From NCBI GenBank assembly GCA_964358705.1, contig CAYHPL010000012.1, forward strand, positions 39,247 through 103,246: a stretch of DNA of 64,000 nt, given 5' to 3'. Below are positions 1-64,000 of the stretch, in pieces; position 1 is the first letter of the stretch; every line of letters starts with the position of its first letter. The notes under the pieces were generated by a model that saw nothing but the letters and a program-made list of their open reading frames with translations, searched no databases and was not told where the DNA came from. The stretch is from an uncultured Chitinophagales bacterium (GTDB lineage Bacteria; Bacteroidota; Ignavibacteria; UBA10030; F1-140-MAGs086). The position numbers were made by a program, and so were the translations under genes.

Positions 1-1028
1 TGCTGACAGGAGTTACAGAAATGAAGCCGCGCTGGAAACGTATTCTTGAAACGGTGGATGGAGAAATCGGTGAAGCGCTCGGAGAGTTGTACGTGCAGAA
101 AGCATTCGGCGGCAATGCAAAAATGCGCGCGAAAGAAATGGTAGAAAATCTTCGCAAAGCATTGCACGAACGCATTCAAAATCTTGAATGGATGAGCAAA
201 GAAACCAAAAAGCAGGCAATACGAAAACTCGAAGCGTTTGGCGTAAAGATTGGCTATCCGGATAAGTGGCGCGATTATTCTTCTCTTGAAATCACCCGCG
301 ATTCGTATGTAAAAAATGTGATACGTGCAGAGCAATTTGAATTTAAACGTAACCTTGCGCAAATAGGAAAACCTGTTGACCGCAATGAATGGGGAATGAC
401 GCCGCCGACAGTAAATGCATATTACAATCCTTCGATGAATGAAATAGTTTTTCCTGCAGGAATTTTACAGCCGCCGTTTTTCGATGCGAATGCTGATGAC
501 GCAATTAATTATGGTGGAATCGGTGCAGTAATCGGACACGAAATGACGCACGGTTTTGATGACCAGGGAAGAAAATTTGATGCGGATGGAAATTTAAAAG
601 ATTGGTGGACAGAAGATGATGCGAAAAATTATATTGAGCGTTCATCAGTTATCGAAAAGCAATTCAATGAATACGTCGGCATTGATACGATTCACGTGAA
701 CGGAAAATTAACACTTGGCGAAAATACTGCCGACCTTGGCGGATTGACGGTAGCATTTGCTGCGTTTAAAAATGCGCAAGGAATAAATAAGCGAGTGGAA
801 ATGATTGATGGATTTACACCCGAACAGCGATTCTTTCTTTCGTGGGCGCAGGTGTGGCGGCAAAATATCCGCGACGAAGCATTGCGTTTGCGTTTGAATA
901 CCGACTCACATTCGCCCGGACGATTTCGCGGATTTGGTCCGTTGACGAATATGGATGAATTTCAGAAAGCATTCAATATTCCTGATGGTTCAGTAATGAT
1001 TCGCAAAGAGCGTGCGAAAATCTGGTAA
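1..1028 (+). CDS. M13 family zinc metallopeptidase (PepO/neprilysin-like), C-terminal part. The gene starts upstream of the window.
   Basis: Frame is open back to position 3 with no stop. It contains HEMTHGFDDQG (HExxH), the NAYYNP..NEIVFPAGILQ block and a GENTADLGG motif typical of M13 peptidases. Terminator hairpin lies downstream at 1051-1083. Confidence 0.8.
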   Translation, partial: LTGVTEMKPRWKRILETVDGEIGEALGELYVQKAFGGNAKMRAKEMVENLRKALHERIQNLEWMSKETKKQAIRKLEAFGVKIGYPDKWRDYSSLEITRDSYVKNVIRAEQFEFKRNLAQIGKPVDRNEWGMTPPTVNAYYNPSMNEIVFPAGILQPPFFDANADDAINYGGIGAVIGHEMTHGFDDQGRKFDADGNLKDWWTEDDAKNYIERSSVIEKQFNEYVGIDTIHVNGKLTLGENTADLGGLTVAFAAFKNAQGINKRVEMIDGFTPEQRFFLSWAQVWRQNIRDEALRLRLNTDSHSPGRFRGFGPLTNMDEFQKAFNIPDGSVMIRKERAKIW

Positions 1029-1050
1029 CAGAACAGAATGTATATGGCAA

Positions 1051-1083
1051 AGAGCGAAATAATTTTTTCGCTCTTTTTTTTTC
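1051..1083 (+). terminator. Rho-independent terminator after the M13 peptidase gene
   Basis: Stem agagcgaaa/ttcgctct (1051-1059 and 1067-1074) followed by a T9 run at 1075-1083. Confidence 0.6.
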
Positions 1084-1152
1084 TACAAAATTACTTGTCA
1101 ATATTTCGGTTGTGTATGTTCGCAATGCTGTGTAATTTTAATCAAAAATTTT

Positions 1153-2190
1153 ATGCTCACCAACGAAACAATGTATAACGCCCTGCTGCGAAAAGATAGT
1201 TCGTACGAAGGAATATTTTTTGCCGCAATTACCACAACAGGAATTTTCTGTCGTCCCACCTGCACGGCACGAAAACCGAAAAAGGAAAATGTCCTTTTCT
1301 TTTCCACAACAACTGAAGCGTTGCAGAGCGGATATCGTCCGTGCAAGGTTTGTTATCCGTTAGAAAAGTTAGGAGAAACTCCGGCGCCGATAAAAAAGAT
1401 TCTGCGGGAAATCGGCAGTAATCCGCTCACTAAAATTTCCGATGAAGAAATTCGTGCGCGTGGCATTGAACCGAATGCGATGCGGCGATGGTTCAAGAAA
1501 AATTATGGCGCAACATTTCAATCGTATCAGCGAATGTTGCGGATGAATCTCGCGCTGAAAAAACTGAACGAGGGCGAAAATGTTTCTTCCGTTGCTTTCG
1601 ATGCGGGATATTCTTCCCTGAGCGGATTCACCGATTCATTCAAAGCGATTGTCGGAGTTTCTCCATCGCAGAGTAAAACAACAAATCTCATACACTCTAT
1701 TCGCCTCGAAACGCCGCTTGGTCCGATGATTGCGTGCGCAACAGAAAAAGGAATTTGCTTGCTGGAATTTTCCGACAGAAGAATGCTTGCAACGCAATTG
1801 AAAACACTGATGCGCTCATTCGATGCGAAAATTATTCACGGCGCAAACAAACACATCGAAATGTTACAGCAGCAACTTGAAGAATATTTTGAAGGGAAGA
1901 GAAAGAAATTTACTCTGCCGTTACTCACGCCGGGGACAGATTTTCAGCAATCGGTGTGGAAGGAATTGCAGAATATTTCGTACGGAACGACGCGCTCCTA
2001 TAAACAGCAGGCGCTCGCTTTGGATAAGGGAGAAGCAGTTCGCGCAGTCGCAAATGCAAACGGAATGAACAGAATTTCGATTGTGATTCCGTGTCATCGT
2101 GTAATCGGCGAAGACGGGCATTTAACCGGATACGGCGGCGGCTTATGGAGAAAAAAATGGTTGCTGGATTTGGAGAAGAAAAATTTGTAA
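1153..2190 (+). CDS. ada: Bifunctional Ada-like protein: N-terminal Ada zinc methylphosphotriester-repair domain, AraC-type HTH, and C-terminal O6-methylguanine-DNA methyltransferase
   Basis: N-terminal FCRPTCTARKPKKENV Cys cluster (Ada Zn domain). AraC HTH region in the middle. C-terminal IPCHRVIG active-site motif (PCHR) of MGMT/Ogt. Confidence 0.8.
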   Translation: MLTNETMYNALLRKDSSYEGIFFAAITTTGIFCRPTCTARKPKKENVLFFSTTTEALQSGYRPCKVCYPLEKLGETPAPIKKILREIGSNPLTKISDEEIRARGIEPNAMRRWFKKNYGATFQSYQRMLRMNLALKKLNEGENVSSVAFDAGYSSLSGFTDSFKAIVGVSPSQSKTTNLIHSIRLETPLGPMIACATEKGICLLEFSDRRMLATQLKTLMRSFDAKIIHGANKHIEMLQQQLEEYFEGKRKKFTLPLLTPGTDFQQSVWKELQNISYGTTRSYKQQALALDKGEAVRAVANANGMNRISIVIPCHRVIGEDGHLTGYGGGLWRKKWLLDLEKKNL

Positions 2191-2228
2191 TTGCTAAAGT
2201 CGGTGTTGAAATCTCTGAAAAAGCCCAT

Positions 2229-2302
2229 TTGTCATTCCGCATATAATGTGGAATCTATCAAACTTCAATTGATTCCTCCCAACTTATCGAGGGGAATGAC
2301 AA
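2229..2302 (+). terminator. Large nested hairpin (terminator-like) between ada and the DUF1569 gene
   Basis: Outer 10 bp inverted repeat ttgtcattcc (2229-2238) / ggaatgacaa (2293-2302). Inner ATTCC/GGAAT stems at 2234-2240/2248-2254 and 2250-2255/2271-2276. Followed by a T-rich tract (aataattttta..ctgatttttt). Confidence 0.35.
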
Positions 2303-2395
2303 TAATTTTTACCTGATTTTTTCAAAGTCTCTTGGTATGCATAAAATCCTCATAGAAAGTTTTTGTATTTTTCTCCAGAAAAAAAATAAACAACT

Positions 2396-2845
2396 ATGAA
2401 AAACTTATTTGAAAAAAATACGCTCACCGAAATTCTCCAGCGTTGTGAAAAACTTCAGCCATCAGCGCAACGGCAATGGGGAAAAATGGATGTTGCGCAA
2501 ATGCTCGCTCACTGTTGCGCAACAATGGAAGTCGCAACGGGACAAAAATTTCCTCCGCGCCTTTTTATCGGAAAACTCATCGGAAGATTTGCGAAGCCGT
2601 CATTTATTGGAGAGAAACCTTTTCCGCACAACAGTCCGACGGATAAAAGTTTTATAGTAACAGATGTGCGCGATTTTAAAAAGGAAAAAGAGCGATTGGT
2701 GCAATTAGTAAAGCAATTCGCAGAAGGTGGAGCAGCAAAATGTACAAAGCATCCTCATTCATTTTTCGGTTCGCTTACGCCGCAGGAGTGGAGCATCGGA
2801 ATGTACAAACATCTCGACCATCATTTGCGTCAGTTTGGCGGATAA
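2396..2845 (+). CDS. DUF1569 / DinB-superfamily-like small protein
   Basis: 149 aa with His-rich motifs (MLAHCC, HPHSFFG, HLDHHLRQFGG) characteristic of DUF1569/DinB-like four-helix bundle proteins. Confidence 0.5.
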   Translation: MKNLFEKNTLTEILQRCEKLQPSAQRQWGKMDVAQMLAHCCATMEVATGQKFPPRLFIGKLIGRFAKPSFIGEKPFPHNSPTDKSFIVTDVRDFKKEKERLVQLVKQFAEGGAAKCTKHPHSFFGSLTPQEWSIGMYKHLDHHLRQFGG

Positions 2846-2881
2846 AAATTTATTGCAATGTTTTTTCTTTGCAATAAATTT

Positions 2882-4111
2882 TTATTCGTAGCGCAATGCA
2901 TCAATCGGAACGAGATTGGCGGCTTTCCATGCGGGATACACACCGAAACCAATTCCAACAACGGAACAAATACCCAATCCAATCATTGCCCAATCGAATG
3001 GTATAATCGGCGGTGTTTCCATAAGCAATGCGGCAATGTTTCCTCCTAAAATGCCGAGCAGAACACCGATAATTCCACCGAATTCAGAAAGAATAACTGC
3101 TTCGATAATGAACTGACGGAGAATATCATTTTTGCGTGCGCCTAATGCTTTGCGGATTCCGATTTCTCTCGTGCGCTCAGTTACGGAGACGAGCATAATA
3201 TTCATAATGCCAATACCGGCGGCAAGCAATGCAATGGAAGAAATAAAAATAATTCCCCACTTCACATATTTTGTAAAATTATTGAATTGTTCGATGAGCG
3301 AATCATTCGACCAGAAAGCAAAATCATCTTCCTGATTGGGTCGTAAATGTCTGATGGTGCGAAATACATAATGCACCTGGTCATATACGTCATCGTATGT
3401 TTCGCGCGATGCGGCTTTCACCATAATATTGTAACTGCGCTCTTTCCCGAATTTATTGCGCATTGCAGTGATAGGAATTGCAATGTGATTATCCTGATTA
3501 CCTCCCATCGCGCTGCCACGCTCTTCAAATACGCCGATGACTTCAAATTTTGTTCCCTCAATGCTGATGAAATTACCGAGAGAAAAAGAATGAGGAAAAA
3601 GTTTTTTCGATACTTTTGCGCCCAGACAAATTACATTGCGCTGATGTTCAACATCATCATCAGAAATACCGCGTCCATCTTCAATCATCCAGTTATTTGT
3701 AACAAGTCCGTCGGGATTTTCGCCGTAAATTAAAACGTCGGGATTCGTTTCGGCATACTCAGATTTTAATTTTTTTCCATTCTCAAATGCTTCAATGCCG
3801 ATAAACTGCGCAAGTGTTGCTCGCTCTTTCAATTCCATCGCTTGCTCAAACGTAATGTCTTTTCTGTTGCGGAATTGCGAACGGTCTCTGCGTCCGCCTC
3901 CCATTGTGTTAGGAAATTTTTGCACCTGAAATGTATTTGCGCCTAATCCGCTCAAATCATTTTCGATGGAGCGCTGCAATACTCCCATTGCAGTCATTAC
4001 GCCAATAATAGAAAACACGCCGACAACAATACCGAGCAGCGTTAATATTGAACGGAGTTTATTGGTTCGGATTGCGGTAAATGCGATGCCGAGAACTTCC
4101 TGAAAAAGCAT
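2882..4111 (-). CDS. ABC transporter permease, FtsX/MacB family (efflux)
   Basis: 409 aa. N-terminal TM helix, large periplasmic domain, C-terminal FtsX 4-TM region ending in ...DALRYE. Paralogue of the next gene. Confidence 0.8.
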   Translation of the reverse strand: MLFQEVLGIAFTAIRTNKLRSILTLLGIVVGVFSIIGVMTAMGVLQRSIENDLSGLGANTFQVQKFPNTMGGGRRDRSQFRNRKDITFEQAMELKERATLAQFIGIEAFENGKKLKSEYAETNPDVLIYGENPDGLVTNNWMIEDGRGISDDDVEHQRNVICLGAKVSKKLFPHSFSLGNFISIEGTKFEVIGVFEERGSAMGGNQDNHIAIPITAMRNKFGKERSYNIMVKAASRETYDDVYDQVHYVFRTIRHLRPNQEDDFAFWSNDSLIEQFNNFTKYVKWGIIFISSIALLAAGIGIMNIMLVSVTERTREIGIRKALGARKNDILRQFIIEAVILSEFGGIIGVLLGILGGNIAALLMETPPIIPFDWAMIGLGICSVVGIGFGVYPAWKAANLVPIDALRYE

Positions 4112-4188
4112 AAAAAAATTATAAGTTAAAAATTGTGAGTCAAGAGTTTTATGAACTAAAATTCTGCATTGCTTTTTGGAAAAATTAT

Positions 4189-5406
4189 TTACTCGTAGCG
4201 CAATGCATCAACGGGATCTAATTTTGAAGCTTTATTTGCAGGGAGAATTCCGGAAATCAATCCGACAACCATTGAAACAAAAAGAGAAAGCCCGACAACA
4301 GAAAGTGGCATTGCTGTGGGAAGAAATTCATTGATGAGCAAACTGAGCGGAAATGCGATGAGAATTCCCACTACGCCGCCAATCATACAAATAGTTGCGG
4401 CTTCAATGAGAAACTGGAAAAGAATTGTTCTGCGTTTTGCGCCGATTGCTTTGCGGATTCCTATTTCTTTCGTACGCTCGGTAACAGAAACAAACATAAT
4501 ATTCATTATGCCGATTGCGCCGACAAAGAGCGACATTCCTGTAATAAACAATCCGATGCCGTAAATGACAACAGCAATCTGGTCAAACGTGCGTGTGAGA
4601 AGTTCCTGCTGATTAATCGCGAAATCATCATCATCCCCTGGCTTGTTGTGCCGTACTTTTCTCATTATGCCGCGAATTTCCTCTTTCGCATCGTCAATAT
4701 TTACGCCGGGAGCAACCTTCGCCGCGATGGTTACCCACTGTCTTGTTCCAAACATATTGAAGAATTTTTTTATCGGAATCAGCACGCGATTATCAAGCGA
4801 CATTCCCAAAAAATTTCCCTGCTTTTCCAACACTGCAATAACAAGAAATGATTCACCTTTTATTTTTACCTGTTTATCAAGAGGGCTTTCGTTGCGAAAA
4901 AGTTTTTCTGCAATTTCAAATCCGAGTATAACAACCGGACGCGCTCCTTCCGCATCTTCCGCGCTGATAAATCTTCCTGTTGCAGGCGCCATGCCGCTGA
5001 CTTCGTAATATTTTTCGTCCACGCCTGCAATGAGAATATCTTCCACAGATTTTTCTCCGCGCTTAACTGTACTGCGTGTTCCACCTGTTGGTGAAACTAT
5101 GGAAATGAGTGTTGCCTGACGTTCGAGAGCATTTGCCTGAGCAAGCGTTAAATCTTTTCTGTTGCGCAATGTCCACCATTCGTTACCGGTGAACCACGGC
5201 ATTTTTTGCACGTACAACACATCTGCGCCTATTTTGGAAACACTTTCATTGAGCCAGCGATTCAATCCTTCAATTGCTGTTGCCATCAGTGTTACAGAAA
5301 CAATGCCGATAACAATGCCAAGCGTTGTCAGCATCGAACGGAGTTTATTCGCTTTGATTGCCGTGAAAGCAATTTGAAGTCCTTCAGATATTTCCCAGAA
5401 ACGCAT
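4189..5406 (-). CDS. ABC transporter permease, FtsX/MacB family (efflux), paralogue
   Basis: 405 aa with the same architecture and the C-terminal ...DALRYE motif. Confidence 0.8.
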   Translation of the reverse strand: MRFWEISEGLQIAFTAIKANKLRSMLTTLGIVIGIVSVTLMATAIEGLNRWLNESVSKIGADVLYVQKMPWFTGNEWWTLRNRKDLTLAQANALERQATLISIVSPTGGTRSTVKRGEKSVEDILIAGVDEKYYEVSGMAPATGRFISAEDAEGARPVVILGFEIAEKLFRNESPLDKQVKIKGESFLVIAVLEKQGNFLGMSLDNRVLIPIKKFFNMFGTRQWVTIAAKVAPGVNIDDAKEEIRGIMRKVRHNKPGDDDDFAINQQELLTRTFDQIAVVIYGIGLFITGMSLFVGAIGIMNIMFVSVTERTKEIGIRKAIGAKRRTILFQFLIEAATICMIGGVVGILIAFPLSLLINEFLPTAMPLSVVGLSLFVSMVVGLISGILPANKASKLDPVDALRYE

Positions 5407-5447
5407 GTAAAATTATAATTAGTACTTGAATTCTTTGCAGAAATTTT

Positions 5448-6146
5448 TTATTTCTGCTTTTCATCTTTTTCGACAAGACCATCGCGCAGACTTACAACGC
5501 GATGTGCGTGTTTTGCAATATCATGTTCGTGTGTAACCAGCACAATTGTATTTCCTTGAGCATGCAGTTCTTCAAACAGCGCCATAATTTCTTCGCCTGT
5601 TTTTGAATCAAGATTTCCTGTTGGTTCATCAGCAAGAATGATGGATGGTTTTGTTACCAATGCGCGCGCAATTGCAACACGCTGACGCTGCCCACCGGAA
5701 AGTTCATTCGGTTTATGATGTGCGCGGTCTGAAAGTCCGACATGTTCCAATGCTTCAAATGCTCTCTGGCGGCGGTCGGATTTACTGATGCCGCCGTATA
5801 TCAATGGCAATTCAACATTGTGCAGTGCATCGGAACGCGCAAGAAGATTAAATGTCTGAAATACAAACCCGATTTCTTTATTCCGGATTTTTGCAAGTTC
5901 ATTATCATTTAAATCGTGTACATTTTGGTTGTTGAGTTCATATTCACCTTTGGTCGGCGTATCAAGACAACCTATAATATTCATTAACGTAGATTTTCCT
6001 GAGCCCGACGGACCCATAATCGCAATGTATTCGTTTCGCTGAATGGAAACGCTTACGCCGCGCAAGGCATGCACTTCCTGCACTCCACCCATATCGTATG
6101 ATTTTGTAATATCCTGTAATCTGATAACGATGTTATTGCTGGTCAC
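5448..6146 (-). CDS. ABC transporter ATP-binding protein (MacB/LolD-type)
   Basis: Walker [13 protein letters not shown] signature [15 protein letters not shown], Walker [12 protein letters not shown]. Overlaps the upstream membrane-fusion protein (MFP) gene by 4 nt. Confidence 0.9.
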
Positions 6147-7444
6147 TTTTTTTCTCCGTTCATAATTTTTTTTTCGTTATCTACTTTCACTTTTGAGCCG
6201 CTTTCCAAATCGCGGTTTATTGCTTTGTAACTTCCTGAAACAACGGCATCGCTTTCACTTAATCCTTCAATAATTTCTATGAATGAATCATCGCTGATGC
6301 CTGAAGTTACATTTTGCATTTTCACTGTATCACCCGAAACAATAAAAACAACTTCCATTGGTTTATTATCTTCTTTTTTCTTCTTTGCAGAAGTTGCCTC
6401 TTCCATTTCCTCTTCGGAATCGCCGCCTTCTTTCATTTCACCCATTGGTTTTTTCATCCGCGATGTTACGCATTGAATCGGCACAGTGAGAATATTTGGT
6501 TTTGTATCTGTTTCAATTGTTGCTGTTGTTGACATTCCGGGGCGAAAATTTTCATCGCTTAATAAACGGATACGCACTTCAAAATTTGTTATTTCCTGTT
6601 GTGTGCCAAATCCCGATGTCTTTGCTGTGTTTGCAATTTCATACACTATGCCGTTGAATTTTTTTCCCGGAAATGCGTCAACTTCAAGCCGCGAAGTATC
6701 ACCAACGGTAATGGTAATTACATCTGTCTCTCCGACATCAACACGCGCTTCCATTTTCGATAAATCTGCAACGGTGAGAATATGTGTTCCCTGTGTAAAT
6801 GTGCTTCCGCTGACACGTTCGCCGACTTCACTGATAAGTTCACTTATCGTTCCTGTCATCGGTGCGAACACCGTTGTTTTGTTGAGTGATTCGTGGGAAT
6901 TTTTTAGAGATGCTTCTGCTTGTTGAATTGCAAAACGCTGACTTTCATACGATGCTTTGGAAATATCCCACGCTGTTTTTGCCGCATCCAAATCCTGCGG
7001 TGAAGCGAGTTTTTTCTCAAATAATCCTTTGATGCGATTGTAATCATTTTCCGCTTTTTTGTATTGCGCTTCCTGAATCTGCAGAGATGATTTTTGTGAG
7101 TTGACCATTGCTTCCTGCTGTGTTACCTGTGCCTGATATTGGTCAGGTTTTATGCGAACAAGCAAATCACCTTTGTTCACATGGTCTCCTTCTTTCACGG
7201 CGATTTCAATAATTTCTCCGCTCACTTCTGCATTGATTTTTACCATTTTTTCCGGTTGAATTTTTCCGATTGCGGTTACAGATTGCGTTATGGTTCGTCG
7301 CTGCGCCTTTTCTGTCTGGACGATAATTTCGGGTTTTTTGTTTTTATTCATCACCCACATCGTAACGAGTCCTGCAACGACAAGTACGATAATTGACCAG
7401 ATAATAATTTTTTTCTTCGATCGTTTTTTATTGGAATTTGCCAT
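6143..7444 (-). CDS. Efflux RND/ABC periplasmic adaptor subunit (HlyD/MacA membrane fusion protein)
   Basis: 433 aa. N-terminal TM anchor, long coiled-coil segment, and C-terminal beta-barrel/lipoyl-like region typical of MFPs. Operon position between TolC and the ABC ATPase. Confidence 0.8.
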
Positions 7445-7483
7445 AAATATTTTTTATAAATATAATTTCTAAAATTTGCGATG

Positions 7484-8836
7484 TTATTTTAAGATGCCGA
7501 TGGTATAATCAAATTGCTTCTTTGCGGCGATGTAACTGTACACTGCATTTACTTTATTGTTCACCGCAGATGTATAATTTGCATCTGCAATAAGTTTATC
7601 AAGAAGAGTTCCTGCGCCAAGGTTGTATTTTTCTTCTGCTATTCTTCTGTCTTCAATCGCGGAGCGAACTCCTGTCTGACTGACTTCAACTGACTTTCGT
7701 GCTGCGTCAACATCGAGCAATGCTTTTTGTATTTCTACACTTACCTGCCGCTCTTTTAAATGAACTGCTTCTTCTGCATTGCGAATTTCTATTGCTGCCT
7801 GCTGAATAGAATTATCAGTGCGGAAATTATTAAAAATCGGGTAAGACAAATTCAAGCCAAACGAAAGCGAACTGTAATCTGTGAGTTCGGATAATTTTCC
7901 TGCGCCGTATCCATACGAGCCATTCGCAGAAAGTGTTGGATAGCGAACTCCTTGCGTAATGGAAAGCGAAAGTCGTGCTGCGGACAAATTTTGTTTTGCG
8001 CTCAAATAATCAGCGCGTGTTGCAAGCGATTGCGATAAGAGTTGTGAAAAATTCTGTTGTTGCATTGCCGCAGATGAAAGTTCTGTGGAATCAATGCTTT
8101 TGGGAATTGAATTATCTGCAAACATATATTTTTCTTCTGCGCCCAACCCCAAATAAAAGACGAGTTCCAATTGTGCTTTATCAAATTCATTTTGTGTTTG
8201 TATCAAAAGCAATTCATCGTTGGAAACGATAACCTGCTGACGATACACATCTGCAATTGCAACACCGCCAAGCCGATTCGATTCTTCAATGCGTTTCAAT
8301 TGTTCTTTGCTGCGTGTAAGATTGTCTTTGCGAACCAGTAACAACTGTTCGTTCCGTAAAACATCTAAATACAATCGTATCGTTTGAAATGTTGTTGTTT
8401 GCTTCTGTCGCTCTAAAAGATTTTCCGAAGATGCAATTCCCGCATTTGCCTGTTCAATATTTGCATAATTTGCAAATCCATTGAAGAGAATGACATTTCC
8501 GCCAATATCTGCGGAATATGTGCGCGATGATGAAGTGCCGCCTGTTGAACCAAACGGTGTCGTTACTGTTGGCGATGTATTTGCGCGATAATTCCATCCT
8601 GCGGATGCATCCAGACTTGGATATAACGCTCCGCGTGCTACTGTTGCGCTGCTTTGCTGCGATGCTAATGAGTTCCGTGAAGTTATCATTTGTGTGTTTT
8701 TTTCAAGTGCAGAAGAAATTGCATCAGCAAGAGTAATTTTTTTCTCCTGCGCATTCATTGTTGCCGCGTCAAAAAAGAGAACTGCAAATAAAACGACGGA
8801 TAGTAAAATACAGCGTATATTTTTAAATATGTTCAT
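7484..8836 (-). CDS. TolC family outer membrane efflux protein
   Basis: 450 aa. Signal peptide plus two TolC-type repeats. First gene of the minus-strand efflux operon. Confidence 0.8.
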   Translation of the reverse strand: MNIFKNIRCILLSVVLFAVLFFDAATMNAQEKKITLADAISSALEKNTQMITSRNSLASQQSSATVARGALYPSLDASAGWNYRANTSPTVTTPFGSTGGTSSSRTYSADIGGNVILFNGFANYANIEQANAGIASSENLLERQKQTTTFQTIRLYLDVLRNEQLLLVRKDNLTRSKEQLKRIEESNRLGGVAIADVYRQQVIVSNDELLLIQTQNEFDKAQLELVFYLGLGAEEKYMFADNSIPKSIDSTELSSAAMQQQNFSQLLSQSLATRADYLSAKQNLSAARLSLSITQGVRYPTLSANGSYGYGAGKLSELTDYSSLSFGLNLSYPIFNNFRTDNSIQQAAIEIRNAEEAVHLKERQVSVEIQKALLDVDAARKSVEVSQTGVRSAIEDRRIAEEKYNLGAGTLLDKLIADANYTSAVNNKVNAVYSYIAAKKQFDYTIGILK

Positions 8837-8936
8837 TGATTCAGTGATTTTTTATAGAAACAAAAAGATTAGACTAAAAATTGTATATATAAGTTGCAAA
8901 GAAAATAAAATTATTTTCTTTAAAAAACTGCAGGCG

Positions 8937-10373
8937 TTAGACTGCTCGTTCGTGGAAAATTACCTCATCTTTCACCGTTAAAAGAAAACGCAATGCCGCA
9001 TCGTGATCATTTGGGATTCTTCCTTCAAGAATTTCCTCTTCTATCAACATTTTAAGTTTTCCGACAAGTTTTCCCGGTGGGATATTGCACACGCTCATTA
9101 TTTCTTCTCCCATTACGGGTGGACGCCACGCGCGCAACTGGTCGCGTTCTTCCACTTCCTTCATTTTTTCTACAACAATGTCGTAGTTATTCAGGTATTC
9201 TGCAACGCGGTCGGGATTTTGTGAAGTAATATCTGCGCGGCACAAGAGCATTAAATCATCAGTATCTTCGCCACATTCAAAAAGTAAACGGCGGATTGCG
9301 GCATCCGTAACTTCCACTTTCACCAAAACCATCGGGCGAAGATGAAGGCGCACAAGTTTTTCAACGTACGCCAAATGCTCCAGCGGCAGACGCAGTTTTT
9401 TAAAAATTCTTTTTTGCATCCGTGCACCGATTTCTTCATGTCCGTGAAATGTCCATCCGACATTTTCATCGAATGCTTTCGTGCGCGGTTTTGCAATATC
9501 GTGCATTAACGCAGTAAAACGCAGCCAGACATTTTCCGTTTGCAGCGCAATATTATCCACAACTTTCAGCGTGTGAAAAAATACATCTTTGTGATGGTAA
9601 TCTTTCCGCTGTTCCTGCCCGACCATTTGCGCAACTTCCGGAAAAATTATTTCGAGAAGTTTCGTTTTAAGAAGCAGGCGCAAACCCACAGATGGTTTTG
9701 GCGATGCAAGAATTTTAAAAAATTCATCCGTAATTCTTTCCTGCGAAATGATACTGATACGTTCGCGCATCGCACAAATCGCTTCGAATGTATTCTCTTC
9801 GATGGCAAATTGTAATTCCGAAGCAAAACGGATTGCGCGCATCATCCGCAATGGGTCGTCGCTGAATGTTGCAGATGGTTCCAGCGGCGTACGGAGAATT
9901 TTTCTTTCAATATCATCACGTCCCGAAAAGACATCAACAATTTCTCCGTAGTTTTCTTTATTCAATGAAACAGCAAGCGCATTAATTGTAAAATCACGTC
10001 GCGATAAATCTTCTTCAATTGTTCCGGTTTCTACCGATGGTTTTCGTGAATGTTGCTCGTACTGTTCTTTTCTTGCTCCGACAAATTCCACTTTTGATTC
10101 TTCGCCGTTCTTTTCCAACGGTAGATATACTTGCGCAGTGCCGAATTTTTCGAACGTTACAACATTCTTTTTTCGAAACACTTTGGCGACTTTCTTTGCA
10201 AATGCTACACCATCGCCCGTTACAACAATATCTATATCGAACTTACTGCGATTGCGTTTCATTATTGCATCGCGCACAAATCCGCCAACGACAAATGCTT
10301 GCACGCTTTCTTTATCAGCAATTTCGCCGATGCGTTTCAGTAATGGAGTGTTGGAGAGTTGGAGTTTTTTCAC
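8937..10373 (-). CDS. cca: CCA tRNA nucleotidyltransferase / poly(A) polymerase family with HD domain
   Basis: GGFVRDAIM (GGxVRD) polymerase-beta head motif near the N-terminus. HD domain with a central YHHKDVFFHTL motif. Confidence 0.75.
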   Translation of the reverse strand: MKKLQLSNTPLLKRIGEIADKESVQAFVVGGFVRDAIMKRNRSKFDIDIVVTGDGVAFAKKVAKVFRKKNVVTFEKFGTAQVYLPLEKNGEESKVEFVGARKEQYEQHSRKPSVETGTIEEDLSRRDFTINALAVSLNKENYGEIVDVFSGRDDIERKILRTPLEPSATFSDDPLRMMRAIRFASELQFAIEENTFEAICAMRERISIISQERITDEFFKILASPKPSVGLRLLLKTKLLEIIFPEVAQMVGQEQRKDYHHKDVFFHTLKVVDNIALQTENVWLRFTALMHDIAKPRTKAFDENVGWTFHGHEEIGARMQKRIFKKLRLPLEHLAYVEKLVRLHLRPMVLVKVEVTDAAIRRLLFECGEDTDDLMLLCRADITSQNPDRVAEYLNNYDIVVEKMKEVEERDQLRAWRPPVMGEEIMSVCNIPPGKLVGKLKMLIEEEILEGRIPNDHDAALRFLLTVKDEVIFHERAV

Positions 10374-10399
10374 TTGAAATTGTTTGGATTATTGAAAAA

Positions 10400-10705
10400 T
10401 CATTTGTCTTTGTTTAAAACCAATCTTCTAAGATGTTCATCAAAAGAAACTTTGTTCATTAATTTTTTGACGACCTCTCCATGTTTTTCAGTTAAATCTT
10501 TTTCTTCGACACTCCAATCAACAACTGATAAAATCTTTTCTGATTCATTGATTATATCCGTTGTTCTATGAACTGGTGCAGATGTAAAACCGACAATCAT
10601 AGTTTCAGATGGTTGATGCATTATCATTAAATATCTATCAGAACCGAAACTATTGACGAGATAATAAATTCCCTTAATCCTTGATTTTTTTATGATGGTT
10701 TTCAT
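10400..10705 (-). CDS. Hypothetical protein
   Basis: 101 aa ORF directly downstream of the RM gene fragments. It is in the same reading frame as ORF 10709-11488 and separated from it by a single TAA. Confidence 0.3.
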   Translation of the reverse strand: MKTIIKKSRIKGIYYLVNSFGSDRYLMIMHQPSETMIVGFTSAPVHRTTDIINESEKILSVVDWSVEEKDLTEKHGEVVKKLMNKVSFDEHLRRLVLNKDK

Positions 10706-10708
10706 GTC

Positions 10709-11488
10709 TTATTTATAAGGAATTAAATCTTTCTCAACTTTTTGAAATACTGTATCAATTTTTTTCTGCAGTGGAATCGTTAATGTAATCGCCGCAACGA
10801 TTTTGCAATACGTTGACGAATCATTCATCTCTCTTCCTTTTCTCCAATCCAAATATCGTTTCAATATTTGATAACCTCCGATGTGATATTCCCAAACGAA
10901 TTTTGAAATGCCTTCAAAGTATTGTGTATTGTTGATATAAATGCGTTTCGATTTTTCATCGTATATTATTTTTTCGATGACGTTACTTCCTTTGCCAAAA
11001 TACTTGACGATGTGTTTCGATTCTACTTTGTCGAAATGCAAATGCAATTCCGTAAGTTCTTCTCCCAACTCAGCCATTTGCAAAAATACTTTGTAATCAT
11101 TGGTGAATGGAATTCGCGGGAAATCTATTTTCAAAAACTCTGCATATTTTTCTCTGTAAATATTACTATACAACACACCATACACGTAGTATAAAATTTG
11201 TTCGGGTGTAATTTTTTCCTTGTCAGTTTTTTCTAATTGCTCAAATACAATAGGAGCAATGTTTGGTACTTTATCTCTTTGTGAACCGTATGTCGGCAAT
11301 GGTTCAAAGAGCATTATTATATTATAATTTTTACGCTTTTTTTCTTCCGAAGGTTTATAAACATAAAGAGGAAAAAGAAGTTCACCACCACGATAGAATA
11401 AGTTGAAATCTATTATCTTTTCAGACACGAAAGCCAAATTCCAGAACATTTCTTGACCAACGACTTGACCTTGTCTTCCAATTGTCAA
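10709..11488 (-). pseudogene. C-terminal (target-recognition/helical) portion of an MmeI-like Type IIL/IIG restriction-modification enzyme. Separated from the upstream part by a frameshift.
   Basis: Contains the C-terminal ...VWEYHIGGYQILKRYLDWRKGREM motif recalled from MmeI/PglX-family enzymes. Begins with TTG overlapping the TGA of the upstream ORF (TTGA). An A7 tract sits at the junction. Confidence 0.5.
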
Positions 11489-13866
11489 ACCGATGTTTTT
11501 TTCAACATATGTTGCATTGTGTCATATATAGGTCGCTCTATAACCCATTTTGAATAGTAAATATGTCTTACGTCAAAAGGGCGATACAATATCTCTTTGA
11601 AATGTTCTTCCCACTCTGTTCCTTGTGATAATTCTTTTCTAAATTTATTCAATTTGAATGTCGATGTATCTTTCAAGCGATACGCACTTCTGATAAAATC
11701 ATCGTCCAATCTTTTCACGTCTCTAAATTGGCTGATTCGAGTCTTGAGCTTTTCAAGGTCAATATCAATCGCGAAATGATCGCGTGCAGTAACTATTCCA
11801 ACATTGTTTACAGGGAAAATTTCATTTACCTTCATCCATTTATTGTAATGCTCAATCTCTTTTGTATCTCGCTGAATGAAAAAATACCAAGGTGTTTCCG
11901 GTTTTAGTTTCTCATAATTCTTTACCTTCAAACTATGTTTATTAAGCCAATCGTATTTTTCTTCCCGCAATCCGAATAAATCAGTGTGAAATATTTTGCA
12001 ACCGATTTCATTTTCCTTTTTTACACAAATCGCAATTGCAGTTCCTTGTCGTATATCAAAAACATTTTCGTCTTTACTTCCGTCGGGTGCAGTTTCTTTT
12101 TTCAAACTGTTGCCATGCAAATCAAGAATGTAAATTTCGTTGAACGTATTCATCAAACTTTGTCTCATCCCGCGAAACGTAGGATTGTCGAGATAACTGT
12201 GATTCGTAATCATTCCCACAATTCCTTTTCCCGCTTTCTGAATTTTCCATTGCGCGAAGCGAAGAAATTTTACATAGTCGTCTTGCAACCAAAGTTTCTT
12301 TTCCCCGAGCGACTCGCCGTTCACTTTGTAAAAACTCAACGCACCATCCAAATCTTCTTTCAATAAATTTTTCGTCCAACCATTCATGTTTGCAGAAATT
12401 CCCGAATACGGCGGATTGCCAACAATAACGAGAATCGGTTCTTTCTTTTTCAGATTTCCCGCAAGATGACTTTCTTCGCTCAACGATTCCAGCCCCGGTA
12501 TTGACGATTGACTTAAATCTACAACATCGAGCGTGTTGGTAAGATACAGTTTGAAACGCTCATCATCTTTCATTTTGTAGCCGAGTTCTTCAAGTAAAAA
12601 ACTGATTTTGATATGACCGATTGCATACGGAGCCATCATTAACTCAAAGGAATAAAAATTTTTGAGAATATGATTACTGATGAATTTATGCAAACCACCA
12701 TCACCATACTTATCGGTAAATTCTTTCACGGCAAGTTTAATCGCTTCTGCTGGAAAAGTGAGCGTTCCACCGGCAGGGTCAAGCAACGTAACTTCTTTGG
12801 AAGCAAGTCCATCTGCCAAATCAAAATGCGTTTGTAAAAGTTGATGAACGGAACGAACAATGTACCGCACAACGGGTTCGGGAGTATAATACACGCCGCG
12901 CTTCTCTCTTGTTTTCGGGTCGTACACATTGAGAAACGTTTCGTAAAAATGCACTATCGGGTCTTCACCTTTTCCTTTTGTAAAGTATTGATGGAGAATA
13001 GTTTTTACATCCGCAACGTTCAGCACTTCGGCAATGTCATCAATAATCACTTCCATTTGTTTCGGAAGATTGCCGAGTGAAATAAATTGAAACACGTCAC
13101 GCAAAATTCCTATTGTTTGTGGAATTAAATCGAAAGCAAGTTTTCTGCTAAATCCATTTACGCTTCGTGTTCGCGCGGCAAATAATCCGTATGTAACCGT
13201 TTGCGAATAAATATCCGCGAAATCATTTTTGTTCAGATTTGCAATCAGATATTTTTTGAACGCATCGAAGAAACCGAACAATCTTCCGTGTCCTTTTTGC
13301 TCTTCTTCGAGTTCAATCGTGATGACTTCATCGCGGAGAAAACGAGTTCGCTTTGCAAGTTCAACAGCGAGATGTTCGGCAGTAAAAACTTTCGGGAGAG
13401 AAAACGAGAAAAATTTTTCAAGTAGTGAAAGAAATTTTTCTTCGTTTTCAATCGGTGGAATTGTTTGTAATTTTTTTGCAATAAACGGACGAGCGATTTG
13501 TGCTCTATCAATACACTCACCATTACGATACAAACGGAACTCGTAAAAATTAGTGAGGATGAGATTAGGAAATATTTCTCGATAACGTTTGAGTTGTTCT
13601 GTTGTTTCTGTTTGGTCGAGATTTTTATCGGGAGTTTTCGCTTCGATATATCCAACAATACTTTGCTTGCCATCCCAAATTCTGAAATCCGGATTTCCCG
13701 CTTCTGTCTTTTTCGGAAGTGTAGTAATTTCGATTTGTTTTCTTCTTACTGACGAAGCAAAATTTTCAATGAACGTAGATAGAAATTGATAATAACTTTC
13801 TTCCCGCGCATCTCCACGTGCAGTAGTTTCGGAAATTCTATGTAAATATTCTTTTAACAATGACAA
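11485..13866 (-). CDS. MmeI-like Type IIL/IIG restriction-modification enzyme, N-terminal part: PD-ExK nuclease domain plus gamma-class N6-adenine DNA methyltransferase
   Basis: N-terminal NPDFRIWDGKQSIVGYIEAKTPD (PD...EAK nuclease motif as in MmeI). GVYYTPEPVVRYIV (motif X/I region). LDPAGGTLTF (SAM binding). VGNPPYSG (motif IV, NPPY). 793 aa, ends at the A7 tract. Confidence 0.7.
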   Translation of the reverse strand: MSLLKEYLHRISETTARGDAREESYYQFLSTFIENFASSVRRKQIEITTLPKKTEAGNPDFRIWDGKQSIVGYIEAKTPDKNLDQTETTEQLKRYREIFPNLILTNFYEFRLYRNGECIDRAQIARPFIAKKLQTIPPIENEEKFLSLLEKFFSFSLPKVFTAEHLAVELAKRTRFLRDEVITIELEEEQKGHGRLFGFFDAFKKYLIANLNKNDFADIYSQTVTYGLFAARTRSVNGFSRKLAFDLIPQTIGILRDVFQFISLGNLPKQMEVIIDDIAEVLNVADVKTILHQYFTKGKGEDPIVHFYETFLNVYDPKTREKRGVYYTPEPVVRYIVRSVHQLLQTHFDLADGLASKEVTLLDPAGGTLTFPAEAIKLAVKEFTDKYGDGGLHKFISNHILKNFYSFELMMAPYAIGHIKISFLLEELGYKMKDDERFKLYLTNTLDVVDLSQSSIPGLESLSEESHLAGNLKKKEPILVIVGNPPYSGISANMNGWTKNLLKEDLDGALSFYKVNGESLGEKKLWLQDDYVKFLRFAQWKIQKAGKGIVGMITNHSYLDNPTFRGMRQSLMNTFNEIYILDLHGNSLKKETAPDGSKDENVFDIRQGTAIAICVKKENEIGCKIFHTDLFGLREEKYDWLNKHSLKVKNYEKLKPETPWYFFIQRDTKEIEHYNKWMKVNEIFPVNNVGIVTARDHFAIDIDLEKLKTRISQFRDVKRLDDDFIRSAYRLKDTSTFKLNKFRKELSQGTEWEEHFKEILYRPFDVRHIYYSKWVIERPIYDTMQHMLKKTSV

Positions 13867-13880
13867 ATTACCAATTACTA

Positions 13881-14882
13881 CTAACTCTTCACGTATTTTT
13901 GTCTTTCAATTCTCACAAGTATTTCACTCGCAACTTCCAGCGCTTGCTTTCCTTCTTCTGCTGTAACTCTGGGCGTTGTATTTTCCTGAATACATCGGAT
14001 AAATTCTTCCAACTCGTATTTGAGCGGATTTATTTGCTGAATAGATGGCTGCTCAAACACAATATTACGCTTCACTGTTCCTTTATCTATTGCGCCGAGC
14101 ATCATCATCCGCGATTCCATCGGTATTTGTTCATCAAGCAATCGAAATACTTCCGCGCTTCCTTCCAAAAAATCCACGCCAATGTATGCATCTGATTGAA
14201 ACATTCTCATCTTGCGCATTTTCTTTTGTGAAATTCTGCTCGCGGTAACATTCGCAACACATCCGTTCGTAAATGTTATTCGCGCATTGGCAATATCCAC
14301 AGAATCGGAAACAACAGCGACACCATTCGCATCAATTTGCGCAACGGGAGATTGCACCAAACTTAAAATTATATCAATGTCGTGAATCATTAAATCAAGA
14401 ACGACTGCAACATCGGCACCACGTGGAGTAAACTGCGCAAGACGATGTGCTTCAATAAACATCGGCTGAAGATTATATTGTTCAATTGCAAGCAATGCGG
14501 GGTTGAATCGCTCGATATGTCCCACTTGAATTTTACAATTATTTTTTTGTGCAAGCACAATCAATTCTTCCGCTTCATTTGGTGTTGTCGTAATCGGTTT
14601 TTCGATGAAACAGTGAATTCCTTTTTTCAACGCAAGTTTTGCAATTTCAAAATGGAAACGTGTGTTTGCTGCAATTGTTACTGCATTTACATTTTCCAAT
14701 AAATTTTCTACGGAAGAAAATGATTGCACATTATACTTCGTTGCAATCTCATTGCGCTTTTGCTCATCCACATCATATACGCCAATAAAATTTGCGGAAG
14801 AAATTTCCGCGAGCATTTTTGCGTGTAATGAACCAAGATGTCCAACGCCGATTACTGCAATATTTGTTTTCATTTCTCTCAT
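13881..14882 (-). CDS. Gfo/Idh/MocA family NAD(P)-dependent oxidoreductase
   Basis: N-terminal Rossmann IAVIGVGHLGSLHAKM. 333 aa. Confidence 0.75.
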   Translation of the reverse strand: MREMKTNIAVIGVGHLGSLHAKMLAEISSANFIGVYDVDEQKRNEIATKYNVQSFSSVENLLENVNAVTIAANTRFHFEIAKLALKKGIHCFIEKPITTTPNEAEELIVLAQKNNCKIQVGHIERFNPALLAIEQYNLQPMFIEAHRLAQFTPRGADVAVVLDLMIHDIDIILSLVQSPVAQIDANGVAVVSDSVDIANARITFTNGCVANVTASRISQKKMRKMRMFQSDAYIGVDFLEGSAEVFRLLDEQIPMESRMMMLGAIDKGTVKRNIVFEQPSIQQINPLKYELEEFIRCIQENTTPRVTAEEGKQALEVASEILVRIERQKYVKS

Positions 14883-15634
14883 TTATATTCATCATGCTGA
14901 ACTTGTTTCAGCATCTCTTTCGATTCAACCAAAGTTCCCGAAACAAGTTCGGGATGACGAATCGTCTGTTTCAAAACTATTTCTTCAATCCACTGAGTAA
15001 ATTTTTGTACGGAATAAAATTTCAACGACGGATTCAGAAGTTCAATTTCTTCTTTCGCATACGAATCCCACAATGCAACAGCACACGGAACGCCGGTCTC
15101 TTCAGCCGCCTTGATATCTGAAATTGCATCGCCGACCATCAACGTTTCTTCAGGCGCAAGCGAAAGAGCATCGAGAATTATTTGTATTCCTTCGCCGGAT
15201 GGTTTTGATTTTGTTACATCGTGTCCGGTAATGATAATATCAAAATATTTTTTGATGTCGAACAATTCAAGCGAAATGCCGACGGAAACTTTTCCTTTTC
15301 CTGTGAACATAGCAACAAGAATGTTATTCGCGCTAAGAAATTCTAAAAGTTCAATGACGCCATCATACAGAGAAGATAGCGCATTGTGCTGTTCGCGGTA
15401 AAAATTCCAGAATACATTTCTTGCTTCATCAAAATGTTCTTTTCCGACGAGCATTTCTATCACTTTCTCTTCGGTCGGTCCGAACATTCTTGTAATTTCA
15501 AGTGGAGTAAATTGTTTGTGGAGATATTTTTCAGCAACGCAATTAAATGATGCATAGATAAGTTCATTCGATTGCGTAATTGTTCCGTCCATATCAAAAA
15601 TTACGGCGGAGAGTGCAGGAAGGCGTGTCATCAA
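14879..15634 (-). CDS. HAD family hydrolase (phosphatase)
   Basis: VIFDMDGTI motif I (DxDGT). 251 aa. Overlaps the oxidoreductase gene by 4 nt. Confidence 0.75.
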   Translation of the reverse strand: MMTRLPALSAVIFDMDGTITQSNELIYASFNCVAEKYLHKQFTPLEITRMFGPTEEKVIEMLVGKEHFDEARNVFWNFYREQHNALSSLYDGVIELLEFLSANNILVAMFTGKGKVSVGISLELFDIKKYFDIIITGHDVTKSKPSGEGIQIILDALSLAPEETLMVGDAISDIKAAEETGVPCAVALWDSYAKEEIELLNPSLKFYSVQKFTQWIEEIVLKQTIRHPELVSGTLVESKEMLKQVQHDEYK

Positions 15635-15761
15635 AAAAAATTCAGTGGTATTTCAAATTAACGGCGGAAAATATATAGAAAAGCAAATCGGGAGTAAAAT
15701 TGTATTTATAAGCGAGAATAGATATTTTTACGAAGAATTTTACAATGAAAAAATTACCACT

Positions 15762-16793
15762 ATGAATTACACTTTATTTGGAAACAGCGGATTGAGGGTT
15801 TCTGAGCTTTGCCTCGGAACAATGACATTCGGAGAAGAATGGGGATGGGGCGCGTCGCGAGAAGAATCAAAAAAAATATTTGAAGCATTTTCAAATGCAG
15901 GGGGCAATTTTTTAGATACTGCAAACCGCTATACAGATGGAACAAGCGAAAAATTTGTCGGAGAATTTATTCATTCACAGCGCGAATATTTTGTTCTCGC
16001 TACAAAATATTCTCTTTCGATGAAACACGGCGACCCGAATGCACACGGGAATCATCGAAAAAATCTTGTGCAATCGCTTGACGCAAGTTTAAAACGATTA
16101 AACACAGATTATATTGATGTCTATTGGCTTCACGCATGGGATTTTCTAACGCCCGTTGAAGAAGTAATGCGTGCTTTGGATGACCAGATTCGAGCAGGAA
16201 AAATTCTTTACATAGGAATTTCCGACACGCCGGCGTGGATTGTTGCGCGTGCAAATACACTTGCGCAAATGCGCGGCTGGACTTCTTTTGTCGGCTTGCA
16301 AATCGAATACAGTCTGATTCAACGAACAGTAGAAAGCGATTTGCTTCCTATGGCGCAGGCATTTTCGATGGCAGTAACTCCCTGGGCAACATTAGGAAGC
16401 GGATTGCTTTCCGGAAAATTTTCGCGACAAAATGATAAACGAAGTGCAACACGATTGAAAGAGGGAAGTCCTCGATTCACGGAAAGAAATTTTGCCATTG
16501 CGCGCACAGTAGATGCAATTGCTGATGAAATTGGAAAATCGTCTTCACAAGTTGCTATCAATTGGGTGAGAAATCAAAAAGGGAATATTATTCCGCTCAT
16601 TGGTGCAAGAACGGTCGAGCAATTGAATGATAATCTCGGTTGTCTTAACTTTGAACTATCAGCAGAACAATTGCAAAGATTGGATGAAGTCAGTAAAATT
16701 GAATTAGGATTTCCGCACGAGTTTCTTTCGTCTGATAATATCAAGGAAATTGTCTATGGCGGAACGTTGGAGAAAATTAAGAAGAGTGTGTAA
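15762..16793 (+). CDS. Aldo/keto reductase family oxidoreductase
   Basis: MNYTLFGNSGLRVSELCLGTMTFG N-terminus typical of the AKR family. The ORF-track start at 15645 is probably an over-extension. Confidence 0.8.
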   Translation: MNYTLFGNSGLRVSELCLGTMTFGEEWGWGASREESKKIFEAFSNAGGNFLDTANRYTDGTSEKFVGEFIHSQREYFVLATKYSLSMKHGDPNAHGNHRKNLVQSLDASLKRLNTDYIDVYWLHAWDFLTPVEEVMRALDDQIRAGKILYIGISDTPAWIVARANTLAQMRGWTSFVGLQIEYSLIQRTVESDLLPMAQAFSMAVTPWATLGSGLLSGKFSRQNDKRSATRLKEGSPRFTERNFAIARTVDAIADEIGKSSSQVAINWVRNQKGNIIPLIGARTVEQLNDNLGCLNFELSAEQLQRLDEVSKIELGFPHEFLSSDNIKEIVYGGTLEKIKKSV

Positions 16794-16813
16794 AAAATAT
16801 TTTAAAAATTCGC

Positions 16814-16842
16814 TTGACAGGTATTTATCAAATAAGTATATT
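16814..16842 (+). promoter_or_regulatory. Sigma70-like promoter upstream of the TetR gene
   Basis: TTGACA (16814-16819), 17 nt spacer, TATATT (16837-16842). Confidence 0.35.
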
Positions 16843-16883
16843 TCGTCCACAAAATTAACAGTGTTTAGTATTTAATCGTTGTA

Positions 16884-17489
16884 ATGGGAATTATTGAAAG
16901 AAAAGAGCGCGAAAAAAGCGAAATGAAGCAATTCATTCTTGATGCGGCTATGAATCTTTTTATCGAAGAAGGGTTTGAGAACGTATCAATTCGCAGAATT
17001 GCTGATAAAATTGAATACAGTCCCGCAACAATTTACCTTTATTTTAAAGATAAAGATGAGATTTTATATACACTTCATGTTGCTGGCTTTGAGATTTTGC
17101 ATAAAAAACAAAAAGCAGTTCAAACAGAAAGTGATGTGTTGCTGCGTTTAAAAAAACATGCAGAAGCGTACGTTTCATTTGGAATTGAAAACCCGGAATA
17201 TTATCAGTTGATGTTTATTATGCCCGGACCAATTGCAAAAATAACGATGGCTAATGAATGGAGTTGCGGAATCCGCTCGTATGATTTACTGAAGGAAAAT
17301 ATTAAAGACGCGATGGGAAAAAATCAAATTCCGCAAGGAGATGTAGAAATTGCGGCGTTTGGATTTTGGTCTTTTGTGCATGGCATAGTTTCGTTACTCA
17401 TTCGCCATCTCACATTTTTTCCACAGGAAAGTCGCTTGCCAATGTCATTTGCAGCGATAGATTATTTTATGCAGACGGTAAAAAAATAA
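16884..17489 (+). CDS. TetR/AcrR family transcriptional regulator
   Basis: N-terminal HTH (ILDAAMNLFIEEGFENVSIRRIADKIEYSPATIYLYF). 201 aa. Confidence 0.85.
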   Translation: MGIIERKEREKSEMKQFILDAAMNLFIEEGFENVSIRRIADKIEYSPATIYLYFKDKDEILYTLHVAGFEILHKKQKAVQTESDVLLRLKKHAEAYVSFGIENPEYYQLMFIMPGPIAKITMANEWSCGIRSYDLLKENIKDAMGKNQIPQGDVEIAAFGFWSFVHGIVSLLIRHLTFFPQESRLPMSFAAIDYFMQTVKK

Positions 17490-17562
17490 AATTTTTTGCC
17501 CCTCAACTGAACAATGTTTATTTAAAAATCATCCAATAATTTATATACCATATTTATTCTTT

Positions 17563-19962
17563 ATGAAAAAAAATCACTTATGCTTTTTACTTTTACTTCA
17601 ATTCATATTTTTTATTATTCCGCAATATTCCTTTTCTGTAGAATCTGAAAAAGGAATCATAACCGGAAAAATAATTGATAAAATTACCAAACAACCATTG
17701 CCCGGCGCAAACATAATTATTGCAGGAACAAACGTCGGAACCTCAACAAATGCAGAGGGAATTTTTACATTGAAAAAATTAGATGAAAACGTGTACAAAC
17801 TCCGCGTAGCTTTCATCGGTTACAGTCCGCATATCGAAACAGATGTTCGCGTTATCCGCAACAAAATAACAAATGTAAAAGATATTGAGTTGATGGAATC
17901 TTCCTTCACATCAGATTCTGTAACAATTATCGCGGGATATTTTCGCAATGAAGAAATTGCGCCTGTTTCCAATTATTCCTATTCGCGGGAAGAAATCCGC
18001 AGAAATCCCGGCGCAGCGGGAGATATATTCCGAGCAATAGAAACACTTCCCGGCGTAACGAGCAGCGGCGGCGGAGAGTTTTCTGCATTTTCCGTGCGCG
18101 GTGGAAGTCCGAGAGAAAATATCGTCATCATTGATAATATTCCATTTGATAAAGTTTCGCATTTCGATGGAGGAACAGAAGAGCAAGAAGCACAGGGAGG
18201 ACGATTCAGTGTTTTTGCACCCGGACTAATTGATGACGCAAATTTTCAAGCGGGTGGTTTTGCTGCAAAATACGGAGGAAAAAATTCTTCCTTTGTTGAT
18301 TTAAAAATTAAAGAAGGAAATAAAGAAACACCGACAATAAACGGAACGTATGATTTAATTGGCTGGGAAGTGAATTATGACGGACCAACGTATGTTGAGA
18401 AAAATACATCGCTGCTTTTTTCTGCGCGCCATCAGGATTTTCAAAATGTTTTGGAAATGACGGACCAGAAAGATATGGGCAATCCGAGTTTTTCGGATTA
18501 TATTTTAAAAACAACAACAGAAGTTGATGCGAGAAATAAAATTTCATTTCTCGGCGTCTATGCGCCGGAAAAATTTGTCCGCAATGTGGAGCACATTTAT
18601 GCACGCAAAGATAATCTTTTTGAAACGCAATTGCAGGATGTTACAGAAACAAAATCTCTCTACGGAATAAACTGGCGTTCACTGACAAGCGCTTCAAGTT
18701 ATTTTCAAAATACGTTGTACTATAAAAAAACACAATCAGATTTTTTTGGCGGACGGGCATATACGGATGCGCAAAGCGGCATAATTCCAACGCGGGAAAA
18801 TGTACACACACGTGAGCATATTTTTGATATGAACAACAGCGAAATGCAAACAGGAATTAAATCGGAACTGACATACACGTTTAAAAATTCCGGAACACTG
18901 ACGAGCGGTTTTGATTTCAGCAGGATTTCTTTCGACTATAATTTTGTGCAAAACGGATTGGATACATTGTACTACTTTGACAAAGATGATTTTCGTCCGA
19001 ATCCATCGCAGTATTTTATCATTCGCGACCCGCTATTTGTCAATACACATTATGAGGATAATAAACTCCATGCTGCCGCATTCACAGAATTTAATTGTAT
19101 GCCGGTTACAAAATTGAATATCAATTCGGGAATCCGCTATGAATGGAATGAGTTCAATAAAAAAAATTATGTATCACCGCGCTTAAGTTTGCGTTTTCAA
19201 ATGAATGAAATAACAACATTAAATTTTGCGACAGGAATTTATTATCAGGCGCCGGAATTACGCATCATTTCTCAGCATCGCGATAATGGCTTGCTTAACA
19301 ATGAACGCTCGACACATTTTATTTTCGGTGTTACAAATTATCTTTCGGAAGATGTAAAAGTCACTACGGAAATTTATTACAAATTACTTGATGATATTAT
19401 TGTGCGTCCTGACAGAACAACATACAATCGCACAAATGCAGGAGACGGATACGCACGCGGTATTGATGTTGGCATAGTGAAAAAATTTATAGATAAATGG
19501 TACGGACAAATTAATTACTCGTACTCTGAAAGCAAACGCAACGACCACAACGGCGAAGGAGAATACAATTCTGATTTCAGCCAGCCGCATAATTTTAATA
19601 TTCTCGTCGGCTATGAATTGAACAGCGAATGGTCATTTTCTACAAAGTGGAAATATGCAACGGGAAGACCAAAAGATTCATTTATTACGCACAGCAATGT
19701 GCATAACAATGTAAATTTTCTCCGCTATGCAAAAGAAATTACGAGCAATAATGCAGAGCGGCTTCCTGATTTTCACACGTGGAATATTCGCGTTGATTAT
19801 CGCAAACAATTGGGACGTTTTGCACTTGTTACGTTTCTTGATATTCTCAATGTGTACAATCATTTGAATGTAACAGAGGAACGTTTCATAGAGCGCAATG
19901 GAGAAATTGAAGCGCAGGGATTTAAAATTATTCCGACGTTTGGTTTAAAATTAGAAATGTAA
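17563..19962 (+). CDS. TonB-dependent outer membrane receptor with N-terminal carboxypeptidase-regulatory-like domain
   Basis: Signal peptide. CarbopepD_reg-like segment (GKIIDKITKQPLPGANIIIAGTNVGTSTNAEGIF). Plug-domain motif (IETLPGVTSSGG...FSVRGGSPREN). 799 aa beta-barrel. Confidence 0.75.
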   Translation: MKKNHLCFLLLLQFIFFIIPQYSFSVESEKGIITGKIIDKITKQPLPGANIIIAGTNVGTSTNAEGIFTLKKLDENVYKLRVAFIGYSPHIETDVRVIRNKITNVKDIELMESSFTSDSVTIIAGYFRNEEIAPVSNYSYSREEIRRNPGAAGDIFRAIETLPGVTSSGGGEFSAFSVRGGSPRENIVIIDNIPFDKVSHFDGGTEEQEAQGGRFSVFAPGLIDDANFQAGGFAAKYGGKNSSFVDLKIKEGNKETPTINGTYDLIGWEVNYDGPTYVEKNTSLLFSARHQDFQNVLEMTDQKDMGNPSFSDYILKTTTEVDARNKISFLGVYAPEKFVRNVEHIYARKDNLFETQLQDVTETKSLYGINWRSLTSASSYFQNTLYYKKTQSDFFGGRAYTDAQSGIIPTRENVHTREHIFDMNNSEMQTGIKSELTYTFKNSGTLTSGFDFSRISFDYNFVQNGLDTLYYFDKDDFRPNPSQYFIIRDPLFVNTHYEDNKLHAAAFTEFNCMPVTKLNINSGIRYEWNEFNKKNYVSPRLSLRFQMNEITTLNFATGIYYQAPELRIISQHRDNGLLNNERSTHFIFGVTNYLSEDVKVTTEIYYKLLDDIIVRPDRTTYNRTNAGDGYARGIDVGIVKKFIDKWYGQINYSYSESKRNDHNGEGEYNSDFSQPHNFNILVGYELNSEWSFSTKWKYATGRPKDSFITHSNVHNNVNFLRYAKEITSNNAERLPDFHTWNIRVDYRKQLGRFALVTFLDILNVYNHLNVTEERFIERNGEIEAQGFKIIPTFGLKLEM

Positions 19963-19992
19963 AAGCAGTAAATTTATCCACAAAAATTATTT

Positions 19993-20970
19993 ATGACGAC
20001 CAGAAGAAAATTTTTAAGCCAACTCGGAATAACTGCAACTTCTCCTGCAATTTTATTCTCGCAGGGAAAAGAAAAACAGAAAGAACATTCGCGCTGGGAA
20101 ATGATTTTTAACAGCGATGATACCAAACCCGCATTATGCAAGCCGACGCCAAAATTGTGGAGCGATTCTACAATTACAGCCGCGTGGATTGGACACGCAA
20201 CTGTACTCATCAATTTTTTCGGTACAACAATTATCACCGACCCGGTTTTTGCCGAATGTGTCGGAATAAATCTTTTTGGTTTTTTGAAAATAGGTCCGAA
20301 ACGCCTCGTTGCGCCTGCGCTGACTATTGATGAACTGCCAAAAATTGATTTGATTCTTCTCTCGCACGCGCACTTTGACCATCTCGATATTTCTTCCTTG
20401 AAAAAATTTGATGAAAATATTCCTGTTGTAATGGCAAAAAATACTGCGGATGTGCTGCAGAATCTGGATTTTAAAAAAGTAAAAGAATTGGATTGGGGAG
20501 AAAAATTTTTTGTTGCAGGTTTGGAAATTGAAGCGCATCGGGTGAAACATTTTGGATGGCGTTATCCATGGGAGACAGACCGTTCGCGCGGAAATATGGA
20601 GGGAAGAAGTTTTAGTGCGTATCTCATTTCTAAAAACGGAAAACATATTTTTTTTGGCGGCGATACAGCATATCAGGAATATTTTAAACCGATTGGCGAG
20701 CGAAATATTGAAATAGAACTTGCAATAATGCCAATCGGCGCGTACAATCCGTGGATAAGCGTTCACGCAAATCCCGAACAAGCAGTGCAAATGGCGCAAC
20801 ATCTCAATGCAAAAAATATTCTTCCGATTCACTGGCACACATACACACTCAGCAGTGAACCAATTGCAGAGCCGCTTGAGCGTTTAAAAGATGCTTCATT
20901 GCAATCGAATATTTCCATTGCATTGGAAACAATCGGGCAGGAATGGAAATGGAAAGAGAACGGAGCGTAA
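19993..20970 (+). CDS. MBL-fold metallo-hydrolase with a twin-arginine (Tat) signal
   Basis: MTTRRKFLSQLGITATS Tat-like leader. LLSHAHFDHLD metallo-beta-lactamase motif. Confidence 0.7.
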   Translation: MTTRRKFLSQLGITATSPAILFSQGKEKQKEHSRWEMIFNSDDTKPALCKPTPKLWSDSTITAAWIGHATVLINFFGTTIITDPVFAECVGINLFGFLKIGPKRLVAPALTIDELPKIDLILLSHAHFDHLDISSLKKFDENIPVVMAKNTADVLQNLDFKKVKELDWGEKFFVAGLEIEAHRVKHFGWRYPWETDRSRGNMEGRSFSAYLISKNGKHIFFGGDTAYQEYFKPIGERNIEIELAIMPIGAYNPWISVHANPEQAVQMAQHLNAKNILPIHWHTYTLSSEPIAEPLERLKDASLQSNISIALETIGQEWKWKENGA

Positions 20971-21074
20971 ATTACTCCGCATAAAAAAATTATTCTCTCT
21001 TTCCTTTCATTTGTATTTTCTCCATCACATCCGCGCTAACTTCAAACTTTCCGTATATTCTGCCGCACTTTTTT

Positions 21075-21542
21075 ATGCCGGTATTTTTATCCCAATACAT
21101 CGAAGTATGTCTTTTCAGACGAAAAGAAAACAGCGCGCAGTATTTACTTTTACAACGCTCTGCAACGGAAAAAGTATATCCTGCCATGTGGCAAATTGTT
21201 ACAGCAAAAATTGAAGAAGGTGAAACTGCTTTGCAGACAGCACAACGTGAGATTGCGGAAGAAACTTCCCTCGCGCCGCTTGCAATGTGGAATGTTCCTT
21301 TTGTCAATTCGTTTTACGATATAAAACGCGATGCTATCAGTTTTATTCCGTTTTTCGCAGCAGAAGTTTCGTCAAATGCAATGCCTGTACTTTCTGACGA
21401 ACATCAGCAATTCGCGTGGCTTTCGTATGAAGAAGCGAAAGAAATACTTGTATGGAACGGACAAAGGCAAGGACTTTCAATTGTGCAGGAATTTATTGTC
21501 GGCAAAAAAGATGCAGAAAAATTTTCACGAATAATTATTTGA
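21075..21542 (+). CDS. NUDIX hydrolase
   Basis: Nudix box GETALQTAQREIAEETSL (GX5EX7REUXEEXGU). Confidence 0.7.
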   Translation: MPVFLSQYIEVCLFRRKENSAQYLLLQRSATEKVYPAMWQIVTAKIEEGETALQTAQREIAEETSLAPLAMWNVPFVNSFYDIKRDAISFIPFFAAEVSSNAMPVLSDEHQQFAWLSYEEAKEILVWNGQRQGLSIVQEFIVGKKDAEKFSRIII

Positions 21543-21672
21543 GTAGGGTAGTATATTAGTAAAGGTAGTACGTTAGTCGCAAAAAAAAATTCATCATCTC
21601 TCAAATACTAACCTACTAATTTACTTACATACTCAACGACTCAACAACTTTTTACACTTACTACTTTATTAC

Positions 21673-22581
21673 ATGAGTTTACTTGTTGTCGGTTCTATTG
21701 GCATAGATACGATTGAAACGCCGTTTGGCAATGCGGAAAATGTTGTCGGCGGTTCTGCAATTTATATTTCGCTTGCTGCGAGCTATTTTTCTCCGATACG
21801 ATTGGTTGGCGTCTGCGGTGATGATTTTCCTAAAGAAGCAATTCAACTTCTCAAACGCAAAAATGTAGATTTGGAAGGAATGGAAATTGTGAAAGGCGGA
21901 AAAACTTTTCGCTGGGGCGGAAAATATCATTACGATATGAATATGCGCGATACGCTGTTCACGGATTTAAATGTGTTCCACACATTCGACCCGAAAATTC
22001 CTCCATCATACACGAACAGCAACTACGTTTGTCTCGGAAACATTGACCCCGTACTGCAACTGCGTGTGGTGAAACAATTGCAACAGCCAAAACTCGTTGT
22101 CTGCGATACTATGAATTTCTGGATAGAAGGAAAACCGACCGAACTGAAACAAACACTTCAGTATGTAGATGTGCTTGTTGCAAATGATTCCGAAGCGCGC
22201 TTGCTTTCCGGCGAACCAAATTTATTCCGCGCTGCTAAAATTATTCGCGAAATGGGACCGAAAATTATTATCATAAAAAAAGGTGAACACGGCGCACTGC
22301 TGATTACTGAAAATACCACATTTGTTGCGCCTGCATTTCCATTGGAAAATATTCACGACCCAACCGGTGCAGGCGATTGTTTTGCGGGTGGATTTACAGG
22401 ATGGCTTGCAAAAACAGATGATATTTCCGATGAAAATCTGAAACGCGCTGTGATTTACGGAAGTACGCTCGCATCATTTTGCGTTGAAAAATTTTCTATT
22501 GACCGCATTAAGGAACTTACCCACTTTGAAATTCAAACACGCTATCGAGGTTTCCGTGCGCTGACACAGTTTGAAGAATAA
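21673..22581 (+). CDS. PfkB family carbohydrate/nucleoside kinase
   Basis: Ribokinase-like fold with the C-terminal DPTGAGDCFAGGF motif. Confidence 0.8.
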   Translation: MSLLVVGSIGIDTIETPFGNAENVVGGSAIYISLAASYFSPIRLVGVCGDDFPKEAIQLLKRKNVDLEGMEIVKGGKTFRWGGKYHYDMNMRDTLFTDLNVFHTFDPKIPPSYTNSNYVCLGNIDPVLQLRVVKQLQQPKLVVCDTMNFWIEGKPTELKQTLQYVDVLVANDSEARLLSGEPNLFRAAKIIREMGPKIIIIKKGEHGALLITENTTFVAPAFPLENIHDPTGAGDCFAGGFTGWLAKTDDISDENLKRAVIYGSTLASFCVEKFSIDRIKELTHFEIQTRYRGFRALTQFEE

Positions 22582-22610
22582 AAGTATTTTTTTTTTGAAA
22601 GGAATATGTT

Positions 22611-23132
22611 ATGAAAAACTTTTTCTCGTTGTTGTTGCTCTGTTGTACAATAAGCACAGCAGGATTCTCTCAATCGGATGATTCTACACAAAGCGCGCAC
22701 AGAGGAAAAGCGCGCGTGGAACTCTCCGGTCCGCGTTTCGGAATTTCCGTTATTACCGGAGATGATGCAAAAGATGTACGCGATGAACTTGATATTGCGC
22801 CGGTGATGCTGCAATTCGGCTGGCAGTATGAAATTCAGTTTGTTTCTGAAAAAGAAGATTTCACCATTCTTTCAGAATTTATTCCGCTTGTCGGAGGAGT
22901 GGAGCAAGGAGTTTTTTTGCCGAGTCTCAGCGGACTCATCGGCTATCGTTCCAATTCGGGATTTGAATTTGGTTTCGGACCCAATCTTTCTATAACAGGA
23001 GCCGCGCTTGTTATTGCAGCAGGAAAAAACCTGCAGACATCTTCATTAAATTTTCCATTAAATTTCGCACTTGTTTTTGCAAAAGGCGGAGTGCGTGCAT
23101 CGGTACTTATTGGTGTGAGTACAATTGAGTGA
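22611..23132 (+). CDS. Hypothetical exported protein (small outer-membrane beta-barrel-like)
   Basis: Signal peptide (MKNFFSLLLLCCTISTAGFSQ), alternating hydrophobic pattern. Strong terminator downstream. Confidence 0.5.
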   Translation: MKNFFSLLLLCCTISTAGFSQSDDSTQSAHRGKARVELSGPRFGISVITGDDAKDVRDELDIAPVMLQFGWQYEIQFVSEKEDFTILSEFIPLVGGVEQGVFLPSLSGLIGYRSNSGFEFGFGPNLSITGAALVIAAGKNLQTSSLNFPLNFALVFAKGGVRASVLIGVSTIE

Positions 23133-23161
23133 AGAAAACTGTTTCATAGTGAATTTTAATA

Positions 23162-23190
23162 AAACGACTCACATTGAGTCGTTTTTTTTA
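23162..23190 (+). terminator. Rho-independent terminator
   Basis: Stem acgactca/tgagtcgt followed by T8. Confidence 0.7.
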
Positions 23191-23312
23191 TATTAAAGCG
23201 ATACCAATTCAATTGTCCGATTTTCACAAATTTTTTTTTCCCCCTTTCTGCAACTTTTTTTCTGAAAATCAAGTCTATACAAGAGTTTTTTTACCACAAA
23301 CTATTTCCTCCA

Positions 23313-24707
23313 ATGAAAAACTTAGTTACCATCAGCATACTCTTATTCTTTTGCGCAATTCCGGTAGTTGCGCAGGAAGGTCTTGATAAAGTAAAAGCGG
23401 AAATTGATTCTTCCGTTAACGAAATTTCTGATTCGTACAAAGGAAAATTCGACAGTTACTTTGTGCAGACTGATTCCACCAACGATACAGCATCTGAATA
23501 TCGCCTTTCCATAAAAAATCCCTATTGGAATAAACACCTCTCCCGCTACAGTTTATATTCTTTTTCTCCTGATAATGGGATTCAACGCAATCAGGCATTT
23601 CTTTTTCCATGGGAATCCGACGCGGATAATTTCAACATGCGCTACAATCGCGTAGAAGGATTATTTCTCGGATGGAACTATCCGCAAAAATATTTTTGGA
23701 ATACCGAGCGCTTTAAATTTTTCGGTTCGTTCGGCTACGGATTTCAATCGCATTTGTGGCGCTATGGCTGGGGGATTTCAACGCAGTTTGGTTTTGATGA
23801 ACAACTTCTCGAAATCGGCGCAGAAAATCACAGCGTAACGGATACAAAAGACCAGTGGATAGTCAGTGAAGATGAAAATACTGTCGCGGCTATGTTCACT
23901 AAAAATGATTACCGCGATTATTTTGAACGCAAGGGGTTTTCACTGTGGACAGGTTTGTATCATCGCGATGAAAATTCTGATATGCAGGCGCGTGTTGCTT
24001 TTATGAATGATGATTATGCTTCACTCGAAGAAATATCACGCTGGTCATTATTCCGCAAGACAAAAAGTTTCAGAGAAAATCCTACTATTGATGATGGAAA
24101 AATAAAAAGTCTTGTTACCACTCTTGAATATCACAGTTCAGACGAAGGACGATATTTTTCGCGCGGATGGAGTGCTGCCGCAAGTGGTGAGTATTCCGGA
24201 AATATTTTTAAGAAGGATGATTTTAATTTCAATCGTTACATTCTTGATGTTCGGCGTTATCAACCATTGGGCAATTTTCTTATGCTGAATTTTCGCGTGC
24301 GCGCAGGAACATCCACAGGAGTTTTGCCTCTGCAAAAATCATTTGATATTGGCGGCATTAGTACGTTGCCGGGATTTGCGTACAAAGCAGGAAGCGGCAA
24401 CCGTATGTTTCTTGGCAATGTTGAGTACATTATGAACGCCAGAATTTTTGACGATGAAGAAATTTTTCCATCGTGGTTGCTGAGAAACAGCAATATCATT
24501 CTCTTCTTCGATGCGGGCTATACGGCGCAGGTTTCTCCATTTGAAAAATTTTCGGAGGGATTTGAGAGAATGACGTTCGATACGTTCCGCTCCGATTATG
24601 GTTTTGCAGTGGGCAGCCGCGATGGAAAATTACGTCTCGGTTTTGCATGGAGAACAGATATTGCAACTTCACCAAATGTATTTCTTCGTTTGCAACGACC
24701 ATTTTAA
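23313..24707 (+). CDS. Outer membrane beta-barrel protein (Omp85/surface-antigen-like C-terminal region)
   Basis: Signal peptide, 464 aa, beta-strand-rich C-terminal half, terminal Phe (…LRLQRPF). Confidence 0.4.
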   Translation: MKNLVTISILLFFCAIPVVAQEGLDKVKAEIDSSVNEISDSYKGKFDSYFVQTDSTNDTASEYRLSIKNPYWNKHLSRYSLYSFSPDNGIQRNQAFLFPWESDADNFNMRYNRVEGLFLGWNYPQKYFWNTERFKFFGSFGYGFQSHLWRYGWGISTQFGFDEQLLEIGAENHSVTDTKDQWIVSEDENTVAAMFTKNDYRDYFERKGFSLWTGLYHRDENSDMQARVAFMNDDYASLEEISRWSLFRKTKSFRENPTIDDGKIKSLVTTLEYHSSDEGRYFSRGWSAAASGEYSGNIFKKDDFNFNRYILDVRRYQPLGNFLMLNFRVRAGTSTGVLPLQKSFDIGGISTLPGFAYKAGSGNRMFLGNVEYIMNARIFDDEEIFPSWLLRNSNIILFFDAGYTAQVSPFEKFSEGFERMTFDTFRSDYGFAVGSRDGKLRLGFAWRTDIATSPNVFLRLQRPF

Positions 24708-24740
24708 ACTCTTTTGAAATTCGATAATCGCCTATCGAAG

Positions 24741-24816
24741 CGGTTACAATCCAAAGCGAAAGTACAGAATTCTTTTTGTATCTTTTCCGCCGAAAGTTGT
24801 AACCGTTTTTGTTTTT
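24741..24816 (+). terminator. Terminator-like long-loop hairpin plus T-tract
   Basis: cggttacaa (24741-24749) pairs with ttgtaaccg (24797-24805), followed by tttttgtttttt. Confidence 0.3.
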
Positions 24817-25078
24817 TATACAATTACACAGCACATTGAAAAAAGAAATTATTTTTACCACACTTGAAGAGCAGGGAAAAAGTGTACGCGAGTATTCAAA
24901 AAGACTTTCGTACGTGGGGCGGCTTGCGTTGTTGCAGGAACTTATTTACACAACACACGGAGATATTCAGCCATCTTCCGACGGAGAATTGCACATTTTT
25001 GAAAAAGATGACGATGAAACATTCAATGAGTTTTTTGCAAGAGTAAAAAGAGAAAGAAAAAATGCGGCTCATCAGTGA
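24809..25078 (+). CDS. Hypothetical small protein
   Basis: 89 aa ORF with no recognisable motif. Directly precedes the nucleotidyltransferase fragment. Confidence 0.25.
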   Translation: MFFIQLHSTLKKEIIFTTLEEQGKSVREYSKRLSYVGRLALLQELIYTTHGDIQPSSDGELHIFEKDDDETFNEFFARVKRERKNAAHQ

Positions 25079-25202
25079 AACGTTTCAGAAATTTTTAACG
25101 CTGCTGAACAGCAATGACGTGGAATATTTGGTTATCGGTGGTTACGCGGTGAATTTCTATGGTTACTCGCGCTTCCGGACGACACAAAGATTTGGATGAT
25201 TT
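25062..25202 (+). pseudogene. Truncated N-terminal fragment of a nucleotidyltransferase-family protein (MntA/AbiEii-like)
   Basis: Encodes MRLISETFQKFLTLLNSNDVEYLVIGGYAVNFYGYSRF. The frame then breaks, and the +1 frame continues ...TDDTKIW, resembling the conserved RxTxDxDxW region. No full-length ORF. Confidence 0.4.
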
Positions 25203-25264
25203 GGAAAATTTATAGGAATAAATTTTTGATAAATCTTTTTTACAACTAAAACTCTCAAACTACT

Positions 25265-26692
25265 ATGAAACTTATACTCACAATTTTATTTTTCTCCACA
25301 CTTTCCTTCTCTCAATCCTTTGAGAAATATTTCTCCACTACAACAATGCGTGTAGATTATTTTCATACGGGAACAAAAGGGCAGGAAACAATTTCGCTCG
25401 ACAAAACCTATGAAGAGGGCGAGTGGAGCGGAAGCAAAACTCATCTGCTTGACGAACTCAATTTCGGCGAGTATTTTGTAAAAATATTTGATGTGCAATC
25501 GAACGCGCTCATCTTTTCGCGTGGATATTCTTCTGTGTTTTTTGAATGGAGCACAACGGATGAAGCAATAAACGGCGTATGGCGAACCTTTCACGAAACA
25601 GTGCGGCTTCCGTTTCCGAAACAAAAAATTCAACTCACCATTTCCCGCAGAAATCAATTTGTCGGCGAAGGGGAGATGATGTCCTTTCGTGAAATTTTTG
25701 CTACGGTAATTGACCCGAATAATTCTTCGCAAATAAATCGCGAGAAAAGAAAAAATGCATTGCAGGTTTTTGATGTGCTGAATAACGGCAAGCCGGAAAA
25801 TAAAGTTGATATACTTATTCTTGGCGATGGCTACGCAAAAAGCGATATGAAAAAATTTGAAACAGATGCGCAGCATTTTGCAGATGAAATATTCAAAGCG
25901 TCACCATTCAGCAAGCACAAAAAAGATTTTAATATTCGCGCGCTCGAAGTCATCTCAGAAGAATCCGGCATTGATAAACCCGGAAAAAATATCTGGAAAA
26001 ATACTGCGCTCGGAAGTCAATATGATTTTTTCGGTTCTGCACGCTACATACTTACGCAGGAAAATCGCGCAATGCGTGATATTGCAGGCGCTGTGCCGTA
26101 CGATTTCATTACGATATTAATTAATGACGACAGATACGGCGGCGGCGGCATTTATAATTTATACACAACGTGTTATACAAAAACAGACAAGGCGGGAATG
26201 GAATGGCAAATGGATTATGTGTATGTGCACGAATTCGGACATAGTTTTGGCGGGCTTGGTGATGAGTACTATTCGTCGCAGGTTTCGTACAATGATTTTT
26301 ATCCGAAAGGGACTGAACCATGGGAGCCAAACGTAACGCCGAACACAAATAAAGAAACGCTGAAGTGGAAAAATTTTGTTGAGAAAGAAACGCCCGTTCC
26401 AACGCATTGGGAAAAATCTGAATATGACAGTCTCGGAAAAGAACGTGGAAAACTTGACCGTCTTGCATTGGATTACTATGAAAAACGTATGCCGCTGTAT
26501 GAGCGCGAACAACAAATTTTAAAATCATCAAAGTATGCGGGAAAAGTCGGAGCATTTGAAGGTGCGGGTTATGTGAGCAAAGGAATGTACCGTCCGTCCA
26601 TTGATTGCAGAATGTTTTCGCTGAGTGTAATAGATTTCGACCCGGTTTGCTCAGCGGCGATTGAAAAGGTGATAGAGTTGTATGCGAAGTAG
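25265..26692 (+). CDS. M64 family (IgA-peptidase-like) zinc metallopeptidase, secreted
   Basis: Signal peptide. HEFGHSFGGLGDEY HExxH motif characteristic of peptidase family M64. Confidence 0.75.
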   Translation: MKLILTILFFSTLSFSQSFEKYFSTTTMRVDYFHTGTKGQETISLDKTYEEGEWSGSKTHLLDELNFGEYFVKIFDVQSNALIFSRGYSSVFFEWSTTDEAINGVWRTFHETVRLPFPKQKIQLTISRRNQFVGEGEMMSFREIFATVIDPNNSSQINREKRKNALQVFDVLNNGKPENKVDILILGDGYAKSDMKKFETDAQHFADEIFKASPFSKHKKDFNIRALEVISEESGIDKPGKNIWKNTALGSQYDFFGSARYILTQENRAMRDIAGAVPYDFITILINDDRYGGGGIYNLYTTCYTKTDKAGMEWQMDYVYVHEFGHSFGGLGDEYYSSQVSYNDFYPKGTEPWEPNVTPNTNKETLKWKNFVEKETPVPTHWEKSEYDSLGKERGKLDRLALDYYEKRMPLYEREQQILKSSKYAGKVGAFEGAGYVSKGMYRPSIDCRMFSLSVIDFDPVCSAAIEKVIELYAK

Positions 26693-26751
26693 GGAAAATT
26701 TGTTGACCTTAAAAGATAATTTTAATGATTTTTTTATTTAGAGATAATTCA

Positions 26752-29700
26752 ATGAAGCACGAGAATTTTTTTAGTTTAAAGGCGTTACTTTCAATAGTCA
26801 TTACAATCATAATAGTGTTATTGATCTGTTTTGAACAAAGTATTTCAAAAAATAAAGTGAGAAAGAACAATCTCTTTAAAAATAATAAGATTAAAAGCGA
26901 TGTTATTGAAAAGGATACAATGGTATTAAGAAAAAGTTCCGTTCTTAATATTGGCAATGTCTCTGCGCGTATCTCTAACGGTGCAACACTTGGATATGAT
27001 AGATGGGGAGAAAGCTATGAATTTCCAAGAAGAAGCGGCATTACATATCATTGGACTATTGCGCCTCTTATTGGAGCAATGAAAAAAGATTCTTTAGGAT
27101 TAGTGACAAAGAAATTTGTCGCAAGTGGTACTCGTGGTGCGGCACGCTTTAGTGAAGAAGAATTTTCACCATTAATCGGATATGATGCTGGTTACGAAAA
27201 TGCAGGTCAAAATATTGGTATTGCGTTTAGTGATAAACCAGAATCTTGGCCGACCAATTGGCCTTTAGGACCCAATGAATTCCCAGTTGATTCTACTGGT
27301 CGTTTTACTTATCCATCATTCAAAGGTATAGCAAACGGTACCGTAATGGCTCCAAGAGAGGCATATTTTGTTGTATGCGATAATGATTCGAGCTCTGGCT
27401 ACTTTAATGTACCGCAGCCGATGAATATCAGAGTTGATGTGTGGGCAATGCAATATGAACAGAGGGACATAGTAAATAAAAATGTCATTATTTATCGCCA
27501 TGTTATTCGTAATATAGGAACAGACACACTTTTCAATGTTTATGTAGGCGTGCACGATGATCCGGATTGCCCTGAGCAAGGTACTGCAGAATGGACGGAT
27601 GATTTTGCCGCGTTTATAAAAGAAGGAGAAGATGTTTCGGGGTATCCGCAAAAGAGCGATTCACTTTTGTGGAATTTCGTTTACACGTGGGATGGAGATA
27701 ATCTTTCAGCTGGGTTTGTCGAAGATGGAGTTGGCTGGGCGGGAATAAAATTTTTGGAAACACCTCAAAACCTCATAACAGGTCAACAGAGTGGAATAAC
27801 GACTCTGCAAGTATTTGAATATAGCAATTCACCACAAACGGAAGAGGGAGAATATGAGCAACTCGCAGCAGGAATTATACCTCCGGATAATATTTTCCCA
27901 CACCCTAACGATTATACTCAAACACCGAATTCTTATGGGCCTGATGTTACTGTCGTTGCATCATCAGGACCTTATACAATTTTTCCAGGAGAAAAACTTC
28001 AATACAGCTATGCGGTCATTCATGGAAAAAACAAAAATGAATTATTTCAGACTGCAATGAATTGTCAGATGATTTTCAAGCAAAATTTTCATGCACAATC
28101 AATTTATATGCAGAGTTTTACCGTTGACTACATTTCTCCTTTAATGACTATAATCCGTTGTGTGATAAATGCAGAAAACTCAGATGCTGCTTCTATAAAC
28201 TGTTACTTTAAAAAATACGATTCTGTTGTAGTATCACAAATGCTGCTGTACGATGACGGAAATCATGATGATGGAGAAGCAGGAGATAAAATTTTTGGAA
28301 ATTCATTATCTCTTCTTCCTCAAAATGCTGGATTAAAACTTGATGTGGATGTTCTGTTCTTAAATAATTATAATTACACGTCGTATGATGTTATGCAAAA
28401 TATAAGTACGGCTGATGTAGATATTTCTAACTTAATTGTTGCATCAGATAATCTCAACGACGATGGTATTGTAAACCCGGGAGAAAATATTCGTTACACG
28501 TTTACACTTTCAAATAACTCCAACGAAAATTTTTCGCATTTACAGTTGCAATCATCAGTAGAATCCAAAAAAATATTAATTGCTAACCTTAGTGCGCAGT
28601 CAATATTGAATTTTATCTATGATTCAACCAATGCACAGTCTTATTTCTCTTTTAATGTCCCATCGAATTATTCTGATTCTATTTTTTCAATAATTATAAC
28701 CATGAGTGATTCAAATCAGAATCAATGGCTAGACACATTGAAGTTTCTTGTAATTCCATCTACATTGCAACATTATGGAAGTACCATAAACCATATTGGC
28801 GGTTATAGTGATTGGGAGTTTAAAGTGCGGATTGTTGATTCTACCATTGCCATCAATCACTCCTATGAAATCACTATCAATGATTCAATTGATTCATTGG
28901 GTAACAAAGGGTTTACCTTGAAAGATATAACAACAGGAGCACTCTTGTTACAAAACTCTGCACTTCCCGATGAATTTGCACATAATATCCCAGTTATTGA
29001 TGGATTTAAAATAATGCGAGGAGACAAATGGGGCTCCATAGGCCTGTGGAATGATTCCGTACGTTGGCTTGGAGAAAACGGTTCTTTATGGTTCCGTGGT
29101 TTTCGCTTTAAAGATGATTTCGATTTGTATTCAGCATTCAATGGAGGAGTTACAATTGGTTCTTCACTTTCTCTGTATTCTACACCATTTGGAAATTTTA
29201 TTTCGTCATCATTTCGACCAAGCGAATCATATACGGTTAAAATCTTATTTGATACGAGCAATACGCAGAAGGCATACAGATTACGTAGGTCATCAAATGG
29301 ATATACTATTCAATCGTCAAATCCGTTTGTTTCTTTACCGTTCACTGTTTGGGATATTCAGAATTCATCAAACCCAAGACAACTGACCGTTGCGTGGATA
29401 GATTCATGGCCAATTGTGAATGGAAATAGTATTTGGGATCCTGCCATTGGAAATGATCGCAATGAAATAATATTCATTTATAATAAATCATATGACTCAA
29501 CGGGATTATTACAATTTAGTATGCCTCCTAATGCCATTCCAAATGAAGCAACAATAGGATTTAAAGCAGATATAATGTATGGGCTTTCACTTGCTATAGA
29601 TTCAGGACATGCGTTAAACGAAAATTCTGGAGCCTTATATCTGCGTCCCTATATGTCAATTACATCTCGTGATACATTTACATTTAATCCGACAATATTG

Positions 29701-29988
29701 AATGTTTCATATATCGAAGTTCCATTGAATTTTGCATTATATCAAAATTATCCCAATCCGTTTAATCCGATTACAACAATCCGTTTTTCAATACCCCAAC
29801 AAGAACACATTAAAATAAAAATTTATGATATACTTGGCAAAGAAATCGTAACTATAATTAATGATATGATGGAAATGGGTGAATATCAAATTCAATTTCA
29901 CGCTGGAAATTTTGCTTCCGGAATATATTTCTATCGCTTAGAAGCGGGAAAATTTTTTGATACAAAAAAAATGTTGTTGCTAAAGTAA
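26752..29988 (+). CDS. Large secreted protein with T9SS C-terminal sorting domain (function unknown)
   Basis: Signal peptide. C-terminal LYQNYPNPFNPITTIRFSIPQQEHIKIKIYDILGKEIVTI...GIYFYRLEAGKFFDTKKMLLLK T9SS CTD. ~1078 aa. Confidence 0.75.
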   Translation: MKHENFFSLKALLSIVITIIIVLLICFEQSISKNKVRKNNLFKNNKIKSDVIEKDTMVLRKSSVLNIGNVSARISNGATLGYDRWGESYEFPRRSGITYHWTIAPLIGAMKKDSLGLVTKKFVASGTRGAARFSEEEFSPLIGYDAGYENAGQNIGIAFSDKPESWPTNWPLGPNEFPVDSTGRFTYPSFKGIANGTVMAPREAYFVVCDNDSSSGYFNVPQPMNIRVDVWAMQYEQRDIVNKNVIIYRHVIRNIGTDTLFNVYVGVHDDPDCPEQGTAEWTDDFAAFIKEGEDVSGYPQKSDSLLWNFVYTWDGDNLSAGFVEDGVGWAGIKFLETPQNLITGQQSGITTLQVFEYSNSPQTEEGEYEQLAAGIIPPDNIFPHPNDYTQTPNSYGPDVTVVASSGPYTIFPGEKLQYSYAVIHGKNKNELFQTAMNCQMIFKQNFHAQSIYMQSFTVDYISPLMTIIRCVINAENSDAASINCYFKKYDSVVVSQMLLYDDGNHDDGEAGDKIFGNSLSLLPQNAGLKLDVDVLFLNNYNYTSYDVMQNISTADVDISNLIVASDNLNDDGIVNPGENIRYTFTLSNNSNENFSHLQLQSSVESKKILIANLSAQSILNFIYDSTNAQSYFSFNVPSNYSDSIFSIIITMSDSNQNQWLDTLKFLVIPSTLQHYGSTINHIGGYSDWEFKVRIVDSTIAINHSYEITINDSIDSLGNKGFTLKDITTGALLLQNSALPDEFAHNIPVIDGFKIMRGDKWGSIGLWNDSVRWLGENGSLWFRGFRFKDDFDLYSAFNGGVTIGSSLSLYSTPFGNFISSSFRPSESYTVKILFDTSNTQKAYRLRRSSNGYTIQSSNPFVSLPFTVWDIQNSSNPRQLTVAWIDSWPIVNGNSIWDPAIGNDRNEIIFIYNKSYDSTGLLQFSMPPNAIPNEATIGFKADIMYGLSLAIDSGHALNENSGALYLRPYMSITSRDTFTFNPTILNVSYIEVPLNFALYQNYPNPFNPITTIRFSIPQQEHIKIKIYDILGKEIVTIINDMMEMGEYQIQFHAGNFASGIYFYRLEAGKFFDTKKMLLLK

Positions 29989-30007
29989 AAATAATGGAAC
30001 CATTCCA

Positions 30008-32533
30008 TCACCTCTTCCTCTCACTCGCACCAATTTCGCGCAACACATCTTTTTTGGTGAAAGAATTTTTGCTCATAACATTGCGCACAACACCGTAGAG
30101 ATTTTCGCGCAGTTCATCATCAATATCGAGAGATGTGAGAACGATGATGGGAATTTCGCGCGTCATCGGATTTTCGTACAGCGCGTGCGCAACTTCAATG
30201 CCCGTTGTATCAGGCAACATCATATCAAGTATGATTAAATCAGGATGCTCCGTTTCTGCAAGACGCAATCCTTGTTTTCCTGTTTCGCCGCGCATAACAG
30301 AAAGCCCCTCGTTATGCAACATAACATCAATGAGTTCTGCAAAATTATCATCATCATCAATCAGAAGCACTTTGGAAGTGTGTGAAGTTTGCACGGAAGA
30401 AAGCATCGCGCGTTTTACTGCGGCAAGTAATTCTTCTTTCACAACCGGTTTCACAAAATATTCCGCCGCGCCAAGTGTGAATCCCAATGTGCGCTGGTCG
30501 GAAACGGAAACAATAATGACCGGAATATCTTTCAGTGAAGGATGTTCTTTCAGTTCTTTCAACACAGTCCAGCCGTTGCGCACGGGAAGATACACATCCA
30601 GTGTAATAACATCGGGATGAAATTCCTTTGCCATCTCCATTGCTTCTGCACCATTGCGCGCACACTCTGTTTGAAATCCCGCGCTGTGAAAATAATTCTG
30701 TAAAATCTGCAATGAATCATTGTTATCTTCCACAAGCAACGCGAGCGGTTTGCGCTGTATTCCTGTTTCATCCATTGCAGGATGATACTTCGCGGAAAAA
30801 TCTGCGAGTAATTTACTCAGCATTATTTCATCATCGTGGCGTATCGTTGCATCGGTACTGACGAGAATCGGAATGCGGAGCGAGAACACTGTCGAAATTC
30901 CTTCTTCGCTTTCCACCCAAATTTTTCCTCCGTGTAATTCGACAAGCCGTTTCGTAATTGCAAGCCCAAGTCCGGTTCCTTCTTTCTGTGTTCCGCGTAC
31001 CTGATGAAACGGCTGAAACAATTTTCCGATTTCTTCGCGCGGTATTCCTTTTCCTTCATCGCGTACAGAAACGAGCATATCATTTTCTTCGCGCGACATT
31101 GCAATCGTTATCATGCCGTTTTCGTGCGAATACTTAATCGCATTCGTTGTCAGATTCACAAGTATTTGCTGGAAACGTGTCTGGTCAACAAACAATACAT
31201 CAAGGTCGGAAGAGAGTTGATAATGCAATGCAATATTTTTTTCGCTCAACTTTGCCTGAAGAATGCGTTGCAGTGTTTCGGTAAAATGCGTTGCGGGATA
31301 ATTCATTCTGTGCAGTTCCATTGTTCCCGCTTCAATTTTTGATAAATCGAGAATGTCATCAATAAGATGCTGCAAATGTTTTCCACTGACGATAATGCTT
31401 TTCATAAAATCCTGCACTTGCGCCTGTTCCATTGTTGGTAAATCGTTTGCAAGCAATTCAGAAAATCCGACAATCGAAGCGAGTGGTGCGCGTAAATCGT
31501 GGCTGAACATTGCGAGAAAGCGTTTCAACGTTGTATTTGCTTCTGCCGTTTTCTGCGCTTCGAGTTCCACCTGCATTTTTTGATGCATTACTTCTTCCAT
31601 CAATCTCTTGCGGCTCATTCCCGTTGCAAGTTCATTTGCAATGAGTGTGAGAATGTGCAATTCTTCATTCACAAAATCAACATCTTTTTTCGTGAGCGCT
31701 TCGAGTACGCCCTGCAATTCTCCCTGTACAATCAAAGGAAGTACCACGAGCGATTTCATTCCGAGTATTTCCACATCGCTGAGAAATTTTTCGGTGAGTG
31801 TGCCGCGTAAAAGAATATCCGTTACAATCGGTGTATGTTCACGTGCTGCTTGCTGAGGAAGAGATTCCGGTTGTTCATTGCCATTGAGTGAATCAGAAAT
31901 ATTCTGCAATATTTTTTTTTCATCAAATTGAAGCGCGACAGGAAGATGGAGCGGAATATTTGCCTGCATTACTGCTTCTGTGTTTGGCGCGACGAGATGC
32001 AATACAGACGAGGAATGTTCAAAACGATAAATGCAGACAAATTGCGATGGAATTTCGAGAAACGCTGCAATGCTTTTTCCTGCATCGGCGCAAAGTTGCT
32101 CAAATGATTCTGCATTATTCAGTGCGTGGGATACTGCGATGAGGGCTTGCTGCTGCTGTCGTTGCCGTTGCTCTTCGCTGATGTCGTGAAAGAAAACAAC
32201 AATGCCGTTTTCCATTGGAAAAATGCGCACATCAAAAAATAAATCCACGCGGTCATCTTTATAGGAAGAAACGCAACTCTGCGGAATTTTGGATTCCATT
32301 GCCGCGCGGTATTTTTCACCGAGTTCTGCGTCTTTTGCATTCGGAAAAATTTCAAATACATTTTTTCCGAGCACATCTTCGCGCACATATCCCGCGCCCT
32401 CCTCTGCGGCTTTATTCCAGTACGTAAAACAATACTGTTCATCAAGCGCAAAAAATCCATCGGTGATTCCTTCGAGAATTTGTTTGTAATCCTGCAGGAG
32501 ATTATTTGAATTGTAGAGCGGTGAGTAGATCAT
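30008..32533 (-). CDS. Hybrid sensor histidine kinase/response regulator (PAS-GAF-HisKA-HATPase-REC-REC)
   Basis: FSHDLRAPL H-box. HATPase motifs (RDEGKGIP, GTGLGLAI). Two receiver domains with conserved DDD/DxxLPD motifs. Confidence 0.85.
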   Translation of the reverse strand: MIYSPLYNSNNLLQDYKQILEGITDGFFALDEQYCFTYWNKAAEEGAGYVREDVLGKNVFEIFPNAKDAELGEKYRAAMESKIPQSCVSSYKDDRVDLFFDVRIFPMENGIVVFFHDISEEQRQRQQQQALIAVSHALNNAESFEQLCADAGKSIAAFLEIPSQFVCIYRFEHSSSVLHLVAPNTEAVMQANIPLHLPVALQFDEKKILQNISDSLNGNEQPESLPQQAAREHTPIVTDILLRGTLTEKFLSDVEILGMKSLVVLPLIVQGELQGVLEALTKKDVDFVNEELHILTLIANELATGMSRKRLMEEVMHQKMQVELEAQKTAEANTTLKRFLAMFSHDLRAPLASIVGFSELLANDLPTMEQAQVQDFMKSIIVSGKHLQHLIDDILDLSKIEAGTMELHRMNYPATHFTETLQRILQAKLSEKNIALHYQLSSDLDVLFVDQTRFQQILVNLTTNAIKYSHENGMITIAMSREENDMLVSVRDEGKGIPREEIGKLFQPFHQVRGTQKEGTGLGLAITKRLVELHGGKIWVESEEGISTVFSLRIPILVSTDATIRHDDEIMLSKLLADFSAKYHPAMDETGIQRKPLALLVEDNNDSLQILQNYFHSAGFQTECARNGAEAMEMAKEFHPDVITLDVYLPVRNGWTVLKELKEHPSLKDIPVIIVSVSDQRTLGFTLGAAEYFVKPVVKEELLAAVKRAMLSSVQTSHTSKVLLIDDDDNFAELIDVMLHNEGLSVMRGETGKQGLRLAETEHPDLIILDMMLPDTTGIEVAHALYENPMTREIPIIVLTSLDIDDELRENLYGVVRNVMSKNSFTKKDVLREIGASERKR

Positions 32534-32632
32534 AGGAAAATGGTTGTGTTAAAGGTTTGTCTGTTTGTGCACATAAAAATCGCGGCAAAATTTATCGAAA
32601 TCCTTCAACAACTTTCGCAGAAAATCATTCTC

Positions 32633-32674
32633 TTAAAAAAAATTATGAATGAGCGGGATGTGCTATTCATTCAT
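32633..32674 (-). terminator. Rho-independent terminator closing the long minus-strand operon
   Basis: On the minus strand ATGAATGAA..13 nt..TTCATTCAT is followed by AATTTTTTTT. Lies 13 nt after the DUF2461 stop. Confidence 0.65.
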
Positions 32675-32686
32675 CTCTTTGTAATA

Positions 32687-33403
32687 TTATCCCGCTTTTC
32701 CCAGCGCTTCATTTAAGAAGCGCACGAGCGGTAATCCGTCTGCATACACAGCAACGACATTGGCGATAAATTTTTTGGAATAACATTCTTTCTCTTCCCA
32801 CGTAACCATCGTAAAAAATTGTTTGAGTTTCAGCCATTCTGCCATCGGGTGGTCAACACTGTATCCCATCGGAATGCGTTGCAATTTTTCTCCTTCAATT
32901 TTTCCTCCGAATCTTTTTTTGAATTGCTTGCTTTGTATGATGGTAAGAAATTCATCAGCGTTGTTTGCAACAGCGGAGCGGATGAGTTTTAACTGCGCTC
33001 CGTCCGGCATATAAATTCCGCCGCCGAGAAAAATTTTCCCCGGTTCAATGTGCAGATAAAATCCTGCGCTGTTTTGCCAGTGTCCTTTCGGATGAAAGAT
33101 TGCCGCCGCGTGTGTTTTGTATGGAGTTTTATCTTTGCTGAATCTCGTATCGCGGTAAATGCGAAACATAGAGCGTTTCACATCCGCTTCAATATCCGGC
33201 GCGTGATGCTGAAACTCTGCCTTCATTGCAACAATCAATGAGAGCATCGGAAGTTTTACATTTTCTTCGTATGCAATTTTATGCTCTGTAAACCACTCGC
33301 GGGTGTTATTTTTTTTCAATTGTTTTAAAAATGCAATTCCCTCTTTGGGAAATCCTTCAAAAGGTGGATACATTGCTATTTCAGGAAGAAGGGGAGTTTT
33401 CAT
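32687..33403 (-). CDS. DUF2461 / TIGR02453 family protein
   Basis: Conserved ...IYRDTRFSKDKTPYKTHAAAIF... block typical of TIGR02453. Start placed at MKTPLL. Confidence 0.65.
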   Translation of the reverse strand: MKTPLLPEIAMYPPFEGFPKEGIAFLKQLKKNNTREWFTEHKIAYEENVKLPMLSLIVAMKAEFQHHAPDIEADVKRSMFRIYRDTRFSKDKTPYKTHAAAIFHPKGHWQNSAGFYLHIEPGKIFLGGGIYMPDGAQLKLIRSAVANNADEFLTIIQSKQFKKRFGGKIEGEKLQRIPMGYSVDHPMAEWLKLKQFFTMVTWEEKECYSKKFIANVVAVYADGLPLVRFLNEALGKAG

Positions 33404-33425
33404 ACGTGTAATTTTTTTATGGTGA

Positions 33426-34010
33426 TTATTTTCTTTCAATGAGCGCCATACCGCATTTCGGACAGGATTCTGCTTTATCAGAAATAATTTCCGGATGCAT
33501 CGGACATACATACAGCATTTGTTGCTGCACCATCGTTTCTTCAATGACAAAAAATTTCCATTCATTCCCGATTTTTTTCCGCACATCAGAATAAACTGCG
33601 CTTATTTCCATTGGCTCTGCAATATTTTTGAGTTTCATTTTTATCGAATATTTTCCGAATCCGGATACAATACTATCCGCAAGAATACGATATTCAACGG
33701 GTTCAATGTGCATTTCCAGAATTTGCTCTACCTGTGAAAATGCATCGCGCATCCATTTCTTATTTGCATCATAGCCGCGATAAATATTACCCAACGCATC
33801 TACCCACAGCAATTCATCCGATTGCACAAGATGACTGCTCGCCGCTTCTGCGTTATGATTTTTATAAGCATCAAACATCAGCGAATCGAGAATTCTGTTC
33901 TCTGCAATTATTTGCTCCTTTGGCACGCGAGCAGATTCATCTTGCCCGCAGCCGGAGTAAAATAAAACGGATGTACACATAACAGTGTATAAGAAAATAA
34001 GATAGTTCAT
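33426..34010 (-). CDS. Lipoprotein with NTF2-like (SnoaL/DUF4440-like) domain and C-terminal heavy-metal-binding domain (HMBD)
   Basis: Lipobox LFYSGC. C-terminal YVCPMHPEIISDKAESCPKCGMALIE (YxCPMHP..CPxCGMxL HMBD motif). Confidence 0.6.
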   Translation of the reverse strand: MNYLIFLYTVMCTSVLFYSGCGQDESARVPKEQIIAENRILDSLMFDAYKNHNAEAASSHLVQSDELLWVDALGNIYRGYDANKKWMRDAFSQVEQILEMHIEPVEYRILADSIVSGFGKYSIKMKLKNIAEPMEISAVYSDVRKKIGNEWKFFVIEETMVQQQMLYVCPMHPEIISDKAESCPKCGMALIERK

Positions 34011-34036
34011 ATAAGAAGTATAGTTAAGTGATGGGA

Positions 34037-35257
34037 TTATTTAAAAAATGTATCGGGCTCTATCCATTGTGTTCGCACCATTATTTCTTTTCCCGGTGTT
34101 GTCCATGCAATAAATATTTTTCCATTGTACGATGCCATTTTCGGATAGCCGCTTCCGCGTGATGCATCAATGACAGAAATAATTTTTGAATTTGTTTTTC
34201 TTCCATCAGGAAATATTTTGCGTATACGCAATTCAGTGTCCTCTTTATTTTGCTCAAGCCAACTGACGAGAACACCTCCCTCTCTGAGCCAAACAGCGTG
34301 TACACGTCCGAGTGAAAGAGAATCATCAACACGCATCGGAGATGAAAAAGTTTTTCCTTCATCCGCAGAAAAAACGATGCGCACTTCGGGAGAATTATCG
34401 GGCGCGGTGAACCAGACAACAGCAACATTTTTTCCTTCTCCTGCAAGCGAGGGACCATTTACAGGACAACCGGCAATATTCCAGTTATCATTATATATCG
34501 CTTTTGGTGCACTCCATTTTCCGTTTTCATACCGGACGACATTTATGTTCCGAATTTCTTCTGCGCTTCTGTCGCGATAGGCAACGATAACGCCGTTCTC
34601 CGTTTTCAATGCTGATGTCGGACAACACTCGCATACACGGGAATCAAGTATCATTTCATTTGCTGAAAATGAAGTTGAAGTAAATGAAGCAGAGTATAAA
34701 TACATATCGCCTCCATGCTGTTCATCGTGCGATGATTCTTCTTCGCTTTCCTGCGGCATAAATCTTCCATCAAGCCAAACCATTCCGTGCGTATTTTCCG
34801 GCGTTCGGTAAAACGAAACAAATCCGTGCTCGCCATGGCTTGAATCTTTGTGTGCGATTATTCCACCCGTCCACGTTTTTCCGTGATTGTAAGAAAAACT
34901 TACTTTCACATTGTAATCGTACGTTCCTCGTCCGCTTTTTTCAAGATAATGCACCGCAAGCGTATCGCCTCCAAGAGAGTAGAGCGAAGGAAAATCCGCC
35001 CAATTCAAAAAAAAGTTGCTCGAGGATACAATTGTTACTGGCGAACTCCATTGTTCTTTGTTCAATTCAGAAAAAAGCAAGTGTTTATCTGCGCCATTTA
35101 CTTCGAACCACGTCATTGCAAGATGGTTGTTCTCCACGAGGAGATTTGGAAATTTACTTCCGCTTTTTACAGGTGGTGTTTGTCCGAACAGCACACTCGT
35201 TGTTGTAAATACGCAGAATAGTAATGGAAGCACGATACTTGTGAGAACATATTTCAT
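34037..35257 (-). CDS. Secreted BNR/Asp-box repeat protein (sialidase-like beta-propeller)
   Basis: Signal peptide. Asp-box-like SYNHGKTW and SADEGKTF. An unusual CECC motif. Confidence 0.55.
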   Translation of the reverse strand: MKYVLTSIVLPLLFCVFTTTSVLFGQTPPVKSGSKFPNLLVENNHLAMTWFEVNGADKHLLFSELNKEQWSSPVTIVSSSNFFLNWADFPSLYSLGGDTLAVHYLEKSGRGTYDYNVKVSFSYNHGKTWTGGIIAHKDSSHGEHGFVSFYRTPENTHGMVWLDGRFMPQESEEESSHDEQHGGDMYLYSASFTSTSFSANEMILDSRVCECCPTSALKTENGVIVAYRDRSAEEIRNINVVRYENGKWSAPKAIYNDNWNIAGCPVNGPSLAGEGKNVAVVWFTAPDNSPEVRIVFSADEGKTFSSPMRVDDSLSLGRVHAVWLREGGVLVSWLEQNKEDTELRIRKIFPDGRKTNSKIISVIDASRGSGYPKMASYNGKIFIAWTTPGKEIMVRTQWIEPDTFFK

Positions 35258-35299
35258 ATTGGTAAAATTCGGTTGTAGAATATTATTGGAAATAATTTT

Positions 35300-36691
35300 T
35301 TATTCTGCAGAAATTAACTTTGATGCAAGTACAGAAAATATTTCTGTTGCATCAATACGTTTTGGCAAAGGAGTGCTACAGATGAGTACGGGAAAATCAC
35401 TGTCATCTTCCGGTATTCTTCCGTGTGAACCTTTGACCAACGTTGCGTCAAGTGGAATTACATCCATCAAATACCGAAAGCCGAGTTTCTTTTTCAGGAG
35501 TTTCATTCCAACCGTGAACAGAGGCAGGGAAATATTTGGATTGAGAATAAGTTCAGCCGGGTCATAGCCGGGTTTACGATGGATGTCAACTGTTCTTGCA
35601 AAATCCGGTGCAAGATTGTCATCCAGCCAGTAATAATATGTGAACCATGAATTTTTATCAGCAATACAAATGAAATCTCCCGCACGCTCGTGTTGCAGAT
35701 GGTATGTATTTTTTCCTTTTTCATCGAGAATTGTTTCGATGCCTTTTATTCGTTCAAGAATTGCTCGTACTTGGGAAATTTTATTTTTATCATTTACATA
35801 CACATGTGCAATCTGATGGTCGGCAACAGCAAATGCCGCGCTTGCACCTGCGTCGAGAAGTTCCAATCCCTGTTCATCGCGAACTGCGAGCATATTATTT
35901 TCACGAAGAATTCTGTTGATATGTACGGGAGAATGTACATCGGTGATGCCGTATTCGGAAAGAAGAATCACTTCGACATCGCGGGACTCGTAAAATTTTA
36001 CTAACTCTTCACAAACAGTATCAATTTCAATTAAATCTTTTTGAATGAGAGAAAAATTATTTCCGTAGCGCTGAAGATTGTAGTCGAGATGGGGAAGATA
36101 AATCAATGTCAATGTTGGCGAATACATTTCTTCCGTAATCACAGAAGCATCTGCAATCCACTGCGATGAACGAATTGAAGTTTTCGGACCCCAGAAATCG
36201 AAGAGCGGAAATATGCCAAGTTTATTTTGCAATATATTGCGAAGTGTGGCAGGCGAAGTATAAATGTCGGGAAGTTTTTTTCCGTCAGCGTGATATTGCG
36301 GGCGTGGCGTTAAGGAATACTCAACCGCAGAATACATATTATACCACCAGAATAAATTAGCGCACGTAAATGCGGGATTATTTTCTTTGAGTATTTCCCA
36401 GATTTTTTTTGTCTGTACAAGTTTATTCGACTGCCGCCAGAACTTTACTTCACACTCGTCTTTAAAATACCATCCGTTGCCAACTATGCCGTGTTCATCG
36501 GGGTATTTCCCCGTAAGAAATGTTGCCTGCGCAGAGCACGTAACAGCAGGAAGCATCGGCTGAATAACACTGATATTTCTTTTTGCAGTTAACGCAGAAA
36601 GAAACGGAGTGTGAACGCCGATAAGTTTTTTTGTGAGTCCGACAATGTTTATTACAACAATTCTTTTCATTGCAAATGTTGTAAAGTCCAT
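35300..36691 (-). CDS. eboF: EboF-like alkaline phosphatase family protein (nucleotide pyrophosphatase/phosphodiesterase)
   Basis: AlkP-core metal-site region (…LPAVTCSAQATFLTGKYPDEHGIVGNGWY…). Last gene of the ebo cluster order. Start may be the internal MKRIVV (36670), giving an ATGA overlap with eboE. Confidence 0.65.
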   Translation of the reverse strand: MDFTTFAMKRIVVINIVGLTKKLIGVHTPFLSALTAKRNISVIQPMLPAVTCSAQATFLTGKYPDEHGIVGNGWYFKDECEVKFWRQSNKLVQTKKIWEILKENNPAFTCANLFWWYNMYSAVEYSLTPRPQYHADGKKLPDIYTSPATLRNILQNKLGIFPLFDFWGPKTSIRSSQWIADASVITEEMYSPTLTLIYLPHLDYNLQRYGNNFSLIQKDLIEIDTVCEELVKFYESRDVEVILLSEYGITDVHSPVHINRILRENNMLAVRDEQGLELLDAGASAAFAVADHQIAHVYVNDKNKISQVRAILERIKGIETILDEKGKNTYHLQHERAGDFICIADKNSWFTYYYWLDDNLAPDFARTVDIHRKPGYDPAELILNPNISLPLFTVGMKLLKKKLGFRYLMDVIPLDATLVKGSHGRIPEDDSDFPVLICSTPLPKRIDATEIFSVLASKLISAE

Positions 36692-37833
36692 TCCAATTCA
36701 CGTGAAATAGATTCTTCGAGAGGAAGACGCTCTGTTGGCGGCAGAACTTCCCATGTGTATGTTTCTACTTCGAAATGATTGGTAAATTTATTCATACGTT
36801 GTTTGTAGAATAGTGCAAGAATATCTTCCTGCGTGGAATTAATTGTACCATACGATTGCATAAAAACAGGAATGTGATAGTGTATTCTCCATTCGTTTGC
36901 ATCCGTTGTAAAAATATTCTCAAGCGCTTGATGTAAATCCTGATAATGCAAAAATTCTCCGGAAGATTTTTTTTCAATTGTCTGATGAAGGTATGAAGAT
37001 TCAGCAAACGGCAGGAGAATTTCGTACAATTTTTTTCTTTCATCTTTTTCTTTCGGAAGAAATACATTGAGCGCTGCGCTGATTTGCACTTTGCCAATTT
37101 GAATTCCTTCATTGGTAAATTTTTGTATTGCCTCGTCTGGTAGTTCATATCCAACGGCAAAATGGCACGCATCATAACAAATGCGAATATGTTCGCGTAT
37201 TATTTCTTCATCTTCTCCCAATAAATAATTTTTGAAAAAATCTATCGCTTCATCTGTGTTTTCAATTACACCGTCTGCTTCGGGTTCTATGTCAAGATGA
37301 AGAACTTGTCCTGATTCTTTTTTTATTTGATGAAGCGCATTCGCGACAATTTTGATATTGTTTGCAGACGATGCGAAAACATTTTTAACATCGTTTTCAT
37401 TTTTACACCAATGTCTGTACGATAATGGTGAAGTGGAAATACCGCCATCAATACCAGCGGGAAGAAGTTGTGAAAGAATGTGAAACATTCGTAAGGTAAA
37501 ATCTTTTCTTGCATCCGTGCTCCAGTCCGGAGCGTGTACATTATCTTTCACGACGACATTGTGAAAACCGCCAAATACAAATCCATTGATGGTAAAAACA
37601 TAGAGGTCGTTTTCATGAAGCCAGTCTTTAAAAGACTCTAATGTGCTGTTGAAAAGAAGTTCTCTGCTTGCAATATCTGAAAGACGCAATCCTACACCGA
37701 AAGCGTTATGCGGTGAAATTTTTTTTTTAATGCGTGGGACAGAAATTTTCAATGCAGAAAAAATATCTTCCCAATGCTCTCCTGAATGGATATTGGTGCA
37801 ATAGGTGAGATGTGCTGATGAGCTAATTTTCAT
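36667..37833 (-). CDS. eboE: EboE-like TIM-barrel protein (xylose isomerase-like; metabolite traffic protein EboE)
   Basis: ~390 aa with N-terminal YCTNIHSGE. Position between the DHQS-like gene and the phosphodiesterase gene, as in the ebo operon. Confidence 0.6.
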   Translation of the reverse strand: MKISSSAHLTYCTNIHSGEHWEDIFSALKISVPRIKKKISPHNAFGVGLRLSDIASRELLFNSTLESFKDWLHENDLYVFTINGFVFGGFHNVVVKDNVHAPDWSTDARKDFTLRMFHILSQLLPAGIDGGISTSPLSYRHWCKNENDVKNVFASSANNIKIVANALHQIKKESGQVLHLDIEPEADGVIENTDEAIDFFKNYLLGEDEEIIREHIRICYDACHFAVGYELPDEAIQKFTNEGIQIGKVQISAALNVFLPKEKDERKKLYEILLPFAESSYLHQTIEKKSSGEFLHYQDLHQALENIFTTDANEWRIHYHIPVFMQSYGTINSTQEDILALFYKQRMNKFTNHFEVETYTWEVLPPTERLPLEESISRELEWTLQHLQ

Positions 37834-38959
37834 TGCGAAGCAGTGCAACAGATTTTTTAATTAAACGCTTATCCATCGAATGTGTTTCAATTCCTGTGCC
37901 GATTTTTTTCAGCAGCATAATTGTAAGAACGCCGCCAAGATGCTCGCGGAATTCATCAAGTCCTTTCAATAATTCAGGATTATCAAATGCTTCCTGATAA
38001 ATTTTGAATCCGAAATTTTTTAATGCAGAAAGTATGTTTCGCCAATCCCGCTCTTCAAGTATTCCGCTCAGATAAGAATACGTGCTGTCAAGAGCGATTC
38101 CGCAGGCAACCGCTTCACCGTGCCTGATTTTAAAATTGGTAATTTGTTCAAGTTTGTGCGCAGACCAATGGCCAAAATCAAGCGGTCGCGATGTACCTGA
38201 TTCAAATGGGTCTTTTCCTGCTATGTGATTGATATGGATTTCCGCGCAGCGATGAATGAGTTGTTGCATAGCATTCATATCACGACGGAGAAGTTGTTCT
38301 GTTTGCGATTCAATAAATCTGAAAAAATTTGCATCTTTGATTAATCCGACTTTTATCGCTTCAGCAATTCCCGAACGCCAGTCGCGAAAGTCAAGAGAAG
38401 TGATAAATGAAAAATCGTTGATGACAGCAAACGGAGGAGAAAATGTTCCAAGGAAATTTTTTTTTCCGAAATAATTAATACCGTTTTTCACACCAATGCC
38501 GGCATCATTTTGCGAAAGCACTGTTGTGGGAATTCTGATGAGACGTATGCCGCGATGTGCAACAGATGCGGCGAATCCAACAGTATCAATCAGCGCTCCG
38601 CCTCCAACTGCGACAATATACGAATGGCGGCAAATGCCGTATTGTTCAACGAGAGAAATAATTTTTTCGAATGATGTTTTATTTCTCTTTGATTTTTCTC
38701 CGCCGGGAAGCGTGAGCGGGCGGCAACACAATTCAAAAACATCTTTATTTTTTTTGCAGTAAGAAGTAATTGCATCGCTGAGTTTTGGAAACCATCGTTC
38801 CACTTCGCTGTCAATAAAGAAAATAATTTTTCTTCTCTCGTTGCGATTATCCGTTGCAACAACATCGCGAAGCGAAGAATTATGTACATCAAAAATATTT
38901 TCGGTAAATACAACCGGATAAGTAAACGTTACGGAAAATTTTTGGAATATCGTTTGCAT
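37823..38959 (-). CDS. eboD: EboD-like 3-dehydroquinate synthase family protein
   Basis: DHQS-family motifs VGGGALIDTVGFAA, RGIRLIRIPTTVLSQNDAGIGVKNGIN. Confidence 0.75.
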   Translation of the reverse strand: MQTIFQKFSVTFTYPVVFTENIFDVHNSSLRDVVATDNRNERRKIIFFIDSEVERWFPKLSDAITSYCKKNKDVFELCCRPLTLPGGEKSKRNKTSFEKIISLVEQYGICRHSYIVAVGGGALIDTVGFAASVAHRGIRLIRIPTTVLSQNDAGIGVKNGINYFGKKNFLGTFSPPFAVINDFSFITSLDFRDWRSGIAEAIKVGLIKDANFFRFIESQTEQLLRRDMNAMQQLIHRCAEIHINHIAGKDPFESGTSRPLDFGHWSAHKLEQITNFKIRHGEAVACGIALDSTYSYLSGILEERDWRNILSALKNFGFKIYQEAFDNPELLKGLDEFREHLGGVLTIMLLKKIGTGIETHSMDKRLIKKSVALLRNEN

Positions 38960-38995
38960 TTAAAAAGTAGTGTTCAAAAAAATAGATGAGGGTTT

Positions 38996-39910
38996 TCAGG
39001 TAATTGCAAAAATACGAGAGAGAAAAACGGAAACAGGCAGCAAGGCGGAGATAAGAATACCATATTCAACGCCTGCAAAACCCGCCGCAAGAGAAGCGTT
39101 CATTAAAATTATTGAGAGAACACCGTACTGCACTGCAATGCGGATTTTTTCGGCTGACGGTTCTTTGGTTGCGTTTACAAGCGGTACAAGAGTACATCCG
39201 CTGAAAAGTATAATAAAAGCAAATGCATTTGTTAAATTGAAAACAGGGAGAAGAGCGTATGAAATAAGAGCGAGTATTACTACGTTAAAGAGTGCGAGCG
39301 CTGGAAATAAATTTCTTTTTGTCGCTCCGTGCACTTCTTTTTTGCTCACCAATGTAACTGCGGAAATAAAAACTAAAGGAGCAAAACCGAGAAACCAGAA
39401 TGAAGTTAATTTTTCTGCAATAATGCTCATTCCCAAAAAAAGATTTCCTGCGCGGCACATTCCCATATTTAATGGTGCCAATAGTGTGTGTTTGAAAAAT
39501 GCGTTGTAACCAAGCGCGAGAAGCGCTACCGCAAAAGCAATTGATGCGCTCAATATTGAATTCTGATACGCTGCATAAATTCCCAAAAGAAGAAGTACTA
39601 TGCCAAATATACTTGCTGTTGTTACCGTAGCAAGTCCTCGTGGAATCGGTCGCTCGGGACGTTCTTTTTTATCAAGTTCTGCATCAAACACATCATTGAA
39701 AATAATTCCGCCTGCGTACAGACATGTTGTTGAAAGAATGAGCCAGCTGATTTTTGATGACAATGAAATTGGAAAATAATTTTCCTGTGCAGTAAAAATA
39801 CCGGAGACTGCAACTCCCGCAAGAATATCGGATATTGCTGTAATTATGTTAGCAGGACGTGCAAGTCGTATGTATGCAACAACTTTTTCTCCCAACGTCG
39901 GAGTATTCAT
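38996..39910 (-). CDS. eboC: EboC-like UbiA family prenyltransferase
   Basis: Polytopic membrane protein with NDVFDAELDKKERPERPIPRG (NDxxDxxxD prenyltransferase motif). Confidence 0.8.
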   Translation of the reverse strand: MNTPTLGEKVVAYIRLARPANIITAISDILAGVAVSGIFTAQENYFPISLSSKISWLILSTTCLYAGGIIFNDVFDAELDKKERPERPIPRGLATVTTASIFGIVLLLLGIYAAYQNSILSASIAFAVALLALGYNAFFKHTLLAPLNMGMCRAGNLFLGMSIIAEKLTSFWFLGFAPLVFISAVTLVSKKEVHGATKRNLFPALALFNVVILALISYALLPVFNLTNAFAFIILFSGCTLVPLVNATKEPSAEKIRIAVQYGVLSIILMNASLAAGFAGVEYGILISALLPVSVFLSRIFAIT

Positions 39911-40815
39911 GAAATGATTTTCGATTGTTTTCTTTCATGAAGTGGTGATTGCCCTCCGCGTAATATTGTGCTTCCTTCAAATTTTCTTGTGCGGTCAATG
40001 GTTTCGGTTTTCATCCAATCTGCTTCCTGCATTTGTCCGCTTTGTCCGAATGCAAGCAATGCGTTGTTATAACACACATTCTGAACATCTTCTTCTGCAA
40101 TGCCGCGCTCAAGCATCAGTGACGCAGTTTTTGGTAATGCAAGCGGGTCACTGATTCCCCAATCTGCGGCGCTGTTTATCATAATGTTTTTGCTGCCATA
40201 CATTTTTACAATTTCTACCATACGCTCGTTTCCCATTTTTGTAAACGGATAAATAGTAAATGCAGCCCAAAATCCGCGCTCAAGAACTTCCTTCACTGTT
40301 TCTTCATTGTTGTGGTCAACGATTACCATATTTGGCGGAATATTGTGTTCGTTGCAAACATCCATACTGCGCGATGTTCCTTTCTTTTTATCGCGGTGAG
40401 GTGTATGAATCTGTACGGGCAACTTTATTTCTTTTGATAGTTCAAGTTGCAGGCGAAAATATTTATCTTCCGCATCTGTTTGGTCATCATAGCCGATTTC
40501 CCCGACGCCGACAACACCTTCTTTGCAAAGATACAGCGGAAGAATTTCCATTACCTGTTCAGCGAGCACTTCATTATTTGCCTCTTTGGAATTAATACCG
40601 ATTGTGCAGTAATGTTTTATGCCAAATTGCGATGCGCGAAATCGTTCCCATCCGATGAGTGAACTAAAATAATCACGAAACGTTCCAATTTCTGTTCGCG
40701 GCTGTCCTAACCAAAATGCCGGTTCGATGATTGCTACAATTCCGGCTTCAAACATTACTTCATAATCGTCTGTCGTTCGTGAAGTCATGTGAACGTGCGG
40801 GTCAATAAATTTCAT
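39907..40815 (-). CDS. eboB: EboB-like TatD family hydrolase
   Basis: MKFIDPHVHM metal-binding N-terminus of TatD-family TIM-barrel hydrolases. 4 nt overlap with eboC. Confidence 0.75.
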   Translation of the reverse strand: MKFIDPHVHMTSRTTDDYEVMFEAGIVAIIEPAFWLGQPRTEIGTFRDYFSSLIGWERFRASQFGIKHYCTIGINSKEANNEVLAEQVMEILPLYLCKEGVVGVGEIGYDDQTDAEDKYFRLQLELSKEIKLPVQIHTPHRDKKKGTSRSMDVCNEHNIPPNMVIVDHNNEETVKEVLERGFWAAFTIYPFTKMGNERMVEIVKMYGSKNIMINSAADWGISDPLALPKTASLMLERGIAEEDVQNVCYNNALLAFGQSGQMQEADWMKTETIDRTRKFEGSTILRGGQSPLHERKQSKIIS

Positions 40816-40841
40816 AAATCACTGATACAAATAAAAAAAAA

Positions 40842-41810
40842 TTATGGATTCAAAGTAAGTATTTCTTTTCCGAGCGCATTCCATGAAAAAGAATCGTTGA
40901 GATTTTCATTCTGCAATGTGATGAGATTTTTTTTTGCTTCGGGAAAATTGCATTGCGTACAAACAAGCGCTGCCGCTTTTTGTTCGAGAATATTGTTGCT
41001 CATTGCCAGTTTGTGAATGTCTGTAATATTCTTTTCGTCCACAAACGGAACGACACATCGCCAAAGTTCCGGCGTTACTGTTCTTCCCGCCGCCCAGCGT
41101 TCATGCACATAATCAATAAGTGTATCACAGAGACTCTTATTCACTCGTTCATCAATGCCAATTATGCGGAACAACGGACGATTAATAAAAATAGCTTTTA
41201 ATACCAATTGATTCCACGCATTTTCAGAAAAGAAATCCGCTGGGTACGGATTTTCAAGTGCGATTGCATCGAAGACATCACGCATATTGGAGCGCACGCC
41301 TTCTGCGGCAAGTAAAACAAATTCTTCCGGAAATGGCAGTAACGGCAATGAAGAATAAATTGCCGCTAACTCTGCAATATCCGCAGAAGTAATAAGAGAG
41401 CGCACAGATTGCACAAAAGCAGAATCATTTTCTCTGAAGTAGCTCAGCAAAAAAATAATTCTTGCCGCTCTGTCTACAGTATATAAAGTTGGATTCCAGT
41501 TTTTGCGAAGAAAATTTGCTTCTTCTAATCGTTGAGAACTAAAATGTAGTTTTTCTTTTCCAACAAAACGAGGGGCAGCGCTAAACGCAAGATAAAATTC
41601 TTTTTGCGAAAAAATTGCACTGCTTTTTTCTCTCAGCCACTGTGTGCCATCTTGCGGCGATACAGCAGATACTGATTGGAGCAAAAAATCTTTTACTTCA
41701 TTCAAATCGCACTGGTAAATATTTTCGTTCATTCTGTATGTTCTTATTGTACTGATAATCAGGGACGACAAAAAAAATGCAGAGTCTGACAATAAAATCG
41801 GACTCTGCAT
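40842..41810 (-). CDS. eboA: EboA family protein
   Basis: ~300 aa hypothetical protein at the head of the TatD-UbiA-DHQS-TIM-AlkP series. The assignment rests on operon position. Confidence 0.5.
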   Translation of the reverse strand: MQSPILLSDSAFFLSSLIISTIRTYRMNENIYQCDLNEVKDFLLQSVSAVSPQDGTQWLREKSSAIFSQKEFYLAFSAAPRFVGKEKLHFSSQRLEEANFLRKNWNPTLYTVDRAARIIFLLSYFRENDSAFVQSVRSLITSADIAELAAIYSSLPLLPFPEEFVLLAAEGVRSNMRDVFDAIALENPYPADFFSENAWNQLVLKAIFINRPLFRIIGIDERVNKSLCDTLIDYVHERWAAGRTVTPELWRCVVPFVDEKNITDIHKLAMSNNILEQKAAALVCTQCNFPEAKKNLITLQNENLNDSFSWNALGKEILTLNP

Positions 41811-41818
41811 TTATATTG

Positions 41819-43270
41819 TTACTTTACGTTCTTGAGAATTGTTAATAAAAATTTCCAGAATTTATCTACCGTATCAATGTGCAGTCTTTCATCCGGTGAA
41901 TGAACGCCTTCCATTGTTGGTCCGAAAGAAACCATATCCATACCGGGACAACGTTCACCAATAATACCGCATTCCAATCCTGCATGAATTGCTTTTACTG
42001 CGGCATTTTTTTTGTAAAGAGATTTGTAGGAAGTCTGCGCGACTTTTAAAATTTCGGATTGCATATTCGGTTTCCATCCGGGATAACCATCAGATGTTGT
42101 TATGTTTGCTCCGCCAAGTTCAAAAATATTACGAACGGTTTCACAAATTTCTTCAATTTCCGATGCAACGGAACTGCGCTGACTTGTTGCAATTGCTATT
42201 GTTTTCTTATCCGTCGTAATTACTGCAACATTCGTTGAAGTTTCAACGAGCCCGGAAATATCCGCGCTCAATTTCATTACGCCGTGCGGTAATGCGGAAA
42301 TGGTTTGCATCACTTTTTTCTGTACGGATTTCTTCACAACTTTTCCCTTTGATTTAACAGATACGATGGAAATTGTTAAATCCGGTTCTGCAGTAGAAAG
42401 TTCTGCCTTGATTATTTTTTGCATTTCTTCCACAACGAGCATTGCATTATTCACAGATTTTTTCGGAACAAACAGCAACGCATCACATTCGCGCGGAATT
42501 GCATTGCGCTTATTTCCGCCATTGATAGTTGAAAGTCGTGCGCCCAATGCAGAAAGTTTTACAAGAACGCGATTCAGTATTTTTATTGCATTGCCGCGTC
42601 CCTTATCAATTTCCAATCCGGAATGTCCGCCTTTTAACCCGAATACTTTCAATTGCATAGCGGAAGTATTTGCGGGAGAATTTTCCGCTTCTGTATTCCA
42701 CGTTCCGGTGGTGTCGCGACCGCCGGAACAGCCAACGTACAACGCGCCTTCTTCTTCGCTGTCAAGATTCATCATTGTTTTGCTTTGCACAAAATCGCGC
42801 GCTAAATTGCTTGCGCCGGTCAATCCTGTTTCTTCATCAATGGTGAAAAGAAGTTCAAGCGGACCGTGTTCAAGCGATTTGTCTTCCGCAATCGCAAGCA
42901 TTGTTGCAACTGCGATGCCATTATCCGCGCCGAGTGTTGTGCCGTTTGCCATCAGCATATTGCCGTTTACGACAAGTTCAATGGCGTCTTTCATAAAATC
43001 AAATTTCTTGTCAGAATTTTTTTCGCACACCATATCAAGATGTCCCTGCAAGCAGAGCATCTTTACATTTTCTTTTCCCTTCGAAGCAGATTTTGTAATC
43101 AATACGTTGCCGAACGAATCTTTTTTTGCCGGTAAGCCGAGTTTTTTTGCTGTATCGAGAACGTATGCGATGATGCGTTCTTCGTGTTTGGATGGACGTG
43201 GAACTTTTGCGATTTCCGCAAAATATTTCCATACGAGTTTTGGTTGTAAACCTTCAATTGCATTTGCCAT
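41819..43270 (-). CDS. pepD: Aminoacyl-histidine dipeptidase (Xaa-His dipeptidase, M20C family)
   Basis: N-terminus MANAIEGLQPKLVWKYFAEIAKVPRPSKHEERI matches PepD. 483 aa M20 fold. Only 8 nt upstream of eboA. Confidence 0.8.
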   Translation of the reverse strand: MANAIEGLQPKLVWKYFAEIAKVPRPSKHEERIIAYVLDTAKKLGLPAKKDSFGNVLITKSASKGKENVKMLCLQGHLDMVCEKNSDKKFDFMKDAIELVVNGNMLMANGTTLGADNGIAVATMLAIAEDKSLEHGPLELLFTIDEETGLTGASNLARDFVQSKTMMNLDSEEEGALYVGCSGGRDTTGTWNTEAENSPANTSAMQLKVFGLKGGHSGLEIDKGRGNAIKILNRVLVKLSALGARLSTINGGNKRNAIPRECDALLFVPKKSVNNAMLVVEEMQKIIKAELSTAEPDLTISIVSVKSKGKVVKKSVQKKVMQTISALPHGVMKLSADISGLVETSTNVAVITTDKKTIAIATSQRSSVASEIEEICETVRNIFELGGANITTSDGYPGWKPNMQSEILKVAQTSYKSLYKKNAAVKAIHAGLECGIIGERCPGMDMVSFGPTMEGVHSPDERLHIDTVDKFWKFLLTILKNVK

Positions 43271-43295
43271 AATTGTGTGTTAAGTTAAGTTGTGT

Positions 43296-43367
43296 GGGAG
43301 AAAATTGTTATAAAAAAGCGGGAGAAAACTACTGAAAAATGAAGGGAGAATCAAATAGTTTTTGCGC
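43296..43367 (+). repeat. 24 bp-periodic direct repeats with GGGAGAA cores
   Basis: GGGAGAA at 43296, 43320 and 43344 (exactly 24 bp apart) with ~17/24 identity between units. Lies 25-100 nt upstream of the pepD start (opposite strand). Confidence 0.5.
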
Positions 43368-43759
43368 GAAAAGAGAAAATATTCAGCGGTGGGATTTTTT
43401 GAAAGATATTTTTATACCAACATCAAATCTTTTCTCATAATTGCTCAATGTCTCTTTAGCAAGTTGAATGACTTATACTCCGCTTCCTATTACAGAAGCG
43501 TGCGTACATAGTATGAATTGCCAGCCCAACAATATTCTGCCTTCCTCCTTTTTGCTTACTAATTTTTTTTCCTATCTTTTGCCCGCCAAAATTCACATTT
43601 AATATGCCTCAACTTATAATTTTATAAAAAAATACTATGCACGAATAAATGAACTCTACAAGCAGCAATCTCCGACAAATTAAACGGAAAAAAAGCGAAG
43701 GAATATCTCAGGAATGAGAATTTATTGAGGAATCCATATTTTTTTCACATCGGTTTTGA

Positions 43760-43830
43760 CCCCTGACTTCAAATAATGCGGTCGAAGTCAAGATTCTTGA
43801 GGTTGAAGTAAAGTTTTTTGACTTCGATGT
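43760..43830 (+). repeat. Three alternating-orientation copies of a TTGACTTCG motif (nested inverted repeats)
   Basis: tgacttcaa (43764-43772), cgaagtcaag (43783-43792), ttgacttcg (43818-43826). Forms a 7 bp and a 9 bp perfect inverted-repeat pair. Confidence 0.5.
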
Positions 43831-43860
43831 CAGATTACTTGATGTTGATGGTTAATACCC

Positions 43861-43888
43861 GTAGGGAACAGTCGCGACTGTTCCCTAC
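43861..43888. promoter_or_regulatory. Perfect 28 bp palindrome (operator-like) 65 nt upstream of the HEAT-MTase gene
   Basis: gtagggaacagtcg|cgactgttccctac is fully self-complementary. No flanking T-tract on either strand, so it is unlikely to be a terminator. Confidence 0.5.
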
Positions 43889-43953
43889 AAGGATGTAGAA
43901 ACCTGCATTAATCCAACAGGATTTGTATGGATTTGTAATATATTTAAAGAAAA

Positions 43954-45327
43954 ATGCTAACAAAAGAATATATAAAAGAACTAAAGACCATCGGCAACGG
44001 TGCAATAGGACACCTTGTTAAAGAGTATAGGGATAGCGGTTCATTAACTTTTATTCTTGAAAGTTTAGGACATCTTCCAAGTGATTTTGATGGTACTTTT
44101 CTACCCGACTTATTACATCACAAAAGTTCATCAGTTCGACTTTGGGCTATTAAAACACTTGGCAAACTTGATAATGACGACTATTTAAAAATTTTGCGAC
44201 AAGCAGCGTTCACAGAAAAAGACACGAATGTCAGACGTGAAGCCGTTTCTTCAATTGGAAGAATGAGAAGTAAAAAAGGCCAAACAATTCTTTTTGAAAT
44301 TTTGCAAGACCAAGACCCGAAAGTGATAAGTCAAGCAATCAGAGGGCTTTTAGTTTTCAAAGGCGACAAAGAAGTTGATGAACATTTAAAGCCACTTATA
44401 AATCACCCAAATGAAATGGTGAGGACGGTTATTTATAAAGAATATTTTGCAGAAAAAAAAGTCCAAACAGAACAACCTCATAAGGAAAGTTTCGACTATT
44501 TAAAAAATGTTGTAGTAAATGCGGACACTATTGAAACGATGAAATTGCTCAAAGAAGAAAGCGTTCATTTAACTTTCACATCTCCGCCATATTACAATGC
44601 AAGGGACTATTCAATTTATCCGAGTTACAAGCATTACATAGAATTTCTTGCAGAAGTTTTCAGAGAAGTTTATCGTATCACTAAAGAAGGAAGATTTTTA
44701 ATTCTCAACACATCTCCAATCATAATTCCAAGAATAAGTCGTTCACATTCAAGCAAGCGTTATCCAATTCCGTTTGACATTCATCCATACTTAATGGAAA
44801 TGGGATGGGATTTCATTGATGATATTGTATGGTTGAAACCAGAAGCAAGTGTAAAAAATCGCATTGGTGGTTTTATGCAACACCGAAAACCATTAGGATA
44901 CAAACCAAATTCTGTAACTGAATATTTAATGGTGTATCGCAAGGGTACAGAAAAACTTTTGGATTGGAACATCAAACAATACGATTGGAAGACAGTGAAA
45001 GAAAGTAAAGTTGCAGATGGTTACGAAACAAATAATGTTTGGAAAATAGACCCTTGCTTTGATAAAATTCATTCAGCCGTTTTTCCTGTTGAACTATGCA
45101 AACGAGTAATTCAATATTACTCCTTCAAAGGTGATTTAGTTTTTGACCCATTTGGAGGAAGCGGGACAGTAGGCAAGACCGCAAAAAGTTTAGTCAGGTA
45201 TTTTTTCCTTACGGAAAAAGACAAAAAATATTTTGATTATATGAAATCCAAAAAATCAAATGGAATGTTTGATGAGCATCCTACCAAATTTTTAACCCTT
45301 AACGATTTTCATCAAACAATAAAATGA
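43954..45327 (+). CDS. DNA methyltransferase (beta-class N6A/N4C amino-MTase) with N-terminal HEAT/PBS-lyase-like repeat domain
   Basis: C-terminal half has motif IV FTSPPYYNA (SPPY) preceding motif I VFDPFGGSGTVGKTA, the beta-class order. N-terminal ~170 aa has repeated ~30-aa units (SSVRLWAIKTLGKL, TNVRREAVSSIGRM, DPKVISQAIRGL, NEMVRTVIY) typical of HEAT-like repeats. Confidence 0.65.
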   Translation: MLTKEYIKELKTIGNGAIGHLVKEYRDSGSLTFILESLGHLPSDFDGTFLPDLLHHKSSSVRLWAIKTLGKLDNDDYLKILRQAAFTEKDTNVRREAVSSIGRMRSKKGQTILFEILQDQDPKVISQAIRGLLVFKGDKEVDEHLKPLINHPNEMVRTVIYKEYFAEKKVQTEQPHKESFDYLKNVVVNADTIETMKLLKEESVHLTFTSPPYYNARDYSIYPSYKHYIEFLAEVFREVYRITKEGRFLILNTSPIIIPRISRSHSSKRYPIPFDIHPYLMEMGWDFIDDIVWLKPEASVKNRIGGFMQHRKPLGYKPNSVTEYLMVYRKGTEKLLDWNIKQYDWKTVKESKVADGYETNNVWKIDPCFDKIHSAVFPVELCKRVIQYYSFKGDLVFDPFGGSGTVGKTAKSLVRYFFLTEKDKKYFDYMKSKKSNGMFDEHPTKFLTLNDFHQTIK

Positions 45328-46229
45328 CACTAACAGAACAAGTAGCCAAAAACATTATAAAAAAACTTTTGAAAGGTGCTGATTACCGAATTGAAGTTGT
45401 AACCCTCATCAATGCGGAATTTTTGCAATTCGCAATAGAGTTTTTCAAAAAAATTATTGATGCTAAACTTCAAAGCAAAAACATAACTGTTGATTGGTAT
45501 AAGGAAGCGTTTCTTAATCCGAAATTACCAGCAAATGAAATTGCAATCAATTCAGGATTGAACAAAAAGACCATTCACAATATGTTCAATTCATCTACAA
45601 AGGAAATTGTGATTGATGCAGCAAATGAACATTACGATATTCTTTATCAAAGCATAAAAGATTTAGTTGAAACTGAACACGAATTAGATTTAACTCTCAC
45701 TATAAAATTCAAAGGTGTTTCAGTTGACTTGAATGTAAGTGAAAGTTTAATCGTGATTAATACACTTGCAGTAAAACGAGCTGAACTTCGTGGTGGACTT
45801 TGGAGCACGGCAGGGAAGAGAGTTGAAAATCCGTTAATGCAAACACTTTGTAAATTGTATTCAGTAAACGAAGAAAATTACAGAGCAAAATTTGTCAAAG
45901 ACAAAGCAAAAGGATTTGATAGAGAGATAGATTTTTATTTGCTCAAAGATAGAAAAGAATTTTTGTGCGAAGTAAAATTAATGGGTAGCGGAAATCCTGA
46001 AAGTGCTGATGCTGTAATTGCAAGAGCAACAAATGTTTTTGTTGCAGACAAACTCTCACTTCAAAATAAAAGTCAACTTGAAAGTTTGAAAATAAATTGG
46101 ATTGAATTGCGAAGTGAAAACGGTTGGAAGCGTTTTAAAATCGCATTGGAAAATTTAGAAATACCACATAAGGATTATAACGGAAATTTAGATAATGACC
46201 TTGATAAAATATTTGCGGAGATATTTTGA
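45324..46229 (+). CDS. Putative PD-(D/E)xK nuclease (candidate cognate restriction endonuclease)
   Basis: 301 aa. Start overlaps the MTase stop (ATGA). GFDREIDFYLL...EFLCEVKLMG fits a D...E-x-K catalytic motif. No other recognisable family signature. Confidence 0.35.
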   Translation: MTLTEQVAKNIIKKLLKGADYRIEVVTLINAEFLQFAIEFFKKIIDAKLQSKNITVDWYKEAFLNPKLPANEIAINSGLNKKTIHNMFNSSTKEIVIDAANEHYDILYQSIKDLVETEHELDLTLTIKFKGVSVDLNVSESLIVINTLAVKRAELRGGLWSTAGKRVENPLMQTLCKLYSVNEENYRAKFVKDKAKGFDREIDFYLLKDRKEFLCEVKLMGSGNPESADAVIARATNVFVADKLSLQNKSQLESLKINWIELRSENGWKRFKIALENLEIPHKDYNGNLDNDLDKIFAEIF

Positions 46230-46592
46230 CAACACGACAATGAAAGTAAATCGCCTTGAACAAACTTCCTACGAACTTCAAACAGTAGTGCTTCGTGGGA
46301 ACAGTACGGCAGCAGATAACATAAGATTAAAAGAAATTTTAAAAAGAAGGCTTTGTCCGGTAATCAAACAGTGGTGCATCTAAACCCTTCTTTTTTTTAC
46401 TTCATTAATCCCTTCTTCGTTATGCACAACCTTATTGGCGATAGTGCGAACTTTGAACGAGCATTTTATAACAATTAAACAAACATGACAGAACTTTTAT
46501 TGAACAGGCAACGCTTCGTGTCTTTCGCAGGAAATTCATTTTCCACAAAAAACATAAAGAAACAAATTGCACAAGAAAAATCATAAATAACA

Positions 46593-46624
46593 AAGGTCAA
46601 GCAGAAAAATTTCGGCTTGACCTT
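46593..46624. terminator. 10 bp perfect-stem hairpin between converging genes (possible bidirectional terminator)
   Basis: aaggtcaagc ..12 nt.. gcttgacctt. Weak T-tract on the minus-strand side only. Confidence 0.35.
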
Positions 46625-46646
46625 AATTACGTAACTGTTGAAAAAA

Positions 46647-48500
46647 TTATTTTATGAGCATCAATTTTTTTGTCTGTACGAAACTCTGCTCGTTGTCGTC
46701 TTCGATTTGTAATCGGTAAAAATATACACCTGTTGCAAATCCATGAGCATTCCATTCTATGGAATGAGTTCCGTTCTCCAATTCTTCCTGCTCGATAAGT
46801 GTTGCCACTTTCTCGCCGAGAACATTGTACAGCGATAGGTTCACGACCGCAGAGCGTTCTAATACGAACTCTATTTGAGTCGTTGGATTAAATGGATTTG
46901 GATAGTTTTGTAATAAAGTGAAATCTTCAACGCTTTGCTCAACAAAGTTTGAAACAGATTTCGCTACCGGAATAGAATATTTAACCAAAAATGAATCAAC
47001 AATTGCATACAATGTATTATTGGTACCACGTTCCATATACATCAAAGAATCATCGAAATCAAGTATATCCGTATTGTTTCCGTTAGCATCAAAGACATAA
47101 ATTGAATCTCCGCCGTTCAAACGAACATAGCAATTTTCGTCATCATCAATAGTAATATCTCTTATAGCATCGTAATCTTGTGTATGAATTTCCTTCGTCC
47201 ATACGGGTTTCAATTTTTTCATATCAAACTTCATCAGAGTAGGACGATACGCTCCTTGAATTCGAATACCATTTTTGTTGAATTTTCTTTCATCAAACGC
47301 TCCACCGATAAAAATGTTCTCTTTCGAACTCATCTCTGCATCGTGAATACCGTTATAACGATTTGAGCGAATTTGCTTATTCACTTTTACTTCCTCTTTT
47401 CCTTTCCCTTTATACAGCTTTAGTTTCATTTTAGAAGAAGAGTTTGATGTAATAATACCCCAGTCAACGGCGTCTGTTAGTTTTCCTTTCCCGCCGGCAG
47501 AACTTATTTTTCGTTCTTTATCGGAATAGTCGCCTAGATAGACTGAATTTCCAGCGCTATCGGTAAAGGAAAATTCAAATGAAAAATCTTCTTCATTTTC
47601 GTCTTCGTCGTTTGTAGAATATTTTCCATCAAATTTTCCTACGGTGACGGATTTTGAATTTGATAGTTGTGTCCCGTCATCGTCATTAATTTCGATTCTA
47701 TTCATATCGTTTCTTTTTTTCTTTTTCGTTTGTTGGTCGGTAACAATGGTATTTGTAAAAGCAGTAACGACAATATTTCCTGTAGCCTTTTGAGTCGCAC
47801 GAATCAATTTATCGCTCACATCGGTTGTCAAACTTTTTTCAAATGAAACCACGCCCGATGGGAGAACTTTTTTTATTTTGTTGCCGCTTCGTAGTAAGAG
47901 ATTATCATTACCATCAATATTTAATATCTCTCCGTTTATAGAGAATTTCTCATCGCCCAGTGAATCGAAACATACCGTGTTTCCATCAATCGTCAGATAA
48001 ACATCGTCTAATGAATCATTCCAGAAAATGTGTTTTGATTTATCAGATTCAGCATCTTGCCTCCATAAAATAATTCCATCAGGACTTATTTTAAATAAAC
48101 TATCCTGCGATAAACAAAGCACATCTCCGTTGTCAAGTACCATAATCTTTACCTCATGTTCGTCATCATCATCAGACGGGTCATCATTGTCGTCATCGTC
48201 TAATGGATTATCATAATCTTCAGGGTCGTCGTTATCGTTATCGTCATCGTTTCCGTCATTATCGTTATCGTCGTCATCATCATCATCATCGTCGCTGCTG
48301 ACATCAGTAGAGTCGTCATCATCGCTGTCGTCGTCACTCGGGTCATCGTCGTCTCCCCCCGTAGTGTCATCTAATGATTGGTGTAATTCTTTCTGCATTC
48401 CTATTTTTACCCGCCACAATTCAGTTTGTGCTTCTGAAGTGTTTTGGAGAAAACAAGTAAAGAGAAAAAAGAGTACAATAAGTAATATTAAGTTTTTCAT
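46647..48500 (-). CDS. T9SS C-terminal-sorted secreted protein with an extreme poly-Asp acidic tract
   Basis: Signal peptide. ~70-residue D/N/S-rich tract (…DDDDDDDDDNDNDGNDDDNDNDD…). C-terminal LQNYPNPFNPTTQIEF...GVYFYRLQ T9SS CTD. Confidence 0.75.
   Translation of the reverse strand: MKNLILLIVLFFLFTCFLQNTSEAQTELWRVKIGMQKELHQSLDDTTGGDDDDPSDDDSDDDDSTDVSSDDDDDDDDDNDNDGNDDDNDNDDPEDYDNPLDDDDNDDPSDDDDEHEVKIMVLDNGDVLCLSQDSLFKISPDGIILWRQDAESDKSKHIFWNDSLDDVYLTIDGNTVCFDSLGDEKFSINGEILNIDGNDNLLLRSGNKIKKVLPSGVVSFEKSLTTDVSDKLIRATQKATGNIVVTAFTNTIVTDQQTKKKKRNDMNRIEINDDDGTQLSNSKSVTVGKFDGKYSTNDEDENEEDFSFEFSFTDSAGNSVYLGDYSDKERKISSAGGKGKLTDAVDWGIITSNSSSKMKLKLYKGKGKEEVKVNKQIRSNRYNGIHDAEMSSKENIFIGGAFDERKFNKNGIRIQGAYRPTLMKFDMKKLKPVWTKEIHTQDYDAIRDITIDDDENCYVRLNGGDSIYVFDANGNNTDILDFDDSLMYMERGTNNTLYAIVDSFLVKYSIPVAKSVSNFVEQSVEDFTLLQNYPNPFNPTTQIEFVLERSAVVNLSLYNVLGEKVATLIEQEELENGTHSIEWNAHGFATGVYFYRLQIEDDNEQSFVQTKKLMLIK
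48150..48370. repeat. GAY/GTC trinucleotide-rich low-complexity run encoding the poly-Asp tract
   Basis: Plus strand reads gtcatcatcatcagacgggtcatcattgtcgtcatcgtc... over ~200 nt. Confidence 0.7.
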
Positions 48501-48692
48501 AAGTAGTGTCTAATTTAATTGTGATTGGTAAAAATCTTAGTTAAATATAATTAAGATAAATAGGTGTGAATGTGTTCTGTATCACGAAAGACATCATTGT
48601 TATCAAAATAACTTATTGTTGCACTTTTGGGCAATTAGATTCAATTAATAAATGCAACTGAAGCGCAAATGTAGTGTTAAGTACTTTTTCTC

Positions 48693-49061
48693 TCACGTCA
48701 CTCGCACCACAAATCCATCTTTTTCCATTTTCAAAATAAACACTGCGATGCGTCCGTAAATAGTATCTTCGGTTTCGTTGAATTGTACGCGCATCTTCTC
48801 TGCAATTTCGATGAGCGTCGTGTTGCCGTCGCAATTGTTCCATATAAAACTTCCACGTTCATCAAGTTTTACGCGAAAGTTTTTTTTCTTGAGCAGCGGA
48901 ACGAGCCATTGCACCATAAACGCATTGCGGAATTTCGGAATAAGAAGAACTATATTGCCGTTTGTTCCTGTTTCATATTGCAGATTGCGGCGATACGTTA
49001 ATTCAAAAATATTTTCTTCGGAGGTATTTTCTATTGTGTCAGTCATAGTATAAAAAAACAA
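48693..49061 (-). CDS. PqqD-family-like small protein (RiPP-recognition-element-like)
   Basis: …VKLDERGSFIWNNCDGNTTLIEIAEKMRVQFNETEDTIYGRIAVFILKMEKDGFVV fits the PqqD pattern (IW..DG..T..EI...L...F......D...F...L...G.V). Likely start is the internal M (49046). Confidence 0.45.
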   Translation of the reverse strand: MFFYTMTDTIENTSEENIFELTYRRNLQYETGTNGNIVLLIPKFRNAFMVQWLVPLLKKKNFRVKLDERGSFIWNNCDGNTTLIEIAEKMRVQFNETEDTIYGRIAVFILKMEKDGFVVRVT

Positions 49062-49115
49062 TTGGACGTTATCGCACTGACAACGTCCAATGTATTACTG
49101 TGTGTAAATAAAAAA

Positions 49116-51167
49116 TTACATTACTGCAATCGGTGGCGCCGGGTCATCCGGTTTTCCTGCATTCTTTACAGGAATATTTATAAGAATCCAACCGATAATT
49201 CCCAAAATTACGAGACTCGTAATGAATGACGGCTCTTGGAAAATCGCAAAGAGTTTTACTTCGCCAAATGCCAATGCGGCAAAGAGCAATCCAATCAATG
49301 CTTCGCCTGCAATCAAACCTGATGCGAGAAGAACGCCGGTATTTTCCACGCGCGCCTTTTGTGCATCGTTGTGTCCTTTTCGTGCATTCATTTTTTCAAC
49401 AAGTCCTTTGAAAATTCCACCGAGGAAAATTGCAAACGTTGTTTCGAGCGGCAAATACATACCAACACTGACAAGCATAGGGCTGCGAACCTGCATCAAT
49501 ATAAATCCTAAGCCCATCAACATTCCGACAACGATAAGGGGCCATGCCATTTGTCCGCCAACAATTCCTTGCGAAAGTAATGCCATCAAACTCGCTTGCG
49601 GCGCAGGAAGATTTTTTCCACCAAATCCTGTTCCACCGCTGTAAATATCGCCTTGATGCAAAACAATCAATGGGAGAAACATTACTGCTGAAGCAAGTCC
49701 AACGCCAATCAAATCGCCGATTTCCATTTTCCATGGAGTACCGCCGAGAATGTGTCCGACTTTTAAATCTTGCAACATCTCACCAGCAACTGCGGCAGAA
49801 ACGCAAACAACTGCAGCAACACCAAGAACTGCGGCAACACCTGTTTGACCTGTCATTCCGAGCGCAACCATCAACAATGCAGCAACAAGCAGTGTAGAAA
49901 GCGTCAATCCGCTGATAGGATTATTTGATGAACCGATTGTTCCTACGAGATAACCTGAAACAGCAGCAAAGAAAAATCCCGCAATAATCATCACAACGGT
50001 TGCAACCAAAGCCGCTCCTACATTTTGTGCGAAGTGATTGTATATGAAAAACGTTAATACGGCAGTGCCAAGAATTCCAATCATAATCCACTTGAAATTC
50101 AAATCTTGTTCGGTGCGTTCATTTACTTGTTCACCTGCGGCTGCTTTTTTTACATCGCTGATGGAACGACTGATACCTGCAATCAAACTCTTTCTCATTC
50201 TGAATAACGTAAATCCAGCGCTTACTAACATTCCTCCGATTGCAATTGGTCGCACAATGAAACGCCATACGCTTGTTGCCATTGCAATCCAATCACCGTC
50301 GGTGGGAGTCATTCCGGGATTTGAAACCAGCCAGTTCTCCAGTAAATTCGGTGCAAGGAAATATGTAATTATGGGAACGAACAATCCCCACGCAAGCAAT
50401 CCGCCGCTGAAGTTGAGTGAAGCAAGTTTTGGTCCGATGATGTAGCCGACGCCGATATATGCGGGACTGATTCCGGGAGAACTCAATACAATTCCACCGG
50501 GCATATTTTTCTTCGATTCGATGATAAGTTTTTTATCAACCAGCGTTTGCAGAATAAGCGGGAATGAAACGAATTTTTCCCACGATGTTGCAAAGAATTT
50601 AAATTGACCGAGTGACTGGACGAGCGCACCAAATCCCATTGCGGTGAATAAAAATTTTGCTCCTGTTCCGCCTGCGCGTCCTGCTTTATGAATTTCAGAA
50701 GCGGCAACAGATTCGGGAAATGGAAGGTCAACATCTTCTACCATTACACGACGAAGAAGCGCAACGAACATGATGCCGAGAACGCCGCCTGCAAGCATAA
50801 TAAATGTTGATTCAAGGTAATGTCCTGTTGTTGCAAACTCGGGCCAAATTCCTGCAATATAAAATGCGGGAATAGTGAAAATTGCGCCGGCAGCAACGGA
50901 TTCACCAATTGAGCCGACGGTACGAGCAAAGTTTTCTTCGAGAATACTTCCTTTCATTACACGCAATAATGCCATACCGATAACTGCGGCGGGATATGTA
51001 GCGGCAATGGTCATTCCTGCTTTTAAACCGAGATAAGCATTCGCCGCGCCAAGCACGACGCACATTATCAATCCGATGACGAGCGCACGCACGGTGAATT
51101 CCTTCATATCAGTATTCGCCGATACGAACGGCATAAATTTTGAAGGTGTTTTTGATTGTTCAGCCAT
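49116..51167 (-). CDS. OPT family oligopeptide transporter
   Basis: 683 aa polytopic membrane protein with the N-terminus ...FTVRALVIGLIMCVVLGAANAYLGLKAGMTIAATYPAAVIGMALL typical of bacterial OPT transporters. Confidence 0.75.
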   Translation of the reverse strand: MAEQSKTPSKFMPFVSANTDMKEFTVRALVIGLIMCVVLGAANAYLGLKAGMTIAATYPAAVIGMALLRVMKGSILEENFARTVGSIGESVAAGAIFTIPAFYIAGIWPEFATTGHYLESTFIMLAGGVLGIMFVALLRRVMVEDVDLPFPESVAASEIHKAGRAGGTGAKFLFTAMGFGALVQSLGQFKFFATSWEKFVSFPLILQTLVDKKLIIESKKNMPGGIVLSSPGISPAYIGVGYIIGPKLASLNFSGGLLAWGLFVPIITYFLAPNLLENWLVSNPGMTPTDGDWIAMATSVWRFIVRPIAIGGMLVSAGFTLFRMRKSLIAGISRSISDVKKAAAGEQVNERTEQDLNFKWIMIGILGTAVLTFFIYNHFAQNVGAALVATVVMIIAGFFFAAVSGYLVGTIGSSNNPISGLTLSTLLVAALLMVALGMTGQTGVAAVLGVAAVVCVSAAVAGEMLQDLKVGHILGGTPWKMEIGDLIGVGLASAVMFLPLIVLHQGDIYSGGTGFGGKNLPAPQASLMALLSQGIVGGQMAWPLIVVGMLMGLGFILMQVRSPMLVSVGMYLPLETTFAIFLGGIFKGLVEKMNARKGHNDAQKARVENTGVLLASGLIAGEALIGLLFAALAFGEVKLFAIFQEPSFITSLVILGIIGWILINIPVKNAGKPDDPAPPIAVM

Positions 51168-51223
51168 AATTTTTTCCTATGATGGTGTGAAAATAGAATT
51201 GTGAGTTAAAAAATAAAATTTAT

Positions 51224-52132
51224 TTAGTGCGCATCTTTCATTCCGAAAATTGCTTTAAATACATAGCCGGCTATTTCAGGATTTTCTTTGAAGCGCCGGA
51301 TTGAATATTTGTGCCAATGCTCACCGTAAGGTACATAGATGCGAATACGGTCATTATTCGCTACGATTTTATCGCGTAAATCTTCGCGGACGCCGAGAAG
51401 CATCTGAAATTCGTATTCTTTTTTCTGCAACTGATATTGTTTGATGAGCGAATGTGCCGCATCTATCAAAACATAATCGTGTGTTGCAATGCCGACGTAT
51501 GTTTTTGCCGCAAACATCATTGCAAGAAGTTTGGTAAAATTATCCTGAATTTCTTTTCGCTTTTTAAACGCAATGGATTCCGGTTCAATATAAATTCCTT
51601 TGCAGAGACGCACGTTTCCTTTGTCAGCAATGATTTGTTTTATGTCGTCTTCACTTCGTCTCAAATACGCCTGTATTACGATTCCCGTATGCGGAAAATC
51701 TTTTAACACAGAACGATAAATTTTTAATGTGGCATCGGTGCACGTATGGTCTTCCATATCAATGCGGGTAAAATATCCGTACTCTTTTGCTTTGCTCAGA
51801 ATGCTACGCAGATTTTCCTCGCACAATCCAACATCGAGTTTTAATCCGAGTTGCGAAAGTTTTACCGACAAATTTGCATCAATGGATGATTGATGAATTG
51901 CCGTCAGTGTTTCGATGCACTTTGTGCGGAAAAAAATTGTCTCGTTGCGGTGCGTAACATCTTCACCGAGCACATCTACTGTCGCCATTATTTTTTTTTG
52001 ATTTAACGAGCGTACAACGCGCGTAACGTCTTCAAGATTTTTTCCTGCAATATAGCGGCGAGCAAACATCCACATTATCGGTTTTGGCACTGCAGGCAAA
52101 ACAGTGTTGACGGCTTGATTGAGAAATTTCAT
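51224..52132 (-). CDS. Proline dehydrogenase family protein
   Basis: 302 aa TIM-barrel with ProDH-like conserved blocks (…ATVDVLGEDV…, …YVPYGEHW…). Confidence 0.7.
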   Translation of the reverse strand: MKFLNQAVNTVLPAVPKPIMWMFARRYIAGKNLEDVTRVVRSLNQKKIMATVDVLGEDVTHRNETIFFRTKCIETLTAIHQSSIDANLSVKLSQLGLKLDVGLCEENLRSILSKAKEYGYFTRIDMEDHTCTDATLKIYRSVLKDFPHTGIVIQAYLRRSEDDIKQIIADKGNVRLCKGIYIEPESIAFKKRKEIQDNFTKLLAMMFAAKTYVGIATHDYVLIDAAHSLIKQYQLQKKEYEFQMLLGVREDLRDKIVANNDRIRIYVPYGEHWHKYSIRRFKENPEIAGYVFKAIFGMKDAH

Positions 52133-52243
52133 CTCAGAGACAACTAATAACTACGTTGAGAACAATTTACGATAATATCATATCGTATCTTAAAAAAATA
52201 ATGACACAATATAAGAGATTTTGGAATTTGCAGTTGAAAAATT

Positions 52244-53719
52244 TCAATTTTTCTTTTTCCACGTCGTGCCGTCTTTTGTGTCTTCAAGCGTGATGTTCAA
52301 TTCGTTGAGACCATCGCGGATTTTGTCGGAAAGTTTCCAAAGTTTTTCTGCGCGGAGTTCTTTGCGTAATGCAATGAGAATGTTCATCAATTCGTTTTCT
52401 GATGTTCCGCCTGAAGTTGTATTTTCTATTTCTACGGGAATTATTCCTAAAACATTTTCACCGACTTCTGTAAAAAAATTATCTATTTCTTGTAATTGCT
52501 CTTTGTTTACATTTCCGCTCGCAAGCAGTGAATTTACTTCTCTGCTGAAGTCAAACAGCATTGCAACTACTTGCGGTGTGTTGAAATCATCGTTCATCGC
52601 TTCGGTGAATTGTAATTTGTAATTTGTCATTTGCAATTTGTTACCCACTTCAAACGCCGCGCTCCAATCTCCACGCTCTTTGCTTTCCGCTCTCTTCCTT
52701 CTTACATTGCGGACTGTATTCAAAAGTTTCTCGTATCCTTTTGCGGCGCTTGCGATTGCTTCTTCGGAGAAATCAAGCGTGCTGCGATAGTGGCTTTGTA
52801 AAATAAAGAAACGAAGTTCAAGCGGATGGAATTTTTGAAATAAATCTTTCAGTGTGGTGAAGTTGCCGAGTGACTTGCTCATTTTTTGTCCATTCACTGT
52901 GACGAGATTGTTGTGCAGAAAGTATTTTGCAAATGGTTTTTCATTTGCGCAGACACTTTGTGCGATTTCACATTCGTGATGCGGAAATTGGTTATCCATT
53001 CCACCGCCGTGAATATCAAATGTTTCGCCGAGATATTTCATTGACATTGCGGAACATTCTACGTGCCATCCGGGAAAACCTTTGCCCCATGGGCTTGTCC
53101 ATTGCATAATGTGTTCGGGTTCTGCGCGTTTCCATAAAGCGAAATCGTTGGGATGTCGTTTTTCGCTTCTCGATTCTACGCGCGTACCCGTTTCTGATTC
53201 TTCGATGGTGCGGTTGGAAAGTTTTCCATAATCGGGAAATGTTGCAACATCGAAATATACGGAGCCATTGGATTCGTACGCAAATCCTTTTTTGATGAGT
53301 GTTTGTACGAGTTCAATCTGCTCGATGATGTGTCCTGTAGCGCGCGGAGAAATATCGGGACGGAGAACATTGAGTTTGTCCATATCTTCAAAGTAACTGC
53401 GCGTGTAAAACTCTGCTACTTCCATCGGGTGTTTGTGTTCTGCGCGGCTTTGTTTCAACATTCTGTCTTCACCTTCATTTGTTTCGCCGAGAAGATGTCC
53501 GACATCGGTGATGTTCTGTACATACGTGACGTTGTAACCGATGTAACGCAAATAGCGGACAATCACATCGAACGAGACGTAACTTTTTCCGTGTCCGATG
53601 TGCGAGTGTCCATATACCGTTGGACCGCAGACGTACATTCCGACATGTTTTCCGTTTTCGTCAAGCGGATGGAATTCTTCTTTGCGGCGCGTGAGGGTGT
53701 TGTAGAGGTGGAGATGCAT
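52244..53719 (-). CDS. cysS: Cysteine--tRNA ligase
   Basis: HIGH motif GHSHIGHG, KMSKS motif QKMSKSLGN, CysRS N-terminal MHLHLYNTLTRRKEEF. Confidence 0.9.
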   Translation of the reverse strand: MHLHLYNTLTRRKEEFHPLDENGKHVGMYVCGPTVYGHSHIGHGKSYVSFDVIVRYLRYIGYNVTYVQNITDVGHLLGETNEGEDRMLKQSRAEHKHPMEVAEFYTRSYFEDMDKLNVLRPDISPRATGHIIEQIELVQTLIKKGFAYESNGSVYFDVATFPDYGKLSNRTIEESETGTRVESRSEKRHPNDFALWKRAEPEHIMQWTSPWGKGFPGWHVECSAMSMKYLGETFDIHGGGMDNQFPHHECEIAQSVCANEKPFAKYFLHNNLVTVNGQKMSKSLGNFTTLKDLFQKFHPLELRFFILQSHYRSTLDFSEEAIASAAKGYEKLLNTVRNVRRKRAESKERGDWSAAFEVGNKLQMTNYKLQFTEAMNDDFNTPQVVAMLFDFSREVNSLLASGNVNKEQLQEIDNFFTEVGENVLGIIPVEIENTTSGGTSENELMNILIALRKELRAEKLWKLSDKIRDGLNELNITLEDTKDGTTWKKKN

Positions 53720-53754
53720 TGAGATTAAGTAGCTAATTTTTAGTAATTATTTTT

Positions 53755-55482
53755 CTACTGGTTTGTTACAGGTTTTATATTTTCGAGTATGAAATAAAGT
53801 TTTTCTGACACTTCAGGATCTATTTTTTCCATAGGTAAATAGTCAATTAAGTCAACATAATTTCTTTTTGATGAATTACCACGATAACCCATGTATTTGT
53901 AAAATGCTTTCAGTATTTTTTCAATTTCAATACTTGCTTTTACATCTGACCAATACGAATCATTTTCATCTCTTTTTGCGACACCGGGCAAGACATCGTC
54001 CAGAGCATTTTCCATCGCTTCTTTTCTTTGATTTGCTTCTGACGTACCGAATAAATCGTTTGAAACAATTCCAATAGCCCAACTGAGCATTACCTGTCGG
54101 CTAAAAAAATAATTTTCAATTTCGTTCTTTTTCCATTTAGTCTCATTCAATCCTTTTAGGTCGCCAATTGAGAACTGAATGTTATCATATAAAGCAATTC
54201 CTATCAAATCAGGTTTTGCATCTTTTAATCCTGTGAAATGACTGCGTGCCTGAGTTGGGTCGTTAGTATTAATTGTTTTATGAAAACAATTTTCCAGTTT
54301 GTCTAACACGGGATGATTTAACTTTTCTGCAAACTTTTTTAAAATTGGTAAGTCAGTGCCTCCCTCCAGATATAATATCCATCCATTTTGTTGTGCCAAA
54401 ACGTATTCTTCAAACCCAATGGTTCTAAGTGCTTTTAATATTTCGTTTAGATTATTACCATTATAAAATTTTGGTCTGGAGTGTGGATAAAGGACAATTA
54501 TGTTATCCTTTGAATTAGCCGCTTTACGTAATACAACTTCTGAATGACTTGCAATTAATAATTGAGAACCTTTTTTCTGAGCCATTTCGGACAATAATTC
54601 ATAGACCTGTTCTTGCTTTAATATTTCCAAATGAGCATCTGGTTCATCAAGCAAAACGATGCATTTAGGTTTTATCAGTAAATAAGCAAGCAAAAGTATA
54701 ATTTGCTGCATACCTCTTCCTGATGAAGTCATTTCTAACTCATTTCCTTTTGCATCAATGTATTTCAACTTAATAATGCCTTTGTTATCTAATTCGGGCT
54801 TAATCAGTTCAACCCAAAAAAGTTTCTTCAGCTTTTCTGTCATTAATTTCCAGTCCTCAATTGGATCACGCCCCTTTGATAATATTTCACTTTCTGGATT
54901 TACAACCTGGTAACATAAATTTCCTAAAACCTCTGCCGTTCTTCCTTCGCCCATTCTGTATTCAACAGTAGAAAACAATAATTTCTCTTCCTCTAATTTT
55001 AGCCCCGACATTGGAGGAAGAAATGCCACATTTATTTTTTGGAGCAATTCCACATCATCATTTGCAATATTATTTTCAATATCTGATAATGGTTTTACAT
55101 AAATAGTTTCTTCACTGTCATACCTGAATTCCAATCCACAAATCCAATCTTTCCCTTCATCAATCCCCTTTACACTAATCTCAATATGAACATCTTTTGT
55201 GGAAGCTCGTGTGAAGAGGTTGGTCCATATAAACTTGCTTTTTGAAACAGGAATAGCAAACAAATCCTTTTTGTTCATTACTGCACCGGTCCTAATTTGT
55301 GCTTTTGAATTTTGCTTTTTTTCAACCCATTTTTTTGCACCATAATTCCATAACGCCAATGCTTGTAACGCAGTTGTTTTGCCCGAGTTATTTGGTCCTA
55401 TAAATACAACATTCCCTTCTAAAGGCATCCAATCAGTTTCTTCCAATGCCTTAAAATTTTTAATCTTAATTGCGGTAATCAT
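53755..55482 (-). CDS. OLD/PARIS-like ABC-ATPase with C-terminal Toprim-like region (putative ATP-dependent nuclease)
   Basis: N-terminal Walker A FIGPNNSGKTTALQAL, Walker B LLDEPDAHLE, D-loop/H-loop LLIASHSEVV. C-terminal ILYLEGGTD (Toprim motif-1-like hhhhEGxxD) and ALYDN. 575 aa. No partner gene. Confidence 0.5.
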   Translation of the reverse strand: MITAIKIKNFKALEETDWMPLEGNVVFIGPNNSGKTTALQALALWNYGAKKWVEKKQNSKAQIRTGAVMNKKDLFAIPVSKSKFIWTNLFTRASTKDVHIEISVKGIDEGKDWICGLEFRYDSEETIYVKPLSDIENNIANDDVELLQKINVAFLPPMSGLKLEEEKLLFSTVEYRMGEGRTAEVLGNLCYQVVNPESEILSKGRDPIEDWKLMTEKLKKLFWVELIKPELDNKGIIKLKYIDAKGNELEMTSSGRGMQQIILLLAYLLIKPKCIVLLDEPDAHLEILKQEQVYELLSEMAQKKGSQLLIASHSEVVLRKAANSKDNIIVLYPHSRPKFYNGNNLNEILKALRTIGFEEYVLAQQNGWILYLEGGTDLPILKKFAEKLNHPVLDKLENCFHKTINTNDPTQARSHFTGLKDAKPDLIGIALYDNIQFSIGDLKGLNETKWKKNEIENYFFSRQVMLSWAIGIVSNDLFGTSEANQRKEAMENALDDVLPGVAKRDENDSYWSDVKASIEIEKILKAFYKYMGYRGNSSKRNYVDLIDYLPMEKIDPEVSEKLYFILENIKPVTNQ

Positions 55483-55504
55483 TATAGTATTTTAAAAATT
55501 ATTT

Positions 55505-57649
55505 TTACGGAACTATCCCTTGCTGCATCAAAATATATGCGTAATCAAATGCAACTTCTTTCAGTCGGTCGTATCTGCCGGAAGAGCCGCCGTGTCCGCT
55601 TCCCATATTGATTTTCACCAGCACCGTGTTAATATCTGTTTTCATTGAGCGGATTTTTGCAGCGAATTTTGTTCCTTCCCAATAGCCAACGCGCGGGTCA
55701 TTCAATCCGACTTTCACAAGCAGATTCGGATACAGCTGCGGCATTACATTTGTGTACGGGCAATACGATTTCATATACTCGTAAGCAATTTTTTCGTTTG
55801 GATTTCCCCATTCAAGATATTCACCTGTTGTGAGAGGAAGTGATGCATCGAGCATCGTATTCATTACATCAACAAAAGGAACTTGCGCAAGAACTGCTTT
55901 AAATAAATCCGGTCGCATATTTGTTACTGCTCCCATCAGCAAGCCGCCCGCACTTCCTCCTTCAATCGTGAGATGTTCTTTTGAAGTATATTTTTTTTCT
56001 ATCAGATATTCTGCGCAGGAAATAAAATCTGTAAATGTATTTCTTTTGTTGAGTAATTTACCATCATCGTACCATTCCCTTCCCATATCGCCGCTGCCGC
56101 GAATGTGTGCAATCGCAAAAATAAATCCGCGATTCAATAAACTTAAACGATTGGAACTGAACGTTGGATAGGTAACAGAGCCGTATGAACCATAGCCGTA
56201 TAAATGCAATGGCGTATTTGAGTTTATTGTAATGCCTTTTTTATACACAAGTGAAATTGGAATTTGTTTTCCGTCTGCCGCCGTAGCATAAATTCTTTCC
56301 GATTGGTATTGTGTCTGGTCATAGCCACCAATAACTTCCTGCTGCTTCAAAAGAGTTTTTTCTTTCGTGTCGAGATTGTAATCGTAAATGGAATTTGGCG
56401 TTACGAGCGATTGATAACTGAAGCGATACACATTTGTTTCGAAAACGCGATTCACATTTTGAAAAACAGAATACACCGGCTCTGCAAATGCAATGTAATG
56501 CGTTGCATTTGTTTTGAAATTTGTAACGCGCACTTTCTGCACGCCTTTCTCGCGTTCAAAAGCAACAAAATGATGTGCAAAAAAATCTACTCCTTCCAGT
56601 GTTACATCCGTTCGCGACGGAATTACTTCTCTCCAATTTTTTTCTGATGGATCTGAAACCGGCGCAGCAACCAATTTGAATGTCTTTGCATTTTTATTTG
56701 TCAGGAAATAAAAATTATCACCGTTGTGGCTTACAGAGTATTCGTGTCCGTGCTCTCGCGGAAAAATAATGGAAAATTTTCCTTCAGGATTTTTTGCAGA
56801 AAGATACATCCATTCATTCGCATCACTTGCGCCTGCGCTCGCAAAAATATATTCATCACTTTCCGAACGGGAAATATCAAGCGAATACAGCGGGTCAGTT
56901 TCTTCGACAAGCAATTCATCGTTTGCAACATTGCTGCCGAGATGATGACGAAATACACGATACGGACGCCATGCAGAATCGCGTGTTGAATAGAAGATTG
57001 TTGCATTATCCATCGCCCATACTACGGAAACAACATCATCCACTCTGTCATTTAATAACGAACCGTCATTCATGTTTTTTACAAAGAGAATAAAATTTTC
57101 ATGTCCGCTGGTGTCTGCGGAATATGCTACAAATTTTCCATCGGGGCTTATTGTCGTTTCACCGAAGCGAAAATAACTATACTGTTTTCCCAATTCATTT
57201 TGGTCCAAATAAATTTCTTCCGGCGCATTAAGATTATTTTTCTTTCTGCAATAGAACGGATATTGTTTTCCTTTCTCTGTTCGTGTATAATAAAAATAGT
57301 CGCCTTCACGATACGGCACATTGACATCGGTTTCCTTAATGCGGCTGAGCATTTCATTGTACAGACTTTCCTGCAACGCTTCCGTGGATTTCATTACAAC
57401 ATCGGTGTATGTATTTTCCGATTTGAGATACTCAATGACGTCAGGATTTTCTTTGTCGCGAATCCAGAAATAGTTATCTGTGCGAATATCATTGAATACC
57501 GTATCTGCTTTTGGAATTATTTTTGCGGCAGGAGGCGTGAGTGCATCTTTCTTCTCTTGTGCATAAACAACAAATGAAAATAGAGTTATTGCAAACAATA
57601 CGTTTAAAATTAATTTGTTCTTCATTGGAGTTGTAAGGATAATGTTCAT
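55505..57649 (-). CDS. S9 family prolyl oligopeptidase / oligopeptidase B-like serine peptidase
   Basis: Signal peptide, beta-propeller N-domain, catalytic domain with GGSAGGLL (GxSxGG nucleophile elbow). Confidence 0.8.
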   Translation of the reverse strand: MNIILTTPMKNKLILNVLFAITLFSFVVYAQEKKDALTPPAAKIIPKADTVFNDIRTDNYFWIRDKENPDVIEYLKSENTYTDVVMKSTEALQESLYNEMLSRIKETDVNVPYREGDYFYYTRTEKGKQYPFYCRKKNNLNAPEEIYLDQNELGKQYSYFRFGETTISPDGKFVAYSADTSGHENFILFVKNMNDGSLLNDRVDDVVSVVWAMDNATIFYSTRDSAWRPYRVFRHHLGSNVANDELLVEETDPLYSLDISRSESDEYIFASAGASDANEWMYLSAKNPEGKFSIIFPREHGHEYSVSHNGDNFYFLTNKNAKTFKLVAAPVSDPSEKNWREVIPSRTDVTLEGVDFFAHHFVAFEREKGVQKVRVTNFKTNATHYIAFAEPVYSVFQNVNRVFETNVYRFSYQSLVTPNSIYDYNLDTKEKTLLKQQEVIGGYDQTQYQSERIYATAADGKQIPISLVYKKGITINSNTPLHLYGYGSYGSVTYPTFSSNRLSLLNRGFIFAIAHIRGSGDMGREWYDDGKLLNKRNTFTDFISCAEYLIEKKYTSKEHLTIEGGSAGGLLMGAVTNMRPDLFKAVLAQVPFVDVMNTMLDASLPLTTGEYLEWGNPNEKIAYEYMKSYCPYTNVMPQLYPNLLVKVGLNDPRVGYWEGTKFAAKIRSMKTDINTVLVKINMGSGHGGSSGRYDRLKEVAFDYAYILMQQGIVP

Positions 57650-57660
57650 AAATATTTATT

Positions 57661-59394
57661 CTAATTTTTCATCAATTCCCGCGCGCTGTTCATCGCTGCT
57701 GCGGTAATTTTTTCGCCACTCAATAGTGTTGCGACTGCTTCAACGCGCTGTTCCTCGGTAAGCGTGCGCACTGATGTAGTTGTTTTCAATTTCGTTTCAG
57801 TTTTTTCTACGACAAAATGCGCATCTGCAAGTCCGGCAATTTGCGGTAAATGTGTTATTGCAATTACCTGATGATGGTGCGAAAGTTGTTGCAAACTCTT
57901 TCCGACTGCTTGCGCGACACGTCCGCTTACACCAATATCAATCTCGTCAAAAATTAAAACCGGTGTCGTATCAATCTTTGCAAGCGATGATTTCAGTGAT
58001 AGCATAATGCGCGAAATTTCTCCACCGGATGCAACATCAATCAATGGTTTCGGCTCTTCACCTTTATTGGTGGAAACAAAAAATTCGATTTCGTCATAGC
58101 CGTGCGGAAATAATTCAACACGTTTTTTCCCAACATTCGCATATAATTCTTGTAAAGAATTGCCGCGACGATTCATTACGCTTTCAATTTCCTTTTGAAA
58201 GAGAGTTGTTTCGAAAACGCCGTTTACAATTCCCAATTCTTTCAATGATGTTTCAATGGCTTTATTTAATTTTTTTGCAGAAAATATTCTCTTTTCGGAA
58301 TTCTGTTTCGCAAGTTTTTCACATTCGTTTCTTCTTTTTTCGAACTCCACTGAAAGTTTTTGAATTTCTGTTTCAAAATTTTCTACAAGTGCGATTTCTT
58401 TTTCGAGTTCCACTTTTTTGCGCAGTACAGTTTCAAGTGTGCCGCCGAATTTTTTCTTCACAAGAGAAATTTCTCCTGCACGTATCCGCAACGCATCAAT
58501 TTTCTTTTCATCAAATTCAAGCGTGCTGCGATAGCGTTGAATGGAGTTTGCGCTTTCGTTCACGCTTGCTGATGCAGAGATAATCTCTTTTGCAATTTCG
58601 AAAAACGATTCATCGAGTTGTAAAAGTTCATCGAGTTTTTTTTGCACAAGTTTGAGTTGCACAGCAATTGCATTCTCGTTATCGTAGAGCATTTCATACA
58701 GTGATGTTGTCAATTCAAAAATCTTTTCGCCGTTTTGTAGTCGATGGATTTCCTTTTCCAATATTTCATCTTCACCGGATTGCGGGTTCACTTTTTCAAT
58801 TTCTGTCAATTGAAATTGAAACAGCGACAGTTTTTCTTTCAATTGCGTCTCACGCTCTTCCAGTATTTTTTTCTCGTGTAAAATTTTTCTTGCAGAATAA
58901 AATACTTCAGAATAGCGCTGTAATTCATTTTCTATGCCGGCAAACAGGTCAAGATATTCGCGATGCTTTTCTTTATGCAAGAGGGACTGATGTTCGTGTT
59001 GTCCGTGCAAATCCACAAGTTCATCACCAATCGCTTTGAGCGCGGAAACTGATACCTGCGCATCGTTCATAAAGCATCTGCTTGTTCCTTTGTTTGAAAT
59101 TTCCCGTCGCAATAAAATTTCAGGGGAAAACTCCAGTTCATTCTGTTCAAAAAAAGATTTGAGATGCGCGATGTGCGATGTGTGTAAATGAAATTGGGCT
59201 TCGATAATTGCTTTCTCACTGCCGCGGCGAATAATTTCGGAATTTGCCCGCTCGCCGATTGCCAGACTCAACGCATCAATGAGAATTGATTTTCCTGCGC
59301 CGGTTTCGCCGGTAATAATATTCAACCCCGACCGAAACTCAATAGTGAGTTCTTCAATCAGCGCAAAGTTTTTTATGTAGAGAGTTGTGAGCAA
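57661..59394 (-). CDS. recN: DNA repair protein RecN
   Basis: N-terminal MLTTLYIKNFALIEELTIEF...ITGETGAGKSILIDAL Walker A. Coiled-coil middle. 577 aa. Confidence 0.9.
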   Translation of the reverse strand: MLTTLYIKNFALIEELTIEFRSGLNIITGETGAGKSILIDALSLAIGERANSEIIRRGSEKAIIEAQFHLHTSHIAHLKSFFEQNELEFSPEILLRREISNKGTSRCFMNDAQVSVSALKAIGDELVDLHGQHEHQSLLHKEKHREYLDLFAGIENELQRYSEVFYSARKILHEKKILEERETQLKEKLSLFQFQLTEIEKVNPQSGEDEILEKEIHRLQNGEKIFELTTSLYEMLYDNENAIAVQLKLVQKKLDELLQLDESFFEIAKEIISASASVNESANSIQRYRSTLEFDEKKIDALRIRAGEISLVKKKFGGTLETVLRKKVELEKEIALVENFETEIQKLSVEFEKRRNECEKLAKQNSEKRIFSAKKLNKAIETSLKELGIVNGVFETTLFQKEIESVMNRRGNSLQELYANVGKKRVELFPHGYDEIEFFVSTNKGEEPKPLIDVASGGEISRIMLSLKSSLAKIDTTPVLIFDEIDIGVSGRVAQAVGKSLQQLSHHHQVIAITHLPQIAGLADAHFVVEKTETKLKTTTSVRTLTEEQRVEAVATLLSGEKITAAAMNSARELMKN

Positions 59395-59451
59395 TAGTTA
59401 TGTTTTTAGAAAATTGCGGCGTGAATTTACTGAATTTCCTGAAGAGCAGAA

Positions 59452-59488
59452 ATAAAAAACGGCGTTCCCTTTTTTCTGAAACGCCGTC
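59452..59488 (-). terminator. Rho-independent terminator (minus strand) after the amidohydrolase gene
   Basis: acggcgtt (59459-59466) pairs with aacgccgt (59480-59487). On the minus strand the hairpin is followed by TTTTTTAT. Confidence 0.6.
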
Positions 59489-59577
59489 TTAATCATTTGT
59501 CTTTCCGTGCTTGACACGGAATCTATTTTTTTAAACGGAAAAAGATTCCCGCTTTTGCGGGAATGACAAGTTCCTTG

Positions 59578-60906
59578 TTACTCTTTGCCGTATTTCATTT
59601 TATATTTTTCGTACAGTTGTGTGTGGCGGCTGGAAAGGTCAATTTTTTTTCCTTCGATAAATTCCATTTCCACATTTGTGCGAATGTCGAGTATATCGCC
59701 ATTGGTTATTATGAGCGTTGCATCTTTTCCAACTTCCAACGAGCCCATTCTATCAGCAACGCCAAAAATTTGCGCGGGATACAATGTAATTGCTTTTAAT
59801 CCTTCTTCATACGGAAGTCCGTGCGCGACAGCAGTTGCGGCTTGGTAGGGAAGATTTCTATAATTGCCGTCGCCGCCTTCATCAGCAGTGATGCAATACT
59901 GAATTCCTGCATCGTGTAATTTTTTGGGAAGAAGAAATGGCTCGTCGTATGCGTCATCATTTTTTTCTGGCAATCGGTGTATTGAAGCGGCAAGCACAGG
60001 AATATTTTTCTTCTTCAATAATTCCGTTACGCGCCACGCATCATTTCCGTTGCCAATAATAATTTTGATATCCATTTCTTCTGCCCACGCAACAGCGGCT
60101 TCAATCTGGAGCATATCACTTGCCCACACAAGTACGGGAGCTTTTTTCTCCAGAAAAGGAATCATTGCTTCCCAGCGTGAATCATTATTGTGATACGGTG
60201 TTCCGCTTTTTACTTCACTCTGTTTTGCTTTCCAATATGCTTTTGCGTCATTGAAAGCATCGCGTAATTCGTTCAATGATTTATCGCGGTCTTTTTTCTG
60301 CTCTTCTTCGCTGCGCTGTTCAAACCGTGAAGTGCTTAAACGCATCGAAGGAAAATTTACTATCAAAGCCGCTCGCGATTTCACTGTCATATCTTCGTAC
60401 GTCCAGCCATCAAGATTTATTATTGCTCCAGTACCGGAAATAATTCCTCCTTGCGGTGCGGTGAAAGCAGTGGTAATTCCGTTTACTCGCGTAACAGGAA
60501 TCAATTCACTTTCGGGATTTACTGCAACTTCCGCGCGGACGTTGGGATTTATGCGTCCTGTTTCGCTCATATCTCTTGTTGCACGCACTGCACCAATTTC
60601 ATTTAAACCAAGCGTCGTTGATGCGCTGAATAATCCGGGATAAATATGTTTGCCTTTGCAATCAATGCGCTCGTATCCGGACGGCAATGGAAATCCTTTG
60701 CTGACGGTTTCTATTCTTCCTTCTTTAAAAGTGAGAATTCCATTTTCAATTGTTTCGCCGCTTACGGTATGAATTGTTGCTCCGATTAACGCAATAGGGC
60801 GCGATTGTTTTTTTGCGGGAACAGGTCGTTTTACGGCGATTGAATCATTGGGAATTGTTACGTTGAAGCAACACATGAACAAAAAGCAGAACAGGATTTT
60901 TTTCAT
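59578..60906 (-). CDS. Amidohydrolase family protein, secreted
   Basis: Signal peptide. 442 aa metal-dependent hydrolase fold (…HIYPGLF… …LKKKNIPVLAASIH…). Confidence 0.65.
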   Translation of the reverse strand: MKKILFCFLFMCCFNVTIPNDSIAVKRPVPAKKQSRPIALIGATIHTVSGETIENGILTFKEGRIETVSKGFPLPSGYERIDCKGKHIYPGLFSASTTLGLNEIGAVRATRDMSETGRINPNVRAEVAVNPESELIPVTRVNGITTAFTAPQGGIISGTGAIINLDGWTYEDMTVKSRAALIVNFPSMRLSTSRFEQRSEEEQKKDRDKSLNELRDAFNDAKAYWKAKQSEVKSGTPYHNNDSRWEAMIPFLEKKAPVLVWASDMLQIEAAVAWAEEMDIKIIIGNGNDAWRVTELLKKKNIPVLAASIHRLPEKNDDAYDEPFLLPKKLHDAGIQYCITADEGGDGNYRNLPYQAATAVAHGLPYEEGLKAITLYPAQIFGVADRMGSLEVGKDATLIITNGDILDIRTNVEMEFIEGKKIDLSSRHTQLYEKYKMKYGKE

Positions 60907-60951
60907 AACATTAAATAAACAAAGTTGAAATAAGTGAGTACGGTTAAAAAA

Positions 60952-63432
60952 TTATTTGAGCACAACCATTTTTTTTGTTGCAACAAAAGTTCCGGCAGTA
61001 AGTTTGTAAAAATACATTCCGCTTGAAAATTTTGCAGCGTCAAATTCAATACGGTAATTGCCGGCTTCTTTCTTTTCATTATTTAAAAGCGTTGCCACAT
61101 CTCTTCCGAGAATATCGTAAATTTTTAAAGTTACAAATGACGAATTACTAATGATAAATGACAATGTGGTTTGCGGATTGAACGGATTGGGATAATTTTG
61201 TTCCAATGAAAATGCAGCCGGTACAGCAGAAATATTTTGTTCCACGTTTGAAGGTGTTCCAAAATAATTGATGATGCGCTGCATAACGCTTTTGCGGCTT
61301 TGCAACTGACTGATAGATTCAAATCCGAATCCGAAAATCAAAACTTTACTGCGATGATTCGCGCCAATACTATCAATACGCACAGCAGCAATTCCATTAT
61401 TTCCGGTTGAACCGTAGCCAATAACCGGAATTGCATTGGGATTTGCAATAGCAAGCACGTCTCGCGAATATTGATTATTTGCTCCCGCGCCAAGTGTTGT
61501 AAATTGAATATTGCCAAATACTCCTCCTGCGGGAAGCGATTTGCATTGCGCGAGTGTTGTATTTGAATCAAACACTACGCCAAACGAATCTGCGAAGAGC
61601 GGAGAAGTAGAATTTTGCTCAATAATATTTTGTCCGGTAAAAAAAATATTTCCACCTGCATTAATGTACGATGTCAGACTGTCAATTTCCTCAGAAGAAA
61701 AAGGGGAATTTTTTGTGCCATCGGAATAAATTATCAGATTTCTTTTTACAAGATTTCCCTGCGAATAAGGAGGAAGCCCGCGCGTAGGTGTGTTCCATCG
61801 GAATGTTGAAATTCCTAAATCATTCAATGGCAATTCGAAATAAGAAAAATAGTTATTTGTATCAGCATTGACGAGAAGTACATCTGCGGGAGAAAGATGT
61901 ACTTGAAACGGCGTAAGAGTTGTATCAATATAAATGTTTGAGAAAATTCTATTGCCGAACGGATAGTCAGAAGAAATAATTTCGAGTTTTGAATATTGTA
62001 TAATTGGTTCATAAGAAATATACAGTGAATCAAAAAATATGTTTCCGTTTTCATCTGCTGAATCGCTGATAATGTGCGTGCCAATGCTTGTTGCAATAGT
62101 CAAACGCGCTTCACTAAACGGATGCGTGCTTGTTCCGGAATCACTAATGGTAATATGAAATTGTGTTTGAGGAAGTTTGTCAAGAAAAACATCTTCTATT
62201 ATAGTGGTATTCGGTGTGTAGGTAAATTGGATTTCCTTTGTGTAATACGGATACGATTGTATTTTTGCAAACGGTGTAATCATAGAATCGCCTTTCATTC
62301 TGCTGAAGGTGTACATTCCTTTTGTAATTGCAAGATTTTCAATTTCTCCGGTAGAAAGATTTGTTACGGTACCGTTTTTTATTGTATCAAGCGTAACTGC
62401 ATCGCGGATAACACAAATAATATTCGTTCGCGATTGTTGCAATGAAAAAATCCCGCTCGTATCCGATGAACCCGCAACCCACACAACATTTGAATCTGCG
62501 GGGTGAACTTTAATGCTCCATAAATCTTCATCTGTTAATCCGCGATGAATCGGAGACCAGTTATCGCCACCGTCCGTTGTCCGATATACGGTGCTGAATG
62601 TTTCCGAAAAAGAACCGGCATACAAAACGGAAGGGTTTTGCTTATCAATATCAAGCGACCAGATGTTTATTCCCTGCAACGATGTAAGAAACCAATGCTC
62701 TCCGCCATCTGTTGTTTTCCATACTCCGATTGTATTTGCAGTTCCTGCATACGCTGCAGCATACGCAATTAATGGATTGTTGTTATCAATTACAATACGT
62801 GGAATTTCAAGTGAGCCAGATGGCTTTACTTCGTACCACGATACGCCTTCGTCAGTGGATTTTGCAATTCTTCCGCTTCCTGCGCCTGCGTATAAAATAT
62901 TTCCGCTGTCAGGACGAATTGCCAGTGCGCAAAGTGCGCTTCCAGCATCACCCTGATACTGCCACGTCGCCCCGCGGTCAGAGGAACGATAGACACTCGC
63001 GTCATTAAAATTTCCTGCGTACATTGTATCAGGATGTTGCGGGTCGTATGAAAATGCCTCGCCATCAATTCCGTAATCTTCAAGGACAATGCTCCAGACA
63101 TTTCCGTTATCGGTTGTTCTTAAAAGCCCGCCGGAAAACGATGCACAGAACAATGTATTGGTGTCGGATGGATGAACGAGAATTTCACGAATGAAATTGA
63201 TATCCGGCGTACTGTGCGGTTGCCACGTTTGCCCGGAATTATACGAAACATTTATTGTTCCCCCTGAAATTTCTGCATAAACAGTAGAGGGATTCAGCGG
63301 ATTGACAGCAACAGTAAATCCTACCGCAGACGTTTTCTTTTTCCAAAAATACACTTGTGATGTAAGTTGTTCTGTCAGAAAAAGGAACGACAGCGAGAGC
63401 AATATTAATTTAATACGATAAGCGGTGTACAC
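60952..63432 (-). CDS. T9SS C-terminal-sorted BNR/Asp-box repeat protein (sortilin/Ycf48-like beta-propeller)
   Basis: Six Asp-boxes (SYNSGQTW, TTDNGNVW, SSDRGATW, STDEGVSW, TTDGGEHW, TTDGGDNW). C-terminal LEQNYPNPFNPQTTLSF T9SS CTD. Confidence 0.8.
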   Translation of the reverse strand: MYTAYRIKLILLSLSFLFLTEQLTSQVYFWKKKTSAVGFTVAVNPLNPSTVYAEISGGTINVSYNSGQTWQPHSTPDINFIREILVHPSDTNTLFCASFSGGLLRTTDNGNVWSIVLEDYGIDGEAFSYDPQHPDTMYAGNFNDASVYRSSDRGATWQYQGDAGSALCALAIRPDSGNILYAGAGSGRIAKSTDEGVSWYEVKPSGSLEIPRIVIDNNNPLIAYAAAYAGTANTIGVWKTTDGGEHWFLTSLQGINIWSLDIDKQNPSVLYAGSFSETFSTVYRTTDGGDNWSPIHRGLTDEDLWSIKVHPADSNVVWVAGSSDTSGIFSLQQSRTNIICVIRDAVTLDTIKNGTVTNLSTGEIENLAITKGMYTFSRMKGDSMITPFAKIQSYPYYTKEIQFTYTPNTTIIEDVFLDKLPQTQFHITISDSGTSTHPFSEARLTIATSIGTHIISDSADENGNIFFDSLYISYEPIIQYSKLEIISSDYPFGNRIFSNIYIDTTLTPFQVHLSPADVLLVNADTNNYFSYFELPLNDLGISTFRWNTPTRGLPPYSQGNLVKRNLIIYSDGTKNSPFSSEEIDSLTSYINAGGNIFFTGQNIIEQNSTSPLFADSFGVVFDSNTTLAQCKSLPAGGVFGNIQFTTLGAGANNQYSRDVLAIANPNAIPVIGYGSTGNNGIAAVRIDSIGANHRSKVLIFGFGFESISQLQSRKSVMQRIINYFGTPSNVEQNISAVPAAFSLEQNYPNPFNPQTTLSFIISNSSFVTLKIYDILGRDVATLLNNEKKEAGNYRIEFDAAKFSSGMYFYKLTAGTFVATKKMVVLK

Positions 63433-63574
63433 AGTTTAGTGGGGGAGTTCTTACAATATTTCGTGAAACGGCATGCGAATATAATGAGAATTTACCGTTA
63501 ATAAAACAGGACAGTATCTATCTCTAAAACCAAAATAGTTATGACTTAATTGAAACAAAACAGTTTCTCGGTAA

Positions 63575-64000
63575 TTACTTTAAAATTGCAACAACTTCCT
63601 GCTGACGCGGTTCGCCCGGAACGATGACTTCGTAATTTTTTGAAACGTACACATTCAATTCGCTGCGAATACCAAAATCGCCCATAAAATAAATTCCTGG
63701 TTCAATAGAGAATGAAGTTTCAGGAATAATTGTTCGTTCATCGCGTGTTTCAAGATTATCCATATTTGCTCCGCTGCCATGCAAATCTTCCGTAATGGAA
63801 TGACCAGTACGGTGAATGAAAAATTCTCCGTATCCGTGTTGTTCAATATGCTTTCTGGCAACATCATCAACATCGCAGCCGCGCACCATTTTTTTTGCAG
63901 CGAATGATTGTTTCAAAAAATCAACAGCAGCATCGCGAGCATCTCGTACAATGGTAAAAATTTTCGTGTATTTTTCCGGAACTTCTTTTCCTAAAAATCC
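63575..64000 (-). CDS. M24 family metallopeptidase (Xaa-Pro aminopeptidase/dipeptidase), C-terminal part. The gene starts beyond the window end.
   Basis: FIHRTGHSITEDLHG and EPGIYF metal-ligand motifs of the pita-bread fold. Frame stays open to position 64000. Confidence 0.75.
   Translation of the reverse strand, partial: GFLGKEVPEKYTKIFTIVRDARDAAVDFLKQSFAAKKMVRGCDVDDVARKHIEQHGYGEFFIHRTGHSITEDLHGSGANMDNLETRDERTIIPETSFSIEPGIYFMGDFGIRSELNVYVSKNYEVIVPGEPRQQEVVAILK

Follow-up and report, generated by a model that had tools for sequence, protein, structure and literature searches.

DrdV is a Type IIL RM enzyme of 1029 aa (PDB 7LO5/7LVV) that recognizes CATGNAC, and its biochemistry is marked by one-strand methylation and by multi-site licensing of cleavage (bioRxiv 10.1101/2021.01.06.425610). 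The Type ISP enzymes LlaBIII and LlaGI (PDB 4XQK, 5FFJ) have a methyltransferase and TRD homologous to those of the protein described here, and carry between nuclease and methyltransferase a RecA-like SF2 ATPase/translocase domain that is missing here. MmeI (Type IIL, PDB 5HR4) likewise has a nuclease, then a gamma-type N6-adenine methyltransferase and then a TRD in one chain. Homopolymer-driven ON/OFF and specificity switching of Type IIG genes has been documented in Helicobacter pylori (PMC3936762), where JHP1272/Hpy99XIV and HP1353–HP1354 are, like the present gene, single-chain RM genes interrupted at a homopolymer in which one unit restores the frame (PMC3936762).

The locus considered here lies in a window of 64,000 nucleotides, by which we mean the whole stretch of DNA that was analyzed. 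Its features, all on the minus strand, are as follows:

8937–10373 (-): cca (HD-domain tRNA nucleotidyltransferase), which borders the variable slot downstream
10400–10705 (-): orphan 101-aa ORF between the RM gene and cca
10709–11488 (-): ORF2, 259 aa; remaining TRD and C-terminal domain (Type_ISP_C 127–322)
10832–10888 (-): C-terminal family motif YHIGGYQILKRYLDWRKGR, the conserved end of Type_ISP_C
11372–11488 (-): TRD sub-module B, residues 794–832
11485–11521 (-): 37-nt stretch with both frames open, inside which any single-base repair must fall
11485–13866 (-): ORF1, 793 aa; predicted PD-(D/E)xK nuclease, helical connector, gamma-type N6-adenine methyltransferase and first third of the TRD
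11496–11502 (-): A7 run and frameshift site; A7 on the coding strand, T7 on the plus strand
11503–11784 (-): TRD sub-module A, residues 695–788
12406–12417 (-): methyltransferase motif IV, NPPY (N6-adenine catalytic), residues 484–487; invariant in the family
12754–12783 (-): methyltransferase motif I, LDPAGGTLTF (SAM binding), residues 362–371
13636–13692 (-): nuclease motif PDFRIWDGKQSIVGYIEAK (P59 D60 ... E75 A76 K77)
13881–14882 (-): GFO/IDH/MocA oxidoreductase gene; upstream border of the variable slot

The two ORFs are read in different frames, with ORF2 in the +1 frame relative to ORF1, and the TTG start of ORF2 overlaps the ORF1 stop in the sequence TTGA. A premature TGA closes ORF1 nine bases beyond the A7 run; the coding strand there reads ...CAT ATG TTG AAA AAA ACA TCG GTT TGA. 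Insertion of one A gives an uninterrupted ORF of 1052 aa that reads ...MQHMLKKNIGLTIGRQGQVV... across the junction. Either this A8 form (K-K-N) or insertion of a G at the run (AAAGAAAAC, K-E-N) regains the family consensus M-Q-H-M-L-K-x-N-[IL]-G, and N791 is kept in 119 of 120 homologues. The initial annotation, made from the DNA alone, had described the two frames, the TTGA overlap, the homopolymer at the junction and fusion by one A into a protein of ~1050 aa; the coordinates and lengths hold, and the repaired length is typical of the family.

ORF1 and ORF2 are one gene broken by a frameshift at the A7 run. The Pfam domain Type_ISP_C is split, with positions 1–109 in ORF1 and 127–322 in ORF2; after a one-base repair it is matched in one stretch (1–322 of 342, 259 bits), covering residues 682–1019 of the repaired protein. 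Because the frameshift cuts through a single Pfam domain, the two ORFs are not two normal genes. Intact homologues of ~1045–1050 aa number in the thousands, and the 1052-aa repaired protein is collinear with them, including across the junction, which a single chain of that length spans in more than 100 close homologues and in 82 genomic loci. All homologues listed are single ORFs, save for an ORF1 fragment that comes from the present locus. The opposing proposition, that ORF1 and ORF2 are as a rule two genes, such as an RM subunit and a specificity subunit, was named in the initial annotation as an outcome that would overturn its reading. It draws its sole support from the ORF calls made by gene finders and is refuted by the divided Type_ISP_C domain and the collinear single-chain homologues, leaving it a probability that is practically nil. 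The initial annotation had also suggested placing the fusion point against intact MmeI-family homologues; the fusion is borne out by the collinear single-chain homologues.

The domain content of the gene is consistent with a single-chain enzyme. In the N-terminal region, P59, D60 and A76 never vary among 120 homologues, and E75 and K77 are each kept in at least 90% of them. The motif aligns with the DrdV nuclease segment PDGTLKD...GYWESK, residues 2–124 align with the DrdV nuclease domain (6–128, i-E 0.004 with a 120-sequence profile), and alpha/beta elements surround the motif in the predicted structure. These features point to an N-terminal PD-(D/E)xK endonuclease domain with predicted catalysis. 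The match to the DrdV nuclease needed the 120-sequence profile; querying the PDB with only the first 250 aa of the one sequence gave no relevant match. Pfam N6_Mtase and Eco57I are both matched, motif I lies upstream of NPPY and the TRD is C-terminal to them, as expected of an N6-adenine methyltransferase on the same chain. The nuclease, NPPY and C-terminal motifs that the initial annotation listed were all located. The PADLOC model REase_MTase_IIG scores 835 bits, whereas NCBIfam has no match for ORF1, ORF2 or the 101-aa ORF. PADLOC, Pfam and the homologues agree with the earlier assignment and support the view that the gene codes for a solitary Type IIL/IIG RM enzyme in a single chain, with a putative PD..ExK nuclease, an NPPY N6-adenine methyltransferase and a C-terminal TRD. 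As sequenced, the TRD is split and is not contained in one polypeptide; it is whole only after the one-base repair, and the gene is therefore a disrupted member of this class.

To place the protein among enzymes of known structure, the family profile built from 120 sequences was run against the PDB, and an AlphaFold model was made with the same number of sequences (pLDDT 80; 49 with 18 sequences). The profile matches DrdV (E 1.5e-71) in three collinear stretches comprising the nuclease, the methyltransferase/TRD and the C-terminus, and the predicted fold has a full-length match to DrdV (Foldseek E 3e-41, ~1130 alignment columns, TM 0.56–0.58). The homology is thus full-length and collinear in both sequence and fold, as expected for a DrdV-like subfamily. 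The shared order is PD-ExK nuclease, helical connector, N6-adenine methyltransferase and C-terminal TRD in one chain; the lengths are 1029 aa for DrdV and 1052 aa for the repaired protein, and neither has an ATPase domain. Identity to DrdV is only ~21%, so the two belong to different subfamilies, and unlike DrdV the present copy is frameshifted within the TRD. [quoted passage not shown]

LlaBIII and LlaGI follow, with profile E values of 2.5e-66 and 9e-57 and fold E values of about 1e-35 for both. Profile and model together make DrdV the closest characterized relative, followed by these two Type ISP enzymes. The LlaBIII match begins at LlaBIII residue 789, past its ATPase, and no helicase/ATPase domain was matched by Pfam in the 1052-aa repaired protein (LlaBIII and LlaGI have about 1570 aa). 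Since it lacks the RecA-like ATPase/translocase, the enzyme cannot act by translocation and collision, and the ‘predicted helicase’ and ‘type ISP’ labels on public homologues are annotation carry-over. The earlier description as ‘MmeI-like’ fits the domain architecture and fails as a statement of family. None of the MmeI_N, MmeI_hel, MmeI_Mtase, MmeI_TRD and MmeI_C Pfam domains is matched in the repaired protein at E<=1, and the 120-sequence profile reaches neither MmeI (5HR4) nor BpuSI in the PDB at E<=10. MmeI ranks 40th by Foldseek (E 1.3e-9, TM 0.30, 13% identity), ~30 orders weaker than DrdV. The missing Pfam match, the profile failure and this weak fold match rule out MmeI as the closest solved relative.

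The DrdV-like family is very large and unusually conserved (55–80% identity across many phyla), with its variation mainly in two TRD sub-modules. Sub-module A is 41–51% identical to the syntenic homologue, which is 90–98% identical elsewhere, and the identity of sub-module B to homologues is bimodal, at about 0.2 or 0.6–0.9. The two assort independently, and the break falls precisely on the conserved linker (K-x-N) between them. Such differing sub-regions between family members resemble the modular specificity known for MmeI relatives.

The surroundings of the gene are those reported initially: an AT-rich locus (GC 0.36 against 0.39 for the window, with a low of 0.32 in ORF2) between cca and the oxidoreductase gene, the latter following a HAD hydrolase. 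In relatives, the slot between the MocA-type gene and cca holds a HinP1I-type REase with an N6_N4 MTase, or an intact DrdV-like gene whose micro-position differs, or nothing of the RM kind. DNA identity to the relative's copy is 85–86% for the RM gene and 72–74% for the flanks. An old resident gene, as synteny with one relative (L003) might imply, is ruled out by the variable slot (L086, L088) and by a gene less diverged than its flanks. The MocA-type oxidoreductase–cca slot is a small RM-turnover hotspot in this lineage. The 101-aa ORF has no family match, has no homologue in the protein collection and is absent from relatives; it may not be a real gene, nothing indicates that it belongs to the RM unit, and it was rejected as an accessory gene. 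Within the 64-kb window Rfam finds nothing, and a promoter and terminator scan gave background level only.

Two questions bear on the status of the frameshift itself: (i) is the A7 run real and (ii) how old is the lesion. For the first question, the window and four other contigs make up five public contigs and three haplotypes, every one with A7; they come from groundwater well H52, sampled in two replicates, and involve two sequencing runs and two assemblers. A sequencing or assembly error, with a true genome that carries A8 (or AAAGAAAAC) and an intact gene, had been offered as an alternative by the initial annotation. Homopolymers are the classical place for indel errors, a single project stands behind all the data, and coverage is low. 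Against this, the same A7 is shared by five contigs that differ in sample, run, assembler and SNP haplotype, and 23 A/T runs of at least 8 are read in frame elsewhere in the window. The window also contains eleven abutting or overlapping ORF pairs, with no split gene among those scanned against Pfam, and the intact version is absent from every source searched. No intact allele of more than 81% identity occurs among 5.8 billion protein clusters, and two pattern scans of JGI metagenome contigs for the allele at any tract length found no copy, the hit L085 being a chance match. We consider an error extremely unlikely.

For the second question, the frameshift is the only lesion found: no second inactivating change appears at the near-invariant positions in the comparison with 120 homologues, and the frameshift is therefore recent. 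Of 332 near-invariant positions, 4 differ in the window protein (rank 23 of 120) and 7 in the intact syntenic homologue, and dN/dS against that homologue is 0.067 (residues 1–690). The frameshift is older than the SNPs by which the haplotypes differ, as A7 is common to the five contigs and to all three haplotypes. Three of the four SNPs lie in the RM gene and two of those three are nonsynonymous, an enrichment that is not significant (P about 0.1) and fits relaxed selection.

A single clean homopolymer lesion with all catalytic motifs intact is also the look of an OFF-phase allele, and the initial annotation had raised phase variation. According to such a model, A7/A8 slips usefully, the sampled population is OFF and ON revertants are selected under phage attack. 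One repeat unit does restore the ORF, the H. pylori Type IIG genes are a precedent (PMC3936762), and contig coverage of only 3–5x from one well leaves room for minority A8 alleles, a subpopulation that would be invisible at that depth. A/T runs of at least 7 cover about 1% of the gene, and the coincidence of its sole frame-breaking lesion with such a run is not chance. The tract itself does not resemble a switch. The window contains 105 A/T runs of at least 7, 37 of them of at least 8, with 4 runs of at least 7 in the gene, so an A7 run is nothing unusual here; 23 runs of at least 8 stand in frame inside other ORFs of at least 200 aa, which shows them to be stable in this genome. Neither A7 nor A8, the putative ON form, reaches the lengths known to switch efficiently: the customary poly-A/T cut-off of PhasomeIt is at least 10 (PMC6321876), and the H. 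pylori study speaks of ‘long (>8 bp)’ repeats (PMC3936762).

Nor is the tract conserved. The intact syntenic relative reads AAAGAAAAT at the site, and among 82 homologous loci (a GTDB genome scan returned 80 intact relatives) A runs of 2–5 are found in 80, A7 in 2 and a run of at least 8 in none. Whereas the tracts of H. pylori Type IIG genes and the poly-G tracts of Campylobacter are long, mostly C/G, conserved and length-polymorphic, with both ON and OFF alleles observed, the present tract is A7, lineage-specific and monomorphic, and the record holds no ON allele; the lack of length variation is to be read with the limited power of 3–5x coverage. The phase variation proposed earlier is thus left unsupported, and we regard a phase-variable contingency switch as unlikely.

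The gene might instead still be expressed in spite of the frameshift, either by recoding, in which some full-length enzyme would arise from ribosomes slipping by -1 on G AAA AAA A or from slippage in transcription of the A7, or as an enzyme of two chains that part at the linker joining the TRD sub-modules, with translation of ORF1 and ORF2 coupled via the TTGA stop–start. A -1 slip on the Lys codons would give exactly ...MLKKNIGL..., and the two-chain form would suit the stop/start overlap, the A-rich stretch upstream of the ORF2 start and a break placed between independently assorting sub-modules. However, G AAA AAA departs from the canonical X XXY YYZ heptamer pattern, no Shine–Dalgarno-like stimulator is visible upstream, and no RNA structure was found in the fold around the tract (z-score -0.17), downstream structure being undetectable. 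Appreciable transcriptional slippage usually needs 9 or more A's, and there are seven here. Recoding and splitting are not traits of the family, since every homologue listed other than the ORF1 fragment from this locus is a single ORF. Programmed -1 frameshifting was set aside on the heptamer, the RNA fold and the single-ORF homologues, and continued expression by any of these routes is very unlikely. Taken as one broader proposition, that A7 is a working low-frequency reversible switch or a recoding/split-subunit site, the chances remain small.

We therefore favor, as the probable reading, a young pseudogene in which RM turnover is just beginning: recently inactivated, revertible in principle and not an evolved switch. 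One base would have been lost recently where the TRD's conserved K-x-N linker is encoded, in one of two ways: (i) an A8 run (AAA AAA AAC) may have slipped to A7 or (ii) a G may have been deleted from AAA GAA AAC, itself creating the A7. ORF1 now covers the nuclease and the methyltransferase and breaks off a third of the way through the TRD. Because the remaining TRD is out of frame, the enzyme should neither recognize, methylate nor cut its target, and the truncated ORF1 product has presumably lost activity. The broken allele, the only one seen in the sampled groundwater population, has no second lesion, and its youth follows from this. An occasional A7-to-A8 slip could restore the gene, and the present state is probably effectively stable. 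The pseudogene or decay mentioned in the initial annotation is accordingly the best fit, as a very recent event, while the additional inactivating lesions that it expected of a plain pseudogene are not there.

For annotation, the two ORFs should become one disrupted DrdV-like Type IIL RM gene, and the labels ‘MmeI-like’, ‘type ISP’ and ‘predicted helicase’ should be avoided. Were the gene a switch after all, a free-living groundwater Bacteroidota/Ignavibacteria-like bacterium, a placement that follows the names carried by cca homologues, would keep a costly Type IIL RM system silent, to be re-awakened under phage pressure, and phase-variable RM would extend beyond host-adapted pathogens; A7/A8 mixtures, if seen in reads, would make the locus a case of phase-variable RM from an environmental bacterium. 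Beyond correct annotation the significance is small. Turnover in the slot and variation in the TRD sub-modules are of modest value, and the two-sub-module variation could aid the prediction or engineering of specificity. The gene looks like an ordinary, recently inactivated phage-defense gene in a place where such genes come and go.

The two-ORF arrangement described in the initial annotation is all seen in the sequence: two ORFs in different frames overlap at TTGA, an A7 run lies at their junction, and the addition of one A fuses them. The quoted motifs (PDFRIWDGKQSIVGYIEAK, LDPAGGTLTF, NPPY and YHIGGYQILKRYLDWRKGR) are likewise all found in the RM protein.

Features of the frameshifted RM gene and its downstream neighbor (window positions)
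11485–13866, minus strand: ORF1, 793 aa, N-terminal part of the RM gene
10709–11488, minus strand: ORF2, 259 aa, frame different from ORF1, overlap TTGA
11496–11502, coding strand minus: A7 run, read from the junction sequence
11372–11784: TRD sub-module region, residues 695–832, modules parted by the conserved linker MQHML-KxN
10400–10705, minus strand: orphan ORF, 101 aa, between the RM gene and cca

The coding strand at the junction reads ...CAT ATG TTG AAA AAA ACA TCG GTT TGA CAA TTG GAA..., and both frames are open only over the 37-nt interval 11485–11521. Adding one A produces an unbroken ORF of 1052 aa, reading ...MQHMLKKNIGLTIGRQGQVV..., with ...MLKKNIGLTIGR... as the junction-spanning peptide of this repaired protein, to which residue numbers refer. 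Of the repaired alleles, A8 encodes KKN at the junction and AAAGAAAAC encodes KEN. The tract itself is commonplace: the window has a GC content of 39% and holds 105 A/T runs of at least 7, including 37 of at least 8, and the RM gene has four. The non-trivial part is that the sole frame-breaking lesion falls in such a run. A9 and A7 runs also occur at 6143–6176, where an HlyD-type and an ABC-transporter gene overlap; both of those genes are intact.

That the two ORFs are one gene broken by a frameshift is borne out by domain content and by homologues. The Pfam domain Type_ISP_C is divided between them, with positions 1–109 at the end of ORF1 and 127–322 in ORF2; in the repaired protein it is continuous over residues 682–1019 (positions 1–322 of 342, 259 bits), and the PADLOC Type IIG model matches that protein with 835 bits. 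Thousands of homologues are found among 5.8 billion protein clusters; of the matches listed, nearly all are 1040–1070 aa long and align at 64–81% identity with full coverage. The homologue alignment runs gap-free through the junction, where the local consensus is M-Q-H-M-L-K-x-N-[LI]-[GAS]-[LI] and N791 is kept in 119 of 120 homologues. A single chain crosses the junction in 82 homologous genomic loci from many phyla (Bacteroidota, Ignavibacteriota, Calditrichota, Desulfobacterota, Nitrospirota, Planctomycetota, Chloroflexota and others).

The gene belongs to the known DrdV-like Type IIL family, as a new but disrupted member. A 120-sequence profile matched DrdV (PDB 7LO5) at E = 1.5e-71 in three collinear stretches: (i) the nuclease domain, residues 2–124 against DrdV 6–128 and including PD...GY.E.K; (ii) the MTase and TRD, 305–777 against 285–764 and (iii) the C-terminus, 860–1011 against 820–983. 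The same profile reached the Type ISP enzymes LlaBIII (2.5e-66) and LlaGI (9e-57), and MmeI and BpuSI were beyond its reach even at E ≤ 10. An AlphaFold model of the repaired protein built with the 120 sequences (mean pLDDT 80, pTM 0.66) agrees: Foldseek aligned it with DrdV along its whole length (E = 3e-41, ~21% identity), followed by LlaBIII and LlaGI (~1e-35) and, far behind, BpuSI (9e-11), CamA, BrxX/PglX and MmeI (1.3e-9, TM 0.30). DrdV is a 1029-aa single-chain Type IIL enzyme without a translocase that strongly resembles LlaGI and LlaBIII in its MTase and recognition domains (bioRxiv 10.1101/2021.01.06.425610), a description that fits the repaired protein. Because neither the ORFs nor the repaired protein match the MmeI-specific Pfam domains and DrdV is the best match in both profile and fold, the original designation 'MmeI-like Type IIL/IIG' is right as to Type IIL/IIG, and 'MmeI-like' holds for architecture only. 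The family is very large: clustering at 50% identity leaves 5014 representatives at E ≤ 1e-30. Several family members (P0003, P0006, P0042, P0105 and others) carry the public labels 'predicted helicase' or 'type ISP restriction/modification enzyme'; an ATPase/helicase domain is absent from them, and the labels seem to be an annotation artefact caused by the name of the domain, Type_ISP_C.

The family is otherwise unusually conserved (55–80% identity across phyla). Residues 695–870 share only 30–51% identity with the closest homologue (P0001, intact), as against 86–98% for the remainder. Within this region, all four pairings of sub-modules 695–783 and 792–832 are represented in a set of 119 homologues (22, 19, 36 and 42), a modular shuffling of specificity determinants. 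The frameshift falls on the conserved linker between these two TRD sub-modules.

The frameshift recurs outside the window. The products of both ORFs are also encoded on other public contigs, from ENA assemblies of Hainich groundwater well H52 (0.2 µm fraction, replicates R1 and R2) and from Logan assemblies of runs ERR3858128 and ERR3858129. All five junction-spanning sequences have A7, at a coverage of only 3–5× and with every contig from one well. They form three haplotypes, the window being identical to contig L002, with L001 and L091 changed at 10958 and 12373 and L092 at 10001 and 11639; these four positions are the microdiversity sites among the Hainich contigs. Since A7 is present in all three haplotypes, the frameshift is older than the SNPs that separate them. 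Within ORFs of at least 200 aa in the window, 23 A/T runs of at least 8 are held in frame, so the assembly is free of homopolymer errors, and the other abutting ORF pairs are separate, complete genes. With A7 in all five sequences and in-frame runs elsewhere intact, an assembly artefact, offered earlier as an alternative, is unlikely, and we give sequencing error almost no weight.

For a phase-variable switch, initially raised as a possibility, the available tests are negative. Across 82 intact loci, A runs at this site have a maximum length of 2–5 in 80 and of 7 in two, with none of 8 or more; no ON (intact) version of the allele was found in the 5.8 billion-cluster collection or in two pattern scans of the JGI metagenomes. 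A/T tracts are treated as phase-variable from a length of at least 10 (PMC6321876), and A7 and A8 are shorter than this cut-off; many other window genes keep A8–A10 runs in frame. With a tract that is not conserved, A7 in all five sequences and no ON allele in these searches, phase variation is not supported, and we consider a genuine switch improbable. Continued expression by recoding or as a split enzyme is less probable again, and we regard it as very unlikely: slippage by −1 at the Lys codons would produce the consensus peptide, and ORF2 could be translated by coupling through the TTGA overlap, but the heptamer is non-canonical, there is no downstream structure (z = −0.17) and none of the homologues listed is arranged like this.

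The lesion itself could have arisen in two ways, a point that the initial annotation did not raise. P0001, which is intact at 1049 aa, 81% identical and in the same slot upstream of cca, has AAA GAA AAT (KEN) at the site. KEN is frequent in the family as well as being the state of this syntenic relative, and deletion of the G from AAA GAA AAC (KEN) gives exactly the present AAAAAAAC; position 790 is D (42), E (36), P, G or N across the family, and K in only 5 of 120. The homopolymer may thus have resulted from the deletion instead of causing it. We nevertheless judge slippage from A8 to A7 somewhat more likely than G deletion because of its higher rate.

By either route, the frameshift is the only lesion and is recent, as follows from a dN/dS of 0.067 against the syntenic homologue (residues 1–690), from departures at just 4 of 332 near-invariant family positions (≥97% conserved; rank 23 of 120, the intact syntenic homologue departing at 7) and from catalytic motifs that are all intact. 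Three of the four SNPs among haplotypes lie in the RM gene (T498 synonymous, R743I and D970E), with the remaining one a synonymous change in cca, an excess suggestive of relaxed selection in numbers too few for significance (P ~0.1).

The RM gene forms a cassette in a slot of variable content between a MocA-type oxidoreductase gene (MocA) and cca, a small RM-turnover hotspot among relatives.

Contents of the slot between MocA and cca
Window, 10373–13881: MocA, 14 nt, RM (frameshifted), orphan 101-aa ORF, cca
L003 (relative with intact RM), 4850–9131: MocA, DUF1801, DUF4256, intact RM, cca
L086 (relative), 3920–7001: MocA, HinP1I-type REase, N6_N4 MTase, DUF1801, DUF4256, cca (80% identical)
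L088 (relative), 3383–7001: no RM; cca 76% identical

Window 10728–13876 and L003 5985–9130 share 85.5–86.3% DNA identity in the RM gene, in a block extending from 10 nt upstream of the start codon to ~20 nt short of the stop, whereas the flanks (cca, MocA and a HAD gene) share only 72–74%; dS is 0.6–0.8 in the RM gene versus 1.0–2.1 in the flanks. The RM gene being less diverged than its flanks by both measures, exchange or acquisition of the cassette postdates the split of the lineages. In GC content the cassette lies slightly below its surroundings. In L086, ~83 nt of the MocA 3′ end and spacer (5666–5748, matching window 13868–13950) are repeated directly downstream of the HinP1I-type cassette, which suggests insertion of this cassette at the 3′ end of MocA, exactly where the window RM gene begins. 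The orphan ORF has no match in Pfam, NCBIfam or PADLOC and no homologue in the 5.8 billion clusters; relatives lack it, and it may not be a genuine gene. Elsewhere, two replicate-R2 contigs from two assemblers (L001 11280–11320 and the 3′ end of L091) depart from the window at 8581 and continue into window 5668–5705 in reverse orientation through the 7-nt microhomology CGCGCAA, ending 23–41 nt on; either this is a 2.9-kb inversion variant that interrupts the genes for an ABC transporter and outer-membrane efflux, or the contig ends are chimeric.

Of the earlier interpretation, one broken Type IIL/IIG gene stands, and neither a likeness to MmeI beyond architecture nor phase variation is supported; the locus is probably a young pseudogene in an RM-turnover slot. 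Transcription probably runs on through it into cca, since intergenic gaps are 3–26 nt and no terminator stands out in a promoter/terminator scan. Nuclease, MTase and TRD are encoded in one chain whose frame is broken one third into the TRD. By analogy with the DrdV and Type ISP structures, an ORF1 product without the remaining TRD and the C-terminal domain would be unable to bind its site, and methylation and restriction would be lost together, leaving the host unharmed.

Follow-up and report, generated by a model that had tools for sequence, protein, structure and literature searches.

A complete ebo gene cluster and its chromosomal neighbours in an uncultured groundwater Ignavibacteriales genome

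Described ebo systems

The Bacteroidota-type eboABCDEF cluster (Yurchenko et al. 2016, PMC5133447) matches the locus analysed here in its six genes, their order and the coupled overlaps, and the ebo operon of Maribacter sp. MS6 (PMC9235831), where EboC is also named Ubi-297, is of this same type. In Nostoc punctiforme (Klicki et al. 2018, PMC6282210) ebo lies next to the scytonemin operon, and the Ebo proteins are homologous to those described below (43-70% identity). Both loci encode an exported propeller-type protein near ebo, but in Nostoc eboD is inverted and the cluster has scy genes as neighbours, an arrangement not seen here, and the two loci have no scy-like or BNR-like gene in common. 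The EDB cluster of Pseudomonas fluorescens NZI7, associated with nematode repellence (PMC12904256), combines an ebo-homologous core with lineage-specific extras, some of them with signal peptides.

The ebo chemistry considered here is drawn from PMC9235831, PMC12904256 and a May 2026 preprint (bioRxiv 10.64898/2026.05.21.724671), which assigns the ebo genes to biosynthesis of the cyclitol-derived meroterpenoid thallusin and demonstrates its production in other phyla only. According to the preprint aspartate is a precursor and the product chelates metal; the oxidative step from saccharoquinoline to thallusin is left unassigned in the literature. For the product of EboD, PMC12904256 cites the report in PMC11567786. 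The export role proposed for Nostoc ebo (PMC6282210) is now questioned and may reflect an indirect effect. A sequence-only reading of the present DNA had framed ebo as exporting a precursor to the periplasm, a view superseded by the thallusin assignment.

The ebo cassette and the junctions around it

The window (the whole 64,000-nucleotide stretch of DNA that was analysed) belongs to an uncultured groundwater Ignavibacteriales genome. As the sequence-only reading had recognised, all genes from pepD to the DUF2461 gene (32687-43270) are co-directional on the minus strand; they number ten, not eleven (Table 1). Profile searches upheld its family assignments for every gene, apart from an NTF2 label discussed below.

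Table 1. Features of the co-directional run, with coordinates in the window.
Feature	Coordinates	Strand	Supporting match or structure
pepD-family M20 dipeptidase, 483 aa	41819..43270	-	TIGR01893, 587 bits (cutoff 344)
Intrinsic terminator 3' of pepD	41770..41812	-	stem AAAUGCAGAGUC / GACUCUGCAUUU, then U8
eboA, 296 aa, corrected start	40842..41732	-	NF035938 EboA_domain, 163 bits (cutoff 50)
eboB, TatD-like hydrolase, 302 aa	39907..40815	-	PF01026, 61 bits
eboC, UbiA-type prenyltransferase, 304 aa	38996..39910	-	NF035940 equivalog, 352 bits (cutoff 250)
eboD, DHQS-like sugar phosphate cyclase, 378 aa	37823..38959	-	NF004852, 558 bits (cutoff 333)
eboE, TIM-barrel protein, 388 aa	36667..37833	-	NF035939 equivalog, 464 bits (cutoff 250)
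eboF, alkaline-phosphatase/phosphodiesterase family, 456 aa	35300..36670	-	PF01663, 211 bits
Exported BNR_2 propeller, six-bladed sialidase fold	34037..35257	-	PF13088, 36 bits
Lipoprotein-like ORFan with C-terminal HMBD, 194 aa	33426..34010	-	PF19335, 55 bits
DUF2461/TIGR02453 protein, 238 aa, corrected start	32687..33403	-	PF09365, 235 bits
Possible weak terminator 3' of DUF2461	32625..32695	-	GCGGGAU/AUCCCGC stem, U8 starting 10 nt downstream

The middle six genes (41732-35300) form an intact, complete and canonical eboA-F cluster, as had been proposed. Profile scores and synteny agree on this point: EboC, EboD and EboE score above the curated thresholds of their models, and the genes follow the order of Bacteroidota ebo loci. 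EboA scored 257 against NF035937, below the cutoff of 320, and PF28008 (EboA) is among the precomputed matches for an identical contig. The ATG at 41732 is the true eboA start, which is also the one called on an ENA contig of identical sequence, and the N-terminus that follows it is conserved in a sister contig (L089; 70% identity over EboA); the start previously placed at 41810 is spurious, lying inside the 5' arm of a terminator hairpin stem. At almost every ebo locus that encodes an EboB, the gene occupies the same position in the cluster and its protein shares 66-78% identity with the EboB described here. EboC carries the claimed NDxxDxxxD motif as NDVFDAELD (residues 72-80), and EboD also matches PF01761 and PF24621. 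The 388-aa length of EboE, counted from its ATG, is shared by the gene call on contig L082. EboF shares 59-68% identity with its counterparts at 80 ebo loci and 83% with that of the sister lineage (P0122).

By gene, the Ebo proteins are 35-78% identical to those of Chitinophagales, Cytophagales and Flavobacteriaceae. This is an ordinary case of an already-described cluster in a new host, Ignavibacteriales, a class that does not figure in the main text of bioRxiv 10.64898/2026.05.21.724671. It differs from the Bacteroidota type in chromosomal context and in having a sister lineage in which eboB and eboC are becoming pseudogenes. The cassette would represent an intact, translationally coupled copy of a widely transferred unit. 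By analogy with homologues in the literature, EboB, EboE and EboF would help to make a hydroxylated quinaldic acid from a cyclitol and L-aspartate, farnesylation of this acid would fall to EboC, and the expected product would be a meroterpenoid of the saccharoquinoline/thallusin type.

Correction of the eboA start widens the gap between pepD and eboA from 8 to 86 nt. The junctions after eboA measure, in order, +26, -4, +36, -11, -4, +42, +26 and +22 nt (overlaps negative), so that the spacing given before (gaps of 8-42 nt or 4-nt overlaps) describes several junctions, including the overlaps of eboB with eboC and of eboE with eboF, but neither the pepD-eboA gap nor the 11-nt overlap of eboD with eboE. 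When the junctions were folded, only that between pepD and eboA was strongly structured, the others giving between 0 and -5.6 kcal/mol at z close to 0. It contains the strongest intrinsic terminator of the region, found once in the window: a 12+3 bp hairpin (dG -23.7 kcal/mol, z -7.5; none of 200 shuffles folded as well) and an eight-U run that contributes its first three bases to the stem pairing. The sister contig L089 keeps the hairpin but not the U-tract, and the hairpin is absent 3' of pepD in ebo-less relatives. No convincing promoter was found in the 86-nt gap, only TACAAT at 41751-41746.

A single operon from pepD to DUF2461, as the sequence-only reading had it, is not supported, since a textbook terminator splits pepD from eboA. 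Judged by these features, pepD stands apart from ebo as an upstream unit that would end at its own Rho-independent terminator, although this may be leaky or have a regulatory function. PepD scored 407 against the E. coli PepD equivalog NF011600, below the cutoff of 991. The enzyme would be a cytosolic dipeptidase in a conserved neighbourhood of peptide and amino-acid catabolism (amidohydrolase, SMC_N-domain protein, CysRS, proline dehydrogenase and OPT oligopeptide transporter), and 683 nt of intergenic DNA lie upstream of it. Between eboF and DUF2461, where the junctions are 22-42 nt, folding revealed no hairpin and no terminator; read-through co-transcription of the BNR, HMBD and DUF2461 genes, perhaps from the ebo promoter, is therefore possible.

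The neighbourhood with and without ebo

To compare flanks, the ten proteins of the run were searched by tblastn against 80 ebo loci, taken from Bacteroidota and cyanobacterial genomes together with 10 kb flanks, and five metagenome contigs brought the loci checked for all four flank genes to 85. None of the 80 genome loci contained pepD, BNR, HMBD-lipoprotein or DUF2461. The last three were absent within 10 kb at all 85, and pepD was found beside ebo only in the sister contigs. None of the four surrounds the 'Ignavibacteriae' ebo locus L092/L093, whose flanks are entirely different, and the Pfam gene table placed none of them near a stand-alone eboF (L108/L109). The earlier remark that these are not usual ebo neighbours is thus borne out, and the comparison proposed with it found BNR, HMBD and DUF2461 unconserved beside ebo.

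Among Ignavibacteriales contigs lacking ebo, the two closest, L084 and L085, in which no ebo match was found, share the order SMC_N, CysRS (80% identical), ProDH, OPT, BNR (70%), a small ORF and pepD (73%). L085 additionally has an upstream amidohydrolase and a PqqD-like ORF after OPT, and L084 has DUF2461 (67%) 2.2 kb past pepD. The ProDH-OPT block is also present in the window (49116-60906). The sister lineage L089/L090 (pepD 88% identical) is the one available lineage in which pepD-ebo adjacency is conserved; it keeps ProDH-OPT-pepD-ebo, but the reading frames of eboB and eboC are shifted by +1 and -1, respectively. Its eboF is followed by an HsdR-like gene, not BNR, on a contig that ends 4.1 kb past eboF, so that BNR could lie further downstream.

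Because pepD and BNR are neighbours in relatives without ebo, their adjacency to it would reflect the site of the cassette, not a shared function. Such neighbours, DUF2461 joining them in one of two relatives, do not reveal the destination or product of ebo, as had been suggested; they appear not to be ebo accessories. Where the NZI7 cluster is described as having lineage-specific genes attached (PMC12904256), the extra genes at the present locus are pre-existing neighbours of one another and not additions to a cluster. On the strength of the observed gene identities, pepD-eboA terminator and synteny with and without ebo, we consider it probable (about 0.8) that the run consists of three unrelated units that happen to share a direction, and the "10.6 kb operon" would be mostly an accident of location. 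Since pepD precedes BNR in the window and follows it in the ebo-less relatives, a rearrangement is needed.

Less likely, though conceivable, is an ancestral presence of ebo at this locus in the Ignavibacteriales clade, followed by deletion in the L084 and L085 lineages and not by insertion in that of the window, in which case the flanks would still have no functional link to it. GC content does not shift over the cassette (0.38-0.40, against 0.39-0.41 in the flanks), a second Ignavibacteriae-labelled MAG has ebo, and the frameshifts in the sister lineage indicate that loss is under way in the clade. However, that second locus lies in a wholly different context and its EboF is no closer to that of the window (67%) than the EboF of Chitinophagales (68%), transfer of ebo between phyla is documented (PMC5133447), and the spot bears other insertions: an R-M system in the window (43954-46229, GC 0.335), the HsdR-like gene of the sister lineage and toxin-antitoxin genes in L084.

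It is improbable that the cassette, like that of the sister lineage, is a silent or decaying relic that no longer yields a product. Besides the sister frameshifts, this would fit the greater divergence from the sister of the Ebo proteins (65-85% identity) than of the flanking proteins (87-91%) and an aphotic groundwater habitat with no algal partner (contig names Hain_H52), but all six ORFs are full length, equivalog scores exceed their cutoffs by a wide margin, EboC retains its Asp-rich motif, the coupled overlaps are intact, and the identical sequence was recovered on independent contigs.

The genes downstream of ebo

The CECC motif reported in the BNR propeller is present at residues 209-212, and in a 30-sequence alignment C209, C211, C212 and C264 are invariant, giving a CxCC and a fourth Cys. 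The AF2 model has a pLDDT of 86, and its top PDB matches reach TM 0.5-0.6 at ~10% identity. Homologues of the protein number more than 7000, and of five distant lineages sampled, four (L099/100, L102/103, L104/105 and L106/107) have them among copper genes, where they adjoin HMA/HMBD genes accompanied either by CusAB or by both a CopA ATPase and a multicopper oxidase. HMBD occurs in 0/85 ebo loci and HMA in 1/85; at the nearest Ignavibacteriales BNR loci both are missing from the vicinity. Its gene neighbourhood and motif suggest that the protein is probably copper-related; it is not specific to ebo. CopG, which functions in periplasmic copper resistance, is described as binding a Cu4 cluster through a CxCC motif (Hausrath 2020, reviewed in PMC7558416). 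The BNR protein resembles it in being exported and in having an invariant CxCC, and belongs to a family linked genomically to copA, cusBA and HMA. The folds differ completely, a six-bladed sialidase-like propeller against the thioredoxin-like domain given for CopG, so the likeness is one of analogy, not membership, and metal binding by BNR is putative.

The metal-binding CPxCG tail claimed for the adjacent lipoprotein was confirmed as an HMBD, with the motif CPMHP...CPKCG at residues 169-187. The NTF2 label has no confirmation, being based on a sub-threshold DUF4440 match (19.4 bits, cutoff 25.2). Residues 1-155 had no homologue among 5.8 billion proteins or 1.84 billion representatives, and a single-sequence AF2 model was confident in the HMBD region only. 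Because the BNR family sits among copper genes, the BNR protein (CxCC+C) and the HMBD-tailed lipoprotein look like a periplasmic copper module, a pair probably handling copper.

One functional operon, with the exported BNR protein and lipoprotein as periplasmic recipients or processors of the ebo product and pepD as the source of an amino-acid precursor, for instance aspartate, would accommodate the short hairpin-free junctions after eboF, the pepD-ebo adjacency in sister contigs, the unassigned oxidative step towards a metal-chelating, aspartate-derived product (bioRxiv 10.64898/2026.05.21.724671) and the requirement in Nostoc for periplasmic ScyE after ebo, but is very improbable given the terminator before eboA, the absence of the downstream genes from other ebo loci and of a BNR-like gene from the Nostoc flank, the ebo-less neighbours, a BNR family that extends far beyond the sampled ebo hosts and tracks copper genes, and a lipoprotein N-terminal domain confined to this population.

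DUF2461 would be an old chromosomal neighbour, and our proposal assigns it no role. The terminator after it, earlier called clear, was missed by a consensus scan and is only moderate (7-bp stem with a large interior loop, dG -15.5, z -2.9). The start of the gene, formerly placed at 33586, was corrected to 33403.

Gene models and transcription signals of the run

The co-directional minus-strand run comprises ten genes by ORF calling, one fewer than the eleven counted by the sequence-only reading, and profile searches bore out the families to which that reading had assigned them (Table). Several start sites were corrected: those of the DUF2461 gene and eboA, previously placed at 33586 and 41810, and also those of eboE and eboF. 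The change to eboA is the most consequential of these. The shorter eboA encodes a product of 296 aa and is likewise found in the gene call on an identical ENA contig; the alignment of EboA with its counterpart on a sister-lineage contig also begins at this shorter start, and the rejected ATG lies within the 5′ arm of a hairpin. Identical contigs come from Hainich groundwater metagenomes, where they are named Hain_H52.

Positions of features in the window and on the contigs compared with it
Feature	Contig	Position	Strand	Description
Gene run	window	32687-43270	-	ten genes
pepD	window		-	PepD-subfamily M20 dipeptidase; TIGR01893, 587 bits
eboA-F	window	41732 to 35300	-	order A-B-C-D-E-F
eboA	window	start 41732	-	
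eboB	window		-	TatD-like; PF01026 match
eboC	window		-	equivalog NF035940, 352 bits (cutoff 250); NDVFDAELD at residues 72-80
eboD	window		-	DHQS-like cyclase; NF004852, 558 bits (cutoff 333)
eboE	window	start 37833	-	TIM-barrel equivalog NF035939, 464 bits (cutoff 250)
eboF	window	start 36670	-	AlkP/phosphodiesterase; PF01663, 211 bits
BNR gene	window	34037-35257	-	exported CxCC propeller
HMBD lipoprotein gene	window	33426-34010	-	194 aa
DUF2461 gene	window	start 33403	-	last gene of run; 235 bits
Inverted repeat	window	32670-32699 / 43314-43343		30 nt, 77% complementary
Type II R-M pair	window	43954-46229	+	GC 0.335
Type IX sorting-domain protein	window	26725-29988	+	
Type IX sorting-domain protein	window	46647-48500	-	
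Type IX sorting-domain protein	window	60952-63432	-	
PqqD-like ORF	window	48693-49061	-	after OPT gene
PqqD-like ORF	L085	8711-8929		after OPT gene
PqqD-like gene	L102	9456-9701		with ATP-grasp gene
Frameshifted ebo stretch	L089	5874-7693		eboB +1, eboC -1
Frameshifted ebo stretch	L090	2851-4670		eboB +1, eboC -1
Corresponding stretch	window	38996-40815		intact
Stand-alone eboF homologue	L108/L109	10001-11374		68% identical

The sequence-only reading had treated pepD through DUF2461 as a single operon; a predicted internal terminator directly after pepD argues against this. Immediately 3′ of the pepD stop, the coding strand carries a hairpin, AAAUGCAGAGUC-(loop)-GACUCUGCAUUU, that ends in a run of eight U residues and occurs once within the window. 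Folded alone it reaches -23.7 kcal/mol (z = -7.5), and none of 200 shuffled sequences folded as well; by folding prediction this is a textbook intrinsic terminator. The remaining junctions of the run are predicted to be unstructured (0 to -5.6 kcal/mol, z near zero). The hairpin with its U-tract, set beside these unstructured junctions, argues that pepD forms a separate transcription unit. A single transcript from eboA through DUF2461 is allowed by the sequence, which does not prove it. The structure 3′ of DUF2461, earlier called a clear terminator, is the weaker one (-15.5 kcal/mol, z = -2.9): its U-run begins ten bases past the stem, and a consensus scan missed it.

A search of the whole window against Rfam returned no family match, and therefore neither a riboswitch nor a leader ahead of either ebo or pepD. 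Scanning for sigma-70 promoters found 33 sites where 31 were expected, which is background for a consensus that may not be that of this lineage.

Conservation of the flanking genes with and without ebo

To place the run in a comparative context, EboF was used to scan one genome per GTDB species, yielding 80 ebo loci from Bacteroidota and Nostocales (59-68% identity), each taken with flanks of 10 kb. When the ten window proteins were compared with these loci by tblastn, eboA-F were recovered in order in most of them, and pepD, the BNR gene, the HMBD lipoprotein gene and DUF2461 were found within the 10 kb flanks of none. With five metagenome contigs added, the last three genes were absent from all 85 other ebo loci and pepD was restricted to contigs of a sister lineage. 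This confirms the earlier remark that the flanking genes are not usual ebo neighbours. At another ebo locus labelled Ignavibacteriae (L092/L093, EboF 67% identical), one flank is occupied by a giant fn3 protein and the opposite flank by DUF7718, an adenine glycosylase and DinB. An eboF homologue also occurs alone beside parAB and CTP synthase (L108/L109), with no further ebo gene within 10 kb; because it stands alone and its surroundings are unrelated, it was rejected as a guide to the ancestral state.

The converse comparison was the most informative. The two closest homologues of the BNR protein (70-72% identical) lie on Ignavibacteriales contigs L084 and L085, within a chromosomal block that the window shares. 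Both contigs carry the SMC_N-domain protein, CysRS (80% identical to that of the window), proline dehydrogenase (ProDH) and the oligopeptide transporter (OPT), and L085 additionally has the upstream amidohydrolase and the small PqqD-like ORF that follows OPT. Past this block the order in both is BNR, a small ORF and pepD (73% identical), and in L084 a DUF2461 gene (67%) lies 2.2 kb beyond pepD. Neither contig contains any ebo gene. BNR and pepD are therefore neighbours even where ebo is missing, and in one of the two contigs DUF2461 accompanies them. Relative to L084 and L085, the window has the ebo cassette between pepD and BNR, the order of pepD and BNR reversed, and a type II restriction-modification (R-M) pair with a type IX sorting-tail protein upstream of pepD.

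On the gene orders compared, the adjacency of the flanking genes to ebo is probably explained by ancestral synteny and not by a shared pathway. The functional link proposed by the sequence-only reading failed this check against related genomes, since the gene set is not conserved together, and the synteny of L084 and L085 supplies the very observation, flanks not conserved beside ebo, that it had named as counting against itself. Its headline interpretation is thus unsupported, although the sequence features on which it drew are real. For ebo biology the locus offers a caution: tight spacing of co-directional genes does not count as evidence for a shared pathway. Here the neighbours pre-exist as each other's chromosomal neighbours and one of them is separated from ebo by a terminator.

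The adjacency of pepD and ebo is common to a small clade made up of the window and the sister lineage (L089, L090 and L091). Sister proteins are 88% (pepD), 87% (OPT), 91% (ProDH) and 83% (EboF) identical to those of the window, and the order is ProDH-OPT-small ORF-pepD-hairpin-eboA-F. The post-pepD hairpin is retained on the sister contig with its U-tract gone, and no such hairpin follows pepD in the relatives lacking ebo. The sister eboF is followed by an HsdR-like gene and not by BNR; with only 4.1 kb of contig beyond eboF, BNR may lie further downstream. The sister eboB and eboC are frameshifted (+1 and -1, respectively), identically in two assemblies; the corresponding stretch of the window is intact, as are all six of its ebo genes. 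Across the cassette the ebo proteins of window and sister are 65-85% identical and so more diverged than the flanking proteins. Because of these frameshifts and this greater divergence, ebo appears to be pseudogenising in the sister population, and the loss of eboB and eboC there marks the cassette as dispensable within the clade.

Whether ebo was inserted in the window or lost from its relatives, a rearrangement is required. The GC profile shows no shift across ebo, hence no compositional sign of recent transfer, and a repeat search found no direct repeats that would convincingly mark the ends of the cassette. Chance probably accounts for the inverted repeat that flanks all ten genes, since 105 pairs of this kind occur in 11.5 kb. 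The R-M pair, a HEAT-repeat-fused N6/N4 DNA methylase and a CfrBI-like endonuclease of low GC content, is situated between the OPT/PqqD-like block and pepD; together with the HsdR-like gene after the sister eboF, it suggests that the pepD/ebo region is an insertion hot spot. Three large proteins encoded in the window end in sorting domains of type IX secretion, which fits a host of the FCB group.

The ebo cassette and its predicted product

The window locus is a known ebo cluster in a new host. Its genes follow the A-F order seen in the majority of the 80 reference loci and meet at junctions of +26, -4, +36, -11 and -4 nt. EboC passes its equivalog model and carries the Asp-rich motif, and EboD and EboE exceed the cutoffs of their curated models. 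EboA scores 163 against the domain model NF035938 (cutoff 50) and 257 against the full-length subfamily model NF035937, below its cutoff of 320; Pfam EboA (PF28008) is on record for a contig identical to the window. EboB (66-78%) and EboF (59-68%) match their positional orthologues, linking the cassette to verified clusters.

The sequence-only reading had framed ebo as a system for exporting a precursor to the periplasm (PMC6282210), a view overtaken by later work on biosynthesis. EboC homologues farnesylate hydroxyquinaldic acids (PMC9235831), and a preprint of May 2026 ties production of the meroterpenoid thallusin to the presence of ebo (bioRxiv 10.64898/2026.05.21.724671). According to the same preprint, thallusin was made by two ebo-carrying cyanobacteria and, across four phyla, by 27 of the 35 strains tested; L-aspartate is incorporated, production ceases when eboB, C, E or F is deleted, and the export phenotype in Nostoc is regarded as possibly indirect; its main text makes no mention of Ignavibacteria. 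All four ORFs of the thallusin/saccharoquinoline gene set taken from that work are full length in the window. By homology, the cassette most likely makes a compound of the saccharoquinoline/thallusin type. Its intact presence in an Ignavibacteriales bacterium of aphotic groundwater, a host without an algal partner, argues for a role of the ebo product beyond algal morphogenesis, for example in metal chelation.

A CxCC propeller family among copper genes

The BNR protein matches BNR_2 (PF13088, 36 bits, cutoff 31.4) and is one of more than 7000 family members found in Marinimicrobia, Ignavibacteria, Acidobacteria and other groups, its nearest homologues carrying the Ignavibacteriales label. Its CECC motif lies at residues 209-212, and in an alignment of 30 family members C209, C211, C212 and C264 are invariant; the alignment also shows export signals at the N-terminus and several more motifs that are strictly conserved. 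In the AlphaFold (AF2) model (pLDDT 86) the protein folds into six propeller blades and bears BNR/Asp-box repeats, as in the sialidase (GH33) fold. Foldseek matched this model to NanA and other sialidase-fold enzymes at TM 0.5-0.6 and approximately 10% identity, a likeness at the level of fold only, and a sequence search of the PDB gave no match at E<=1.

The neighbouring lipoprotein ends in an HMBD (PF19335, 55 bits, cutoff 23.6) of the form CPMHP...CPxCGM, which matches the N-termini of copper ATPases in the PDB (8ovl, 3rfu). Only this 30-residue tail finds matches: searches of 5.8 billion proteins and of 1.84 billion representatives gave no homologue of the first 155 residues. The N-terminal domain, earlier described as NTF2-like, scores 19.4 bits against DUF4440, under the cutoff of 25.2, and the searches supplied no homologues for a profile. 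Modelled by AF2 without an alignment, the lipoprotein reaches pLDDT 44, with values below 50 across residues 1-163.

To examine the context of the propeller family, five distant lineages were sampled, and in four of them the BNR gene lies among copper genes. The arrangement in L099/L100 is CusB(HMBD)-CusA-HMBD-YdjM-HMA-BNR; L102/L103 has this core minus the small HMBD gene but adds a HAD hydrolase and another HMA gene. In L104/L105 the order is multicopper oxidase-HMA-HMA-MauG-HMBD-Crp-BNR-CopA ATPase-RND, and in L106/L107 it is YdjM-HMA-BNR. A metagenome scan with the BNR protein gave only five loci, one of which duplicates the contig of L084, and no statistics were drawn from it. Among the 85 ebo loci, scanned by HMM after a strict regular expression had missed known HMBD genes, HMBD was found in none and HMA in one.

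According to a review (PMC7558416), the copper protein CopG binds a Cu4 cluster via CxCC and is linked to copA and cus genes. The folds are unrelated, since the BNR model is a beta-propeller and not thioredoxin-like; shared with CopG are the CxCC motif, with invariant C209, C211 and C212, and linkage to copA/cus genes, the family having copper-gene neighbourhoods in four of the five lineages sampled. Because of these gene neighbourhoods and the CopG analogy, the window BNR protein and HMBD-tailed lipoprotein may be read as a periplasmic copper-related pair. One version of this reading ties the pair to ebo: read through from the ebo promoter, it would in this lineage have taken on the part of a copper-dependent oxidase and chaperone in the periplasm, either to open the saccharoquinoline ring oxidatively in the unassigned step to thallusin or to load metal onto the chelating product. 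We consider such recruitment very improbable. More likely than this is a weaker version, independent of ebo, in which the "sialidase-like" CxCC propellers would constitute an unrecognised periplasmic copper-binding family. Their gene neighbourhoods flag this large uncharacterised family as candidate periplasmic copper proteins, and its co-occurrence with copper genes, the most useful lead from the locus, would be cheap to test. Near the distant BNR homologue of L102 there is also a PqqD-like gene with an ATP-grasp gene.

What the first reader, a model, noticed from the sequence alone, without database searches (positions are those of the whole stretch)
43954..46229. HEAT-repeat-fused amino-methyltransferase with an overlapping PD-(D/E)xK-like gene: atypical RM-like or candidate novel system in an AT-rich island
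The 457 aa protein joins an N-terminal array of ~30 aa HEAT/PBS-lyase-like repeats (VRLWAIKTLGKL, VRREAVSSIGRM, VISQAIRGL, MVRTVIY) to a beta-class DNA amino-methyltransferase (SPPY motif IV before DPFGGSGT motif I). The next gene (301 aa) overlaps its stop by ATGA and has a plausible D...EVK nuclease motif but no recognisable restriction-enzyme family signature. A HEAT-repeat domain in place of the usual HTH autoregulatory N-terminus of an MTase is, to my knowledge, not a described architecture. The pair sits in a noticeably AT-richer 3.4 kb stretch flanked by conserved chromosomal genes (pepD and a T9SS protein gene), consistent with horizontal acquisition.
Basis: partly seen in the sequence, partly recalled or inferred. 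Interest (0 to 1): 0.7.

Follow-up and report, generated by a model that had tools for sequence, protein, structure and literature searches.

The report
Restriction-modification gene pair with HEAT-repeat methylase
This is an ordinary two-gene bacterial restriction-modification (anti-foreign-DNA) cassette of the known CfrBI family; its one unusual feature, a helical HEAT-repeat domain on the methylase, is real, common in databases and of unknown role.

Summary
The sequence features are real. A 457-aa protein (43954-45327) joins an N-terminal HEAT-like helical-repeat domain to a beta-class N6/N4 DNA methyltransferase (SPPY before DPFGGSGT). A 301-aa gene (45324-46229) overlaps it by ATGA. The 301-aa protein matches Pfam RE_CfrBI (87 bits, cut-off 25) and a PADLOC Type II REase model end to end (E 7e-106). 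NCBI already names relatives 'CfrBI family restriction endonuclease'. The HEAT-MTase/REase pair is a compact cassette found in many phyla, including CPR bacteria and DPANN archaea. In 77 of 77 testable genome loci the fused MTase sits directly upstream of the REase. The HEAT domain is under purifying selection (dN/dS about 0.04-0.07), but a 62%-identical MTase core exists without it. Its role is unknown. I found no paper on it, although databases catalogue the architecture. The recognition site was not determined; CCWWGG depletion is not specific. Verdict: new member of a known kind, low to moderate interest.

The parts
43954..45327 (+). Gene for the HEAT-repeat / beta-class N6/N4 DNA methyltransferase fusion (457 aa)
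   Evidence: ORF. Pfam HEAT_2 plus N6_N4_Mtase. PADLOC MTase_II E 1.7e-78. The 120 best homologues all have the same architecture.
43954..44463 (+). N-terminal HEAT-like alpha-solenoid domain (res 1-170: two cap hairpins plus about 4 repeats of roughly 31 aa)
   Evidence: HEAT_2 E 8e-17. alphaRep PDB hits. AF2 pLDDT 80-95 with 11 helices. Foldseek matches alphaRep and CpcE/F. The invariant residues cluster in the last repeats: Q127, R130, L132, F135, H151, N153, E154, I160, E163.
44509..45327 (+). MTase catalytic core (res 186-457). Motif IV SPPY lies at 44581-44592 and motif I DPFGGSGT at 45145-45168. The order IV then I defines the beta class.
   Evidence: PF01555 covers res 204-431. Best PDB sequence hit is TTHA0409, 2zie, E 1.3e-19. 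The motifs are invariant in 42 sequences.
45324..45327 (+). ATGA overlap: the REase start codon overlaps the MTase stop codon, suggesting translational coupling
   Evidence: tblastn coordinates place the two genes in the same junction in most closely related loci.
45324..46229 (+). CfrBI-family Type II restriction endonuclease gene (301 aa). The putative PD-(D/E)xK catalytic residues D203, E216 and K218 are encoded at 45930-45977.
   Evidence: PF09516 at 87 bits. PADLOC REase_II E 7e-106. Homologues are named 'CfrBI family restriction endonuclease'. The catalytic residues are invariant. The AF2 core has alpha-beta-beta-beta-alpha-beta topology with confident strands 198-208 and 211-218.
43271..43953 (.). 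AT-rich non-coding spacer upstream of the cassette. It holds the best sigma-70-like site (43592-43620) and a unique 28-bp perfect palindrome (43861-43888). It is not conserved with the cassette in other hosts.
   Evidence: No ORF of 50 aa or more lies wholly within the spacer. No credible Rfam match in 42500-47500: one chance-level hit outside the spacer (mir-2009 at 46508-46565, 20 bits against a gathering score of 90, E 0.92). Promoter scan. Palindrome. blastn similarity to 80 loci begins only at 43938-43954.
43271..48692 (.). Variable insert relative to related genomes (about 5.4 kb): spacer, RM cassette, spacer, and the T9SS-tail acidic protein gene (46647-48500, minus strand)
   Evidence: More than 20 loci with pepD 63-88% identical have OPT-PqqD-pepD contiguous with no MTase, REase or T9SS gene. 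Island GC is 0.345 against 0.397.

Best explanation
This is an orthodox Type II restriction-modification cassette of the CfrBI family, acquired horizontally as a bare two-gene unit.

How it most likely works:
- The two genes are co-transcribed, MTase first. The REase start codon overlaps the MTase stop (ATGA). REase synthesis is therefore probably translationally coupled to MTase synthesis, so it cannot outrun it (inferred).
- The MTase is a beta-class amino-methyltransferase. It uses S-adenosylmethionine to methylate an exocyclic amino group in a short, probably palindromic site. The SPPY motif IV and the kinship to M.CfrBI-like enzymes point to N4 of cytosine (inferred).
- The REase is a PD-(D/E)xK enzyme (D203, E216, K218), presumably a Mg2+-dependent homodimer. 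It cuts the same site when unmethylated and so destroys incoming phage or plasmid DNA (inferred from family membership).
- By analogy with CfrBI the site may be CCWWGG or a relative such as CCNNGG. This was not established.

The HEAT-like domain:
- It is a constrained accessory module anchored to the catalytic core through its last, most conserved repeats.
- It is not needed for methyl transfer as such, because a 62%-identical core lacks it.
- Its partner is most likely something the cassette carries with it or finds in any cell: DNA (non-specific binding or a clamp; pI about 9), or the MTase or REase itself. The reason is that the same cassette is found in hosts from Bacteroidota to CPR bacteria and DPANN archaea (inference, low confidence).
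For: Identity of the parts:
- REase family: PF09516 at 87.1 bits against a cut-off of 25, covering nearly the whole model. PADLOC REase_II E 7e-106 over res 1-298. All 120 best homologues carry PF09516, and NCBI names them as CfrBI family.
- MTase: PF01555 E 6.7e-37 and PADLOC MTase_II E 1.7e-78.
- The nearest solved structures are TTHA0409, CcrM and the rotifer N4CMT. The CfrBI preprint reports the same neighbours for M.CfrBI.
- M.CfrBI makes N4-methylcytosine in CCWWGG (PMC6556831).

Linkage and intactness:
- The HEAT-MTase lies directly upstream of the REase in 77 of 77 testable loci out of 80.
- The pairing persists in relatives at 59% and 40% MTase identity.
- Catalytic motifs are invariant.
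- dN/dS in unsaturated pairs is 0.04-0.07 for HEAT, 0.01-0.04 for the MTase core and 0.02-0.05 for the REase.

Mobility:
- DNA similarity to all 80 loci is confined to 43938-46241.
- Empty sites exist in relatives.
- Cassette GC is lower than flank GC in 32 of 35 loci.

HEAT as an accessory:
- Relatives of the core carry other N-terminal modules or none.
- The conserved residues concentrate in the repeats adjacent to the core.
Against: - There is no experimental evidence of methylation or cleavage for any member of this subfamily.
- The recognition site is unknown. CCWWGG is depleted only against a dinucleotide model (10 observed against 23 expected). It is not depleted once tri- or tetranucleotide composition is modelled (10 against 10.0 and 9.8).
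- In pooled host loci the CCWWGG depletion (0.66-0.78) is unremarkable among palindromes.
- The REase AF2 model is weak (mean pLDDT 59) and Foldseek found no significant solved homologue (best MspJI, E 9e-3). The nuclease fold therefore rests on profile hits and the motif.
- The gene arrangement (co-directional, overlapping) differs from the divergent CfrBI prototype, and no CCWWGG site lies in the upstream region.
- The promoter is not identified.
- The proposed HEAT role has no direct support.
Confidence: 0.85

Rival explanations
1. The HEAT domain gives the cassette a new control principle. For example, it binds the cognate REase, or MTase dimers, and so sets the M:R activity balance during establishment in a naive host. 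Alternatively it acts as a decoy or sensor for phage anti-restriction proteins. The pair would then be an RM variant with a built-in, host-independent regulator.
For: - HEAT is retained in every REase-linked copy (77 of 77; P0241) and is under strong purifying selection.
- A 62%-identical HEAT-less core occurs as a REase-less MTase in a phage-like region.
- Most cassettes, including the window's, have no controller gene.
- The cassette is found across bacterial phyla and archaea, so any regulator must be self-contained.
- HEAT and alphaRep scaffolds are classic protein-binding surfaces.
Against: - There is no direct evidence of an M-R interaction.
- A solitary HEAT-MTase without a REase exists (P0247).
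- The N-terminal repeats vary in number and sequence (33-86% identity; shorter arrays in P0246, P0252 and P0262).
- Translational coupling alone is a sufficient and known way to order M and R expression.
- The HEAT-less comparison rests on a single locus.
Confidence: 0.1
2. One reading: the HEAT domain replaces the N-terminal HTH of autoregulatory MTases (SsoII, EcoRII or MspI type). It binds an operator in the cassette's own promoter to repress M and activate R transcription.
For: - The domain is N-terminal, as in those MTases.
- It is mildly basic, pI about 9.0.
- A 28-bp perfect palindrome lies 65 nt upstream of the ATG.
Against: - The upstream region, palindrome included, is not conserved with the cassette in any of 80 loci; similarity starts 16 nt or less before the ATG. 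A conserved domain would therefore have no conserved operator.
- Seven of 80 cassettes carry a separate XRE-type HTH gene overlapping the MTase start together with the HEAT domain.
- To my knowledge, sequence-specific operator binding has not been described for PBS-type HEAT repeats.
Confidence: 0.04
3. The pair is an inactive relic, or the MTase works alone as an orphan (epigenetic) methylase with a dead nuclease gene next to it.
For: Decayed copies exist elsewhere. In L018 and L020 a 321-aa ORF interrupts the MTase 3' end and the REase loses its N-terminus. A solitary HEAT-MTase also exists.
Against: In the window both ORFs are full length, with all invariant catalytic residues intact. The REase shows dN/dS of 0.02-0.05 across relatives.
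Confidence: 0.03

Closest known systems
CfrBI restriction-modification system of Citrobacter freundii (CCWWGG; C/CWWGG; N4-methylcytosine on the outer C)
   Same: The REase belongs to the same Pfam family (PF09516). The MTase is a beta-class N6/N4 enzyme with the same solved-structure neighbours that are reported for M.CfrBI. SPPY motif IV fits an N4-cytosine enzyme (general knowledge of MTase motifs).
   Different: - CfrBI genes are divergent, with a CfrBI site in the shared promoter that gives methylation-dependent control (bioRxiv 10.64898/2025.12.04.692298). Here the genes are co-directional, M first, overlapping by ATGA, and there is no CCWWGG site between 38453 and 49731.
- The MTase carries a roughly 170-aa HEAT domain.
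- The Pfam score (87 bits) indicates a distant subfamily, so the recognition site may differ.
Type II MTases with N-terminal regulatory HTH regions (M.SsoII, M.EcoRII, M.MspI)
   Same: An extra N-terminal domain is fused to a Type II MTase of an RM pair (M.SsoII: PMC3978073, listed).
   Different: Those are C5-cytosine MTases with a short (about 70 aa) HTH that binds a defined operator. Here the domain is a 170-aa alpha-solenoid, no operator is conserved, and a separate HTH gene co-occurs in some cassettes.
CcrM-type beta-class MTases with an extra non-specific DNA-binding domain, and other N-terminal fusions of this MTase core (ParB_N, HhH/UPF0758_N, PDZ)
   Same: They have the same catalytic fold (6pbd hit). 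They follow the same principle of a swappable accessory module added to a beta-class core.
   Different: In CcrM the extra domain is C-terminal and is not a HEAT fold (my knowledge of the 6PBD structure paper). CcrM is a solitary N6-adenine MTase, whereas this enzyme is REase-linked.
PBS-lyase-type HEAT-like repeat proteins (CpcE/CpcF, NblB; consensus-designed alphaRep)
   Same: The repeat sequence and predicted fold match.
   Different: Those proteins bind proteins or chromophores in cyanobacteria or are synthetic binders. None is part of a DNA-modifying enzyme.

Membership tests
Orthodox Type II restriction-modification system | Separate, adjacent MTase and REase genes | tested here: met
   43954-45327 and 45324-46229, same strand, 4-nt overlap. 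Adjacent in 77 of 77 testable loci.
Orthodox Type II restriction-modification system | MTase with an AdoMet-binding motif I and a catalytic motif IV | tested here: met
   DPFGGSGT (398-405) and SPPY (210-213) are invariant in 42 sequences. PF01555 E 6.7e-37.
Orthodox Type II restriction-modification system | REase with a nuclease active site (PD-(D/E)xK here) | tested here: inconclusive
   D203, E216 and K218 are invariant, and the AF2 core topology is compatible. However, the model's mean pLDDT is 59 and Foldseek finds no significant match.
Orthodox Type II restriction-modification system | MTase and REase recognise the same site, and methylation blocks cleavage | not testable with these tools
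   Needs biochemistry or a methylome.
Pfam PF09516 RE_CfrBI | Profile score above the gathering threshold over most of the model | tested here: met
   87.1 bits against 25; res 8-245 match model positions 4-253 of 257. The precomputed Pfam assignment is the same in all 120 best homologues.
Pfam PF09516 RE_CfrBI | CCWWGG specificity of the prototype | tested here: inconclusive
   In the window, CCWWGG occurs 10 times against 23 expected (dinucleotide model) but about 10 expected (order 3-4 Markov). In pooled host loci the ratio is 0.66-0.78, against 1.07 in controls, but many other palindromes are depleted more.
CfrBI-type regulation (divergent genes, recognition site in the shared promoter) | Divergent M and R genes with a cognate site in the intergenic promoter | tested here: not met
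   The genes are co-directional and overlapping. No CCWWGG lies in 38454-49730.
Beta-class N6/N4 amino-MTases (PF01555) | Motif order IV...TRD...I, and a profile score above threshold | tested here: met
N4-cytosine MTases | Transfers methyl to N4 of cytosine (an SPPY/SPPF motif IV is typical; DPPY is typical of N6-adenine enzymes) | not testable with these tools
   SPPY is present and M.CfrBI is an N4mC enzyme. Base specificity cannot be proven from sequence. NCBIfam adenine-MTase models score far below their cut-offs.
HEAT / PBS-lyase HEAT-like repeat domain (PF13646) | Profile score above threshold and an alpha-solenoid of helical hairpins | tested here: met
   HEAT_2 at 61.8 bits against 27.7. 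AF2 res 1-165 confident helical hairpins. Foldseek matches alphaRep and CpcE/F.
C-protein-controlled RM systems | A small HTH controller gene in the operon | tested here: not met
   No such ORF lies in 43271-43953 and tblastn finds nothing in the window. The gene is present in 7 of 80 related cassettes.
MTases with an N-terminal autoregulatory HTH (SsoII-like) | An HTH in the N-terminal extension and a conserved operator upstream | tested here: not met
   The N-terminus is HEAT, not HTH. The upstream DNA is not conserved with the cassette.

The most novel reading that the evidence does not exclude
The HEAT array is a self-contained, host-independent control or coupling module for a Type II RM system. 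It might tether or mask the cognate REase, clamp the MTase on DNA so that methylation outpaces cleavage during establishment, or act as a decoy for anti-restriction proteins. Such a module could explain why this exact cassette persists in hosts from Bacteroidota to CPR bacteria and DPANN archaea, mostly without a controller gene.
Probability: 0.12. Interest if true: 0.6.

Novelty: new member of a known kind. Interest (0 to 1): 0.22.

Why it matters
As it stands the finding matters little. It adds one more copy of a catalogued Type II RM cassette to a groundwater MAG.

Two points have modest value:
- An uncharacterised subfamily of CfrBI-like enzymes is abundant in uncultivated lineages, including CPR and DPANN. 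Its recognition site is unknown. Knowing it would help interpret metagenomic methylomes and DNA-transfer barriers in those organisms.
- The strictly retained, selectively constrained HEAT domain on the MTase has no published function that I could find. A simple deletion experiment could show whether accessory solenoid domains tune DNA binding or the M/R balance in Type II systems.

Tried and rejected
1. Recognition site from palindrome avoidance.
- I tested the window, 745 kb of pooled host loci, and RM-free control loci.
- CCWWGG depletion disappears under higher-order models, and depletion is broad (GGCC, GATC, CCNNGG, TCGA).
- CCNNGG (0.66 against 1.03 in controls) is a lead only.

2. Fold confirmation of the REase.
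- The AF2 model from a shallow alignment (80-95% identity) had mean pLDDT 59.
- Foldseek against the PDB gave nothing significant, and phmmer against PDB sequences also found nothing.

3. The MTase core was also poorly modelled. Only the HEAT part is reliable.

4. A carrier element was sought. No relatives of the REase turned up in IMG/VR viral contigs or PLSDB plasmids. No conserved flanks or terminal repeats surround the cassette.

5. The 28-bp palindrome as operator or terminator was rejected as part of the system. It is unique in the window, has no T-run (one search found no terminators), and is not conserved with the cassette.

6. Literature on HEAT-MTase fusions: three searches found nothing relevant. 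The library lacks most subscription journals, so absence is weak evidence.

7. Rfam scan of 42500-47500: only one chance-level hit.

8. Names for the window's exact proteins: they are present in NCBI, ENA and Logan but unnamed.
Full report
**1. Observation**

The two ORFs exist exactly as described. The first is 43954..45327 (+, 457 aa). The second is 45324..46229 (+, 301 aa). The second start codon overlaps the first stop as ATGA.

The 457-aa protein hits Pfam HEAT_2 (61.8 bits, E 8e-17, res 53-132 plus a second stretch). It also hits N6_N4_Mtase (128 bits, E 6.7e-37, res 204-431). Sequence search of the PDB returns designed alphaRep (PBS-HEAT-like) chains for residues about 17-160. For the C-terminal part it returns beta-class MTases: TTHA0409, CcrM, the rotifer N4CMT, PvuII, MboIIA and DpnA.

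An AF2 model from 42 homologues is poor overall (mean pLDDT 60.5). Residues 1-165, however, are a confident (pLDDT about 80-95) stack of 11 helices in hairpins. Foldseek matches this part to alphaRep proteins and to the CpcE/CpcF phycocyanin lyase, and matches the rest to TTHA0409, CcrM and N4CMT.

**2. The second gene is not an orphan nuclease**

The 301-aa protein matches Pfam PF09516 RE_CfrBI at 87.1 bits (gathering cut-off 25), covering model positions 4-253 of 257. It also matches PADLOC Type II REase model PDLC03496 over its whole length (E 7e-106).

The protein returned 4210 relatives in the protein collection. The 120 best all carry PF09516, and NCBI names them 'CfrBI family restriction endonuclease'.

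In the AF2 model they sit on two consecutive confident strands of an alpha-beta-beta-beta-alpha-beta core. The whole-model fold search was not significant, and no solved relative exists.

**3. How common is the HEAT-MTase?**

The MTase query returns 4350 hits. The 120 best (72-100% identity) all have HEAT_2+N6_N4_Mtase. Sources name them 'HEAT repeat domain-containing protein', 'DNA methyltransferase' or 'DNA modification methylase'.

One PADLOC MTase_II model (PDLC03276) aligns from residue 65, that is, into the HEAT region. The architecture is therefore already represented in curated RM profile sets.

Three literature searches found no paper that discusses the fusion. It is catalogued but, as far as I could search, uncharacterised.

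**4. Synteny and spread**

A scan of one genome per species with the REase gave 80 loci at 63-95% identity. The hosts include:
- Bacteroidota, Ignavibacteria and several proteobacterial classes
- Nitrospirota, Chloroflexota, Actinomycetota and spirochaetes
- a cyanobacterium
- many CPR/Patescibacteria
- archaea (Altarchaeum, Pacearchaeota, Woesearchaeota)

By tblastn, 77 of the 80 loci have HEAT and MTase directly upstream of the REase. The other three are cut by contig ends. The HEAT part is the fastest-evolving (33-86% identity, against 63-94% for the MTase core and 63-95% for the REase).

The pairing also holds for a 59%-identical, 595-aa HEAT-MTase (P0241) and for a 40%-identical MTase with a shortened N-terminal region (P0262). 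Both are followed by an overlapping RE_CfrBI gene. One HEAT-MTase (P0247) is solitary.

**5. Is HEAT needed, and for what?**

Relatives of the same MTase core carry other N-terminal modules or none:
- S24 peptidase plus HEAT
- PDZ
- ParB_N
- UPF0758_N/HhH
- none

A 62%-identical core without HEAT (P0249) sits beside a second MTase in a phage-like region with no REase. The HEAT array is therefore not required for methyl-transfer chemistry.

It is nevertheless functional. In sequence pairs with unsaturated dS, dN/dS is 0.04-0.07 for HEAT, 0.01-0.04 for the core and 0.02-0.05 for the REase.

Across 73 family members the invariant N-terminal residues cluster in the last 1.5 repeats next to the core: Q127, R130, L132, F135, H151, N153, E154, I160 and E163, then H176, L183 and N185. 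The first repeats vary. This suggests the array is anchored on the catalytic domain and projects a variable distal end. The domain is mildly basic (pI about 9).

Because the cassette is found in hosts across domains of life, the ligand should be universal (DNA) or encoded in the cassette (MTase or REase). This is inference.

- DNA similarity among 80 cassettes starts 16 nt or less before the ATG, so no operator is conserved.
- Seven cassettes have a separate XRE-type HTH gene overlapping the MTase start in addition to HEAT. The window has none.

**6. Recognition site**

CfrBI recognises CCWWGG, cuts C/CWWGG, and M.CfrBI makes N4mC on the outer cytosine (PMC6556831). SPPY fits an N4-cytosine enzyme (general knowledge of MTase motifs).

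I could not confirm the site. In the window, CCWWGG occurs 10 times, against 23 +/- 4.7 expected from dinucleotide shuffles. Order-3 and order-4 Markov models, however, predict 10.0 and 9.8.

In 745 kb of host loci the ratio is 0.66-0.78, against 1.07 in RM-free control loci. GGCC, GATC, CCNNGG (0.66 against 1.03), TCGA and others are depleted as much or more. The test is not discriminating.

**7. Genomic context**

The cassette's GC content is 0.332, against 0.397 for the rest of the window. That is lower than any other 2276-bp window outside the island (profile). In 32 of 35 other hosts the cassette is also GC-poorer than its flanks.

More than 20 relatives of the flanking pepD gene (63-88% identity; the closest also has OPT at 93%) show OPT-PqqD-pepD contiguous, with about 40-220 bp between PqqD and pepD. 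The window therefore carries a roughly 5.4-kb insert (43271-48692). This insert also contains the T9SS-tail acidic protein gene (46647-48500; Por_Secre_tail).

No phage-contig or plasmid relatives of the REase were found. No terminal repeats or conserved flanks accompany the cassette.

The upstream spacer has a good sigma-70-like site (43592-43620, 11 of 12 matches). Such sites are no more frequent here than in shuffled sequence. The spacer also holds a unique 28-bp perfect palindrome at 43861-43888. Neither feature is conserved with the cassette.

**8. Verdict**

This is a routine Type II RM cassette of the CfrBI family. Its MTase carries a widespread, database-annotated but functionally unstudied HEAT-like N-terminal domain.

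It works like an orthodox Type IIP system (confidence about 0.85). The steps shown are the family memberships, motif integrity, strict gene linkage, purifying selection and horizontal insertion. The steps inferred are translational coupling, N4-cytosine methylation, the site, and the HEAT role.

Novelty: new member of a known kind. Interest is low to moderate. The only open question of note is what the HEAT array does.

Noticed in passing
window 46647-48500 (-): This 617-aa protein has a long Asp-rich low-complexity N-terminal region and a T9SS C-terminal sorting domain (Por_Secre_tail). It lies inside the same variable insert as the RM cassette. More than 20 related genomes have OPT-PqqD-pepD contiguous without it.
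   Followed up: partly
window 43861-43888: A unique 28-bp perfect palindrome, GTAGGGAACAGTCG/CGACTGTTCCCTAC, lies 65 nt upstream of the MTase start. It has no T-run and is not conserved with the cassette in 80 loci. A second imperfect inverted repeat lies at 43782-43798 / 43811-43827. Its function is unknown.
   Followed up: partly
whole window (1-64000): Several 6-bp palindromes are nearly absent: ATCGAT 0 (14-35 expected), ACGCGT 0 (7-16), AGATCT 0 (12), AAGCTT 1 (19-24), TGATCA 1 (20-30). This suggests that other RM systems, present or past, in this host have specificities unrelated to the cassette studied.
   Followed up: no
window ~36000-41810 (-), seen via L081 gene calls: Next to pepD, on the side away from the cassette, lies an ebo-like cluster: EboA (PF28008), TatD-family hydrolase, UbiA prenyltransferase, a DHQ-synthase-like gene, and then a phosphodiesterase-family gene.
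   Followed up: no
L001-L080 (genome-contig loci): The same HEAT-MTase/REase cassette occurs at 63-95% REase identity in very distant hosts. These include CPR/Patescibacteria (L034, L035, L040, L050, L058, L059, L061, L064) and archaea (L047 Altarchaeum, L048 Pacearchaeota, L063 Woesearchaeota, L080). Synonymous sites are saturated between most pairs, so the spread is not recent.
   Followed up: partly
L018 4633-6016 and L020 669-2050: These are decayed copies of the cassette. A 321-aa ORF with no Pfam match is inserted in the MTase 3' end, removing motif I, and the REase loses its first codons.
   Followed up: partly
L018 3205-3531; also L005, L006, L007, L013, L015, L016: A 108-aa XRE-type HTH gene (HTH_31/HTH_3) overlaps the MTase start in 7 of 80 cassettes. 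It is probably a controller (C) protein. It is absent from the window.
   Followed up: partly
L062 3298-3690: In this cassette a 130-aa ORF sits between the MTase and REase genes where they normally overlap.
   Followed up: no
proteins P0244, P0281, P0284, P0371 (representatives): The same MTase core is fused to other N-terminal modules: Peptidase_S24+HEAT (P0244), PDZ (P0281), ParB_N (P0284) and UPF0758_N/HhH (P0371). P0371 is followed by an overlapping 390-aa gene with no Pfam hit, possibly an unclassified REase.
   Followed up: partly
L158 3073-4867: A HEAT-less MTase 62% identical to the window's core (P0249) lies in tandem with a second N6_N4 MTase among many small ORFs. It sits next to an intein/LAGLIDADG-bearing 1112-aa gene, in a phage-like context with no REase.
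   Followed up: no
window 46195-46383 (+): A 62-aa ORF overlaps the REase 3' end. It is called as a gene in one public assembly (L083) but is not conserved beyond the cassette end, so it is probably spurious.
   Followed up: no
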